Positions 1 through 64,000 of a stretch of 64,000 bases of DNA are shown here, one piece after another (positions within the stretch are counted from its first letter, which is position 1; every line of letters begins with the position of its first letter). This DNA comes from Takakia lepidozioides (Eukaryota; Plantae; Bryophyta). The position numbers and the translations under genes were made by a program. Under the pieces are notes generated by a model that saw only the letters and a list, made by a program, of their open reading frames with translations, was not told the origin of the DNA and made no database searches. Location of the stretch: the NCBI GenBank assembly GCA_030704615.1, contig CM060734.1, positions 25,668,001 to 25,732,000 on the forward strand. Reading direction: 5' to 3'.

Positions 1-829
1 TCAGCAACAAATTCCTTTCGGACTCGGGGGCTCTTCTTCTCATGCAGTCAAAGGACATGTCGGCTCGAAGAACTCTTTTCAGCTACATGAAAGCCTCGGG
101 TTTCGTGTCGTCAAAACTTGGACATGCATCAATACTCTGCCTCTTACGAAGGGCGAGTTCCCGGGGCAGAAAGTGAGTTGGTTCCTTTCAATTCATGTTC
201 GTTGTTTTTTCGGTAAATAAAAATGCTGGGTTATGCCTTCTGTCTCATGCTCTCCTCATTGTTGACAGACACGGGTGTTCGAAGCTTTGTGCCTGGTGAG
301 GCGGAAGGACACTCTTCCTCCTGGTGTTGCTGAGTTCCAGATGAGGGACCTTGCAGCTCATATTGACCCCACCTGCGAGCCTATGGAGGATGATGTTCTC
401 TTCAATTACGTGGACTCGGGTCGAACTATGAAAAGGTCGATTGGTGTCCCTTGGAGAGGTGCACGGGAGAAATCTCCAGCTTTCATGCAGACTTTGGTGG
501 AGACATGCAGCCGTCATGGTGGACGAGTGGTCGACTTGTATGGGCACAGGTGGGGCACTTTACATTGTGATTGACATATGGGCAGTAACCTTAGGGAAAC
601 CCTGTTTTCATTTCTCGTTCTTCTTGGATTTGCAGGAGCATGTTTTCATGCTTGCAAGAGCGCCGGAAGGCACTTCTTCGGCATGGAAGCTGATACGGAG
701 CTCTTCTCGAGCGAGCTTCGTCAGCTTGAGTCGGACACTACTTCTACCCCATCCAAAGAGGGACTTCTGGAGGAGCCCGAAGCGCCTGACGAGGATCTGG
801 ACGTTGACTCCGATTTTGAGTGTGAGTAA
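1..829 (+). pseudogene. Spliced, frameshifted C-terminal part of a beta-class N4-cytosine/N6-adenine DNA methyltransferase-like gene (5' part outside window)
   Basis: Exons ~1-172, 269-549 and 636-829, with GT-AG introns at 173-268 and 550-635. Joined translation: FLSDSGALLL...GFRVVKTWTCIN / FEALCLVRR...REKSPAFMQTLVETCSRHGGRVVDL-xGTG-ACFHACKSAGRHFFGMEAD. This fits the N6_N4_Mtase pattern KP..L...I...S..GD.V.D.F.G.G.T..A....GR...G.E. Two frameshifts (~103, ~539) are needed. Confidence 0.65.
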
Positions 830-1494
830 GTTCTTCTGTAGTCGTTCAAAATATGTGGCATTTCCTTGTGTCGTTCCCGTTCGAAAAAATTGCGTAACAT
901 TGTCTATATCTGGATGTTAACATCTGCCACCATTTCTCTTGTTCCTTTCCAGAGTTCTGCACCAGTCATTGAATCAGCAGACACCTTTCGGATTCCAAGG
1001 ATACTACATGTCCCCGAGTCCCCCTAGATCCAACCGCTTGCCGGTTTACGCGGAAGCTTGCGCACGGGTGTTATCCGAACAAACACTGTATTCGCATCTC
1101 CATAAAGGTCGTGGAAAAAAAAAACGTCATGTATGTGCTGCTGTATTCATAGATGATATTGCTATTAACTCTGGCAGTGGTTCCTCTGAAACCTCCAATA
1201 TTTCTTGACGGTTCAAGTACTGAGGCTGAATAAATTGTGTTTTGGCTTTGCTTCCATCCCATACTGTTTTTCAAGTTCTCTGCGCGTTCCCGTAAGTACA
1301 GTTAGGGATTGCCTACGGTATTTCTTCGGAGTGCGGAATTGAAATGTGTGTGTGGAGTGATGTACTGCTTTGCCAAAAAAACATTTTTCTTTTCAGATTC
1401 AGTTCTGTAGTGGGCGATCTCCTCATTCCAAAGTCAGGATCTCCCACAAAATTCAACCGCAAACCTGCCATTGTTCTCGGCCACAAGGAATATT

Positions 1495-1720
1495 CATGTG
1501 GGGGCAGTAAAGAGGGATAGAAAATTAGGACATAGGGGGGGGGGAAGCACGGACATAGGTAAAAGGGGGGGGGGGGGGAGCACGGTAATAGGGGTGAGAG
1601 CACGGAACCGCGGTAATAGGGGGGGGGGGGCACGGAATTAGGGCCTGAACACGTGGATGCTTGCTGATGTGGCGTGAGCCTAGCCAGGCTCACAGGCTCA
1701 CAGGCTCACAGGCCAGGCTC
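1495..1720. repeat. G-run/GCACGG...ATAGG repeats and (CAGGCTCA)n; possible DNA-transposon subterminal region
   Basis: Three G10-G14 runs, each followed by (A)GCACGG, plus tandem CAGGCTCA at ~1684-1720. Confidence 0.4.
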
Positions 1721-1729
1721 ACGCGCAAG

Positions 1730-4045
1730 CATTCCCCGGTCCAGAAGCACTCGTTTTGCGTGGGGGAGTGGCAGATGATACCAAGGTGACCCCAAGTCTT
1801 GCAAAATGCTGCATGGATGTATGCTGCGCTCCCGAAATTTCGGTCCATGTCTGCACACGTTTGAACCCACGCTTTGCGGGCTTCAGTCTGCAGATCGTAA
1901 AAAATGCTGGAGAGGAGAACATATATCGTAGTGGTTCCTGAGAAGGTGTTCTTACAACGGATCTTCCAGAGGTGCCATAATGTCGATCCTCTAAGGGTTT
2001 CAAAGACTTGACAGCTCACTGCTCTATTCTTGGTATTCTGGTCGTAGTTTAGTAGCAAGTGAGTTGCAGAGAGGATTTTGGGTTCCATTTGAGGTAAAAG
2101 GTTTTTACTAGTGGCCATATCTTGGATGGTGCTTCACAGTGCTCCAAGGATTCCTGCATGGCAGTAGAGTAGCATGCACAAAGGACTGATGCTTGGAACT
2201 GGAGCCATTCGCCTACTTTGAGAACTCTGTTTACTACTTGCCACAAGAAAGCAGAAATCTTTGCGGGGCGAGTCTTGATCCAGACTGAGCTCCAGATAAC
2301 ATACCACCTCTCATCTCTAAATCCGTAGGTCTCCCACTTTAGCTCCCACTTAGAGGTCATGGGTTGTGTTTTGGAGAAAAGTCTTTACCCCCTTTTGGTT
2401 GTATATGAAAAGAAAGGATCTGGAGCTCTAGAGAAACGCCAGGACCATTCCAAGGGGTCGAGATCTAGTTCAGCCAAGGGTCTCCCAAGAATCCACACGA
2501 AGGTATTGGACGCAAGCTAGTCCTGAATTGGGATTGTGAGAGGTGGTAGCGGGTTGGAAGCCTTATCTGGAGAAGACCAGCAGCAGATTCGAATCGGGGT
2601 TAGTGGGATAGGTTGGATGGACTGAGGAAGGGTGGAGGAAAGGGAGAGCACTAATGTATTGGTGTTAATGCTGAAGGAGAAAATTGTAAGCTGCTATGGG
2701 GTCACATACTGGACAAAGAGGATGGATAGCTGACCTTGAAGGATCACCAGAGACCAAGTATTGTCAGCAGGTTGTGTGGGGCCTGCGTCAAGGATAGCCA
2801 ACCATTGGGGGTTGATGGAGCTGATTAGGTCATGGTAACCACGGGTTGCTCTGCTTTTACCAACCGATTCAGCAATAGATTCCATGGGCTTAGGTCATTG
2901 TTCTTCCAGACATTGTTGACCTGGCTGATGCCCCGAGTATCCCAGCCTGACCATCGCTTTGGCCTGGTTTCGCTGGGAAGGGTTTGGGGTGTTTGTATTG
3001 AGAAAAAGATGCTGTCTGAGCACTTCATAGAAGTTGGAGGGTTGGGCTTTAACCAGGTGTTTGCGGAGCTTCACGAAGCTGGAGCCCAAGTCTATACAGT
3101 GTCTATTTGTGGGATATTCGGACGAATCTAAGGCTTACAAATGCTACAACCCCCAGACTCGGAAAATTGTCGATGTACGCTTTGAGGAGGGGGTATTTCC
3201 TCACTCGGCAGCAATGGCTACGCCTTCACTCCAGCGTATCCCTCGAGCCCCTGTCCATCGACTCGGCCGCAATCCAAATCGAGAACCCCCGGGCTTACTT
3301 GGATCCCACGCCCAATACGCCCGTCGCGGTGTCAGCGCCTGCACCAACTCCAGCGCCCGCGCCTATTCCGGTTTCGCTTCCTGAAGCCAATCCTACCACC
3401 GCAGCGCCGGCTGACTCTCCTCGGAGCTCCAGCACCAAATCCAATATTCAAGGCTCCTGCATCGGAACTCCGGCGCTCCACCCGCCCCCGCTCCACATCC
3501 ACTCGCCTGAAGGACTACGTCACCAATGTTGTCTGTTGCCATATATTGTTCCAAAGAGCTGATCCAACTGTTTTAAGATTGAACCCGTGGGTGATCCAGT
3601 GTAGCGAGGGCTGCCATGTGGGAACTTTGAGGGGAGAAGATGCGATTATGTGATCATAAACCAAAAATTTCCAGCAGCCTCCCTCAGGCCCCAAGAACCT
3701 TGGAATCCATTTGCCAAGGAGGGCATTGATTTTGGATTCTAGATCCAGAACTCGCAGACCGCCTTTCTTTTTTGGGAGACATATTTGCTTCCATCCCACC
3801 TGCGGTCTTTGTTTTCTGAGGCATTGGATGCCCCCAAGACGAAGTTTCTAAGTGAACGCCTAGCCTCTTGGATTTGGAACCCCAGTATGTGAGTTTCTTT
3901 TTGAGCTTCACCATCATTGGGGCGAATTTTGGGTGATATGTAAGGTCAACACCGAAGGTGTAGCCAAGTAAGGTGGTGGACTCTCCTGGTTTTAGCCAAG
4001 TAAGACCTGCTTGCTTTAAACTCGTTGGGTAAGCGTAGTCCTGGC
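1730..4045 (-). mobile_element. Degenerate L1-like LINE, 3' part of ORF2 (post-RT region plus zf-RVT)
   Basis: WKQICLPKKKGGLRVLDLESKINALLGKWI; WSSVWIKTRPAKISAFLWQVVNRVL...CACY...ESLEH; TLWHLWKIRC. Broken by stops and frameshifts. Confidence 0.85.
3073..3535 (+). mobile_element. Ty1/copia internal fragment (integrase C-terminal SH3-like region plus Pro-rich linker) inside the LINE
   Basis: KLEPKSIQCLFVGYSDESKAYKCYNPQTRKIVDVRFEE is the typical copia post-integrase motif. No LTR is visible. Confidence 0.8.
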
Positions 4046-4695
4046 GGTTACAAAATGCACTGAGAAAAGTAAGGGTAATGACTAATGACTTGAGAACCAC
4101 GCAAGCGCAGACGACCGGTGGTAGGCGGTAGGCGGCGCGGACGGGTTGAAGCCTCGAAACGACCCGTCGTGTCGCTTACCGAACCTATCCCGAACCAGTC
4201 CGAAGCTGTACCGAGCCACTCCTTCACCACCCTTCTCTTGAGAGAGGAGCGCTCTTCTTCTTCCCTTACATCTTCTTGTTGGATCAGATCTTTGTGTCAA
4301 TTACAGTGGAGCGCGTGCCGTGAACGTGTATCTCAATTCTCATTGGAGTGGGGCCCTCGGTGGTGAGGAGTCCCGCTCTTGCTTGGCGATCAGGGTTCTG
4401 GTGGCTTGCATCTGTGTTGAGGTGGGGTTGTTGGGAAAGTTTTGCCGTCATCTTGTCCATGTTGAATGTTTTCTCAATCCTACTTTCCCGGTACAACGCA
4501 TGTGGCTGCGTTGTGTGCATCTGTGACTGTTGAACTCTTAGATGTGAATCGTTAAACTTCTCCTTTTTCAAGCATCCATTGAGCCATACTCCGCCTGCTT
4601 TCTGGTGGCTCCGTTGAAGGGTTGCAGGTAGGAGGTTTGCGGGGAGGAGGTTTGCGGGGAGGCTCGAGGGGAAAGGATCATTCAAGCAAATAGCC

Positions 4696-7707
<3,012 letters not shown>

Positions 7708-10186
7708 GAGCAGCTTGGAGGATGAGTGGCGGTTGAACAATAGAACTCTTGTACAGATCCATCCATCGTTTTTGTTTTGCATATATCCATAGCTACTTTG
7801 TTTTACTGTCTCGTGAAATGCATTTAAGCAACTATGTCTGCAAGTATCTATGCATTTCAGGTGGGGCGACCCACTTGGGGTCCATTTCCATACTTCGTTA
7901 TATTGTATATGACTTCTATATGACTTTTTCTTGTAAAGAGCTCTTTAAGTGGTCATTTCCGTATCACGTTCTTATGACATCAGTAATGGTTTGTCAGGGT
8001 GGGAGCAATTGAACCTGGAGTAATGTCTAGGGCTTTGAAGTGCATCCCTACTCAAAGGATTGCTAGCAGTGTGCAGCAGTTGTCTCCACTTGGGGAGTTG
8101 GATTGCAATTGTCACCACAGGGAGGGATATTCAACTTGGTATCGAGTGGAAACAAATCACAATTGGTTTGGCAATGTTCATAGAATGTGCTTTGGCAACT
8201 CATTGAGATTGGCAGTTAACGGATGATACTAACTTCCATCTGCATTCTGACTTTGGATGCAGATGAGGTTCTGCCCATCTTCCTTGACCTCTGGTGGAAA
8301 GACTGAAGTGGGAATGTGATATGCACTTTAGAGGTTCAGTCTCTCTGACAGTTACATTACAGTTTACTCATCTATGATTTTGATATGGGTAACAGAATGG
8401 GCTTAGGGCATCTGTAGTCTGTTGTTTAAGTACAAGTAGATAGATCAGGCACTATTCCATGTCAGCAGTAGAGCTTGAACAGTTTGGACGTAAATTTACT
8501 GTAATACTTGAACTGATGCTGATGTAATGATCTTAATGGACCTCAAAGCCAAAGTTAATGTATTACAATTTGCCACTCAGCTTTGGAGAGGAACAGGTAA
8601 CATATGGAGCTTTTTTACTTTTCGTTTTCTTGCCTAGCACAATTTATGAGTTTGAACTCAGCACTTTAAGGATTTCAAGGCCTTTGCAAACCTCTTCAAA
8701 GCTCACAAGCGGACAAATCTGTAATTGAGACTTCTGCACAGTTCTACTTTTTGGATGTAGCTAGAATTTGAGTACCACATAATCTTGACCAGAAACTGGA
8801 CTAGTCCCAGGAACTGGAATCCTGTGTCTGCAAAAATGAGCCTCCCAAGTTCGTACTCTGAACTGAGAAACAGAGTACCTAATGTGTACACCTACATTTA
8901 AACGAATCCCAGCTTTGAACACCACAGAGCACTCATATTTGTGGAGGACTAAAAAGCTTTTCAAGACAATGGTTCATTAAAATTATCCTTAAAGTCATGC
9001 CGAGTTTGGTCCCCAGTTTGGACCTCTAACTTGTGTTTCATCCCTAGTTTGAGTGCAAACCTAAAGTCAGCAAAATTGGGCACGAGTTTGCCAAACTTGG
9101 GCATGAGTCTTGACATATTATTGTCCCCAAGAACCAGACACACGAAGGCTTGTCAGTTGACCCAGCACTGAGAGAGCTGGCGGGAGAACGAGATGCACCA
9201 TTGGTACCGGCGGGGGCTACTTGTGCGGTATCCGGTCCACTCGCCACTGCTGGACCTTGGTCTCTTGGAGTATTTGAGGACACGGGTACGTGAGTCCCTC
9301 CAAGAGCTGGACTGGAGGGGAAAGTTGCGGGAGCTTCGCCAAGTAGACTCGTCCAAGCAGATGGAACAACTGTACGCTCGTCTCGCATCTAGCTCTCCTA
9401 ACTCTCTCAGTGTAGGAAAGAGAGAGAGGGGGAGAAAGAGGCCGGGCGGTAGGTGGAAAGTAATGACTGCTAGCTTCTTCCATGCATAGTTGGCACCGTC
9501 AAACACAGGAGTCTACCAGTGTTGTACTGTTATCAACTTTTGATGATAACATGCGGGTCCTGGTTTCTTCTTCGGCCGAAACGGGAAAAAAGGCTATTTT
9601 TTTGCCGGACGTTTATGAGGGCGCTTTCATCGTTCCACCCCGCCCCATCATTCGCTATGTCGGGGGTAAAGCAAAGGAAGAATTCCTAATTTCGTGCTCT
9701 GGCATGTTCTCGAATATTAAAAAGTTTATCGATTTTATTACCAATGATTATCGATATTGCATGTTCTGTAATATCCGACTCCGTTATCAAGACTGGTATT
9801 GCAGAATGTTATATCGCATGTTATCAACAGCGGGTATCAATAGTTCAGTCAACATAGTGCACACATTCGAAAACATGTATACTTCAACATATGCATAATG
9901 CAACTACATGTCTTTAAGCACATAGCCATAGTCATCCAACACATAATCTGTAGCTGCACATAATTTGTAGATGCACATAATCTGTAGCTGCTCCTACTGC
10001 CAAAACTACAGATAATGCCGTTAATCCATAGCTGCTCTTGAACTCCACATACTCCAGAAAACCCAACCTGCAAGATAGTAGAATGACAACAGATTTAGCA
10101 ACTAAACAAGAACCACAACAAATGACAAACAAACTTAAAGTTGATCAACAAGATCATACATACAGAAATGAAAGGTGAGGGCATAC

Positions 10187-11430
10187 CTATTCATCACCCT
10201 CAAACAAACCGGCTTTAGAAATGAGCTCCTCATTCTCGTCAACAAGTGTATCCTCGGATTCAAAGAAATTAGTCAATTTTCCTGCTTCAACTAGCTTAAA
10301 ATCTGTCCTGGCATCACTTGGCCGATTTTTATAGATCATGACTAGCTTGTCAAGGCTTTTCACACCAAGACGACAACGTCGCAATGAAGTGAGCACACCA
10401 GCCATTGAGAAAATCCTCTCGATTTCTATTTGAGAAACTGGAATGCCTAAAATCTGCCGAGCAAGATAACCAACATTGGGAAATCGAGTCTCATTTTCAT
10501 ACCACCATTTCAGAGGGTCCAGGTTTTCAACATCCTCAACATGATACCGACGAAACAAAGACAACTCAGACTTCAACAACCCTTCACTTGCTTCCTCATT
10601 GGAAACTGCTGAACCAAACAAAGAATCACTTCGAGCTGGCTGAACCACCACTGGATTCACAGTTTGAGCACGTTCGGGACTTACAGGGACCAAAATAGTG
10701 TTTAGAAGAGGTACCAGAATCCGTCCATCATACTGTTTCACCAAATCAGCAGCCGTACCCCTTCCAATGTAATCCATGATACACTGCAATCATTTGAATC
10801 GGGGATCCAACATTAATGCAAGCATGTTATGTGCTCTGACTTGTGAGAAAGTTTCAGCAAAAGCCAGAAAAGATTGTAACACGTCAGTGACCTGAAAAGC
10901 CATGCGAGCATACAATATCTCTATTTCCTGGTCAAAGTCCCCACAACGCAATGGAGGCACAACATTAGCTCTCCATCAACAATCCTCTTCATCGTGATCA
11001 TAATGGCAAGAGTAGAGTGTAGTGCATCTGACAACAGCCAACGACAGCCAATAACCTCTACGCTAGTTAAGTAAACATTGATGTACAACATGGTTTAGTG
11101 TTTCCGTCACTGCCTGAGCAATGGCCCATGTGCAACCAGTGGGCACCCTGGATTGTAGAGCAGCGGTCTGCCGTGTGTAACAGATGTTGATAGCCTAGGC
11201 ATACTCCAAAGTCTCTTGGAACAATATAACTTGGAAAGCAAAACGAGTTTTCACCAGGGTCTTAAGTTTCCGTCATGCCTCTATTGCAAGCCTTGTCCCA
11301 AGTAATGGTTTTCTGAAGGGCAGCTTGTGCATCTTTCAGGCTTACTTCCTTCATGCCCATACCAACCTTGTCTTGGTTTGTGGCATACTGACATGCATTC
11401 GACATAGCATGGCCAAAGCAGGGGATTTGA
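10187..11430 (-). mobile_element. hAT-superfamily transposase relic (C-terminal part with dimerization domain)
   Basis: DPLKWWYENETRFPNVGYLARQILGIPVSQIEIERIFSMAG in ORF 10187-10789. Upstream broken frames give HNMLALMLDPRFK and CFGHAMSNACQYAT. TIRs were not identified. Confidence 0.9.
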
Positions 11431-12115
11431 TATTCTATCAGCTATCAGCCATCAGTCATCAGCCATCAGTGTGACGTGAATGCAGAAACGGCGGCCATGT
11501 GGCAATATAATATTTTTTCTCGGGCTGCCCGGAATTGTATGCTTGGATTTGTGAGAAACAATAATGAAAAATGACACGGGATAGTACTAACACGCCACCT
11601 TTGGCTGCCGAAGATGGAGGCTGAGCGGGAGAACATAAAGGTAAAAACGAAATAAATGGATGTAGGAAAAAAAAAAAAAAAAAAAAAAACCCGACTGAGA
11701 TATGACTTCTAAGTGGAAGAATTCTGCAAGAACGTGGAAGAATTCTGCTTGTTTTTTAGCCATTTTAATCTCTAGCTTGGATTATCGTATGCTACGGAAA
11801 TGTCCAGGGATACTGGTGAAAAAAATATATATTTGTTGGACCTAAGTTGAACGAAGGTTTCTCTTTTGTCCTTGTATAAGGTACGTTTCGCTTTTTGGAA
11901 TGTGATCTTATATTCAATTTCAAACTCTAAAATTTATTTTTTCGGGCAGGTTCGTTGGGCAGATTGAAATGTTCTTGTTCACCTTCGTTGACCTTCGTCA
12001 CTAATGGAATGCATTGGAACTGACAGAATAGGAGCTCTCCTAAAGCAGGACCCACGATATGAAGCAGAAAGGTTAAGTGGCATACATGAAACCACTGATG
12101 TAAGGGCAGTAGTAA

Positions 12116-12668
12116 TGTCGCGCACCTCACTTCGGTAAGAGCCCCTTCACGTCATAGTTACTCGCTTTGATGTGCACGCCTAACTCCCAAACTGGCCGCC
12201 GGGCCAACTCGGAGCCACTGCCCCCACCACAGGGGCAACCCCTCTTGTGTCCCGACCCCCTGCCCTCAAGGCAAAGGGCCGCGACACACACCCCTACCAA
12301 CAGGGAGTCGATGTCCCATCGACTTGTCCATTTTGTAGAAACTAAACATCCAGGTGTTGGCGTCCCACATAAAGGAGTTTGTTTCCGTACCATGGCGTCT
12401 CCTATGGCAAGAACCAAACCCTCACTTGACTCAACTCTCCACTAGCTGGTTCGGCCGACTTCCTCCAAGTCCTGGCCAAGGGTGGAGCCTCTCAAGCTCC
12501 TCCCAGTGCACTCTTCTTGGCCTACTTCAAGGCCAAGGAACGTCCAGGACCTCCACCCACCGCGATCGAATCGCCTTAATCAACAACATTGCTTCGATCG
12601 CTCATGATGCCGCTTTTGGCATCACCTTGAGCAAGGGTTCACCTTGAACCCTTTTTTACTAGGAAGAT
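12116..12668 (-). mobile_element. Inverted 3'-end fragment of the chromovirus family: internally deleted LTR (12116-12286) plus PPT plus 3' UTR
   Basis: Reverse complement of both LTR ends (TGTCGCGCACCTCACTTC... and ...GGGCCGCGACA) joined together, followed by sequence matching ~20680-21053. Confidence 0.9.
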
Positions 12669-14816
12669 TCTTGTACTGCTTGTATCTCTTGGGGATATAA
12701 GGTGGTGGCATGCCGTCGCGAGGTAGGAAAGTGCGTCCCGGATGTCGTCGGTGGCAGCTTCTTGTTCCTGTTATCGTCACTTTCTGGTTGCTCCTCTAGT
12801 TCGTGAGTGGCCAGCTTTCTTCGTGAGGGGTTCTGCTATCACTCCCCACGTACCATATCGATTTTGTTGGTCAAGGTTTCGCGGTAGGTTTGCAGCTCCT
12901 CCTTGGTCCAGGGTATAATGTGTTTTGTTGCCCTGCTGCCCATTAACCAGTTAACAGCTTGGACCCCTGTTTCTTTGAAAGGGTGGTCTCTGTCCAATAC
13001 CAACGGTGAAAAGTGGTCCTTCGCCTGGCGCCATGCTTCAGCATACAGTGGCCTAATCATATATGTTGAAGTGCCTGTGACTCTCTCTGGTGGTTGGAAT
13101 TTGGGTAATTCCTAGTGAGTATCTTTTTCAATACTCTCATCGCGCTGCCAGCTTCCCCTCATTGTCACGAACATGCGGTACAAGTAATGCAATATAAAAA
13201 CTTGGGCATCCCATCACAATGGTTACTGCGGGGTAGGATTAATCTTCAATTGCCCCACTGCCCACATGTAAGCTACCAGCTCCTTGTATTCCAGAGGAGC
13301 TTGGCGCCAGAATTCAACCAATTCTGCCCCTGACCATATCTCCTCCTTAGCCAGTGGTCTCATCCTATATCTCCGAGGAATAAGAGTTGATTGAGCAGAT
13401 GCAATTGACCAATGATTGCAGGGAGATAAGGTTTTGAAAACCTTCTGCAGTATTTCTGGGATTTGGTGGGCTGATACTACCATCATTTTAAGTATTCCTC
13501 TGAATACTTTAACCCACTCCCCATCCTGCTTGCATGGCATGATTTGGAAATCATCCACTGCTACTGAAGTTGATGCTACCAGGACACTTGGTAGTGTTAC
13601 AGGGTTTACCTCTTGAGTAGATGGCCCTGCTGTGGCATGTACCAGTGTCTGTTGGCTTGGTGGTGTTTGTGTTGGTGTTGTTGTTGTTGATTGTATTGGT
13701 GTCTCTCGTTCATGATCTTGCTCCTCTTGATCCTCTTCGTCCATGAGTTCCTCTTGTTCTAGAATTGGTAGCAGGAACTCCTCATGAATGTCTATCACCA
13801 ATTTCACCAACTGGCACTTCATCTGCCTCACCATTGCCCTGTTGAGTTTCTTTCATCTCCAATTCACTCCCTTCATTCAACCAGGCTCTGGCTAAGGCTG
13901 CGTCTGCTGTATCCAACCCTGCTGCAATGTCAGCTTCTTCTCAGCTGCTGCTTCCATTCTTGTTCATTGCCCATGGCAATGTCTCTTTCTGTGGTGGCGG
14001 TAAACAGCCTGCTCTCAGCATTCTCCCTTTGCTTTAGCAGTGTAGTGTTGCTGTTGAGCCATTTGGTTCCCTAATCTCTGGCAGTCCTCAGCTGCCCCTT
14101 GAGTGTCTCCACCTGCTGCTTTAATGTTTGCACCTGCCCTGTGAGTGTTTCCACCTCTGTCTCTGTTTTCCGAGATCTCTCTCGCTCTGCATCGAGGTCA
14201 GCTTGGACATGGCGTGTTTCGTCTCTTTGTCTTCCCACTTTTGCTCCCACTCATCTCTGCGTTGTGCAATGTGTTGGTATTGGTGGAATAAGTCGACTTG
14301 ATCTTCTAATGCTGCAATTGTAACCTCATGGTTACATACTGTTCTTGCAGTGGCCAATTCCCTCTGGTGCTTCTCTTTGATTTGGTCTAAGATCATGTTC
14401 AGGTTTTTTGGGCTGATGTAATCCTTGGCCCTGTCTATACAAACTGTCAGTTGCCCCAATGCTTGGATTGCCTGCAGAATGACATTTTGTGGTGCTTCCT
14501 CCAAACCTGTGTCCCATGCTGTTGTATCTAAAACTTGTTGTGCTAGTAGTAATTCCAAAGTGGAATTTCTGTCTGCTACTGCTGACTCGGTGCCTCTGCC
14601 ACCATCTGCTGTTGCTGCTGATCGGGTGCATCTCAGCACTATCTGTGTGCTGGCTGGTCGGATGCCTGTTGCACTATTTGCAGTTGCTGAGGCCACTATG
14701 TCTCCCTCCCTCTGATTGCGTGGCCTCTGTGTGTGCTGCTTGCTGTGCTTCGGTGTTGCCATGGCTAATTTCCATGGGCGTTGATTCGTTGGTCTGTGGT
14801 TTTGTCCCTCCTTCTA

Positions 14817-15542
14817 TGTCGCGGCCCTTTGCCTTGAGGGCAGGGGGTCGGGACACATGAGGGGCTGCCCCTGTAGTGGGGGCATCGGCAGCGATAGGTA
14901 TGGGGGCTGAAGCACCCTTGAGTGCCCAAGGCATTCAAGGAGGCGGAGGCGCTCACTAAGTGGAGCCCCGCACACCGGGTTGCGGTGGGGGTGGCTCCAC
15001 AAGGGGTGGTGGTAGCTTAGCGGGACTTAGTGGGGTGGCATAGGACTCACCATGGGGGCGGAGACCTCGTGGTGGGAGTCGTGGGGAGCCTTGGGGACTC
15101 ATCACGGTCCATAGGGCCGTGTGATGAGTGGGCCAAGACTCACCGCGACTCATCACCGGGAGTCGAGGGTTTTCGTGGTGGTTCGCCATAAAATGGCATG
15201 GCTGGTTATGAAACCCCCGCGGACAGCTACAGAAGTATATATAGGGAGTGTAGTACCCCGAGAACGGTGCAAGCCCGTTGGTGACCAAAACTAGTGAGTA
15301 AGCGAACGAGCCAGAAAAGCGACCAAAGAGTGGGGAGCTGTTCCGGACTGCCATCTACCAAAGGGAATTCTCCTAGTCCCAAATAGGTGGAGGGTTAGAG
15401 GGAAGCGAAGGGGGACCGTTATGTCCCGGTGAGCAGCCAAAGCTCCAAGTTGGCCCGGGCGGCCAGGTTGGGAGTCAGGCGCGCGCATCAAAGCGAGTAA
15501 CTATGACTTGAAGGGGAGCTTACCGAAGTGAGGTGCGCGACA
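14817..15542 (+). repeat. 5' LTR (726 bp)
   Basis: TG...CA ends with a 7-bp terminal inverted repeat; TATATATA box at ~15236; matches 21054-21778. Confidence 0.95.
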
Positions 15543-15544
15543 CT

Positions 15545-15556
15545 TGGTATCAGAGC
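15545..15556 (+). promoter_or_regulatory. Primer-binding site, tRNA-iMet type
   Basis: TGGTATCAGAGC, 2 nt after the LTR end. Confidence 0.95.
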
Positions 15557-15596
15557 TTAGAGTTCAGTACGCGATCGTCCTGGGATTGGCCTCATC

Positions 15597-18500
15597 ATGG
15601 GGTCGGGCAAGCCAAAGTGAAAGCGGAACGGCCCAAAAGATGATGATCCTGGTGAGCCCGATGGGGGCGACGTGTCACCGAGCGGCCGTTTGAGGAAGCG
15701 ATGAATGTTTCCGAAAACGAGGCCGCTCAAGAGCGGGAGGAATCCGAGAAGTCGGAGCCCGAGGAATCCTTGAGAGCTCTGACAAACCAAGAGATGCCTC
15801 CCATGCCGGCAGCCTTTTGGGAAGGGTGTTGGCGCAGTTTGGCGGGACGTTGAAAGACGTGTTGAAGGCGGCTAATGCCACTTCCACTAAGGCAAAGTTT
15901 AAGGTGAAGCCTAAGGAACCCGGCACCTTCGAGGGCGTTCGAAATCGGAAGGCACTCAACACCTAGCTCCTGGAGCTAGAGCAGTACTTCCGGGCGGCCA
16001 AGTTGAGTGACGAGGATCGGTGGAAGTGGCTCCCACCTATTTGAGGGGCTATGCTCAACAATGGTGGCAGAAACGCCTTCACGACCGAGGCCCAAGCCCG
16101 GAAACCTTGAACTGGAGTGGGTTCAAGGAATTGATGAAGAGATAGTTTGTGCCCCTCAACGCGTCCTGGCTTACCCGGGACAAGATTTGAAGCAAACAGA
16201 TGACATTCGGGGGTATGTCCAGGCTTTCAATGTGCTATTGCTCGAAGTCGCGGACATGGCAGAACCAGAAATGGTCTTCAACTTTGTGGCGGGACTGGCC
16301 CCATGGGCCAGGCGGAAGTTGGAGGAGAAGCCACCCAAGACTTTGAACGAGGCAATTGAGAGGGCTGAATGTTTCTCGATGTCCCTAGGGGTGAGAGACA
16401 AGGCCGTACGGAGCTGAACCACAAGAAGACCCGGCGGGAAGGTGACTCTTTCCGACCGGAAAAGAAGTGAGATAGGCCACGCGGCGATAATGGCACATGG
16501 AAATTGAAGGGAGGGCCTTCACACGTCAAGGCGGCACCCGGTGCTTCGAAAGGAAAAGCGGGTGGAGCGGCTTATGGCGGACAAAAGGCGACCTTTGATG
16601 GAGTGTGTTTCAATTGCGGGGAGCCGGGCACATGGCCAAGAAGTGCACGAAGCCTCGGCAATTGAACATGACTCGGGCGACCACGGAGCTGTCGGAAGAT
16701 ACCATCAGTCGCTTGGTGGAAGCGGTGGTCGCCAGGACTTGCAAGGTAGGCAACTATTCTTGTGAGTTGTATCAGGAAACTGGCGCCCTGCGTAAAGGGA
16801 GTCAGTTATTGTTCGTGGATGGGATAATATCCGGAACTAATGTGTCGTTGTTGGTGGACACAGGAGCGTCGCACTCCTTCATGACACTGGCGGCGGCACA
16901 AAGCTGGGACTCCCGACAAGTGACGTGGGGGCCTCTATGAGGTGCGTTCTGCCAAAGGAGAACCACAGTTGGCGACAAGGTTGGCGTTTGGCGTTTAATG
17001 TTCCTCTTCAACTGGGGAGTTGGGAGGGACGTGAGAACTTCACCATCTGCAAGATCGATGGAGTAGATCTCATTTTGGGGATGACCTTTCTGAGTAAATC
17101 CGGAGCGGTCATAGATGGCCGCAAGAGAGTAGTCACGCTGCCATGTGGGAATGGTGGCGAGGTCTTACGAGTGTCGGAAACGCCCAAATCCGTGGGAGGG
17201 CGAATAAACCTTCTGTCAGCAAGGAGTGGGCCGTGGAGGAGGCACACGAACCCCAGTTTTTGCTTTACATTAGAGAAGTGAAGGGAGAAGGCGATGGGGA
17301 GCCGAGCCCAGATTGGATCAAGGGGATTTTGGAGAAATACCAGGATGTGATGCCGGAGGATTTACCAAGCGGCTTGCCACCGCGAAGAGGAGTTGACCAC
17401 AAGATTGAGGTGATACCGGGATCGGAACCGCCTGCCAAGGCGCCCTACCGGTTGAGCCACATAGAGTTGGTCGAGCTGAAGACTCAGCTCAAGGATCTAA
17501 TGTCAAAGGGGTACATCCGGCCGAGTAAGTCACCTTACGGAGCCCCGGTGCTATTCGCAGACAAGAAGGATGGGACGCTGCGGATGTGTGTCGATTACAG
17601 GGCTTTGAATAAGGTGACTATCAAAAACCGGTACCCTTTGCCAAGGATCGACGACCTCTTCGATCGGTTGGCAGGAGCGAAGTATTTCAGCTGGATCGAC
17701 TTGCGCTCCGGCTATCATCAAATTCGGGTGGCGGAAGGAGATGAGGAGAAGACCGCGTGCAGGACAAGGTATGGTTCATATGAGTTCTTGGTGATGCCTT
17801 TTGGGCTCACCAATGCACCAGCGACCTTTAGCATGCTGATGAACAGCCTTTTTCAGGAGTGGTTGGATGACTTTGTGATCGTGTACATCGACGACATCTT
17901 GGTGTACTCGAAAACAAAGGAGGAGCACCTGGAGCACCTCAAAAGGGTGTTCCAAAAGTTGCGGGAAGGGAAGCTGTACGCCAAAGCTTCAAAGTGCGAA
18001 TTCGGGGTCACGAAAGTGGAGTTCTTGGGGCATTACACAGGATGGGATCAAAATGGATGACAGAAATGTGAGGGCAATCTTGGACTGGGAGCCTCCGACT
18101 TCGGTCCCGGGAGTGCGATCCTTCCTAGGACTCGCCTCCTATTACCGGAAGTATGTGAGAAATTTGCCAAGATCGCGGGGGCCGCTGTCGGACCTTCTGT
18201 GTAAATCCAAAGTCTGGGTATGGAACACATTTTGTGGCCAAGCTTTTGCTGAATTGAAGCAGCGGATGGCGGAAGCTCCAGTCTTGAAAATCCCGGAGTT
18301 CGATCGTCCATTTGAGATTCATACAGATGCGTCGGACTTCGCGATTGGGGGTGTACTTATGCAAGATGGACGTCCAGTGGCTTACGAAAGTAAGAAACTG
18401 AATGAAGTGGAGCGACGGTGGCCTACGCACGAAAAAGAGATGAAGGCAGTGGTGCATTGCCTTGAGCTTTGGCGCCACTATGTTGGTTCCAACCCAGTGA

Positions 18501-20148
18501 AGGTGTTCACGGACAATGTCACGGTGAAGTATTTTGCCACGCAGCCCAAGTTGTCCCCAAAACAACTTAGGTGGCAAGATACTTGGCGGTGTGTTCGACG
18601 TGGATATCCAGTACAAACCGGGACGAGACAACGTGGTGGCCGATGCTTTAAGTAGAAAGCAGCAGCTCTTGTTGGTGTACAAGGGCGAGACGGCGCTCCA
18701 AAGGAAGATCCGAAAGGCTTGCCGGAAGGATGAGCTGGCGAAGTCCGTGATGCAGGACTTGAGGATGGGGGTTAAATCGCAGTTCCACTTGCAAAATGTA
18801 CTGCTCCGGTATAAGCAAAAACGTCTCTACGTGCCAAAGGGAGGGATCAGAGATAGCCTCTTGAGAGAATGCCATGATAGCCCGCTTGCGGGCCACGGCG
18901 GAGCCAAGCGCACTGCGGCACTCTTGAAGAAAGAGTATTTCTGGCCCAAACTGAGGGAGGAGGCAGAGGAGTATGTCAAGACATGCACCACATGCCAACA
19001 AAACCGGAGCGAGTACAAAAAGCAAGCGGGGCTGTTACAACCCTTGCCGATTCCAGAGGGGACTTGGGAAAGCGTCTCGATGGATTTCATGACTGCTATG
19101 CCGCTGTCAAAAGGGTTCGATGCAATCATGGTGGTGGTGGATAGGTTCAGTAAAATGGGCCATTTCATCCCCACCAAGGAGACGGCAACGGCGCAGGAGA
19201 CAGGGCGACTTTACTTCGCCCACGTCTTAAAGCATCATGGAGTCCCTAAGGATATTGTCTCGGATCGCGATCCAAAGTTTACGAGTAAATTTTGGAGGAC
19301 ACTTTGGAAGAAGATGGGGACGAGGCTGAAGATGAGCACCGCCTTCCGACCTACGACCGACGGCCAAACAGAAAGGATGAATTCCGTAGTGAAGCAGATC
19401 TTGCAGAATTACGTGTCGGCAGACCAAACAGACTGGGTGGAACACTTAGAGACGCGGCAGAGTTCTGTTATAATAACACAGAACACTCCGCAACGGGAGT
19501 TTCCCCTTTCGTATTGGTCTATGGAAAAGCACCTCTGGTGCTGACAAGTTGGGCCGCCCAGGACGTTGAGGAACCGGCAGTAGCGGCGGTACTGGAAGAA
19601 CGCGAGCGTTTGTTGAAGCTCGCAAAGTACAACATTGCCAAAGCAGGAAACGGTATGAAAGGCAGGCGAATCGGAAGCGGAGGGAAGTGAAGTTTGAGGC
19701 AGGCACAGAGGTCTGGTTGAACATCAAGAATTTCCGACTACCTCCGGAAGTGAGTCCGAAGTTCGTACCTCCGTTGCGGGACCCTTTCGCATTCGGAAGG
19801 TTATGAATGAGGATGTGTATGAATTGGAGCTGCCGGCAAACAGCAAGGTGCACCCAGTATTCCATGTCTCCCTTTTGAAGCCTTACTTTCAAAGATGAAG
19901 CGCGTCCGAATCGGCATCAAGTGTTGCGTCCGCCACCTATGCTGTTGGATCATGAAAATGAACCTGAGTACGAGGTGGAGGCAATACTTAAGTCGAGGAG
20001 GTTCAAGAACGAGAAACGGAGTATCTCGTCAAATGGAAGGGCTATCATCATGTGGAGGCATCTTGGGTGCGTGCCTCAGAAATGGGAAACGCATCTGAGG
20101 CGGTTGCAGCTTTCGAAGGGCGACCTCAAAAGCGAGAAGAAACGTTGA
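15597..20148 (+). pseudogene. Frameshifted gag-pol of the chromovirus
   Basis: Zinc knuckle CFNCG..GHMAKKC; protease LVDTGASH; RT YIDDIL; RNase H TDASDFAIG; INT HDSPLAGH..C..CQ and VSDRD; chromodomain EYEVEAIL...YLVKWKGY. Confidence 0.93.
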
Positions 20149-21053
20149 TGGGGACATCAACCTTGGAGCGTGGGGGAGGAAATGCATGCTTAGCCCGGCT
20201 TAGCTAGCTTAGGAATCCGATTACAAAAACTTGTATTGTACAAAAATTTGTTATAAAGGAAATGGGTTCCAAATGTTGTGCGTCCTATTTTGTTTGGAAT
20301 GGTGATGCATGGTATGGTTGGCTAGTGTGTAGAATGCATGCTAGCTTATAAAAGTGGGAGAGGTAAATTGGGTTAATCGTGTGTTTGCGTAGTGCCGAAA
20401 TCGGGTGACCCCCATCCAAGGGGCAAGGAAACTTGCGACTTCTTTGGGAGTTCACGTGCTAGTGCGCACCTGGCGCGTGCGCGTACTATAACTGCGCTAC
20501 CGAGGGGGTTGCCTTGTAGTGCGGGCTAACGCGGAAGCTACGTGCTTCCGTTCACGTACTATAATCGTGTAGCCTCGGGACGAAGTCGTAGTGCGGCTTC
20601 GGCGTGTTCCCGTACCTCAGGCCAGCATTCCAAGGCGGACCCAATTGTAGTGATTGGGGCGCACGGTTGGTTCAAGGTTATCTTCCTAGTCAAAGAGGGT
20701 TCCAGGGAACCCTTGCTCAAGGTGATGCCAAAAGCGGCATCATGAGCGATCGCAAGCAATGTTGTTGCAGTAAGGCGATTCGATCCTCGGGGAGGATCGT
20801 TCCTTGGCCTTGAAGTAGGCCAAGAAGAGTGCACTGGGAGGAGCTGGAGAGGCTCCACCCTTGGCCGGGACTTGGAGGAAGTCGGCCGAACTAGCTAGTG
20901 GAGAGTAGAGTCAAGTGTGGGGTTTGGTTCTTTGCCATGGGACGCCATGGTGCGGAAACAAACTCCTTGATGTGGGACGCCACAACTTGGATGTTCGTTT
21001 CTACAAAATGGACAAGTCGATGAGGACATCGACTCCCTGTTGGTAGGGGTGTG

Positions 21054-21778
21054 TGTCGCGGCCCTTTGCCTTGAGGGCAGGGGGTCGGGACACATGAGGG
21101 GCTGCCCTTGTAGTGGGGGCATCGGCAGCGATAGGTATGGGGGCTGAAGCACCCTTGAGTGCCCAAGGCACTCAAGGAGGCGGAGGCGCTCACTAGGTGG
21201 AGCCCCGCACACCGGGTTGCGGTGGGGGTGGCTCCACAAGGGGTGGTGGTAGCTTAGCGGGACTTAGTGGGGGTGGCATAGGACTCACCATGGGGGCGGA
21301 GACCTCGTGGTGGGAGTCGTGGGGAGCCTTGGGACTCATCACAGTCCATAGGGGCCGTGATGAGTGGGCCAAGACTCACCGCGACTCATCACCGTGAGTC
21401 GAGGGTTTTCGTGGTGGTTCGCCATAAAATGGCATGGCTGGTTATGAAACCCCCGCGGACAGCTACAGAAGTATATATAGGGAGTAGTAACCCCGAGAAC
21501 GGTGCAAGCCCGTTGGTGACCAAAAACTAGTGAGTAAGCGAACGAGCCGGAAAGCGACCAAAGAGTGGGGAGCTGTTCCGGACTGCCATCTACCAAAGGG
21601 AATTCTCCTAGTCCCAAATAGGTGGAGGGTTTAGAGGGAAGCGAAGGGGGACCGTTATGTCCCGGTGAGCAGCCGAAGCTCCAAGTTGGCCCGGGGCGCC
21701 AGGTTGGGAGTCAGGCGCGCGCATCAAAGCGAGTAACTATGACTTGAAGGGGAGCTTACTGAAGTGAGGTGCGCGACA
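21054..21778 (+). repeat. 3' LTR (725 bp), preceded by PPT-like TGGTAGGGGTGTG
   Basis: Matches the 5' LTR and is followed by the TSD TTCTA. Confidence 0.95.
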
Positions 21779-22636
21779 TTCTAGCTGTTGATTCTCCCCT
21801 TCTCTCTGTAATGGGGAATCAGCCGTCGAGTTGATGATGTCATCTGCTGCTGCACTTGTGGTTGCTTCGTTGATCCGGGCTCTCTTTGCAAGTCCGCCCT
21901 CTTCTTCTTCCTGAAATGTTGCCGTCTCACTTCCTTCTTCCTCCATTGTGTGTACCCGTTGCATGATTCCCAACGTCGCTTGCTCTTCGGCCGTTAGGTG
22001 TACGGTGTGTCGAATCATCTGGAGTAACAATGGAGTTGCCATGGTAACAGTCGCTTCCTTCTTCTTCTTTGTCAACCTGGTCAGTTCTTGAGTTAACTTC
22101 TTCAATAAGAAGCTTGCCCAATTCACGATTTGCCCATTGAAGCAAATCAACACTTGGTCGATTAGCTCTTTGGTACAGTAGCTATGGTTTTGCCTGATGA
22201 GGCAAAGCAATGTGCTAAGTACTGGGGCTATCTTCCTGAAGCCATGGTTTTTGTTGTGGTTGCATGTGTAGCCTTGATTTGCTTGGTTGAGATTCTCAAA
22301 CAAATCTGCAAGTACAAACCTTGGAGGTTTGCCGGTGTGCGGTGGTACGTCCAGACTGGGAAGGTGAAATACTTCCGCCAAGTACTTCTCTGTCAGCAGG
22401 ATGTGCGTGTCGTGGACATTTGTGCTCCAAGTGCTGGTGTTGTAATTCTCCAAGAACTCCCTGCATAGCTCGTCGTGCTTCATGTTCCAATCCAGCGTGG
22501 TGATGAAGTATCGCAGGCCAAGATTGTCCAACGTCTCCTGTGTCTCTGTGTCCTGCTCAATCTTCCGCAACGCTGGGCTGATTTTGAAATTGACTTGCGC
22601 ATAAGAACTTGGTGCCTTCCGCTTGGTGCCTGCCAT
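21779..22636 (-). pseudogene. 5' part of the post-pol accessory ORF of the non-chromovirus element; continues from 14816 to ~12700
   Basis: Starts MAGTKRKA...ELCREFLENY...VNWASFLLKKL. Removing the insertion joins ENQQLE to GGTKPQTNEST. The downstream part is coiled-coil-like and frameshifted. Confidence 0.75.
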
Positions 22637-23350
22637 TTCTCTTAGTCTCGTGGTTGCTGTAAGGAATTGGAGCACCAATTCCTGTATCACAAGAAGTATG
22701 AAGCACACTGGAAGTTGTGTATACAGCAATTTCCAGTTTGCGGAAGAGAAGGTGAGGAGTTCGCTCCTGGGTTTAAGTAGGGGTTCCTCTCTGTAGGTTT
22801 CTCCTCTAACTTCTCTCGAGGTTCTTGTGGAGGTAATTCTGTCCTACTGGTTGCCTAGGTTTAAAGCGTAGTTAGCTTTAATTGCTGGGCCCAGGCTTAC
22901 CAATAAGCATTTAGCCTCAGGTAACGGTTTTGTGAAAACTTCATCCCTTTTGTGCTTGATTTTCTTCCGTTGGTTTTTTCTTCGTGATTTGTTTTGTTTA
23001 AAACTGATGGTCGTTGATGATTGTCCAGTTTCGGTCAGTTTATGTTCATCCCTCTGAGCTGTATTCATCCACTTTGGTATGTGGTCCGTTTTTAGATGGG
23101 CGGCGTTGGCGCAGTACTTGCAGCTTGGTTTAATGGCTTTGCCCTTATCGTCCGCCGTCTTTTGGCAATCCGTTGGATTGCGCCGTCGTTCCGCCTCTGT
23201 GTTATGATCGAAGGATAGTGGTGTATGATTACCACTGTCGGTGGGGTGATCTGGAGCATACATCTCGGAATTTAACACAAGCAGTGACTCGTTGGCCGTT
23301 TCGTATTCGTTCACTGTTCTGTAGGGCATCTGTGCTGGCCACGGTTCACC

Positions 23351-26300
23351 CTACGGTATACGGGGTGGTAATGTTGTCCTCCAGATAAATGGTGGTCTAG
23401 CCGTCGTGGTGCCCTGAATTCGTGTTGCCACCTGTCTTAGTACATGCTGATTCACCGCGTCGTGATGAATGTAGTAGGCATTGGTGGTTTCGCGCTCCTC
23501 CTCTTTAGTTTGATCTTTCTCGTTGGCGTATAAGTCATGTATAAGGGCTTTGTCATGTATTCCTTGGTAGCCTTTTAACTTGTTAATATTAATTCGTCCC
23601 ACGAATTCTTGTTCCAAGGTTTGCAAATCAACAGTTCCATTGTCATGTACCCTTTTGATTTGAAATGGTCCCATCCATGGCATTTTCAATTTTCCGCCCA
23701 ATTTGATCTTCTTGATTTTTGGTAACCATAATACAATATCCCCGTCATGGAAAGATTTCTCTTTCCCTTCGGATATTCTTTTCCTTCGTTGTTCCTGGAT
23801 CCGTGCCATATTATCTGCGGCATCTGCTCGAACTTCTTTCAGATGGAATAATTCATATTCCCTGACTCGTAATGATTCTTCTAAGCAGTGCCTCTGCTCC
23901 ATACACCAGTTGAAATGGTATATGCTTCGTGGTCACCTTGTATGATGTCTTGAATGCCCATAGTGTTGTGTTCAATTTGGTGTCCCAATCTGTACGATTG
24001 GCATTTACTATCTTGATTAAGATAGTGCATGATATTTTGTTGGTAGATTCGGCCTGACCGCTTCCTTGAGGATAGTAAGCAGTACTCTTGTGATGTACAA
24101 TCATGAACTCCTCCGTCAAGCATTTTATAGCATCATTTATGAAGTGTGATCCCTGATCACTGACGACTGCTGCCGCTCTGTGAGCATATTTGTCCATGTA
24201 TCTTCTGTAATAGCTCGTCTGTCCCAGAAATCTCTCGAGTTTCTTGGGATTTTCTGGTGGTGGTATTTTCTGGATAACCTCCACTTTCTTTGGATCTACT
24301 AGAATTCCCTGTTGGCATACAATGTGTCCCAATAATAATCCCGAATTCACATAGAATGTACATTTTTCTGGGTTGAGACTTACTCCATTGTTTCTGCAGG
24401 CTTGTAGGCAAAGTTTTAACTGTGCCAAATGTTTGGATTTCTGTCCAAAGACACTGAAATCATCCAAAAATACCTGCATAAAATCATTGAGATAGTTCTT
24501 GAATATCTCACATACTGCTCGTTGAAATGTGGCTGGTGCATTGCAAAGTCCAAATGGCATGACTTTATTAGCATATGCTCCCCATTCAGTTATGAATGCG
24601 GTCTTTTCTCGGTCTTCTTCTGCCATGTGTACCTGGTTGTACCCACTAAACCCATCCATGAATGAGTACATCTCATGTCCAGCCACTGTGTCCAACACTA
24701 TTTCAGTGAAAGGTAGTGGAAAAGGGTCTTTCTTGGTTCCTGTGTTTAACTTGCGGTAGTCCACACACACTCGTAGTTTTCCATTTTTCTTGGGTACTAT
24801 CACAATGGGTGATAACCATTGTGGTGTCTCTACTGGGTATATGAATCCTGCATCCAGTAACTTCTTGATTTCTTCCCAAACTTTAGCTGTATAGTTGGGG
24901 TTCATTCTGTAACGGTTCTGACAAATTGGTTTTGTGTCAACTTCCAATTCAATTCGGTGCTGACAGATGTTAGAAGGTATACCCTTCAAATCCTTGTAGT
25001 TCCAGGCAAATACATCCTTGTATTCAGTGAATAATGCGGTGGCTTTTTGTAGAAATGATTCTTCAAGACCTGCACTCACTCGTATTATCTGTGGTTCTTC
25101 CACTGTTCCCAGATTCACTTGAATCAATTGAGTTTCTTCCGTTATTGTCCATCCTGCAATCTCTTGTCCGATGGTTGCAATTGTGGCAGGTACTTCACTG
25201 ATTTGAATGTCTTCTTCCCTTTCTTGATAGAACCGGGCCGGGTGTTGAGGTGTGTCCATCGCTTCTTCCTCTGGATCTTCATTTCTCGAAGTATTTGGTT
25301 CTCATTGGGTGTTCACCATGTGACATCCTACTGTTGTGGTATGCTTGACCACCAGTTGTCCTAGTGGGCAACCAAATCATGTGATGATGTTTTCATATAA
25401 GAATTTGGCTGTTGATCTGGCAGTGTTGTCTCTTAGTGCCTTGGCCTCTACCCATTTGGTAGTGTAGTCAGTGGCTGTGAGGATGTATTGGTTTTGTGTG
25501 TACCTTGCTGGAGGTTTAATGGGTCCCACGAAGTCTAGCCCCCAGCGCTGAAATGGTTCTGTTGGTAGTATTGGGTGCAGAGTCCCCTTCCCCGTTCATT
25601 CTACTAGTCCCATCCTCTGGCAGACATCACACTGTTGACAGTGTTTATAAGTATCTCCAAATATAGTAGGCCACCAGTAGCCTGCTAGTAATATTTTCTT
25701 TGCTGTCAGGTCCGAACTGAAGTGTCTACCTGCAATTCCTTCGTGTAGTTCTTGCATTACTGTTTTGGCTTGGTCTTTGTTTACACATCTAATCATTATG
25801 GAGTCAATTCCTCTTTTGTACATAATCCCTTTGATTAATGTGTATGGCTTGCTTTTCATTGAAAGCTTCCTCCTGTCATCTTTGGTGTAACCTTCAGGAA
25901 TTTTCCCTGTGTTCAGATAATATTTGATTGGCCATTGCCAATCATCTTGATCTTGATCCTGAATATCTTCTAATTCTTCTTTGGTGACTGTATAAGCTCC
26001 AATACTGATATTGGCCAATTCTTGATTGTTTGTTTCTTCGTTTTCCTTGTCATCTTCTTCTTCTGGATCTGGCTCTTCTTCAATAATAAGTCCTTCATCA
26101 AGAGGTTCATCTTCATCGGATGAATCTTCTTCTTCATCTGTGTCGTCCATGAGTTTGAGAGCATCTGGAAGGTCATAGTCTCCTTGAAACATTCCCAGAG
26201 CATTTATAGGATCTGTCTCTTCATCTGGTGCTTCTGGTTGAACAACAAACAGAAATGCATCGGGAAGTTGATCCTCTACCCCCGTGGCTGGTTCTCCTGT

Positions 26301-27403
26301 AGTAATCCTTGACAGATGATCTGCTGTAACATGTAATCTCCCTGGTTTATGAACAACTTCAAAGTCATACTCATGAAGAAGTAATAACCATCGAGATGTG
26401 GATGTGCTGCGTATACTGTGGCTTCTTCTTCATCCGACAGTCCACTGGACCAATCATATTCTTCCACTATGCAAGGTCGTTTCTCTCGTGGAATGGTACC
26501 TCGTTGCTTCGTCGTGATGGTGACTTGTTCTGTTTTTTTTTTTTAAATTGTGAGAGTCTGACTTCCCCAATCGTGGTGTGATTGGGCTTGTGTTAACCAT
26601 GGTCGGCCAAGTAGTAGTGAATATCCCTCTGCCACATCCTCCATTCTGAGAATGGTTACTGATATTTCGTATACCAGTCCTGCTACTTCCATTGCAAGTC
26701 ATCTGATAATCCCCAATGGCTGTACTTTTCGTTGATCAGCCATTCGTATCGTGAATGGAGCAGGTTCCATGTGCCCCAATCCTAATGACTTCTTCATCTT
26801 TTCTGTCATGATATTCACTCCGGATCCTCCATCGATGAGTACATTCGTTACCATCTTCCGTCCAATACGTACTTGTATTACAGGTATTGCTTCGTCGTAA
26901 TCTGGAGTTTGTCGTATAGTTGTGGGTTTAATCGTGTAAACCTCTGGTGTTGGTTTTTGTTTTGGTGTGGGGGTCAATGCCTCGATTGCCCGAAATAAAG
27001 TTTTCTTGCAGTGTGGAGCAATTTTTAATAATTGTCCAATGGTAATTTGGGTCTTGGTCTGGCAGATTACTTCAGCCAATTCTGTTTCCGTGGTTGTATT
27101 CATGGTCTTCATCGTTGGTCTGATTTGCTTATCTAGAGTTGGCTCTCTAGAAGGTATATGAGTTCCCTCTTGCATTTGAGCTATGGCTTTACTTACTTCC
27201 TGGTGTAAGCTCTTTTCCTCCTGCCATGCTGCACTTTCTGGATATTGTTTCCGTTCTTCTTCAATCTCCTTATCTGGAGGTTTCTGTTTCTTGGCCTGAG
27301 TTCGGGTTACCGCAAGAGTATCCACTACAGGGGTTACCACACTTACGGCTACACTTGGTCCGGCTTCCATATTTCCCACTTCTGCCACATGCTTGATTCG
27401 CAA
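23351..27403 (-). pseudogene. Scrambled pol: PR, RNase H tail, INT(N), RT, INT(C)
   Basis: Order on the minus strand: IDGGSG; RWLLLLHEYDFEVVHKPG; HEGIAGRHF..CDVCQ; [13 protein letters not shown]; RT (CVDYRKLN, FLDDF); SDQGSHF..YYPQGSGQAE; WMGPF. Confidence 0.9.
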
Positions 27404-27418
27404 CTGGCATTCATGTTT

Positions 27419-28789
27419 CTAGTGTCCCTCTTTCTTGCAATAGTGGCATCTCGTGCTTTCTTTGTTTTTGGGTTGATGGTCCCTATCCCTTGGTGGATAT
27501 TCATTTCGTGGCCTCTGATAATGATTACCCATGTTGTATCGTCTTGGTTCATCCGATCCTCCCCGTCGGATTTGGACTTGGTGTACCCCCACCTCTCGTG
27601 TGTACCCAATCTTCTTGGCCCGTTGGTTGTAAATACAATGGCTGGTATTATGATTGTTCATATGACAAATATCATAGTATTTGTCCTTCATATGGCATTC
27701 CGTTGCCAGGTGTCCTGAAGTCCCGCATTTGTGACACCATGTTGCCTTTCGTGGCCCTTCATCTTTAAAATTCTTGATAGCCTCTGCTATCTTTAGATCC
27801 AAAGTGGTTTTGTCAATCACTTCTTTCTTCTTTTGCTTGGGGTTTTCTTCATCATCAGAGTCTTCTTCTTCCAAGAGATCCTTGGAATCTTTGCTTCTGT
27901 TCTGATGGAATCCCAATTCCAACTTCTTTGCAGTCCCTACTGCTTCAGCCAAAGTGTTGTTAGGCATGACTGTAACCATGGTTACGTATTCACGACGAAG
28001 TCCATTGATGAACCATGATTTTTGCAAATCATCCCCTGGTGCTTGAGGTAGTTTCCTAATCAGAGTCTTCATTCTCTCCAGGTAGTCGACTACCAATTCT
28101 TTCTTTTTCTGTCTTAGGTTCTGTAATGCTGTGAAGATTTCAGACGTGGATTTGTTGGATCTATATCTTTCTTGAAATGCGGCTCTCATATCCGCCCAAT
28201 TCGCAAAGTGATTGGCTGGGAAAGTTGCCAACCATTCAATGCCTTTTCGGGCCATTGAACAAGGAAATAGTCGGATCTTCTCTTGGTCTGTTGCTTCATT
28301 GTAAATGATGCACATGTTTTCAAATTGATTCAGATGGATATCTGGATCAGATTTCCCATCATATAAAGGAAATGGTGGTCTGGTTTTGCTTGCTGCTAAA
28401 GCCATCGGTGCAGCTGGTGCAACTGGTTGTCCAAACTGGGATGGTCCCGCTACTGCTGGCTGTGGTGGTGTTGGTGTTTGTCTTCCAAATAGTGATTCAA
28501 AGCTAGGAGGTCCTTGTCCCAATGATAGTCGTCTTCCAGCTGCTGTCCCTACTAAGCTTAATGAATCTTTAAAAGCTTTGAGTGCAGTTCTGGTTATCCT
28601 TTCTGGAGAAGTGCTTTCACTTCTTTCACCTTCTTCACTAAAAATGTTATCAAATCTTTCTTCTAATATTTCAGCAAAACCTCTATTTGGGCTTGTTACT
28701 GTAGAAGGTCCTTCAGATCTTTCTTGTGGTAACCATTCACCAAGTACATTACTGACAACTTCTTCTGGTGTAGTGTTCCCAATTCCCAC
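27419..28789 (-). CDS. Retrotransposon Gag with zinc knuckles
   Basis: 456-aa ORF: YDGKSDPDIHL, LRQKKKELVVDY, WFINGL, CHKCGTSGHLATEC, CHYCKKEGH. Confidence 0.9.
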   Translation of the reverse strand: MGIGNTTPEEVVSNVLGEWLPQERSEGPSTVTSPNRGFAEILEERFDNIFSEEGERSESTSPERITRTALKAFKDSLSLVGTAAGRRLSLGQGPPSFESLFGRQTPTPPQPAVAGPSQFGQPVAPAAPMALAASKTRPPFPLYDGKSDPDIHLNQFENMCIIYNEATDQEKIRLFPCSMARKGIEWLATFPANHFANWADMRAAFQERYRSNKSTSEIFTALQNLRQKKKELVVDYLERMKTLIRKLPQAPGDDLQKSWFINGLRREYVTMVTVMPNNTLAEAVGTAKKLELGFHQNRSKDSKDLLEEEDSDDEENPKQKKKEVIDKTTLDLKIAEAIKNFKDEGPRKATWCHKCGTSGHLATECHMKDKYYDICHMNNHNTSHCIYNQRAKKIGYTREVGVHQVQIRRGGSDEPRRYNMGNHYQRPRNEYPPRDRDHQPKNKESTRCHYCKKEGH

Positions 28790-28829
28790 CGATCCGATTT
28801 CCTGATCTTTTGGTTTATCACTGTTTGAT

Positions 28830-31800
28830 GTATCACCTTGATCGGCAACTGGTGATATCCGGACCGCAAGTCCAAAGTGCTAAAGACCTTGGCATGCCCA
28901 ATGGCATCAAAGATCTCCTCCGGTGTAGGCATGGCATACTTATCGGACTTGGTCTGACAATTTACAGGCCGATAATCACCGCACATACGTCTCTCCGTCC
29001 AATTGGCATAGACATCCTTCTTGGCTGGCATCACCGTGGCTGAAGCATACTCTCCACCAGAGAGCTCCACCAAACCAGCCTCCCAGAGATCTTGAGTCCT
29101 CATCTGATTTGGCGTGTCCGTGGCCAACTCAATACGAATTTCCTGACCCTTCAGTGCTCCCAAATCCTTCAAATTGAAGGCAAAGCAATTCCTGTAAGCC
29201 CTCAGGAACCGCCGTATACATCGTCTCTCTCCTCCGGTGACAATGGGTCCAATGTCAGACTCCCAATTGTCCTCCGTAACTGCAACCTTAAGTCCAGCAG
29301 ACTTAGAGGTAGGAGATGCGTCCCGTGGTTGCTATGCCGCAACCTGTTGAGCAGTACTCCCTGCCTGCTCAATCAATGACAAGGCCTCATCCTACCCAAT
29401 CATCTCATCTTTGAGGACCTCCTCAACCCGAGAAGAATCCCCAACCTCATCCATCACAGCCGCCTTGGCTGCCAACTCTCTCTGAACCTCGAGCACCTCC
29501 CATGTGTGCCATGGATGTCTACACCCTGTGGTCCTCACCGGCTCGCCCCTACTCACTGCCTGTACCGTCTCGGTAGGCAGAGAGACCGTCAAGGGAAGTG
29601 CACTCCGCACTCTACGTTGTTCAGCCATAGCCAAGCTGATAATCCAGGTTAAGCAATTGAGATCCATCGCTTGCCCCAACACCTGACGACGTGATGCCTC
29701 AAAAAGAGAAGGCACCGCTGTGGTCCTAGTGGAAAAACCCATAGCCCGCTCTCGCTCATCGACATTAGGCTCCACTAACTGCTGCAACTGAGCATCCCAT
29801 AGGAGGCCAGGTCCACTATCCCGGAAAGCATGCGATCCTGTGGTATAGGTAGTGCTCGTGGTCGACCCACATTGTTGACCACTGCCAAAGGCGACCGGTC
29901 ATCGTGTCTCACACGCTGAGACTGCCTCCCTGTGTCCAAAATGCTATCCACTGTGAGGTATGCTGGCCGCTGCGCCCCATCAAATGCACGCTTGAGCAGT
30001 GCGGGTGGTATCAAGTTAGTCCACCATAGCCATGGACGATGAGCCCGTGACCCCACTGTAGCTGCATCCAGCAACACTGCTGACCCAAGCCACGACCGGA
30101 CTTGGTGCACACTGGCCATCATCCTGGCCCGAGAATCGCCCATCAGTGACACATTCTCCAAGATGTATGCTGGAGATACAGCTTGATGAAGCTGTAAATG
30201 GCACAAAACCCGCACCATCTCCCAAAACAGACCCGACCTCGAGTCTCGCAATCCATTGCCATGCCCGGCTGATGAATGCCCTTGGCAGGGCCAACCTGCC
30301 ACTACAAGATCAATGGAGCCAATCCGCTCCAAATCTTGCACCCCCAGCAACGAAATGTCTGCTGGCAAGGCCTGCTGATATCCACGAACTGCAGACACCG
30401 GCAACAACTCAGGGTACTGTTGCACCAACTGAGCAACATGGCGTAGGGAGACGCGTCGTGCAGTCTCATCCCTTTCCACATACAAGTAACGCCGTACCCA
30501 TACACCTACCTGTAGCACAGTAGCCAATCCGGTGCTGATCCCGCCAAACAAGTCCAGAAGGCAAATGCCTTCATCCGGACATTGCCACACGATCGGTGTG
30601 GTGTCCAATGGTGACAATTGAGATGGTCCTGGTGCAATCCCCGCACTGTCCTCCTCTCCTAATGGTACAAAAGCCTCTACCCAGGCCTGTTGCACCCGTT
30701 GATCAGCAACCCGCTGCAAATCCTTGCTCGAGCCCCACAATGGAGTGTGAGCAACCATGACAGGCAACTCTGCCATACCATACATGTCATCCTGCTCTCC
30801 CGGAGGTGACACATCCTCTGAATGAGTGTTGCCATCCAACAACTCTCCAGGCCAAGTCACTGCAGCTGTGAATGCTGCCAGTGTTGGCATCTTGCCTAGC
30901 TGGGCAACCGCAACTCCTCCTATGAACATCACGGGGAGCTGCACACGCCGACCCTCCCCTGACTGCCATCTAGGCCTATAGGAAGTTGACTCCTCCCAAA
31001 ATCCCAGGGAGAAGTCCATGGGGTACAACACTGCCCCACCAACAATGACATCGTACGAGACCGTGTCTGTCATAATGGCCTTGGCTCTCATCACTGAGCC
31101 ATCTGTAGGATGATCCGGCTGTAGTCTGATCGCCAACTCACGCCATGTCATGCCTCGAGCCTGCTCTGATCCTCCCAGAGATGTATGTATCTGGAAAGGG
31201 CACGGCTCCATATCCGCCCCCATGAGGCCCAAGCCTGCAATAGCAGCTCTGCCCAACATCAATGGCTGAGCTCCCGAGTCCAACAAGACCCGCAGTGGCC
31301 GGTATCTCTTGTCTGCCGGTCCACTCAAATAGAAAATGCCATCCTGGTTGTCTAACATGACAACTCCAGGTGTCACCATGGCGCGCTCAATGGCTGGCCT
31401 AGCTGGCAGTTCCATCAACCTGGCAACTGCAGCTTGCCATGGCGCCACCGTGGCAGTCTTGACCCTCATATTCGAGGATCCCTCCGGCACTACACCTCCC
31501 ACTATCTCCACAGAAGATGAAGTAACCTCCCCACTCTCACAGAGTGTAGCTGCCAGCCTGAACACCTCAGCTGGTCTTACCCCCGGCGTCGCAATCATGG
31601 TAGCCGAGAACAATGGAGCCCGACACACCAATGTGGCCACCCCCAGCAGCACACTAGCTGCCGTAGCCTTGGCAACACTAGGTAGTGGTGCTGCCCGTGT
31701 AGCTCTCCCCAATGGCATAGTAACATCCGCCTCGGTAACAGTCGGGCGAGAACTAGGTGCCATGGACGGCGTCGACACTGTCTCCGCCAATGTGAATGAC

Positions 31801-33500
31801 TGAGGAAGCCTGGCCTGACGGCTTGCCTCCCCATGCTGTGGATCCAACTCCACCTTCGCACCCCGTGGCTCAGGAACTCATGTTGCTCCTCGAGTCACTG
31901 CCGCAGTTGACTCCACTTGCACTAGTGATAATCCTGCCCCACCCACAGTGGTAGTGGTAGTGGCACCCCTCACTAGTGGTAGTGCTGCCTCGCACATGAA
32001 TCCCATGCCTCCCATGTCTCCTCCCTCAGGAGCAGGAGGTGGACCATCCGGCCTTGGAGCCGGTACCACCTGAGCTGTGGCCATGGCAGTGAGCCTCTGC
32101 TAGCTGCTGAAGCCGGTTGGCCATGCCTTGGTCACCACCCTGACCTCCACGTCCTTAGCCATGTTGAGCTTGCCCTCGGCCTGCACCTCATGCCTGGCCA
32201 CCTCGTCCTCTCTGGGCTACTCCACCTCGCCCCCGGCCACCATTGTTCCCTTGGAACTGGCCTGGGCGCAACTCAAGATGCAAACCATAGCACTGGGCCT
32301 CTCCATGCCCGTACTTGCTACAATGCCCACACTGCAACTGTGCAGGCTGTGCCGGTGCCAAACCATTGCCTCCCTCTGGGCAATCCTTCTTGACATGGGG
32401 TCCCCCACATGTCCAGCACACCACATCCGCCCGTTGTTGGCTTGCAAATGAAGGGAGAGACCCCTGCATCTGAGGTCCTCTCTGTCCTTCCCTGGGCTTC
32501 ACCTGAGCCCCCTTGTTGCCATAAGCACATTGAGGTAGTGGCTGGCCACTACCCCGTGGCGCCTCCTTAGCAAATCCCACCATGACCACTCGTTCCTCCA
32601 CCATGTTGAGCTCTATCCGCTCTGCCAGCAAAAACACATTTGCTAAGGTGGGTTGGGCCGCTTGTAGGAGAGTTGCATCCCGCACCCTTCTCCTCAACTC
32701 CTTGTCCAATATCCCGTACCAGAACTGGACTGCCTGAGCCTCCGTAACCCCTTGGGTTAGTATGCTTCTGTTGGAACTCTTGCAAGCAACTTCTCTGTCC
32801 TCACCCCTTGGTAGTTCTTTCTCAACTCTTCCAAGAACTCCACAATAGGGTTGAAGGCAGACACCGCCACTGGTGCTGGTGCAGCAGTAGCTTGGGTGGA
32901 CGTTGTAGTTGCTATACCACTAGTCCCACTACTACTCGTGGCAGCTGCTGTTGCAGCTACAGCTGCCGGTGTGGCTGCTACCCTTGTGCCTCTAGTGCCT
33001 CTAGTGATGGAGACATAGTCGGGTGACCAGTACATCCTCCACTCCTCGATCTCAACATCATGCCCCCGCCTAAACTCATGGTAATCATCCATGGGCGGCC
33101 CCTCAAGGTGCTGAAACAACCCCTTCCATGCCATAAAAGACGTAAACAGTTGTGGATTGCGCATTTGCTGCAAGTCACACCAACTATGAAACTCTTGGAT
33201 AAAATCATCCAACTCAATGGTGCCCACCGCCCCAGAGTACCTACGTGGCCCCTTGGTAGCTCCATACATCTCCTCCGTTGTGTCCCACAACAATGACAAT
33301 GAAACAACTTGCACCGCCGGTGTGAGTTCTCCTGATTCACAATCCGAATCAGAACATTCCGTAGAAGACACAAGAGGTGAAGGTGGCCTAAACTGCACAC
33401 CTCGTCTCGTATACCCGCTAGTATCGCTAGTGCTCGTACCGGCACTTTCCCCAGCAACTAGTGGCACCTCCGTGTTGACAAACTGACACTCAACCGGTCA
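28830..33500 (-). mobile_element. Ty3/gypsy-like element encoding Gag, protease, C5 DNA methyltransferase and RT (truncated within RT)
   Basis: gag 32188-33467 (CWTCGGPHVKKDC, CGHCSKYGHGEAQC); protease LLDSGAQPL ~31275; DNMT ~29640-30570; RT start MPAKKD...RMCGDYR...[12 protein letters not shown] 28830-29172. Confidence 0.92.
29640..30570 (-). pseudogene. DNMT3-like cytosine-5 methyltransferase domain within Pol
   Basis: Motifs in order: I LLDLFGGIS, II YVERD, III ADI, IV AGWPCQGHS, VI LENV, VIII DAATVGSRAHRPWLWWTNL, IX ERERAMGF, X RRQVLGQAMD. One frameshift lies before motif IX. Confidence 0.93.
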
Positions 33501-36000
33501 TGAACCTGTCTCTAACCCCCTCTCCACAAGGTATCCGGGTAGAGAACCTGATGCGGCTTATGGTTTGGAATACTAGGTTCCTAACGTAGCCTGCACCTGC
33601 ACCTTCATCCACCGCAGGCACTCCCATGGTTGGTTGGTCATCACCTCCAACCTCACCACAGGAGAAACAAAGATGGTCTAACTGGTCATCAACCCAGCCT
33701 CACCATCGACAGCATGCTCTAGGGTTGGATCGGCGATCAAGCCCGAGTCAACCACCTATAAAATCAAGCGCCTACACAAAACTAGCATGACGCACAATCA
33801 AGCATGCAGGTGTGGAGGGGATCCAAACACAATAATGAAAACAACAACTCCCCCACACCAAAAATAACTCCACAGTGTCGCTCCTGCAATCCAGCCCAAA
33901 CCCGGACTGACTCTTGCCTTCACCTACGAAAAGGTCTCGGTCTACAGAGAAGGTGGAAAGCTACGAGGAAGGGAAGCTAAAGCAATGCCTATCCCCAGCA
34001 CGCTCTCATCCCAACACCTTTTTTTTTCCTCTCTTCTCTCACTTGCATGACCATGAGAGCATCATGTAGACACTCCTCAAACCACCCTCCACGAGCTCAT
34101 GAAACTTGGCCTCCAAGGCCCCATGCAAGCCTCCACAGGGTCCGCCAATGACTCCTTATGTCCACCAGCCATTCCTCAGAATGGAACCACCTCAGGAAAC
34201 CACACCATTCACTGAAGGTTCAAAAATGGAGCAAATAGAGGTACATATAGGCCCCAACAACATTATGTCCAAATGAATTACCTGCAGGCTGGTCTCCCCC
34301 ATAGTTAAGAATTGGGCTGAAAACCCGAAAAGATTACCTGCAGGGAAGTAATCCCCTTTGTTAAAATGCAACAGGGAGGCAATTCTGACTTTTCTGCCGG
34401 ATCAGCTAGCTCAGAACCGTTGTTCTACAGAGCCCAGCCTCCCCATCAAAGTCCCACGAAACGAGTGAAAAAAGATTTTTATTTTATTTTATTTTTTCAC
34501 TCTGCCTGTTCGCGGCCTTCCGTGGCTCCAACCGCCGTGACTCCTCACGGCCCGCCCTAGGCGCTCGTTGGCCACGGGCTGCCCCATGATACCCCATGGT
34601 ACCACTCCCACGAGCCTTCACGGCCCGCCATCCCCACGATCTGGTCACCGTGCCCACCCATTGTGTCTGCACCACGGCTTCCAACGGTCACGGTCAACAG
34701 TCACGGCCTGGGGGTATCTCGTGATATTGCCCCCATGGCCCATCACGGCCACTGTTCCCTGCATTCCCTGGAACTCCCAACGAGTTCCCATGCGTTCCCG
34801 AGCTCTCCCCGCGCTGGGGTTTGCTCCTGCACCCTCTGCCACCAAGCTATGGCTTCTGCAAAGCCTCCAGACCTGCTGCCATGCTCTCTTGGGCTCTCAC
34901 GACCCACTAGAGGCACCCTAAACTCAACAAGCAAGCAATATGCTGCCCAACAAGCTCCATTTCTTCATGAAGCTCACAAAAACGAATCTGAAAATACACA
35001 CATTTACAAACTTGGTGCACCTGCACTTCTCATGCATATCCCCTAGCTCTAGGGCACCTCATTGCTACCCTTCTAGCCCCCGCTCTTGCCACTCTAAGAG
35101 CCCTTACACTGCTGAGTTTCAGATTGAAACTCCAACTCAGCACATGTTTCACAAGTGCACTGATTTGCACACAAGAGGGACCTGCCCCCTCTCTTCACTC
35201 ATACCTCTTCATGAGCTTGGAGCTGAAGCTCCCAACAGACTGCGATGCATTCCCTCGCAGCTCCACTATTCGGCTGCTCCTCATCTACCCGCAACAACTG
35301 ATTTCGGGCAGAAATACCTGGAGCTGATCATATCATCTCCAACCTGCAACATGCTAGCTTCCCATGCGCAGCCCACATTTATGCAGCTCCTCAACTCGGC
35401 CTGCAACTGAAGAAGACGACCACCACTTCGCCCACTCGTGGCCAGCATCTCCTCTGTTTCATACTAGAAGCCCAAACTTGGTTGTCATAGCGTTGAGCTA
35501 TGCAACGCCGCTCTTCAACATAGGCTACCCGCCTCTCTATCCATGGCAAACCTGCAACCTGTTCGCCTTTGCACTCTATCCGCTTTGGATAGGCTCATGC
35601 ACGGATCCCTGCACTCTAGGCTGAACTGTTTCTCATGATCTGAAAACACAAGTGCTACAACTAACTCGAACCTGGCACTCACAAACTCGAGCTGATCTTT
35701 CTCAAGTGATAAGGAAAGGAAGATACAAGCACACAAGCTCTCTCAAACTCACATACTTGCACATGAAAACATCACTCATATATTAAGTCGAGCCAAGTGC
35801 ACCCCACGCCATGGGGAATCCACACTATGGCGCCATAGCTAGACACGGTGAGGCTCAACTCGAGAAAGATGAGCCCACCGCGATCTGCCGTGAAGATAAC
35901 AACGTCAGGTGCCCAAACATGTATTGGCCCCTGGATTGACACTAGGGTCAATCCCAAATGTCAATATATAAAAGCTAGCTATTTCCTAGCTAACTTCACA
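33500..36000 (-). other. Probable 5' leader/LTR of the DNMT-carrying element
   Basis: Non-coding 2.5 kb directly upstream of gag, beginning TGTGAAG on the minus strand at 36000. There is no second LTR or clear PBS to confirm it. Confidence 0.35.
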
Positions 36001-36089
36001 CTAGTGGTAAAATAACTTGACAGCGTGATTGGACGATAATTGGAGATGAGGTTTCTGTCCCTTTTTTTGAAGATTAAGGTGATAAGTCC

Positions 36090-36360
36090 GCTCTAGGTCT
36101 GAGAGAGGGGAGGACAGAGCCACCTTATCTTGATCCGAGAGAAGAAAAGGGATATGACTGAGAACAGCCTCCGAAGCCATTCCAGCCTCAGCGGAGGGAG
36201 CCCTCTTGGAGAAAAGAGAGGCAAAATGCTGCTCAGCAATAGATGCCATAATCTTAGGGGAGTAAGCAGGAGACCTATCTGGGCCAATCAAAGACGCAAT
36301 TGAAGAGGCCATTTTTCTTTGCCTTGCTTTGATAAAAAAAAAATTTGGACATTTTCTCAC
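36090..36360 (-). mobile_element. Small LINE ORF2 fragment (endonuclease-RT linker)
   Basis: FFIKARQRK...IASL...HFASLFS...LSDQDKVALSSPLSDLE. Confidence 0.55.
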
Positions 36361-37212
36361 CTTTAAGGGACCAGTTAACACCAGCCTTGAGACGAAGAGC
36401 ATTCTCTTTGTCCTGCCTGAATTTCCACAGATTGGTCTTGGGCTGTGTTGTAATCCATAAGATTCTCGGAACGAAGAGACAAAAAAAGACTGATTATCAG
36501 GGATGAAAACAAAGGTAAGTGCGATGTCTGAAAAATCCCAATCCCTGATAGTGAGGAGGAGACAATTTCTGGACAAGGGTTTTAACCTTCTTTCATAGGG
36601 GATGTGCAACAGAACAATATCCAGAAGGTGCCTATGAACTAGCACTAGACAACTGGGTAGCAAGAGAGCATAGAAAAAGCAAGTGAGAAGGGGGAAGGCG
36701 GAGTGAGCTATGCTCACCTGAGTTGAATCTCCTGGCAGGGCAGATGGCGAGGTCGCGTCCATGGGACTGAGCATGGTTTTTTTCGTTTTCGCAATGAAAG
36801 GCACGAAGCCTACAACATCCTCCTTGCGGGGGGTGGGTGATGGGGCCCTTGCAAATCCGAGGATAGCATGAGCCACGATGAACCCTCCCTTTAAAACTTT
36901 AACTTCTTTATTAATTTGATTAAAAGGCCTCCGTCCCCTTTCCATTTAAAAATACAAAAATCAGGGCAATACCTGTTCTTTAAAATTAAAAAGAAAAAAA
37001 ATGCACTACCTTATTCGAGTCGCTTGGACCCGTCCCACTCAATGATGCGACGGGTGAGGTGTTGGCGTGTGAGAGCGGTTTTTTTCTTTCCCCTGCTCAC
37101 ACGATACCAACCCCCGTCATACTTTTTTTTTGGCGGAGTGGTGAAACAAGGGGAGCATTTTGAATTCTGGGGAGTGCAAGCAGATCCATCTTCTCTTGGC
37201 TCTGTTGCACCC

Positions 37213-40200
37213 ATGTCGCTGCGATCCCCCTCCTCAGTAACTGCTGCGGGCACAGTCTCGTGGGTGTCAACGAGGCTAAGCTCAACTCCCATCTCTCGCA
37301 GTGTTTTTCTTTACAGATGCGCTTCAGCTTCGGCTATGGTCCCTGCCGCACTGCCCTCGTCGGCAAGCGGAGCGACCTTCATTCGTCCTCACCTCCTGGA
37401 GCTTTCTCCTTACACCCCGATTGAACCATTTGAGGTGTGACAATACTCATGTATCGTGAGAATTTGGATGCTTTGCTGGTTAGGGAATTGCTAGGTTGTA
37501 TGCACGATACCATATTCTCTCTCTCCCTCCCTCCTCCTGGGTCCATATTATTGCCAAAGTTGTGAAGCATTGCGAATGAGGCTTAGATTCGTTTTCTCAA
37601 TCACCTATTTTCCCGACAGCTGGAACCTGCCCGCCTGGTTTGAAACGCCATTTTGGTAGGCTATCTCAATACCATTCAACCGGGTTTGGAAGCAGTGTAC
37701 TTTAACCTTTTTGAATTATACATCGTAAATAGGTATGACTTCCTTGTGGCAAGTGGCGTGACATTTTTCTGCAAAAGATTTCGGGAGAACTTTCTTGAAG
37801 TTACTGTGTTGGTAGTCTGGTCGCAAATGTAACCCGACTGACGTACCACTGGAAGATAGTGAATTGGGTCCTGCGATGAAGGGGTTCACTGCTCACTGTA
37901 CAAAATTAAAGGACCGTGAGAGCTATGCAGATTTTGTCTGCGCGCTTAGGTCGTCTTCCCAAGGACATCGTCAAACTGGATGCGAATGAGAACCCATACG
38001 GCCCGCCACCTGAGGTAACCCATTTCCCTGTTCTCCAAATTTCTCACTTGTAGAATGTAGGTAGAGGTTGTCTGCCTCATGTGCTTCTCGCCCAAGTGCT
38101 CGAGGATAAAGAAAACAGAAGATGATCAGTGACTTCTTTTTACTCCGTTTTTCCCCTTGCATCAAGTGCTTGGCGGATCCCAGTGAGGGCAGTGGTCTGA
38201 AATTGGAGGATGATGCGGAGAGAAGAATTGAGAGAATGACAGAGAGATAAGGGGTGGGGGGATCACACATCCATGAAGGGCAAAAGACGAACTAATAAAG
38301 CATCCTACTGCTGTCAGTGTCCCTGATACCTTGCCACTTTTTTCATAGTTGTAGTTTGCTGGGGATAGTAGGTATTGGAGGCTCTGGGCAGCATGGAGTT
38401 TCCCAACATATACCCAGATCCAGAGAGCCGCAAGCTACGGGCAGCCCTGGCAGAGGACACCGGACTAGAGGCCGAACATATTTTGGTTGGATGTGGGGCT
38501 GACGAACTCATTGATCTCATCATGCGGTACAATCAATCCTCTGGTCTTTTCTAATGAGACAACTTCAAATTCTTCACATCCTTATTTTCATGAAGAGTAT
38601 GTCTGTTCAGACGAGACTGCAGAGTGCTTCTACACGTTCAGTTTCTGCACTGTGTTGCTCATTTCCTCTTCCAGGTCTCTAAAGTGCGCCTCCTTCTTTC
38701 CTGGAAGCTCTCTCCAGTTCTTGTCACACACTAATTCAAACCCAGAGGCTGACACCTTCTGCTTTCCAAGTGAGAAGCATCATGGGTGTTTAATGCATAT
38801 TAGTTTGTGCTCATTGTGCAAACATTCAGTCTTGTTCACTGATCTCTGTTTGTTTGTCTTGGTCTCCATCTGTCTTAAACAGGTGTACATTAGAGCCTGG
38901 GGACAAGATAGTGGACTGCCCACCAACCTTTACAATGTATGCGTTCGATGCCGCTGTGAATGGGGCTTCTGTAGTCAAAGGTGCACCTTTTTTTAGGAGG
39001 AAATTGCTTTGTTTTCATAGCTGTGACAGGAATGATCAGCTAGGTTGGGGCCTCCTTTATTTCTATTGAATGAAAGTCATTGACCTCAACTCAGGAGAGG
39101 CTTTCTCAGAAAGTTCATGTCACTGTCCAACCTTTGGAGGACAGGAGGTTTGCATGGATTGTGTATCTAGCTCTCTTATAAGAATGTGTCTCTCTCATTT
39201 AATATTATATTTTCTAGAAACAGGAAAAGGGGAAGACCTTCTTCACCCAAAACCTCAGCCAAGCAGAGAAAATCCATTCAGGGAAGGCACAAAACAGGTC
39301 TCGACCAAAAGCAGAAGCCTTCAGACAACAAGAAGCCCAAGCTTCTATGATACAGTGGATCCTTTCTCCTCCATAAGCACGAAAGGCATGGTGAACCAGC
39401 CAGACCATCGTAGTACCAGTGCAAACAAAACTGGTTTCCTCAAAAGTCTCGAAGCCATTTCAGGTCTCGGTCCCAAAATCAAGAAGTAAAGCTCCTCAAA
39501 CTATTTTGCAGCACAAGCAACCAGCCAGCAGTCCAAACAACAGTGACATTGTTGTAACATCCATTCCAGAGATTGGCACTGATTGCTTAGTTGTTTGAGC
39601 CGATGTCTTCAGCTCAAAAACTCTCTTGTAGTATTTGTTTTTCACGTCTTGTAGCAATGTGGTAATCTCACATTGTGGCAACTGATTTATTTGGTGGTGT
39701 CTCAGTGCCGAGGTTGCAGGGTTTTGGCTTGGATGTTCCCCACATTGTGGCAGCTGTGCAACAGCACAACCCTAAGCTTGTCTTCCTGACTTCTCCAAAC
39801 AACCCGGATGGAAGGTAATTCTCTTGTACATTGGTACAAGATATCTATCTCAAAGACAAAGTGCTTCTTGGATTCGATTTGGTATGGAGATCCCAGCAAT
39901 ATTTGTTCAGGTAGCTCATCAAGGAGAAGGCTTTCCTGACTGCAGGATATCGTTACTGTTGATGAGTTGTTGTTCTCGATGGTTTTATTATGAAAGAAGC
40001 AAGTGGAAGATGCCCAGTTACGGTTTTGCAGCCATGTGACATTGATAGCCCTAATAGCTGGTGTAATTAAGGTGGGTTTGTTCGCAGTTTGGTCACTGAT
40101 GAGGAGCTAGAGGCCATTTTGAGGCTGCCAGTACTGGTGGTTCTAGACGAGGCCTATATTGAATTTGCCCTGGAGCCTTCCCGGATGCGATGGGTGAAGA

Positions 40201-42272
40201 GGTTCAACAATCTTATTATCCTGCGTACCTTCAGCAAACGAGCTGGTGCATACAACACCTGATACCCCCATGAATCTATGCACTGACTCTAGACATGCAT
40301 GTCATCAACATAAATTCTTATGTACTTGTTTGTGTGCTTTCATGGCATGTAGTCTCCGTGATGAATGTCAAGGACATGTCCTGTGCCATCACATAACCTT
40401 GTCAAGGACATGTCCACCTTTACTTACACTTAAGGCATTTGTACATTCTATCAGCGAGGAGAAGGTGGCTAATATGATTAAGGTTGTAATGAACAACCTG
40501 CTGAATAGCTGGCATAATTGGAATTTGAGGTAAGACCTTATAATTTTGAAGATGAGAAACTGTTGCATTCACTCCAAGAAATAGGGGTGTTTAAAGGAAG
40601 GGCTTGCACACCTGTAGGTTTCATCGAGTTGGAACCATAGGTGTCTGCTGAAGGACTTCCCATGGGAAAAGCAGGCCTGGTAAGATTGCAGTAAATTCGA
40701 CAGGAGGGAAGCCAGTGATCCTGGAGTCTCTGCCTAAACTTCGAGGAATTCACCTGATTGTGTAGTTTGTCATCTTCACTCACCATTGGAAGGACAATTT
40801 TATTGTCTGAAGGAGACGATTATCTGAGCAGGGTTGGCAGGGCTGCGAGTGGGCTATGGTGGATTCCCGTTGAGTATCATACAGTATCTGTGGCGTGCCA
40901 AGCAACCCTACAATGTGTCTGTTGCTGCTGAAGTGGCTGCATGTGCTGCTTTGAAAAACCCCTCATATTTGGAGGTAAGGCTTTAGCTGTTAGAAGGGGA
41001 TAAGAAAAAGAGGGGTTGATTGGACTATGTGTGTCTTTTCTGCTTAACTTGAAGAGATCTGTCTGGGTTAAAGACTCCGATTATTAGAGCTTTGAGAAGT
41101 AGGCTCATGGCCTATTTGGCTAGAGCAGAGAAGGACTCCCTCTATGTAGCTGCTACGCAACCATTATAACTGAACTTTTGGATGTTGGGATGTTGCAGAC
41201 TGTGAAAAATGCACTCGTGAAAGAAAGAGAGCGTCTGTTTGTGAGGCTGCAAGAAGTACCGTTTCTGCAGCCGTACCCTAGTCACGCCAACTTCATCCTC
41301 TGCTTGGTCTTGGGTTACAAGAGTGCCAAGCAGCTGAAGGTGAGTTCTTCCTTGTTGTGAAGCTGAATAGTACTTGCTGTGGTAAAACAAGGTCTCCAAG
41401 AAGGTTACTGGCACCAAATCTCCGTCCTTACATACCTCCAGAATGTGGAAAATGCAGTGGTGCAAGTGGTCACTGTACCAGCCAGAAGGCCACAATTTAT
41501 CATTTACCCTCCACAGCCCGAGTGCCCACTCATGGCACATATGTTGGATCCATTTCACAGTAGAGGGATACAGTAGGCATCCAGGATTGAACGTCGTGCT
41601 TTCTGATACGATATAAATCATACTCTAGAGGCTCATGACTGGGGCTCCGGGAGCGCTAGAAATGCAGACTGCCCACAATATGCTTATTCATAGCCACCAT
41701 CCACAGGGGATGGCCATGTGAACAAATGTAAATCCTTCAACTGGACAGCTTTGAAGGGCAGCGAAGTCCGGTTTTGTGGATTTTGTAGCTCTTGGTTGGG
41801 CCTTGCATTGGAAGGGGGGTTGGCCAACACAACCACTTATTTCTATTAGGCTCTACTTTAAGGTAAAGCCCAGCAATCAATCATAAACTCACTTTCTTCT
41901 ATATTTTTGGAGTCATAGTCCGGTGGTCTTCCGTGGCCAGGCGGATTAGTTTGACAATATTGCACAGCTTCTGCTAAAAGTGCCAAACCCTTGCCTTTTT
42001 CCAGTACCTTTGATTCAGTTAAAATTTCTGATTTGGACAGTATGTTGGATTTCCCATCGCAAACATATCTTCCAAGCTCGACTAATGTCGTGGATTATAT
42101 TTGGAATAGACTCTCAAGGGTGTGGGGTAATCAAATGCAGGCAGATCTAGCACAGGAGGGAGTGATGGTGCGCCACTACGACAGGGATGAACTGAAAAAC
42201 TATATTCGTATTTCTGTGGGCAAGCCTGAACAAACTGACGCTGTCTTTGTTGCCCTTGCCAAGGTGTCATAA
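37213..42272 (+). CDS. HISN6: Histidinol-phosphate aminotransferase, probably plastid-targeted, 413 aa
   Basis: Exons 37213-37434, 37931-38014, 38372-38526, 38883-38980, 39706-39814, 40088-40245, 40832-40974, 41199-41339 and 42141-42272 (1242 nt, all GT-AG). Motifs [38 protein letters not shown]-lysine [21 protein letters not shown]. The Ser/Thr-rich N-terminus resembles a transit peptide; the start codon is inferred. Confidence 0.97.
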
Positions 42273-43892
42273 ATAGCCCAATCCCAAGAAAGGAGTGAAA
42301 GTTTCACAGCAAGGTGTCACTACAGTGTTGAATAGGATTACAAGGGGATGGGAATAACACATGGGTTGTTGACTGTCCCACTTCTTTTAACAACACATTG
42401 CTGGGCTGGATGAGAATGTTACACCTGTGTGTAAACCTGTGTTATCAATTAGGTTATGGCCAAGACTTCGGTATTCTAATGATTGGGTTGCTATGCTCAT
42501 GGGAGCTGAATTTTGCAAGAGTTTCACAAAATGTGTTGGGTGAGCAGAATTTCGTTTCACCATGAAATATTCAATAGATATCTGGGAATAAACGGTGCTT
42601 TGTGACCATGCTCACATGATACCTAATGTAATACCAAATGAGATGAATGTGTTTCATGTAGGCAGTTGGTGGTACAATAAGATAGGTATGATGACAGGTC
42701 GGCATGAACTCTGAAGATGGTGATAAAAGGACCCATATTTCAACCTCATTGGTGGAGGACTAGGATCAATCAAGGGTATTCTTCTAATTTGGCTTGTGTT
42801 GTTGCCCTTTGCCATTAGGCGGGGGGTGGGAACACAAAGGGGTTGCGACCTAGGGGGCAGCGATATACTAGTAAGGACTGAAGAAATGAGTTGTTAATGC
42901 CCTCTCACCAGCAAAGACTGCAATCAGGTGTAGACCCTCTACTAAGTTGCAATGGGCCTCTATTTGGCATGGCCTTAGTGTAGTGGGAAGGTCATGCGGG
43001 TGGTGTAGGACTCACCATGAGCTTAGTGGGTTGAGGTGGGTATCTCAAGGTTCACCGCAGGTCCAAGAGGCCATGGACAATTCGTTGGGATCTACTACGA
43101 TTGTGCACTTGGCGGTCAAGGGTGTTCATTGGTGGTGCCCCAAAACCTTGTGGGCTTGTTTGAAAAACTTTATTGAACACCTCCATAAGTACAAATGTAA
43201 GGGGTACCAACAAACAATAGGAACTTCTGCAGTAGAAGGACGCCGTCTGCATGGCGCGTTCCTCCCTACGGGGACTCATCCATTGAGTGAATCTAGATTG
43301 GAGTGACTTTGACACGATACTACCAATGTGACAACAGGAAAGTATCAAAAAAACAAGTAACAGAGATGAGAAGAAGCTATGGAATGAATACTTTTCTGAC
43401 CCCAATCAATGGTGGAACAACCGAGGCAGAAAGGTGAATGTCTGTTATCTTTCAAAGAGTAGCAGACGCAATTCAGCATAAGAACTAGTGTGATAACCTG
43501 AGTTGGGTGTTTTCTAGAATAAATCTAGGCTGTCCTTGTCAGCTACTAGCAGTATGATTTGTGCAGAGGTATGGGTAGCTGAAAGAGCAAAGATGGAATG
43601 TGGGTCCAAATTCATCCAAGAGGATCAGATTTCAAGCACAAGATTACTTATGATTCCCTGTGGATCAACAGCTACAAAAAACCTGCATGGATAGATGGTC
43701 TATTCCATGGGACTCAATTTGCCATTGAGTCTTGCATTATGACGATCACAATTGCTTGGCAACTGACTTGCACGAGGCTATGACCCTTAGGCAATCCCCA
43801 AAGCAGTAGTAACTTTGGGCTGCTTTTTCACTTTGATTTTTTCATTTTGTCCTATAAGCTGTTTGAGCTGTCCGCAGATGTAATAAAGTACC

Positions 43893-44000
43893 ATTTTATT
43901 TCATTTCATTTCATTTCATTTTCATTTCATTTTGTTTCTAGGCATGTCTTTCATCGATTTCGCATTTCATCGATTTCACATTTCATCGATTTCGCATTTC
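43893..44000. repeat. (TTTCA)n microsatellite and 3 x 16-bp CATCGATTTCGCATTT repeat
   Basis: Directly visible tandem units. Confidence 0.85.
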
Positions 44001-44559
44001 TAATGGCATGATTAGTTCTCTTATATGACATTACATGCGTATGTACTAGTCGGCTCACTACAAACACCAAAACTTCAAAGCATGCACCACTATGAATGAT
44101 TGTTCGAGTAATTTCGAGCATTTCATTTAAAATAGTAAAGCAGTAGTTGCGCCGACTTTTGCAGTCACAATTGCCACTAGGCATGTAGTACTGAAGTTAT
44201 GTGGTCGACTACCATCTGTCGTCCCGGGCCCGTGGCCACGTGACAGCAATGCTGCTTGTCGGCGTCCACGTCAACGTCCATGTGTCACCGCGGTTCGGTG
44301 AGTCATTCCACTCATGCAAAGGGAAAAGTCAAAGTCAGCCCAAAAAGTCAGACTCGTGGGCGGCTGGCCTGGTTACGCCACGTGGTGACTCAACAATAAT
44401 CGCAATAATCACTGAGCAGTTGTTGACGCGTCTGCGTCTGTTACCACTCCAATCATTGGATGTACGATCCAACTGCCATGTCTGTTGTAACTAGTCATTT
44501 GTAACTTCCCGTCGATCCCGATTTTTGACTTTTACGACTGAAAATGAGTTGTTTCCCCA

Positions 44560-47500
44560 GTGGTACATGACACGAATGCTTCTAGTGGGCCTGTCTTTAT
44601 ACAACCACGCCGATTCTGCTGGATCCCAAGGGAGCTGAGCCACTGGCATTTTGAAAAACCAAAAGAAGGGAAAAACAGCCCCCCACTGGGCCAGAGTAGC
44701 AGAACTCCTAAGCATGGGGTTAACCTTGTCAGTGGAGCAGTCAATTGTTCTTAACTTAAACAAGGACTGAGCGTGAACTGACATCAAAGAAAGAGGAGTA
44801 AGTGCTCCGAAACACCTGCAGAAAAACCCAGACCAGAGGCCACCGACTCGTGGAGGTGAGATACAAAAATGACATCACAGGGGTTACCTCCGCAACAACC
44901 TCTCCACAATAGAGCCAACCATGGATCCTGGCATTTACTGAGAAGAGCCCCCCAACGAGAAAAGATGGCCAAGAAGATGCGGGGCCAATGATAAAACAGG
45001 TGGCGTTGACTCAGCTAGGATGAAGAGGGGGAGGGCAGAGGTCACCAGCCGACCATAAATTCGCCACAGAGCTGAAACCAGCTGCTTCCCAATTGGCCCA
45101 AGGTCGAGAGCAGTTAGCCAAGAGCTCATCATCTAGCTGCAGATTACCAAAGACTGGTTGCCGCAAAACTTCTTCCCAACAACTCGGGGGACGCTGGAAA
45201 ATGAATTCTCTGAGCTTAACCCAAGCTCCCCAAATTGAATGCCAGGTAGAGGATCCTCCCTTCGGCCTTCGGTTGGTAGTGCCCCCTTGGCATATCCATC
45301 GCAATGACTTACCCCAAAGAGGGTCAGCTCTCGAAGCAGCTGATGCCAAATGGTTCCACAGCAGATATTTCCACGGACCTGCGTTCGGCAAAAAGCATCT
45401 TGGGATCCACTTCCCTAGAATAGCAATGATTTGAGACTCCAGATCGAGGATTCCAAGACCCCCCATTTTTTATTTTTTTTGGCAGAGCTGCGACCAGGAG
45501 ACTAAGGCTCTTCGAGCTGCGTCGGCAAAGCCCCCAAAGGAAATTGCGGACAAGAGCTTTGATTTGTTTGATAATCAGTGCACCAGGGAACCATACCGAG
45601 GCAATAACAAATAGAGGCCTTGAGGATCTGATTTACCGCTAGTGCCCTGCCTGATAAGGACAATCGCGACGAGCACCAGAAGGACAGCTTTGACTTAAGC
45701 CTACACAGAATAGGATGAAAACGTTGCTTCAAGAGAGACCGTGACCCATAAGATGCCCTAACAGCGGATGGGACTCCCTGGCACACAGCCAAGTCAATCC
45801 CCAGTCAAAACCCCAACAAGGAAGATGAGGGGGGCCAAAAGAGGCACGGAGAGACAGCAAACCTTTTGTTTTCGTCCAGTTGACCTTAAAACCGGAGGCT
45901 AGGCAGAAGCAATTCAAGGAAGAAAATGCATTGACAATGTTAGAGTGCAGGTCATCCCTAAGAAAAAGAGTGTGTCGTCTGCATAGGAGGAGATATTCAG
46001 ATTAAAACTTGCCCCGAGGCGGGGGATGGCCAGCCCGTGAATAACCGGATGATTATCAAACATGTACCCAAGGCAATTAGCAACAATGAGAAAGGAGGGG
46101 AGAGAGTGGGAAGCCTTGCCGAACTGATCTTTCCAGGGTGAGGGATTTGGAAAGGTGGCCATTCGTGATTATGCGACTGGAGGCTGAGGAAAGAAGGAGC
46201 TTAACCCAAGAGGTGAAGAACGGGGGCAGACCAATCTTACAAAGAGCCCCCATGAGAAACGACCAATTGATCCTATCAAAGGCTTTTTCAAAATCAAGCA
46301 TGACAACCGCAAGAGGCTGGCCAGAGGCATGAGCAAAATGTAAGGCCTCAATGGCCAGAATGATATTGTCAAGTAGCATACGATGCTTAACAAAACCAGA
46401 TTACGAAGGCCTAATGATGGCTGGAAGAATCCTCTGAAGCCGAATAGCTAGGCATTTAGCAATGATTTTGTAGGCCACATTTAAAAGAGTGATTGGCCTG
46501 TAGTTGGAGATCTGAGACCTATCCCCCTTTTTAAAATTGAGAGAGATGACTCCTTGGGCTAATTGGGAGGGCATGATTTTCTTAAAGGCAATGTCATTAA
46601 CCATGTTAATGAAGTCCTCTAATATGGAACCCCAAAGGACTTTATAGAATTCTGCAGGTACCCCATCCAAGCCAGGAGCCTTAAAAGTCTTTTAGCTCTA
46701 AAAGGGCATCCTCCAGCTCCATGGCGCTGAAGTCCTCACTCAGAGTGGCAGCCTGGGATTCTGAAATTTTGCGAGGGATGCAATCCCAGGCAGAATTTCG
46801 TGCCAGCTCTTCCTGCACAGAGGGAGGATCTCCCTTCAAAAAGAGAAGTAAAAAAACGGGCGGCAATACCATTCAGAGCCCAAGGCTCAGACACGAAGGA
46901 GTTATCGCTATCAGACAGACCAAACAATAGATTGCGCAGCTGGGCCGCCAGAAGCCCACGCTTGGCGTCCAAAAGGGAAGACAGAGTTGACGGGCCTGCC
47001 TTATTTTTCTCCAGCTTCTTCTAGCATACTGCAATGCATTTAACAAACCCCCGTTCTCTGGCAGAGCTACAGATAGCAAGCTCTTTAGTGAGCAACAAAG
47101 CTAGCTTCCTGTAGGCCTCAAGCTTTCTAGAAGGAATTTAAGAGTATGAGAGGAGATGGAGGAGGCAGAGGTAGACCAACAAGAATTCAGGGCATCCACG
47201 CAGCTAGGGACTTTAAGAATCGAAGAATTGATCTTTGGGAAGCCCCTACCTCTAGCTCTAGTCCCCGGGGTGGAAATTCTACCCTTAACCTCTGCATGGT
47301 CAAAAGCAGGGAGCACAGGGCCCATGGGGGAGTACTAAGCCCATGAACCAGCGGAGGAGGACAGATAAATTCTGTCCAGACGTGCCATGGCCAACTCTGG
47401 AGGAGATCTGTTGTTTGTCCATGAAAAAGCGGGAGAGAGGGGGAAGGAGTAATGGTCTGCAAAACCCACAGATAGAATCAGTGATTCCCATATATTCTTC

Positions 47501-50500
47501 TCAGATGCTGAGAAATCATGCAGAGAATTACCATATCTCAGAAGGAACATCTACCATGTTGAAATCTCCGGCCAAAAGCCAGTGGTCAGTCATAGGGGAA
47601 GCTAAAATTCTGGATTTAATAAGGGCCCAGCATTGAGTACGTTCTGTTCAGAGCAGTTAGAGGCATACACATTAATAATGCCAAGAGAGCCTGCAGCATT
47701 GGGAAGCTTCAGGAAGATACACTGAACCCTACTTTGAATCCAAATTTCATCATGCAAGATAGAGGGGAGAAGCACAGGGCTGAACCAAATGGCCGTGCCG
47801 CCTCGGGAGTCCACAATGGAGGGATTCCATTTGGCTGCCGAGGCAGGCCAGACCTGGCTGCCAAGAGAATTAATTTTTGCCAAGGTCAGCTTGTGCTCTT
47901 GAATCAAAGAGATGGAGGGAGGGGAGAGAACCTGATAGGCCCACCGCTTAATCTTAGCTGGAGCCAAGGCATCCAAGCCAATGCCTGGGATGTTCCAAGA
48001 TCTGATACTAAAATTCATCTGGGCCACAAAGGGGCCAGGCTCAGGAGGTCATCCTGAATTGGCCTGAGAATGAGAGAAGTAATTTTGTTCGTTTGTCATG
48101 GAAGGGCAAAGCCAAAACCCAATGAAGAGCAGGTGAGACCACCAAGGAAGAATCTTCCAATTCAATGTGTCCCACCAGAGTGTGACCAGTTTTTGCCTTT
48201 TGGCCTATAGATACATTGAATTGAAGCTTCTTTCTTGGGGTTAGCATTATGTCATGCTCCTTGAGCTGAAAACCCAACAGCAAAGAAATATCAAAGGAGA
48301 TAAGGTAGGGAAGAGAAAGCTCCTGAAGAGGAAGTTCGAGTGCAGGGAGGGCCCTTGAATGAGGCAGAGCCATCAAAACTTTGCATCATTTAGGAATCAA
48401 CGGATCAGGTGTTGAGATAAAGAAAGGGATTGTGACCAGGTCAGAATGAAGGCAGATGGGCAGACCAGAGTAGAGAGAGAGAGAGGGGGGGGGGAGAGGT
48501 TAGGGGTAACATTACCAGAGGGGGGGATTTATCCGTCAGGACCGCATTAGGAGAAAAACTGCCTAATGATTGGGTGACACCAGCCGTGCTGGTGTGTGTC
48601 TCCGAACCACCCATTGAGCTATCGACCTTGTCATCCGCCATCTCCATTAATCTCTTACCTTTGCTAAAGTTTTTCCGAAAGAGAAGAAGGGACTTATCGC
48701 GAACCTCTTTGATGAGCAGCAGACCAGCCGACAGCTGTACACCCAGCAGCTTGCGGTCCTCTTCTTCCCAAAGAGACGCATATCCCTTTGGGATGTCAGC
48801 ACCGGAGGACCAGATTCCAGGGTTGATATTGGCATGGGTGAAAACGTCATCGAAATCCATGACCACCAACATCTGAATTGTCGCAAACGATACATGCTTC
48901 GCATTATCTTCGAGAAAAGTGCCAAAGTGAAGTAGGATATTGGGGGAGAGGCCAAAACCCTGGAGAGAGGAAGCAAACAGCTCATTTGTCTTCTTGATGG
49001 CCAGTGCTATTTCCTGCGACGGGCCTGCAAATTCGGTCTGATCTCCCTGTGAAACCCATGCACTAGAGAGCCCATTGATGCCTTCGGTTAGCAAGATTTG
49101 TGGGCCCTCCTGATCCCAACGGAAGCTGACAGGGGTGATGGAAATGATTGCGTTGTCGTGTTTCAGACCCATAGGAGGTGTCCAGGAAGAGAGCTCGAGG
49201 TTTGCAAACGAACAGAGCCTGAGGCAGCGTACAACAAGATTGTCCAAAGGTCCTGGCCTGGGGGATGCCCAAAAGCTGTCAATAGAAAAGATGATAGGAA
49301 AATCTGGGGGAAAACCTGTTGGAGGTAACATTTGTTGTCGCATCGATAGAGGCAGGATAGAACGAAGTGATTGAGGGGAGTGCTGGTAGTGCTTGAAAGG
49401 CAGAGCATGTGGATTGGGAGCGGGTGAACGGGGGGATTTAGTTGGGGTTTTGAGCCGTTTGGATTCTGAAAATCAGGCAGCAGGGTGGGGATCGAGGAAA
49501 CAGAGAGGCTGTTTATTGCCAAAGTAAGAAGCAGGGAGGAAAGAGGTAAAGGAGGAGCAGAGGGAACAGGAAGGGCGGGGGGGGAGCAGTTTCGGAAGAA
49601 GGATTGGAAGAAGCGGAATGGAAGGCCTCCTCCCTTTTGCGCTTAATGACCGGACAGTTAACCTTGAAGTGCCCCGTGCCGTTGCAGCCATGGCAAACCA
49701 AGTTGAAGGGTTCCTCCATAACCGCAACTGCAATGAAATTGGCCACCAGTGAAGGCAGTTTAATGGTCGGAGGGACCACAACACCTTCAGGGATGAGCAC
49801 CACAACTTTTGGCGCTCCAATCTCCCCTACTCTGCTTACGTTGGAAAGCATCTCCCAACCAGTCATTTCTGCCACCATTGAATTTTTTGCCTCAGGGTCA
49901 AACACATTGAGGCATCCGAGATAGTCGCCGAAGTGTGCTCCTATTTTGGGAAGGGAAACCAGGTACTGACATGGTAGGTAGGGAAGAGAAATAATCCGAG
50001 GTCTGCAAGACAGCCCATCCTTGTGTCCTCAGACCTGGGACCATGGAAAGATGTGAACTTTATGAGAGGACAAGTGAGGGTTGAAGGCCAAGGCCTTGGA
50101 AGCTGCCTCCTGAGACTCAAAAATACGGCAACGAACCCGCGACCCCTCGACTGGCAGAAGAGTTGTCGCAGCAGACCATCTCCGCCTAAGTGCTCAATCA
50201 CCCATTGTCTCACCCAGTTCCTGTCTTTGAGTTTACCCGGGAAGTGAAGCAAAATCCCGCGATTTCGGAGCTTCTCAGATTGCAGCTTAACTGTCTCCAA
50301 GCCCACCTTTGCAATGGCGAGTTCCACTGGGATCAATCCGAGGTCTTCAGGCCATACTGCAGCTTCATCGACAATTGTCTAAGGCGACGGGATCCTGGAA
50401 GGGGGTCCTCTGCCAAGGATTGAGGGATAAGATGATGAGGAATGCGTGGCGCCTGCAGTGACCTCATCCGAGGAGCCTCTCTGAGCACCCTAACCTTGTC

Positions 50501-51255
50501 CTCTGCCCTAACCATGGAAGAAGTGAGCCTTCTTCCCTCCCCTGCTGGACGGACCACCAAGATACGACATTGCACAACACAACACAGACAGCAGCTAAAA
50601 ACAGCAAGAGCAAAGGAAAGCCGGAAAAACAAGATGGTTAGAACTGAAAAATCAAGAAACAGAGCACACCGAGAAAGCAAATGGGAAGGGGTGAGGGAGC
50701 GCCGCTGCGAGCACTGGAAGGCTCACAGCAAACGCAATCAATTCACACGCTGCCCAGCGCCTGGGATGGAGAGCCGCGGGGGGATCGAGGGCAATAGCAG
50801 CTGGTGAGGACCTGGAATGAATTGACGAGGCTTCGCAGGGGGGATGAAGAAAGGAAGCACTCGGATGTGCTTGAAGGTGCCTGTCAAGTAGACCATCAAA
50901 GAGCAGGGAGGCACAGCAGGGCCGATCAAAGCCCTACTAGATGAAAGACAGATAGGAAACCGGAAACTCAATGCAGAGAGGATCCATGAAGGTGTTAGCC
51001 TTAAGGCAGCTGATAATAAAGGCGACTGGGGGGGTTAGTAAACAAAGGGATTCAGAGTTAAGAGAGCTTTAAGGCCACCGAAAGGGGCGAGGTTACACCG
51101 ATGAAGGGGACCAAGACGCCAGAGAAGCCTGAAGCTTGATGTAGCGGGGATCCCAGAGCAGAGAGGTGGAGGTAGGCGAAGCTACCCGGAAATCGCTAAG
51201 TCCCAAGGGTACAGACACCGGGAACGCGGAGCTCGCCACGGAGCTCCCATTCCCC
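44560..51255 (-). mobile_element. Near-full-length degenerate L1-like LINE (ORF1 plus ORF2)
   Basis: ORF1 with CHGCNGTGHFKVNCP knuckle (~49650); APE endonuclease SWNIPG, LIQEHK, INVYA, GDFN (47100-48027); RT PGLDGVPAEFYK, NYRPITLLN, DFEKAFD, RQG.PLSP, YADDT; GGLGILDL. Many frameshifts; ends are approximate. Confidence 0.9.
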
Positions 51256-51279
51256 TGTCAACTTCAACAAGTCTGTCTT

Positions 51280-54056
51280 CTTTTCTTTTTTTTTCTTTTT
51301 TTTTTTTGGCAAACAGGGAGCGGAGGCCCTGGGAGCTTTAGGGAAACAGACAGGAGGAAAAAATAACCTCCAGGGGTACCGTGTAAGTGTATCACAGGGG
51401 GAACACCCAGTAGCACAGGGAAGGGGGGAGAAAAGCTGGAAATAAAAGCTCCATAACTGTCAAAGATAAGCATGGCACAAGAGCAGCTGCTTCTCTAACT
51501 ACCACACTTAAGGCAGAAGATCTGGAGACAAGGAAAAAGTGGGGAAGTGGAGCTAAACACTAGCACACTAGTATCTTAGCATGAGATCCCTAAATCCCAA
51601 AATCCAGCTGAGCTTTGGACTTGGAGACTCGCAGCTTCTGGTGCCTCCAGTTTGCATCAGAGTTAGCTGGCGACTTGCCATTCCCGGGGGAGGGCATCAT
51701 GCCAAGCGACTCGAGTGTCAGAGAGCCTGGTGAGAGGAGACTGCCTTAGCCCAGGTGAGGTCGAATTCCGTGAGTAATTGACGTCGTCTTCTCTCCCCGC
51801 ACCTGCTGGTAGCTGTTTGCAGAGACACCCATGCCTTATGCCCCTCAACAATCAAATCAGAGTATAGTTTATAGAGAACTAATCTGATGTTGGGGCACCT
51901 TCCATCAAACACTAAGCTGCATCTAGTCTTCCATAAACTCCACAGCGTGTGAGCTCTCAGACAGGCCTAGATTGGCCAAGTGTTCCGGATAGAATCTGAG
52001 AGCAGATTTAGTAACAGTAGGGGAGACGAGAGGTTAGGCAACTGATCCCAGTGAGAGTAGAAACCCGAAACCAACCGCCATGTTCAAGCAGAAATATGAC
52101 ATTCAACAAGAGCATGCTCCATGGTTTCCAAGATATTGTTGTTGCAGAGCTTGCAACATTGATTCTGATTTGGAAATGAAGCAGCCATCGGAAGGATCTT
52201 GTTGGCAATCTTCCACAGGAAAGCACAAATTTTGGCCGAGCGTTGTTTGAGCCAAATGTTTTTCCAAACCTTGTTCCATGCCGAAGGCTGCAGGCTGAAG
52301 GTCCATTTTCTATTCCACTTCGCAGAGAAATTGGCCTGCCAAGGAGCATCTTATAGCCTGCTCTGACAGTGTATCCCAGAAATGGGGATTTCTTTTTATC
52401 CATCCAAGTCCACTCCCCTGGATCGAATTGCAACCCGTTGAGAGGGAAGCATAGGAACCAAAGCAGGGATGCTGAACGGGCCCAACTGCACTCGTCACCT
52501 GGGGGAGGCTTGGGGTCAAGAGCACCGGAGGTATAGTCCAAACTCTAATTCTATATGCCAAGTCCTTGTGCAAATCCCCCACGTCATCATAGGAGCCTAA
52601 TGCCAAAAGAGCCACATTCGTAACATCATTCGAGCACCCAAACCAACAGGGAAGATCGGTGTTTGTGCAACCACCTCCTTCCAATAATGGCTGGACATAT
52701 GAGACTCCTGCCTTGATGTGGTCCCATCCATGTTTGATTGACGAAGCAGAGACCAGGGAGGAGAGCAAAGAGGGGTCTAGGAATTGACCATTTTCCCAGA
52801 CGTTGGCTACATGAGAGAGGCCCTTGGCTTCCCAAGTGGCCCACTTCTTGTGAAGGGTAATCAGAGGCCCATAGTCAAGATTAACATTACCAAACAGGGG
52901 CTGCCTGACTGCCTCTTCAAAACAGGTTACTCTTCTTTGAGTCAAATGCGGACTAAGAATTTTCCAAGCTTCCCATATTGAGTTCCATGCCTCAGAGCCG
53001 GAGCCTTTAGATTTTCCATTGCCATGGACTAGCCATTTGAGCGAGGGGACCCAAGAAGGTGAATTGGGAGGACAGGAGAGCACCATGTGCTGCCTTACTA
53101 ACTCACACCATGGGCTATCTCCCAAACAAAGCGCTCTTGGGATCCATTTAGCCAAAAGGGCAATTATTTGCAAAGAGGGATCTATTAGACCCAATCCCCC
53201 CTCTTTTTTTGGTCTACACAGTTGGTTCCAGGAGGCTAGAGCTCGTTTGGTCGGGTGTTGCGGGTTGGCTCCCCACAGAAAGTTCCTCATCATGGATTTG
53301 ATCTTGTCAATCAGCTTACAACCCGGGGACCAAACCGAAGCTGGGTACCAAACTGACACAATAAGAATTTGGTTCAGAACTAGAGCCCTTCCTGCCATGA
53401 ACGACATAGCCGAACTCCAAAAGGCCAACTTGGCTCTAAGTTTTTGGAGAGTTGGTTCAAACCTCTGATCATCAGTTAGACCAATCCCAACCTGGAAACC
53501 TAGCAGCGTATGAGCTTCCACGTAGGCCAACATCATTTCCGCAAGGGTTTCCATGCTGTTTGACTGAGGATGGAGGCAATTCTGAAAGAAGACCCACCGA
53601 CTTGTTCCAGTTAATTTTGAGTCCTGAGGCCATACAGAATAGCTGCAGAGCTTCCCGGGCTCTAGCTTTATTGGGCAAGTCCTCATTGTTCAGGAGTAGC
53701 GTGGTATCATCAGCGTACATGGAGATTTTAATCGATTTTCCTTGATGCACCTTTAGGCCAATAATGTCTTGCCTAGCATTAAGATAATGACCAAGGGCAT
53801 ATGCCGCTATGAGGAAGAGGTACGGGGCCAATGGGCAACCCTGCCTCACTGATCTGTGAAGAGAGAAGGGTCTAGAGATAACTCCATTTACAGATACTTT
53901 GCTGGATGCGGAGTTAAGCAGCAAGTGAACTCATCTAGGGAAGGACTCGGGGATCCCCATCTTAGCTAGGATTTTTTGGAGAAAGTCCCAATCAATATTA
54001 TCAAATGTTTTTTCAAAATCTAGCATTAGGATTGCCAATGGCTGCTCCAAGCACTT
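51280..54056 (-). mobile_element. 5'-truncated L1-like LINE (RT through zf-RVT) with probable poly(A) tail
   Basis: LDFEKTFD, RQGCPLAPYLF, YADDT, WNQLCRPKKEGGLG. The T-rich tract at 51280-51307 reads as an A-tail on the minus strand. Confidence 0.88.
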
Positions 54057-56590
54057 GGCCTTGTGCCGTTGCCGTCTCCATGGTGGGATTGAAATGGCCC
54101 ATTTTACTAAACCTATCCACCACCACCATGATTGCATCGAATCCTTTTGACAACGGCATAGCAGTCATGAAATCCATCGATACACTTTCCCAAGACCCCT
54201 CTGGAATGCAAGGGTTGTAACAGCCCCGCTTGCTTTTTGTACTCGCTCCGGTTTTGTTGGCATGTGGTGCATGTCTTGACATACTCCTCGACCTCCTCTC
54301 TTAGTTTGGGCCAGAAGTACTCTTTCTTCAAGAGTGCCGCGGTGCGCTTGGCTCCGTCGTGGCCTGCAAGCGGGCCATCGTGGCATTTTCTCAAGAGACT
54401 ATATCTGATCCCTCCCTTTGGCACGTAGAGGCGCTTTTGTTTGTACCGGAGTAGTCCATTGTGCAAGTGGAACTGCGATTTAACCCCCATCCTCAAGTCC
54501 CGCATCACGGACTTCACCATCTCATCCTTCCGGTAAGCCTTCCGGATCTTCCTTTGGAGCGTCGTCTCGCCCCTGTACACCAACCTGAGCTGCTGCTTTC
54601 TACTTAAAGCATCGGCCACCACATTGTCCCGTCCTGGTTTGTACTGGATATCCACGTCGAACACTGCCAAAGTGTCTTGCCACCTAAGTTGTTTTGGGGA
54701 CAACTTAGGCTGCGTGGCAAAATACTTCACCGTGACATTGTCCGTGAACACCTTCACCGGGTTGGAACCAACATAGTGGCGCCAAAGCTCAAGGCAATGC
54801 ACCACCGCCTTCATTTCTTTCTCGTGTGTAGGCCACCATCGCTCCACTTCATTCAGTTTCTTACTTTCGTAAGCCACTGGACGTCCTTCCTGCATGAGCA
54901 CACCCCCAATTGTGTAGTCTGACGCATCTGTATGAATCTCAAATCGACGGTCGAACTCCGGGATTTTCAGGACTGGAGCTTTCGCCATCCGCTGCTTCAA
55001 CTCGGCAAAAGCTTTGCCACAAAAGGTGTTCCATATCCATATCTTGGACTTATACAAAAGGTCTGATAGCGGCCCCGCGATCTTGGCGAAATTTCTCACA
55101 TACTTGCGGTAATAAGAGACGAGTCCTAGGAAGGATCGCACTCCCGGGACCGAAGTCGGAGGCTCCCAGTCCAAGATCGCCCTCACCTTTCTGTCATCCA
55201 TTTTGATCCCATCTTGTGTAATCACATGCCTTAGGAACTCCACTTTTGTGACCCCGAATTCGCACTTTGAAGCTTTGGCATACAGCTTCCCTTCTCGCAG
55301 TTTCTGGAACACCCTTTTGAGGTGCTCCAAGTGCTCTTCATTTGTTTTCGAGTACACCAAGATGTCGTCAATGTACACAATCACAAAGTCATCCAACCAC
55401 TCCTGGAAAAGAGTATTCATTAGCGTGCTAAAAGTCATGGGTGCATTGGTGAGCCCAAAAGGCATCACCAAGAACTCATATGAACCATATCTTGTCCTGC
55501 ACGCGGTCTTCTCCTTATCTCCTTCCGCCACTTGGATTTGATGGTAGCCAGAGCGCAAATCGATCCGGCTGATATACTTCGCTCCTGCCAACCGATCGAA
55601 GAGATCGTCGATCTTTGGCAAAGGGTACCGGTTTTTTATAGTCACCTTATTCAGAGCCCTGTAATCGACACACATCCGCAACATCCCATCCTTCTTGTCT
55701 GCGAATAGCACCGGGGCTCCGTAAGGTGATTTACTCGACCGGATGTACCCCTTTGACATTAGATCCTTGAGCTGGTCCTTCAGCTCAACCAACTCTCTGT
55801 GGCTCAACCGGTAGGGCGCCTTGGCAGGCGGCTCCGATCCCGGTATCACCTCTATCTTGTGGTCAACTCCTCTTCGCGGTGGCAAGCCGTTTGGTAAGTC
55901 CTCCTGCATCACATCTTGGTGTTTCTCCAAGATCCCCTTGATCCAATCTAGGCTCGGCTCCAAATCGACTTCTCCTTCTACTTGTCTTACGTAAAGCAAA
56001 AATTGGGGCTCGTGTGGCTCCTCCACGGTCCACTCCTTTGCTGATAGCAGGTTTATTCGCCCTCCCACTCGGTTGGGCGTTTCCGACACTCATAACACTT
56101 CGCCACCATTTCCACACGGTAACGTGACTATTCTCTTGCGGCCATCTATGACCGCTCCGGATTTGCTCAAAAATGTCATCCCCAAAATGAGATCCACTCC
56201 ATTGATCTCACAAATGGTGAAATTCTCACGTCCCTCCCAACTCCCGAGCTGAAGAGGAACATCGAACGCCAACCTCGTCACCAATTGTGGTTCTCTTTTG
56301 GCCGAACGCATTTCAATGGAGGCCCCTACATCACTTATCGGGAGCCCTAGCTTCCGTGCCGTTGCCGGTGTCATGAAGGAGTGCGACGCTCTTGTGTCTA
56401 CCAACAACGACTCGTTAGTTCCGGAAATTATCCTTTCACGAACATTAACTGACTCCCTTTACGCAAGGGGCCAGTCTTCTGGTACAACTCACAAGAGTAG
56501 TTGCCTACCTTGCAAGTCTTGGCGACCACCGCTTCCACCAAGCGGTTGATGGAATCTTTGGACAGCTCAATGGTCGCCCGAGTCATGTTC
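54056..56590 (-). mobile_element. Second, LTR-less internal copy of the chromovirus (PR-RT-RH-INT N-half)
   Basis: The 658-aa ORF 54113-56089 is nearly identical in protein to the pol at ~17170-19200. Truncated at both ends. Confidence 0.95.
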
Positions 56591-56845
56591 AATTGTCCAT
56601 TCTCTCATAAGTTCATGATAGCCTTCAAAAGGTCGATACCACATCTGCAACCAACTGTGCTTCCAATAACAATTTCTGTATAGAATTGATAACTCTCTGC
56701 ACCATCCTCTATTCACTAATTGTAATAAAAAAATCTCTTTATCGCTACAACAAAGCTTCTGAAAGATTCCTATCGATAGATGGTCTGGTAATCCGGTGAT
56801 CAACTCCAATAATCCTTTTATTCCCTCATCATTGCTCTCTGCCAT
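56567..56845 (-). CDS. Small F-box-like protein (3' end clipped by the chromovirus fragment)
   Basis: ELITGLPDHLSIGIFQKL...LQLVNRGWCREL resembles the F-box consensus LP.....I...L.......VCK.W. Confidence 0.5.
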   Translation of the reverse strand: MAESNDEGIKGLLELITGLPDHLSIGIFQKLCCSDKEIFLLQLVNRGWCRELSILYRNCYWKHSWLQMWYRPFEGYHELMREWTIEHDSGDH

Positions 56846-56880
56846 GCAAATGGTTTTACTTCACTATTATTCTCTTCCAA

Positions 56881-57165
56881 TTAATCCAATCGAAGACTTT
56901 CTATCTTCAAGTCCTTAATCTGTTCCTTCATGTATTTTGGATATCCATCCAAAGGACAGCACCACATATTGATCCACTCACGCCCCAATCGACGATGTTT
57001 ATATAAAATTGATAACTCATTTTTCAAGGCTTTACTCACACTCTTCATTCGCACTAACTCTGCCTCATTACATGATAGACTCTTAAAGATCCGAATCGAT
57101 ACATCCCTGGGTAAACCAGAAATTAATTCTCGCTCAGAGTTATTATCTTCTCCATTTGTGCACAT
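56881..57165 (-). CDS. Small F-box-like protein, tandem paralog (94 aa from ATG 57165)
   Basis: ELISGLPRDVSIRIFKSL...MKSVSKALKNELSILY...W..MW..P..GY aligns without gaps to the neighbouring ORF. Confidence 0.5.
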   Translation of the reverse strand: MCTNGEDNNSERELISGLPRDVSIRIFKSLSCNEAELVRMKSVSKALKNELSILYKHRRLGREWINMWCCPLDGYPKYMKEQIKDLKIESLRLD

Positions 57166-58423
57166 TCTCACTGTCTCAGGCAATTATAATTCTTCAACCA
57201 TTGCATTCAGAATCGGACTCACATTCCATCATTCCATTCTTCACATAGAACAAAAGGAATTGAACTTCCTTTTTCTCCTTCTTCTCTTCTATTCATTCAC
57301 AAACATTACATCACAATAATGCAGTACTAATGGGTAGTTGCAGCCTACGGTGGACCAAAATAAAACAAACCATGAGTCCCTAAAAGTACATAAAGGGGGA
57401 TGCAGCGAATCCTCAACCATTGGATTCGCTTCAATTTACGATATCAACCGTCTATTCCATCAAAGACTTTATTTTCAAATCGCGATAGTTTCAGATCACG
57501 ATAGTTTTTTTTTTTTTTTTTTTTTTTCCCCCCCAAATTTGACCTTGATCCACCGCGGGGGTCTACCCTTGGTCTATGTATTTAATGAGGTAGTGTTGAT
57601 ATTTCAAAGAATTGTACATGTAAATGACTTTACGAAAATAGTTATTTTGAATGCTCAAAATAGTACATAAAGTTTATTTTACTTAATATTTTTGAGTGGA
57701 TGTTTTCATTCTAGATTCTTTATCCCTCAAAGCACATCTATTCAAGTCCCTTTTTCTAATTTTCTATAAATCATGCTTTAAAAAAAAATCCATAACGGCC
57801 TTTTATATGGACTATAACAAATCCTTATGGACTTGTCCAAAAGTCCATAATTTCTAATCATTTGCTTTTTTGATAATTTACAACTAATCAAGGTCCCAAA
57901 AAAACAGTGTTGTGACAACATTTTTGGTCCACCATAGGTTGCAACTTCCATAATCTATCCTTAAGAAATAACTCTATCTTCCTAGCTCCTACACACGCTC
58001 TACTCTGGTCACGGCTCTCTGGCTCAACTGACAATGATCTATTGTCTCGCAGCTCAATTATAGCAAGCTGCCTCAACAACTTCTATAACCGTCTAACTTC
58101 TTCTATTCATCCACAATAGCCATTCATCCATCTTCTTCATTATCAATTAAAGTCAGACTATCGACCATCACACAATATCGAGTAATGTCACTATATCGAA
58201 CCGGTATCGATAGCGCCACAGAGTATATCGAGTAGGAAATGCACTAAATAGTCTTTAAAAAGTAAATCTCAACCAAAAATTCTTATTATTCTACATAGCC
58301 CCACTCCTAGTTGTGCAGCGCCCCCGCAAACACTATCGCTATTAAGTCTACCTAATTTCTAGGCTTCTTATTCTGTCTGCCATCAGGTTCATGCGATCGT
58401 CGATGGCCAGCACGCTCAGCAGC

Positions 58424-60886
58424 TTATCTTTGTGCCTTGGTGAATGCAACATAGGGGTGGAATCTGGAATCCCCCCAATCGTCATAGATCGTAGAATCGG
58501 CTTGTTGAATAAAGCTTGTCAAGCACATCAATTCAAATAACCGGATCCATCTAGCTGGGTGATGCAAATTCTTGGCGACAAGTCCAAACTCATAGCCTCC
58601 CAACATCACTTGATTGACATCAATGGCAAACCCAAACTGGAAACACCACTTCGCCAACACTCCGCAAAAGATCGATGCCATGAAGAACAATGGATCAGTA
58701 TGAGTCTGATGGGTGCGATGGAAATCATGGTAAGACTTGCTACAGGCTTCAAATGTGTTGAAATCACCTGGAACATACGGCCAATTATAGGGAAGCAATA
58801 CAAGCCCTTCATTTTCCCTCCATTTACCCCTGCGTGGAGCGCATACCCCAAAACTACCAACAATGCTCTGAGGCCAAGGGGTATTGTCCGCTGCTACTCG
58901 ATTGCCCAATCCACTTAACCATTCTGCAGTGGCCGTGTGATGGTAGTTCCGTCCCATCCATAACAACACCTCTCATCTTGGCATCACCTTGTCATCTGAA
59001 TCTCGATAGGCTCGGTCAGGGTCTCCCACAATTTCAGAGTGCTCCCAATTAGTGGGAAATCAATAGCGTCCGAATAACCCCATCCCTATCTGCACAATAT
59101 CGGCCGGTGTAGGTCGATTAATGAACAAATCACCCGTCCAGTCATCTGTCAAAACCTCCGACCAAGTTTTTTTTTGCAGCAAGCCATGTTGTCAATCGAT
59201 TCTGGATAGCTGTCACTGTCCAAATATACGCAGCTCCATGCAAATCCCTTCCTTCTGTCCTCCGATACCTGTAATAAGACTTCTCAATCATGACTTTGAA
59301 CTTCTCCTCCTCTAGTACAGTGGCCACCAAGGCTTGCACCTTCTCCAAATAGGGGCTCAACTCCTCTTCCTTAGGCAAAGGCAAAGCTGGCAGAAATGCA
59401 CAACCTGGGCTTTGGTTCCATGTGATATTGGCCGTCATCTGCCCCTTCCATTCTTCCAATCGATTTTCCAACTGCTGATAATACAGGAAACACCGAGAGG
59501 CAGGATCACCTACTGTAAAAAAGAACGTAGTAGGATTGACAACCTCCAGATCACCCTGAACAATCATCTCCACTGCCAGATTTTCCATCTCATAGTCACA
59601 CATGAATTGCCACTCTTCCTCCAAATCAATAGGCTCTTCTGCTCCATTGAGAGCTGCCTTCAAAATGCCACTGTCATAAATATAACCCTGACTCAAACAA
59701 CCAACATGTAGCCCAGTGGTAAGGGCATATACCCTCTTATGAGTGGTTGTGGGTTCAAACCACCCTGTTGGTTGTTACAAAGGTGTCCACCTTCCTACCG
59801 GAAGGCAGTAGCCATTCTGGGTCAAGTGACACCATAAGTTACGCTTGCTTCGGCAACCCGTCTATTTTTTATTTATTTTTTAAACCCTGACTCAAAGTAT
59901 TAGCATAACAGACATCCCTCCAATAAGTAAGAATCTGAGTCCCCAACAAGAATGGAGCCTGTACGGGAGTCTCTCGCAATTGATCCAATTCCTCCAATTG
60001 CGCATTTCCAGCACTTTCCAATTCCCTCATCTCACCTTCAGCCATCAACTTAAACTTCGCAAATGAATCCTTGTACCGTGCTTCTGGCTCTGCTTGCTCA
60101 GTAGGTCGCCTCTCCAACTCTGCTTGCCGACTCAATGCCTCAGTCAATTGCTGCTGCAACTCTGCAATACGATTGTCTTTATGCTACGATCGAGTGGTCT
60201 GCAACTGAACCACAACATCTTTGTCTGCAATGGCCTTCACATATTGGGTTTTTTTCTTCCTCCATTGCTCCTTACTCGCCTGCAACTCCTTGGCATCCAC
60301 ATCCGATTTCTTCTTCAATTCCTCCCATCCCCCTTGTAATTGGCGATTTTGTGAGATGACAGCAGCATAAGTGGTTTTCAATTCTTCTAGCTCTTTGCGC
60401 ACATCCTCATTATCAATTGCTTCAACTGCTACCTCTTGCAGACCATTAACCAAATCGCGAAGATTCGTTGTAAAGGAAGGATTTGTCTGGCTCCCTACAT
60501 CCTTGCCAGTGGAAGTAACAATAGCCATGTTAGCATTGGGGGTTGCATTGACCTTCGCTCCTTGAGCACTCGACTCAGCATTGTTTGTCCTCTGTATCTG
60601 TACTTCATCCGGAGGGGGTACTTCCAATCGATGCTGAAGTACCATCGAAAGATATGTCACACAATGTAGACTATCAGCCTTTGCTGCCCGCCTCTTACTG
60701 AAGATCTCCTCATGAATCTTTCCACACAAAAACTTTGCCCAGTTAAGACACAATCCTTCAAACGATGCTACTGCCGCATTCAATTGTCTGCTTGCTATAT
60801 AAGTAAGTGCTTTCTTCATCGTCAATCGACTTGTTACAAACTTCAACCATTCCATGAGCTCGGGTCCGATTATTTTGGCAATTGAC
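58424..60886 (-). pseudogene. Broken accessory ORF of a gypsy-like element (coiled-coil plus unknown domain)
   Basis: LNWAKFLCGKIHEEI resembles VNWASFLLKKLTQEL of the ORF at 21779-22636. ORF pieces 60184-60855, 59869-60159, 59142-59696 and 58424-58969 are collinear. Interrupted by a SINE and an LTR. Confidence 0.6.
59698..59882 (+). mobile_element. tRNA-derived SINE with T-rich tail
   Basis: A box TAGCCCAGTGG 59709-59719; B box GGTTCAAACC 59752-59761; acceptor-like stem ACCAACA/TGTTGGT; 14-bp TSD AACCCTGACTCAAA at 59684-59697 and 59883-59896. Confidence 0.92.
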
Positions 60887-61889
60887 TGTTAGAGGGTTGT
60901 CTGGGATTTCGACAGTTTTACGGGTTCTGTGGGGTACCCTTAATTTTGCGCAGACCTACGGTGGTAGACTCAGACCAATACAAACCTTAGGGGTCACAGA
61001 CACAGGCCTTAGGGGTGGTAGACAGGCTTACACAATCAGTCACAGCCTTACACAGTTAGACACAACCTGTCACAGCCTGACATAGCCTAATACAGTCAGT
61101 CACAGCCTTACACAGCCTATCATAGTCTATCACAGCCTGACACAACCGACACAGCCCGACACAACCAGTCATAGTCAGACACAGTCAGTCACAGCTCGGC
61201 ACAGTCACAGCCCGACACAGCTTGGCACAGCCCGTCACAGTGTTCACAGGGAACGGTTATCATTGGCATGGAACGACTGTGTGGGAACGACATCTGCAGA
61301 AGGAACGTGCATTCTGTCTTGGATGACAGCTAGTTAGTTAGGCGGTTAGAACAGCTTGCAGGTAGAATAAGCAGAGTAGCGACATGGAGGGGGTCATTTC
61401 AGAGATCGCTTCTTGGACATCACTTGAGGAGATCAGGCGGAGAGCACGATCTTGGAGCACAGGGATGGAGATTACACAGAGGAGGAGATATGACGAGATG
61501 ATGCTTGATTCATGCAAGCTGTAGAGATGCAATGTAGAGCAGATTAGAGACACCATGGCTTTGGCCTGATACATGATAGATATTAATATGATTCATATTT
61601 CATACTCACACCGTGTAGAGAGATATGAGTGAAGCTGTGGAATGAATGCTTGAGTAGATGGAACATGGTAGATTGCAGAAGCAATCTGATACTTAATCAT
61701 AGATAGTAAGGTAAAATGCTAACATGAATGCGAGAAGGGATACAAATAGGAAGCACCCCCATGATACACTAGTTGTAGGTCATAACTGATTGTTCTGAGC
61801 GGGCCGAGTACTTAGAGATTTCCAACTCTTCTATCCTGGAGTTTCCACCTCGGATAGGTAAGGGATGGGTGAGTAGAAGCCGCTCGACA
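60887..61889 (+). repeat. Putative 5' LTR of a Tat/Ogre-like gypsy element
   Basis: Runs TGTTAGAG...CTCGACA, interrupts the minus-strand ORF and is followed by a PBS. The left edge is inferred. Confidence 0.65.
60994..61250. repeat. Degenerate 10-bp minisatellite (CACAGYCWGA-like) inside the LTR
   Basis: More than 20 tandem units such as CACAGCCTTA, CACAGCCTGA and CACAGTCAGT. Confidence 0.9.
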
Positions 61890-62477
61890 TTTGGCGACCA
61901 TACTGGGGAACTAAGTCAAGAACAACCAGATGTGACAGGCATCTGGTGGGATCATGGTGGATGGAGAATTAAGGAATTTGATGTGAATCAAATTCCCTGT
62001 GAAACTGAGAAAGAAAGATTGTCCAAACAATTCTGTCAGAGGTTCTTGGAATTGCCAGACCGTTGCAAGGAAAACATTCTTAAGAGAGTGCATGATGCTG
62101 ATCCAGAGTGGGGTTTGGAGAAAGGAGTGATAAAGATTTATCAAGTGGCCTGTAGAGGGAGAGCAAGTTGGTTACCAACACTGGTTTATGTGATAGCATT
62201 GCTATCCATTAAACGAGTGGAGTTTGAAAGCTGGGAGGAACGGAAGGTGAATGTTTACACTCATATGCATGAAGAACTTGAACTGGTAAAGAATTGGATT
62301 CCTAAGGATATCTTGTGGATCAAACTTACACCAAGAATAGCTTTTCAGACGTGCTTGCCATATGGTTATATGGTAACGGAGCCTTCTAGTATAGCCAAGG
62401 GTGCATTAAAGCTTGAAAGAAATCCAGGCATATACGAGAGATACTACAGAAGAGAGTTTTGGTTATTGCCTCATTAA
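61869..62477 (+). CDS. Pre-gag extra ORF of unknown function
   Basis: 202-codon open frame running through the PBS, with no early ATG. Contains FLELPDRCKENILKRV (weakly F-box-like). Confidence 0.4.
   Translation: MSRSRSTFGDHTGELSQEQPDVTGIWWDHGGWRIKEFDVNQIPCETEKERLSKQFCQRFLELPDRCKENILKRVHDADPEWGLEKGVIKIYQVACRGRASWLPTLVYVIALLSIKRVEFESWEERKVNVYTHMHEELELVKNWIPKDILWIKLTPRIAFQTCLPYGYMVTEPSSIAKGALKLERNPGIYERYYRREFWLLPH
61892..61909 (+). promoter_or_regulatory. Primer-binding site, tRNA-Arg-like
   Basis: TGGCGACCATACTGGGGA, 2 nt after ...GACA. It resembles the tRNA-Arg PBS TGGCGACTCCGCTGGGGA of Tat/Ogre-type elements. Confidence 0.7.
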
Positions 62478-62497
62478 AGATATGAAAGACATGGGAC

Positions 62498-63300
62498 ATG
62501 AGTGATGAAAGGGAAGCTAGACTCCACAGATATTCAGCGAAAAGAGAAAGTTATTTGAAAGCTAATTATCCATATCTCTGGGAGAGAGGAATAGACATAG
62601 GGGAATCATCTGGACCTCTAACACCATTAAGGCCAGAGAGTACATCGCCCATACCGGAAGAAGCAGAATTGGAAGCCACTCCTTCTTATTCTTTACAAGA
62701 AAGAGTAAGGGATTTGGTAGAGGAAGAAGATCAGCCACGAAGGGAAAGATCTGAGGTACATCCCTGGGTTAAAGATTTGACAGAAATCTTTGATCAGAGT
62801 TGGCATGGAACACCAAGAGCAGGAACTCCACTTTCTGAAACACAAGACAAAGAAAGAGAGGAAGATGTGGCAGAGCCAACGGAGAGTTCAGACTCTCCAA
62901 CACCACTTCATTTGAGTTATATGAGTGAGGAAGAAGAAATCCAAGAGAAGAACTTGGAAGATGAAAACAGAGAGAAGAATTTGGAAGATGAAGAGTATGA
63001 AGAAGTAGACCCAACAGTTGAGGTTGAGACTATACCCAGGACATCCCAACCTGTTGGACCTGGATCAAGTGGAGCACTTGGATCACAAGCCAACAAAGGT
63101 GTCGGCTCAGGGAGATCAGGCGGGCAGCTTGGATCTGGCTCTGGGGGGACAGAGAGTGTGGGAATTAGTGCAACTGGAGCTGGGGGTACTGCAAGTACAG
63201 GGGGGCCAGTAGCAGGGAGTGCTCAGGGGCCAACACCTGGTGGGAGTTCCACCACTACAACAGTAGGTCCTCAAGGACCAACACCTACAGAAGGAGAGGT
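62498..63300 (+). pseudogene. Probable truncated Gag N-terminus (acidic, Gly/Ser/Thr-rich)
   Basis: ATG ORF downstream of the PBS, low-complexity like the N-terminus of the Gag at 28789. Composition changes abruptly near 63300. Confidence 0.5.
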
Positions 63301-63519
63301 TAGCTATTTCATGAGCATGAGCGGCATGAGCGGAGTAGTAAGACAATCGGTTTTCATGAGCAGAAGTACAAATTCTGCAAATAAAAAAAATGAAAAACAT
63401 TATTTTAATGGGATGTATCCAAAAAAAACAATATAATATTCATTGTTTGAAGTAGAAATTGTAGTTTTGAGAGCCGTGCTCATGATATTTCGTCTTCCGC
63501 TCATGCGAGTTGCGAGCGA

Positions 63520-63920
63520 CATCTGCAAAAATGGCGCCGAATTTCGCGATAATAGGTTCCGCAAGCAGAAAAATCGGCGACGTATTGCGCGGTAATAGGT
63601 GTCTCCGGCGAAAAATGGTGCCGAATTTCGCGGTTATAGGTCCCAACTTCATTGAAGTGTAAGCCCAAAATTTGGAAATGTGGCGCCGAATTTCGGTACA
63701 TGGTGCCGGACATTGCACAAATGTTGGGCAGTTCTGGGCCATGTAACTGGAAATTCGGCGCCATTTTTCCAGACATCGTTTCCAGACAATGTTGGGACTT
63801 AGCCAGTTTTCGGCCCAAAAAAAGAAATTCGGCGCCATTTTTCCAGAAATGGCCCCCTCAACTGCAACTGTTGGAACTCAGTTTTCTGGAAGATTTGCAA
63901 ATTTTTCATGCCGCCATCTT
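63520..63920. repeat. Direct and inverted AAAATGGCGCCGAATTTC motif array; probable DNA-transposon subterminal region
   Basis: Three forward copies (~63527, 63612, 63680) and two reverse copies (~63750, 63824). Confidence 0.7.
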
Positions 63921-64000
63921 TGTATTGATTCTGTTTCGACATTGAATTGCCACTGGACGTCAACGGATATCCAGCAGTCCCTAGTGTTTAAAAGACATCA

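Follow-up and report, generated by a model that had tools for sequence, protein, structure and literature searches.

The left edge of the 64-kb stretch of land-plant DNA analyzed here (the window) carries a spliced and frameshifted gene encoding the C-terminal half of a beta-class DNA amino-methyltransferase fold. Our best overall reading, to which we give a probability of roughly 60%, is that it is an accessory gene at the end of a likely DNA transposon, that the methyltransferase fold is likely non-canonical or inactive, and that the product likely helps the element to bind and protect its own DNA. The parts of this reading are taken up below with the evidence for each, together with the alternatives that they bring with them.

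A spliced gene with two frameshifts

The gene lies on the forward strand and can be followed through four exons. Exon 1 (1 to 172, its 5' part being off-window) encodes the strands that follow motif IV in the methyltransferase fold, and ends in AAA before the donor GTGAGT; exon 2 (269 to 549) encodes WRGAREK in the motif X region and motif I (VVDL..GTG), and ends in CAG before GTGGGG; and exon 3 (636 to 825) encodes motifs II and III (ACFHAC..GRHFFGMEAD) and an acidic tail, with two donors 4 nt apart at its end, such that it closes at either 821 or 825. Intron 1 (173 to 268; 96 nt, GTGAGT...TTGACAG) is placed by sequence; it begins where the nearest relative, P0132, departs from the alignment, and read depth dips at 181 to 240. 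Intron 2 (550 to 635; 86 nt) splits the last glycine codon of motif I, at a position that is shared family-wide. The three exons, canonical GT-AG sites, and two frameshifts described in the earlier note are as claimed. The frame breaks are at about position 96, which is one base short, and at 538/539, which is two bases short. Other DNA copies carry a 1-nt insertion at 96 (five X1 contigs and one X5 contig) and a 2-nt insertion at 538 (five X1 contigs and three X5 contigs), and because these insertions fall at exactly the two positions, both breaks are lesions that are absent from many other copies. The window copy of the gene is dead.

The window pieces were scored on a profile made from 52 rows of the family, none of them from the window. 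The two parts of exon 1 (3 to 95 and 98 to 172), exon 2, and exon 3 score 20.0, 22.1, 72.3, and 11.8 bits, respectively; the four pieces are colinear on the profile, and their joined score is 166.9 bits, with shuffles (200 per piece) reaching at most 1.3. The test is partly dependent, as the family was gathered with queries that include window exons; however, exon 1 was absent from the query of one relative search and aligns to the relatives found by that search. The exon and fold signal in the window is far beyond chance. None of four window pieces matches Pfam, nor does the read-through, and blastn and tblastn searches within the 64-kb window found neither a second copy nor an upstream part of the methyltransferase gene.

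Splicing is seen in contigs from other copies. None of the runs is recorded as RNA; run X7 contains three GT-AG joints in ATG8 and therefore behaves as RNA, a check that covers X7 only. One X7 contig (record 16) covers 308 to 539 and 633 to 821 with 18 mismatches, skipping intron 2 with the frame kept, and after 821 continues with exon-4 letters. An RNA-type contig of run X8 (record 26) skips 822 to 952, joining 821 to the next exon. The RNA-type contigs thus bear out two introns, the second and a third (822 or 826 to 952) that was absent from the earlier note, and show no joint across 173 to 268. The spliced transcripts, which read D-L-S-M-G-T-G at motif I with both glycines present, belong to paralogs and not to the window copy.

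The third intron likely contains the TAA at 827 to 829. Because both RNA-type contigs skip past 821, a gene end at 829 is improbable, and the gene likely extends as far as about 1208. Exon 4 (953 to 1107, forward strand) has exon-like depth at 961 to 1080, and matches both P0088 (10/17 identities; E 4e-4) and the last exon of L003, a relative with a nearly complete gene (E 0.005). With the 826 donor, exon 4 is coding (SPP..LP.YAE motif) and the frame is open to a TGA at 1206 to 1208; with the 822 donor, a stop codon forms across the junction and exon 4 is untranslated. In the long form, the final coding segment and the stop codon may lie at 1153 to 1208 (forward strand), where the frame is open with or without a short intron at 1108 to 1152; no RNA joint for that intron was seen in the RNA-type contigs. 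Tandem donors following a Cys codon are present in the window (821 to 831), in L003 (4153 to 4163), and in L004, and are altered in L001. Such donors would yield a short and a long protein.

The gene lies at the end of a highly repeated element

In run X1, 1,281 contigs align to positions 1 to 1800, and 868 of them are <99% alike. Their summed depth ranges from 10,134 to 53,357 across 1 to 1320, with dips in the introns, and drops from 26,258 to 501 beyond about 1740. Against the depth of 69.9 on the single-copy reference, a unique contig of 3,595 nt that covers ATG8, the ratio is 150 to 760. The summed depth should not be read as a copy number, and short overlapping contigs raise it further, for which reason we give the number of copies as likely some hundreds. 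The count is nonetheless high and transposon-like, and the gene is not a lone relic: it is part of a high-copy repeat with other copies that lack the frameshifts.

The depth fall coincides with a fixed right end of the element (1725 to 1737, forward strand; ...GCATTCCCC). Contigs of X3, X5, and X8 depart at 1737, each to its own flank, and the window provides a fourth; the four flanks have no common target motif. Inside this end are G-rich subterminal repeats (1520 to 1640, forward strand; GCACGG..TAATAGGGG; repeat family D6), whose length differs among copies. An imperfect hairpin just inside the end (1655 to 1733) is weak, with a folding energy of -25.5 kcal/mol (z -1.98) that is equaled by 8 of 200 shuffles. 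The combination of a fixed end, changing flanks, and subterminal repeats is the anatomy of a mobile-element end. Window positions 1 to 1737 form an end of an element that is highly repeated and likely a DNA transposon, and the methyltransferase-fold gene is very likely mobile-element cargo. No left end, transposase, or target-site duplication was seen for the part of the element within the window. The element ends in CCCC, which differs from the CA..TG termini described for most CACTA-type elements (PMC12730594). The earlier note had offered "domesticated" and "transposon-borne" as alternatives; high copy number, the fixed end, and the four flanks support the second, and the first finds no support in a gene that lies in a repeat of this depth with a mobile-type end and whose family lacks PPY.

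The encoded fold is that of beta-class amino-methyltransferases

The AlphaFold model of relative P0007 has a mean pLDDT of 58.7, with core blocks at 70 to 89. Its top seven structural matches are all beta-class DNA amino-methyltransferases: CcrM (Z 12.7, rmsd 4.0, 193 aligned), MboIIA (Z 12.0), BceJIV (Z 11.8), PvuII (Z 11.0), HpyAVI (Z 11.0), RsrI (Z 10.6), and N4CMT (Z 10.5). C5 enzymes begin at Z 6.7, and a Foldseek search with the same model agrees (best E 1.3e-7). A family profile of 59 rows, window rows included, matches CcrM colinearly from motif IV to motif II at E 2.5e-5, and N4CMT at E 0.47. PDB sequence searches with exon 2, P0004, and alignments A3 and A4 returned no methyltransferase match; the deeper alignment A7 alone reached CcrM. 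The best PF01555 score among 21 long relatives is 26.3 bits (E 8.3e-6), under the gathering cut-off of 26.7, and the atlas places PF01555 at 0.81 for exon 2, which we treat as a lead only. Of the two routes proposed earlier for recognizing the domain, structure gives a Rossmann methyltransferase match through P0007 and Pfam does not. The P0007 model, the CcrM profile match, and the window pieces on the family profile are in accord: the fold encoded in the window is that of a beta-class amino-methyltransferase, with its C-terminal half present.

An old eukaryotic family

Word-based searches recovered 11 relatives and four loci, and a full HMMER scan recovered 646 clusters at E ≤ 0.001, with 193 at 1e-10. 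The HMMER relatives examined are the best 150 of the 646 clusters, some of which match in the N-terminal part only. Among the relatives with the motif X-I pattern, 43 of 45 turn non-homologous right after motif I, at the position of window intron 2, and the family is therefore an old eukaryotic one. Several clusters have 4 to 10 members on different long contigs, which fits a multicopy state elsewhere. Among the long matches to the window, P0088 ranks first (33%; E 2e-26). In a tree of 43 rows, picked for covering motif IV or the whole domain, the window groups with P0132 (support 100) and, one step further out, with P0131 and P0178 (97), over an overlap of only about 55 residues; L003, with its near-identical protein P0008, is on another branch of the family. 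Searching phages by tblastn with P0088 gave weak matches only (E 0.01 to 0.9), mostly to annotated methylases, and the ParB-like exon of L003 (see below) gave no phage match.

A cyanobacterial host of L003 and L004, as the bin label of G001 would have it, was rejected. Because these contigs carry spliceosomal introns we take them as likely eukaryotic contamination of the cyanobacterial bin, which has two copies and no further contig with the repeats. The L003/L004 protein is named as cyanobacterial in NCBI and UniRef, despite its intron-bearing eukaryotic repeat contigs.

Motif IV of the relatives appears constrained but non-canonical

We aligned 158 rows, of which 55 cover motif IV and 54 were scored for motif I. 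The family sequence DLviaD-I-P-E-gL aligns on CcrM DLIFADPPYNL. Asp at position 1 and Pro at position 3 are each present in 46 of the 55 rows, and position 4 is Glu (38), Asp (11), Lys (5), or Ser (1), and aromatic in none. Most relatives read D-[VIL]-P-[ED], and the loop that follows (GLPVP...WN) is strongly conserved. The window's own motif IV is off-window; its nearest relatives P0132, P0131, and P0178 have DLPE, DLPE, and DLPK. At motif I, Asp is kept in 53 of 54 rows and the T-G pair in 46 and 44, the first Gly is present in 14, and Pro-Phe is replaced; the window retains the motif II acid (GMEAD). The earlier prediction that motif IV lies N-terminal is correct, with the upstream exon present in relatives and off-window here, but the (S/D)PPY expected there is not what the 55 relatives carry.

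The motif IV Tyr of N4CMT is modeled as stacking on the target base (PMC10406627), and the first residue of motif IV, together with the backbone, is described as accepting hydrogen bonds from the amino group (PMC4738411). With Asp and Pro kept and the aromatic gone, the family has the part of the motif that makes hydrogen bonds but not the residue that stacks. The site appears constrained and non-canonical, and inactivity on bases seems appreciably more probable than activity. We would not expect canonical 4mC/6mA activity in this family, and because the aromatic is missing from 55 of 55 relatives, the 4mC/6mA writer implied earlier is less likely than claimed. Since relatives lack the usual catalytic aromatic residue, the gene product likely serves the transposon as a helper protein and not the host as a writer of 4mC/6mA.

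Nonetheless, the kept Asp and Pro, the Asp, Thr, and Gly of motif I, and the motif II acid could equally reflect a working but unusual active site. This leads to an alternative in which the protein is an active amino-methyltransferase, with D-x-P-E and a nearby conserved Trp replacing xPPY, and intact copies protect their own element from host 5mC silencing by marking it with 4mC or 6mA. The strong conservation of the GLPVP...WN loop and the two motif I glycines in the RNA-type paralogs would suit such an enzyme, and for the algal counterparts, too, modification of their own sequence has been predicted (PMC12477816; 10.1101/2025.02.11.637652). We nevertheless judge it unlikely, given that position 4 is non-aromatic throughout, where the N4CMT Tyr is modeled on the target base, and that even the best PF01555 score stays below threshold.

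Whole-gene layout and a candidate ParB-like N-terminus

The layout of a nearly complete gene is seen in L003, which has seven exons and six GT-AG introns, with 1,040 codons to exon 6 (about 1,040 to 1,140 in all). Four palindromic units (21 to 362) occupy the first 370 nt, upstream of the gene, and the contig ends inside its repeats. The first exon (552 to 1178) carries a DGNHR motif, typical of ParB-like domains. It has a weak PHROG match to ParB-like proteins (E 0.25), and its atlas neighbors are an unnamed cluster (0.95), DUF3723 (0.94), and ParB_N (0.92); in the neighbor clusters the DUF3723 family is assigned to 31 to 47% of members and ParB_N to 11%. Searches of Pfam, NCBIfam, and PDB sequences with this exon gave no match, and its single-sequence model (pLDDT 35) is unusable. 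P0088 has in common with L003 an upstream exon (E 3e-13) and the tail, and stops short of the ParB-like exon; because of these common parts the L003 layout is likely family-wide. We consider a ParB-like N-terminus probable for this family, a call that comes from one relative, L003, on another branch than the window. Fungal DUF3723 clusters are among the nearest atlas neighbors of the L003 exon, and Starship elements carry DUF3723 as a conserved cargo gene (10.1101/2021.12.13.472469). DUF3723 may be a ParB-like domain common to giant elements; our literature search found no paper with both terms.

A plausible scheme for the helper protein is as follows. The intact gene would be about 1,000 to 1,100 codons long and, like L003, would encode a ParB/DUF3723-like N-terminus, which would bind the palindromic subterminal repeats. 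The methyltransferase fold would still bind SAM and DNA, although without the usual base methylation, and would serve as a DNA-binding or anti-silencing module; the transposase would be encoded upstream or supplied in trans. The intact product likely binds its own element.

The type of element is a separate question, and the gene could instead be cargo of one that does not move by cut-and-paste, whether Helitron-like, tyrosine-recombinase-based (Starship-like), or an endogenous virus. A hairpin lies a few bases inside the end, the L003 first exon resembles a Starship cargo gene, and no transposase is seen with the part of the element in the window, although its left end is off-window. We consider this explanation improbable, however: a Helitron-type end was considered but the hairpin is weak, the flanks have no common target motif, none of 143 pattern matches on viral contigs was confirmed as a relative, and a ParB-like gene with tandem palindromic repeats next to it is the layout described for Plavaka DNA transposons (10.1101/2025.02.11.637652).

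Relation to known systems

The closest known kind appears to be the algal transposon accessory gene, and not N4CMT or DN4MT1. The brown alga Ectocarpus has an accessory gene in Sola1-1_Ec32 whose 1,104-aa product is reported to combine a ParB-like domain with an N4/N6 DNA methyltransferase, with binding and modification of the parent element as its proposed function (PMC12477816). The family described here would match that gene in layout, as a likely DNA-transposon accessory gene with a candidate ParB-like part, an amino-methyltransferase domain, and a similar length (1,104 aa versus about 1,040 to 1,140 codons in L003). Sola1-1_Ec32 belongs to Sola-1 and has AACCG..CGGTT termini, whereas the land-plant element ends in ...TCCCC. 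In the red alga Bostrychia, PF01555-SET and ParB-oxygenase accessory genes are described beside tandem inverted repeats, and Plavaka accessory genes are said to move between DNA transposon superfamilies (10.1101/2025.02.11.637652). The red-algal genes (PAG2 and PAG3) are similar as mobile cargo with a PF01555 domain and a ParB-like gene by tandem inverted repeats; however, they are separate genes, one a fusion of the methylase with SET and the other of the ParB-like domain with a 2OG oxygenase, whereas in the land-plant family a single gene would combine the candidate ParB-like part with the methylase fold, and its PF01555 scores do not reach the cut-off. VANDAL anti-silencing proteins, as presented in the same preprint (10.1101/2025.02.11.637652), are alike in proposed role only, as accessory proteins acting on their own element.

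The family has in common with the beta-class enzymes of PF01555 (CcrM, M.MboIIA, M1.HpyAVI, M.PvuII, and M.RsrI) the fold and the motif order IV...X-I-II-III, and differs in having D-[VIL]-P-[ED] for (D/N/S)PP(Y/F/W), a D-L-T-A-S-T-G type motif I for DPFxGxG, and spliceosomal introns. The eukaryotic 4mC cases still named as such are DN4MT1 and N4CMT (PMC12344493), which are likewise eukaryotic genes of bacterial beta-class origin; Marchantia MpDN4MT1a/b are described as a tandem pair with TSPPY (preprint) and bdelloid N4CMT as an allelic pair with SPPY and a chromodomain (PMC8885841). These are low-copy host genes with an intact SPPY and shown activity, in contrast to high-copy cargo without PPY. 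That the window gene is a decayed duplicate of such a domesticated host writer is largely refuted and very improbable, as the shared fold (including the structural match to N4CMT), introns, and spliced RNA are outweighed by a depth of 150 to 760 times single copy, a mobile-type end, a family without PPY, and an N4CMT score on the family profile of only E 0.47.

Transposon proteins known to act on the chromatin of their own element are few, and the algal ParB and methylase genes are predictions. Although the window copy itself is dead and ordinary, the same apparent layout is present at high copy in a land plant, is spliced in RNA, is invisible to Pfam, and has a catalytic loop that is changed family-wide. 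We found no land-plant description of such a family in the literature, and none of the D-x-P-E motif, but journal coverage was incomplete and a prior description may exist. A bolder possibility, which we hold to be doubtful, is that land-plant DNA transposons carry a large and old ParB-like plus amino-methyltransferase family in which the rebuilt D-x-P-E site still marks the element's own DNA (4mC/6mA), or flips and shields its bases. If true, this would be an anti-silencing system of bacterial origin that transposons encode, and the disputed 4mC/6mA signals on plant transposons might come from it. If the domain is inactive, the family would be a widespread pseudo-methyltransferase with a new job. 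Methylation by a D-x-P-E beta-class domain and binding of its own subterminal repeats are both testable.

Neighborhood within the window

The remainder of the window is transposon-rich, with LINE, Copia, hAT, and several Gypsy-type pieces. A spliced plant-type ATG8 gene (6390 to 7700, forward strand) is single copy by depth, and is the source of the three X7 joints noted above. A hAT dimerization domain fragment (PF05699; E 1e-15) is at 10190 to 10789 on the reverse strand. A Gypsy-type element at 14817 to 21778 has LTRs that are 97 to 100% identical and 6.2 kb apart, and an inverted copy that is 92% alike is located at 54.1 to 56.6 kb. A second Gypsy-type element (21740 to 28879, reverse strand) has gag, protease, and an integrase zinc finger placed before the reverse transcriptase, and includes a 368-codon frame of no assigned kind (21740 to 22843).

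A further retroelement, in pieces, is at 28699 to 33497 on the reverse strand, with gag-like and zinc-knuckle frames, a protease motif, a C5 cytosine methyltransferase, and then a reverse transcriptase. The C5 enzyme (PF00145; E 8e-12) is at 29.8 to 31.9 kb, between the gag/protease and reverse transcriptase frames. This element resembles retrotransposons known to have acquired a C5 methyltransferase. A second, unrelated methyltransferase class is therefore present in the neighborhood, as had been proposed, about 29 kb away and in a different element, with no link between the two.

Near the right edge of the window there is a 10-nt tandem array (61004 to 61251) and a cluster of GGCGCC-centered direct and inverted repeats (63517 to 63850), both of which are likely ends of other elements. 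The word CGCGGTAATAGG is found in the GGCGCC-centered cluster and also in the subterminal repeats at 1610 to 1621.

Follow-up and report, generated by a model that had tools for sequence, protein, structure and literature searches.

How does a cytosine methyltransferase come to lie between the protease and the reverse transcriptase (RT) of a retrotransposon, and what might it do there? In the window, the 64,000-nucleotide stretch of DNA analysed here, such an element occupies the minus strand from 36022 to 28838, in the order Gag, protease, DNMT3-like methyltransferase (DNMT) and truncated RT. It is almost certainly a decayed, 3'-truncated member of a high-copy Ty3/gypsy-type family in a non-seed land plant, likely a bryophyte of the liverworts or mosses. 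A preliminary description had called this copy dead because of its truncated RT, and the RT does end at about 28838, at the junction with a different gypsy element; there the depth drops from 731,000 to 18,000. The reach of the element up to 36022 had not been seen. Depth and loose ends place a 5' terminal repeat, A1, at 35785 to 36022 (minus strand, as are all features below; lower boundary approximate), starting with TGTCA at 36022. It is followed by a long leader (33270 to 35784) that has no Pfam match and differs between copies, with depth down to 31,000-58,000 over 34182-35517. Depth is even across Gag, protease, DNMT and RT.

The two-knuckle Gag reported upstream was found at 32260-33269. 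Its N-terminal part (32787 to 33269, likely start ATG at 33269) is 61% identical to residues 4-157 of Marchantia protein P0002, and its C-terminal part (32260 to 32823), frameshifted relative to the first, is 48% identical to residues 162-354 and carries both knuckles at 32260-32421 (CX2CX3HX4C and CX2CX4HX4C). The aspartic protease (30960 to 31376) has the motif LLDSGAQPL, 51-55% identity to liverwort relatives and a match (E 4e-10) to protein P0010, which carries PF13650. The Pfam search gave no match for Gag or protease of this copy; their motifs, and their homology to relatives that carry Pfam labels, identify both. The profile check proposed earlier was answered in part: DNA_methylase (PF00145) matches at E 8e-12 and 45.7 bits (cut-off 22), while the protease has no match and RVT_1 (PF00078) stays below cut-off at E 0.0037, because the RT is cut short.

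As described before, protease and methyltransferase motifs share one frame (29775-31877), which is 700 aa from stop to stop and 692 aa from the first GTG; its start is set by a stop at 31880-31878 that is specific to this copy. The motifs in it are LLDSGAQPL (Asp at 31280-31278), LFGG, VERD, GWPCQ, ILENV and HRPWLWWTN. DNMT motifs I-VIII lie at 29847 to 30572, with the catalytic PCQ exactly at 30282-30290 and ENV at 30150-30158, both intact as stated. Motifs IX-X (29635 to 29832; ERERAMG and LGQAM in frame 29392-29898) do follow one frameshift, which accompanies a copy-specific deletion near 29840. A programmed frameshift at this point was rejected, since homologues are in frame and loose ends in 24 and 34 contigs of run X1 show additional letters at 29840-29853 in other copies. 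The RT N-terminal part (28838 to 29331), assigned by homology and depth, begins in frame 28696-29331, matches a piece of Marchantia RT at 76% identity and lacks about 15 codons internally. The DNMT domain is unrearranged and intronless. Its best relative of solved structure is DNMT3A (E 3e-8), ahead of DRM and HhaI, and the predicted fold of a relative's domain (pLDDT 95) also has DNMT3A as its top match (E 4e-19, TM 0.71), in agreement with the DNMT3-like assignment. Matches in the ESM Atlas were all under 0.9 and serve as a lead only (0.76, PF00145). The enzyme is quite probably active in living copies of the family.

Two in-frame stops, missed in the preliminary description, separate motif X from RT in the window copy, and one of them is conserved among loci: TAG-CAA-CCA at 29334-29326, a readthrough-type context. 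Of 34 main-clade loci, 32 have a stop followed by CAA-C[CT] (21 TAG, 11 TAA), and none of 25 same-frame linkers between DNMT and RT is free of stops. Many of these loci are near-copies, and only three lineages are independent at the DNA level. The window copy and locus L004 share 18 identical bases around the stop, despite synonymous sites that are saturated overall between the window copy and the loci. Both match exactly the tobamovirus-type readthrough consensus UAG-CAR-YYA (PMC3159437), with A at -1; the peat-moss type, with CAA-CCC, has 5/6 of it. Within the window, CARYYA follows just 16 of 5077 stop triplets. Predicted proteins of Marchantia, Calypogeia and others end 78-114 aa past motif X. 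The stop motif is absent from the second subfamily (0/12 loci), and algal proteins run through the DNMT-RT linker without a stop. The window shows no strong structure 3' of the stop (-34.4 vs -32.1 +/- 3.5 for shuffles), and one of five tested loci exceeded 2 SD.

The tobamovirus-type context is also used by the SIRE1 retroelement. What differs here from the published viral cassette (PMC3159437) is its place, between the methyltransferase and RT of a gypsy element, where readthrough is predicted. Our literature search, thin on subscription papers, found no report of CARYYA readthrough in a retrotransposon. The proposal that the methyltransferase is cleaved from Pol is not supported as it stands, since in the land-plant clade the conserved stop separates Gag-protease-DNMT from RT-RNase H-integrase. 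Since this stop lies behind DNMT, the enzyme is likely part of the abundant Gag-protease product, and RT-RNase H-integrase is likely to be made by readthrough.

We consider the following model reasonably probable as a whole. Most ribosomes would terminate after DNMT and a few per cent would read through the leaky stop; DNMT would be packed at Gag-like numbers, released by the protease inside the particle, and likely methylate the new cDNA ahead of its integration; each new copy would then arrive pre-marked. Methylation of cDNA by a retroelement DNMT is a published hypothesis (PMC5890265), and we give it an even chance of being the enzyme's main task. Between lineages, DNMT is under purifying selection, and its sequences point to strong constraint: comparison of the window copy with 75 loci gave pN 0.23 and pS 0.73 for DNMT, whereas Gag (pN 0.30) and protease (pN 0.33) are less well preserved. 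Among close, decayed copies, dN/dS is 0.57 for DNMT vs 0.39 for RT, a weaker constraint on DNMT.

The enzyme may instead be kept for another role, such as methylation or binding of element RNA, a trans effect on host chromatin, or a part in particle structure, which we hold to be possible but somewhat unlikely. It would fit the comparison within the window, where no self-methylation signature was found in the element, because its CpG observed/expected ratio (0.48) is level with that of the gypsy element next to it (0.47) and exceeds that of LINEs (0.37-0.43); neither CpG nor CHG depletion is specific to the element. Gag-like amounts would also exceed the need of one cDNA, and the related Klebsormidium enzyme was inactive in yeast, a result that its authors call inconclusive (PMC5890265). 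Against this stand the retention of all catalytic motifs and of the DNMT3 fold predicted for a relative, and the finding that a related DIRS-borne DNMT3 of Symbiodinium methylates CG de novo in yeast (PMC5890265).

Enzyme dose would be unaffected if splicing or separate initiation supplied the message for RT-RNase H-integrase, as DNMT would still sit on the abundant product. Ogre (PMC6317226) offers a precedent, in which RT-RH-INT has an ORF of its own after that of GAG-PROT; there a spacer of about 274 bp is spliced, whereas here we find one in-frame stop, DNMT, PHD and split repeats. Automatic Marchantia gene models do skip the stop (P0003, P0004, P0028), an ATG comes as third codon past the stop in the peat-moss type, and TAA serves as the stop in 11 of 32 cases. 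Yet the frame is maintained across the stop, the CAA-CC context is conserved, and the first Met comes only at codon 77 in the window copy and codon 48 in L004. No ATG or splice-site pair common to all three lineages was found, nor any acceptor-like site in the window copy. We hold splicing or reinitiation to be improbable, and readthrough remains our preferred reading.

That the association is a family trait, as the preliminary description expected, is evident from its spread. DNMT precedes RT in all 46 loci that have both within 1.6 kb. The window copy's domain order recurs in Marchantia, Sphagnum and Closterium, and protease followed by DNMT in Calypogeia, Klebsormidium and Mesostigma; Marchantia and Calypogeia homologues reach 70-75% identity, and relatives continue past RT with RNase H, integrase and PHD. 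A search of viral contigs gave one distant locus. In green-algal relatives, a chlorophyte sister clade, this same DNMT follows RNase H, a hint that it was captured once, very long ago. In the RT tree, with two window elements as outgroups, all elements with DNMT before RT group together (support 81).

The earlier alternative of a persisting or horizontally acquired lineage can be narrowed: the lineage persists and is related to charophyte elements, and horizontal acquisition is not needed to explain it. Transfer from an alga, or sideways spread among bryophytes, would account for land-plant DNMTs that are close to each other (64-76% identity) and distant from Closterium (34-42%), for the lack of vascular plants among the named matches, and for a DNMT tree, built without a host DNMT3 outgroup and unsupported at deep nodes, that joins Marchantia to Sphagnum to the exclusion of Calypogeia (98/90). 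Against it, Mesostigma, Klebsormidium and Closterium have elements of this layout too, and synonymous sites between window copy and loci are saturated. Paralogy can also explain the tree, because the loci include two coexisting subfamilies, 35-45% identical. We regard transfer as unlikely and favour vertical descent from charophyte ancestors as the likely course. Our literature search, thin on subscription papers, found no description of such an element in land plants; Neumann 2019 gives Chlamyvir as specific to algae and mentions neither a methyltransferase nor a PHD. An assembly chimera or one-off insertion of a host DNMT gene is refuted by the recurrence of this order across dozens of loci and in several named genomes, the lack of introns and the even depth, although this copy is itself cut short and joined to another element and no contig in the sequencing runs spans the whole stretch.

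The label 'LTR-type' needs correction: the ends of these elements are split direct repeats (A-body-B-A-B, with 4-bp target duplications) and not paired LTRs, and no LTR pair is present in the window. The layout A1-B1-A2-B2 was read in loci L011, L034 and L071. For the window copy, which has lost its 3' end, the family's split repeats are seen from the 5' end and from junction loose ends. Depth over A1 (summed, run X1) reaches 1.07 million vs 90-510 in the flank; loose ends at 36022 lead into diverse flanks (agreement 0.39-0.41), and those at 36024 into a single sequence (agreement 0.93-1.0), which is the B-to-A junction found inside other copies. Target duplications are exact in five of six relative loci with both ends, the sixth having one mismatch. 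Relatives have TG...CA ends, a G-rich tract before B1 and 2-nt junction spacers, and carry the rve integrase (PF00665), which together with the duplications rules out a DIRS or tyrosine-recombinase element. Nor is this a canonical Ty3/gypsy LTR element, since ends A and B are not a like pair, despite the TG...CA, target duplication and polypurine tract of its relatives. A search of the window for two primer-binding-site starts placed one match inside repeat A. If integrase uses the CA-NN-TG junction inside a circularised cDNA, the A-body-B-A-B layout would result; we advance this tentatively, at slightly less than even chances. Still wider is a scenario, rather unlikely in its entirety, in which one gypsy clade captured DNMT3 before the chlorophyte/streptophyte split, moved it between two polyprotein positions, reached land, gained a virus-type leaky stop that loads particles with methyltransferase, pre-methylates its cDNA, integrates via the circle junction and feeds the bryophyte methylome at thousands of copies.

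Among published elements, KnitGypsy-Dnmt3 of Klebsormidium nitens (de Mendoza et al. 2018, PMC5890265) comes closest. Both have a DNMT3-like domain, free of introns and not rearranged, within the polyprotein region of a gypsy element. They also share split repeats of the DIRS kind, a DNMT under purifying selection and the gypsy set of domains (protease and RT in the window copy, RNase H-integrase-PHD in its relatives); K. nitens protein GAQ93235.1 has the protease directly before DNMT. KnitGypsy-Dnmt3 has DNMT, RT and RNase H in a single ORF, whereas here the frame is the same but a conserved stop intervenes, the host is a land plant and copies likely number thousands. Its acquisition was placed 'in the K. 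nitens lineage', whereas our matches run from Mesostigma to bryophytes; this spread and the chlorophyte sister clade argue against a Klebsormidium-limited capture. SymbioDIRS-Dnmt3 and SymbioLINE-Dnmt of Symbiodinium also carry a C5 methyltransferase, but on a DIRS or LINE backbone and of independent origin (PMC5890265), in contrast to the gypsy element with DDE integrase here. The host DNMT3 of Physcomitrella (PMC6453930), compared by description, has a similarly unrearranged DNMT3-type catalytic domain in a non-seed plant, but belongs to ordinary chromosomal genes, whereas the present domain is intronless and inside a retroelement.

The role of retrotransposon-borne DNMTs has been a question since 2018, partly as their hosts are hard to manipulate. 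It becomes testable through the unbroken Gag-protease-DNMT protein predicted in Marchantia polymorpha, a genetic model, and the Gag-level dose that the conserved stop predicts alters the plausible roles of the enzyme. Mp_4g09160 is one example of a natural DNMT domain that is intact. With split repeats, this very abundant family would be overlooked by annotation that relies on paired LTRs, as in PMC6317226. Many annotated 'DNA methyltransferase genes' of bryophytes are pieces of this DNMT-bearing gypsy family.

The methyltransferase-bearing (DNMT) element lies on the minus strand, from position 36022 to 28838. An open frame of 700 codons spans 29775-31877, or 692 amino acids if counted from its first GTG. 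It encodes the LLDSGAQPL motif of the protease and then motifs I-VIII of the C5-methyltransferase, of which PCQ occupies 30282-30290; motifs IX-X follow after a frameshift, and then a gypsy reverse transcriptase (RT) begins. This agrees with the anatomy in the preliminary description. All seven DNMT motifs checked are intact, and the domain matches the Pfam DNA_methylase profile (E 8e-12); Gag and protease (PR) have no Pfam match of their own and are assigned through homology. The copy was said to be dead owing to its truncated RT, and the lesions bear this out. Gag is frameshifted internally and again behind its knuckles, stops interrupt the copy at 31880 and 29394, a deletion near 29840 also shifts the frame, and RT has lost about 15 codons; the copy is truncated on its 3' side at about 28838, directly against another gypsy element, with no terminal repeat between the two. 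The window copy is a fossil, and the family itself is the finding.

Two protein searches returned 23 and 28 matches, the foremost from Marchantia polymorpha and Calypogeia fissa at identities of up to 70-75%; Sphagnum, Closterium and Haematococcus gave more distant ones. In a profile search 453 clusters reached E values of 1e-30 or lower, and the names obtained for 30 proteins add Klebsormidium nitens, Mesostigma viride and Scenedesmus; vascular plants are absent among the named matches, which are a minority of all matches. In the 80 metagenome loci kept out of 104, the order Gag-knuckles-PR-DNMT-RT-RNase H-integrase-PHD holds wherever the parts are present and undeleted. This order, together with homologues in several named genomes, identifies the DNMT as a family trait and not a one-off insertion. 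Summed contig depth in sequencing run X1 is alike across Gag, PR, DNMT and RT (0.5-1.08 million, compared with 18,000-34,000 on the neighbouring gypsy element and 90-510 in the flank), the depth basis being four runs of one sample, possibly the source of the assembly, and summed depth being distinct from copy number. The family likely exists in thousands of copies, most carrying the DNMT. Many Marchantia and Calypogeia gene models (P0001-P0004, P0025-P0045) are pieces of this retrotransposon, some with UniRef cytosine methyltransferase labels, and could inflate DNMT gene counts.

The closest described element is KnitGypsy-Dnmt3 (de Mendoza et al. 2018, PMC5890265), for which cDNA methylation was proposed and whose enzyme showed no activity in yeast; the accessible portion of that text never names Marchantia or mosses, and a 2025 survey (PMC12344493), in its accessible portion, merely restates the KnitGypsy-Dnmt3 point. 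We found no land-plant description of a DNMT-bearing gypsy element in the literature covered, which mostly excludes subscription papers. The present family is a well-supported variant of the KnitGypsy-Dnmt3 type.

The DNMT3-like nature of the enzyme, proposed at the outset, is supported by solved structures, among which DNMT3A ranks first for the window domain (E 3e-8), then DNMT3B, a DRM (5e-5) and HhaI (1.6e-3). The stop-free domain of metagenome locus L004 has a confidently predicted fold (pLDDT 95.2), whose top matches listed are all DNMT3 structures (best E 4.3e-19, TM 0.71). By crude Nei-Gojobori counts, the window DNMT compared with 75 loci has a pN of 0.23 and a saturated pS of 0.73, with pN lower in RT (0.15) and higher in Gag (0.30) and PR (0.33); dN/dS among close, decayed copies is lowest in RT (0.39), followed by Gag (0.47), DNMT (0.57) and PR (0.65). 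CpG is depleted no further in the element than in its neighbours in the window, which gives no sign of self-methylation.

Two layouts are found among the relatives, with the DNMT before RT in all named streptophytes and between RNase H and integrase in Haematococcus and Scenedesmus. In an RT tree of 66 rows, whose two outgroups are both window elements, the layouts come out as sisters, supported at 81 and 99, with 99 for the node uniting them. In the DNMT trees, one built without ten redundant or broken Marchantia rows and with about half of the rows of the second layout, the other from 44 of 98 rows, the second layout is a single clade (97/94) and deep nodes are unsupported; liverworts and Sphagnum share a clade with the window DNMT (100/100). 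These trees, the DNMT ones having no host DNMT3 outgroup, would fit one old capture after which the domain was relocated and the lineage passed vertically onto land; however, Marchantia pairs with Sphagnum and not with Calypogeia, which counts against vertical descent. The second layout (P0015, P0023, P0049, P0143 and about 65 more proteins) is a large sister clade with a C-terminal PHD, its only named members being Haematococcus and Scenedesmus; we found no published description of it in the literature examined. The metagenome set also contains a second subfamily (L058, L062, L064, L065, L071-L076, L080, L081), 35-45% identical to the first; its members share the domain order and the split repeats but lack the stop motif described below.

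The ends do not follow the 'LTR-type' label first given to the element. Full-length relatives (L011, L034, L071) read A1-body-purine tract-B1-A2-B2, that is, split direct repeats, starting with TG and ending with CA, with exact 4-bp target duplications in five of the six loci having both ends. The B1/A2 junction is CA-NN-TG, its 2-nt spacer varying among the eight loci showing it. The window's own family has the same layout: diverse flanks join at 36022, and a uniform sequence ending CACGACA is attached 2 bases outward. This agrees with the KnitGypsy-Dnmt3 figure legend (PMC5890265). B and A taken together, preceded by the purine tract, resemble a normal LTR, and the integrated form is therefore a permutation of a two-LTR circle. 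Integration might then proceed through the internal junction of a circular form, a route we hold only tentatively. Extra letters occur at two of six family-1 A-to-B junctions, one set similar to the 5' leader; L026, among these loci, is rearranged.

None of 25 same-frame DNMT-RT linkers is stop-free. Among 46 loci with both domains, a stop followed by CAA-C[CT] is present in 32 of the 34 of the main clade (21 TAG, 11 TAA), typically 106 codons upstream of the RT core, and in none of the 12 of the second, distant subfamily; in the window it is TAG CAA CCA (29334-29326, minus strand). Since many loci are near-copies, these represent three independent lineages at the DNA level (window, L004 and peat-moss type). 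Proteins predicted for Marchantia and Calypogeia, and several unnamed ones, terminate at the matching place, and algal proteins continue through the linker. The window stop fits the tobamovirus readthrough consensus UAG-CAR-YYA (PMC3159437), a context behind just 16 of the 5077 stop triplets of the window. Ogre-like splicing (PMC6317226) could instead produce the RT side, but no splice pair, and no ATG, common to the three lineages was found. On this evidence readthrough is probably the correct reading, and RT, RNase H and integrase would arise by it. Under readthrough or splicing alike, the DNMT is predicted to sit on the abundant Gag-side product and not on scarce Pol, from which the preliminary description had it cleaved. 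A candidate 6-bp hairpin (GGTTGC/GCAACC; 29320-29345, minus strand), noted by eye and common to the window and L004, holds the stop in its loop.

The neighbouring gypsy element (about 13200-28837, minus strand; Gag 27419-28879, RT 23853-25301) is joined straight to the RT of the DNMT element, is itself interrupted by another element, and has long extra ORFs behind integrase (21737-23932, perhaps 13223-14813). Its named relatives, ranked by identity, are Riccia (55-61%), Marchantia (49-56%), Adiantum (41-55%), pine (45-51%) and angiosperms (44-47%); by bit score, angiosperm entries come first. The host is likely a bryophyte and may be a liverwort. A chromovirus-like gypsy at 14817-21778 (plus strand; LTR-like repeats 97-100% identical) has a second copy, about 92% alike, at 54100-56600 (minus strand); in both, CpG stands at 0.84-0.86 of expectation, much more than in any neighbour. 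The end of a hAT transposase (PF05699) and remnants of decayed LINEs lie at 10190-10789, 45000-54000 and 36001-36945 (minus strand), and the DNMT element has its 5' end at the border of a LINE-like frame. Within 56884-63436 are a frame resembling an F-box gene, with a weak Pfam match, and several unexplained ORFs of 180-316 amino acids; a 10-bp tandem array spans 61016-61251. The window also contains a host ATG8 gene (PF02991) at 6390-7708 (plus strand), with several exons and short introns.
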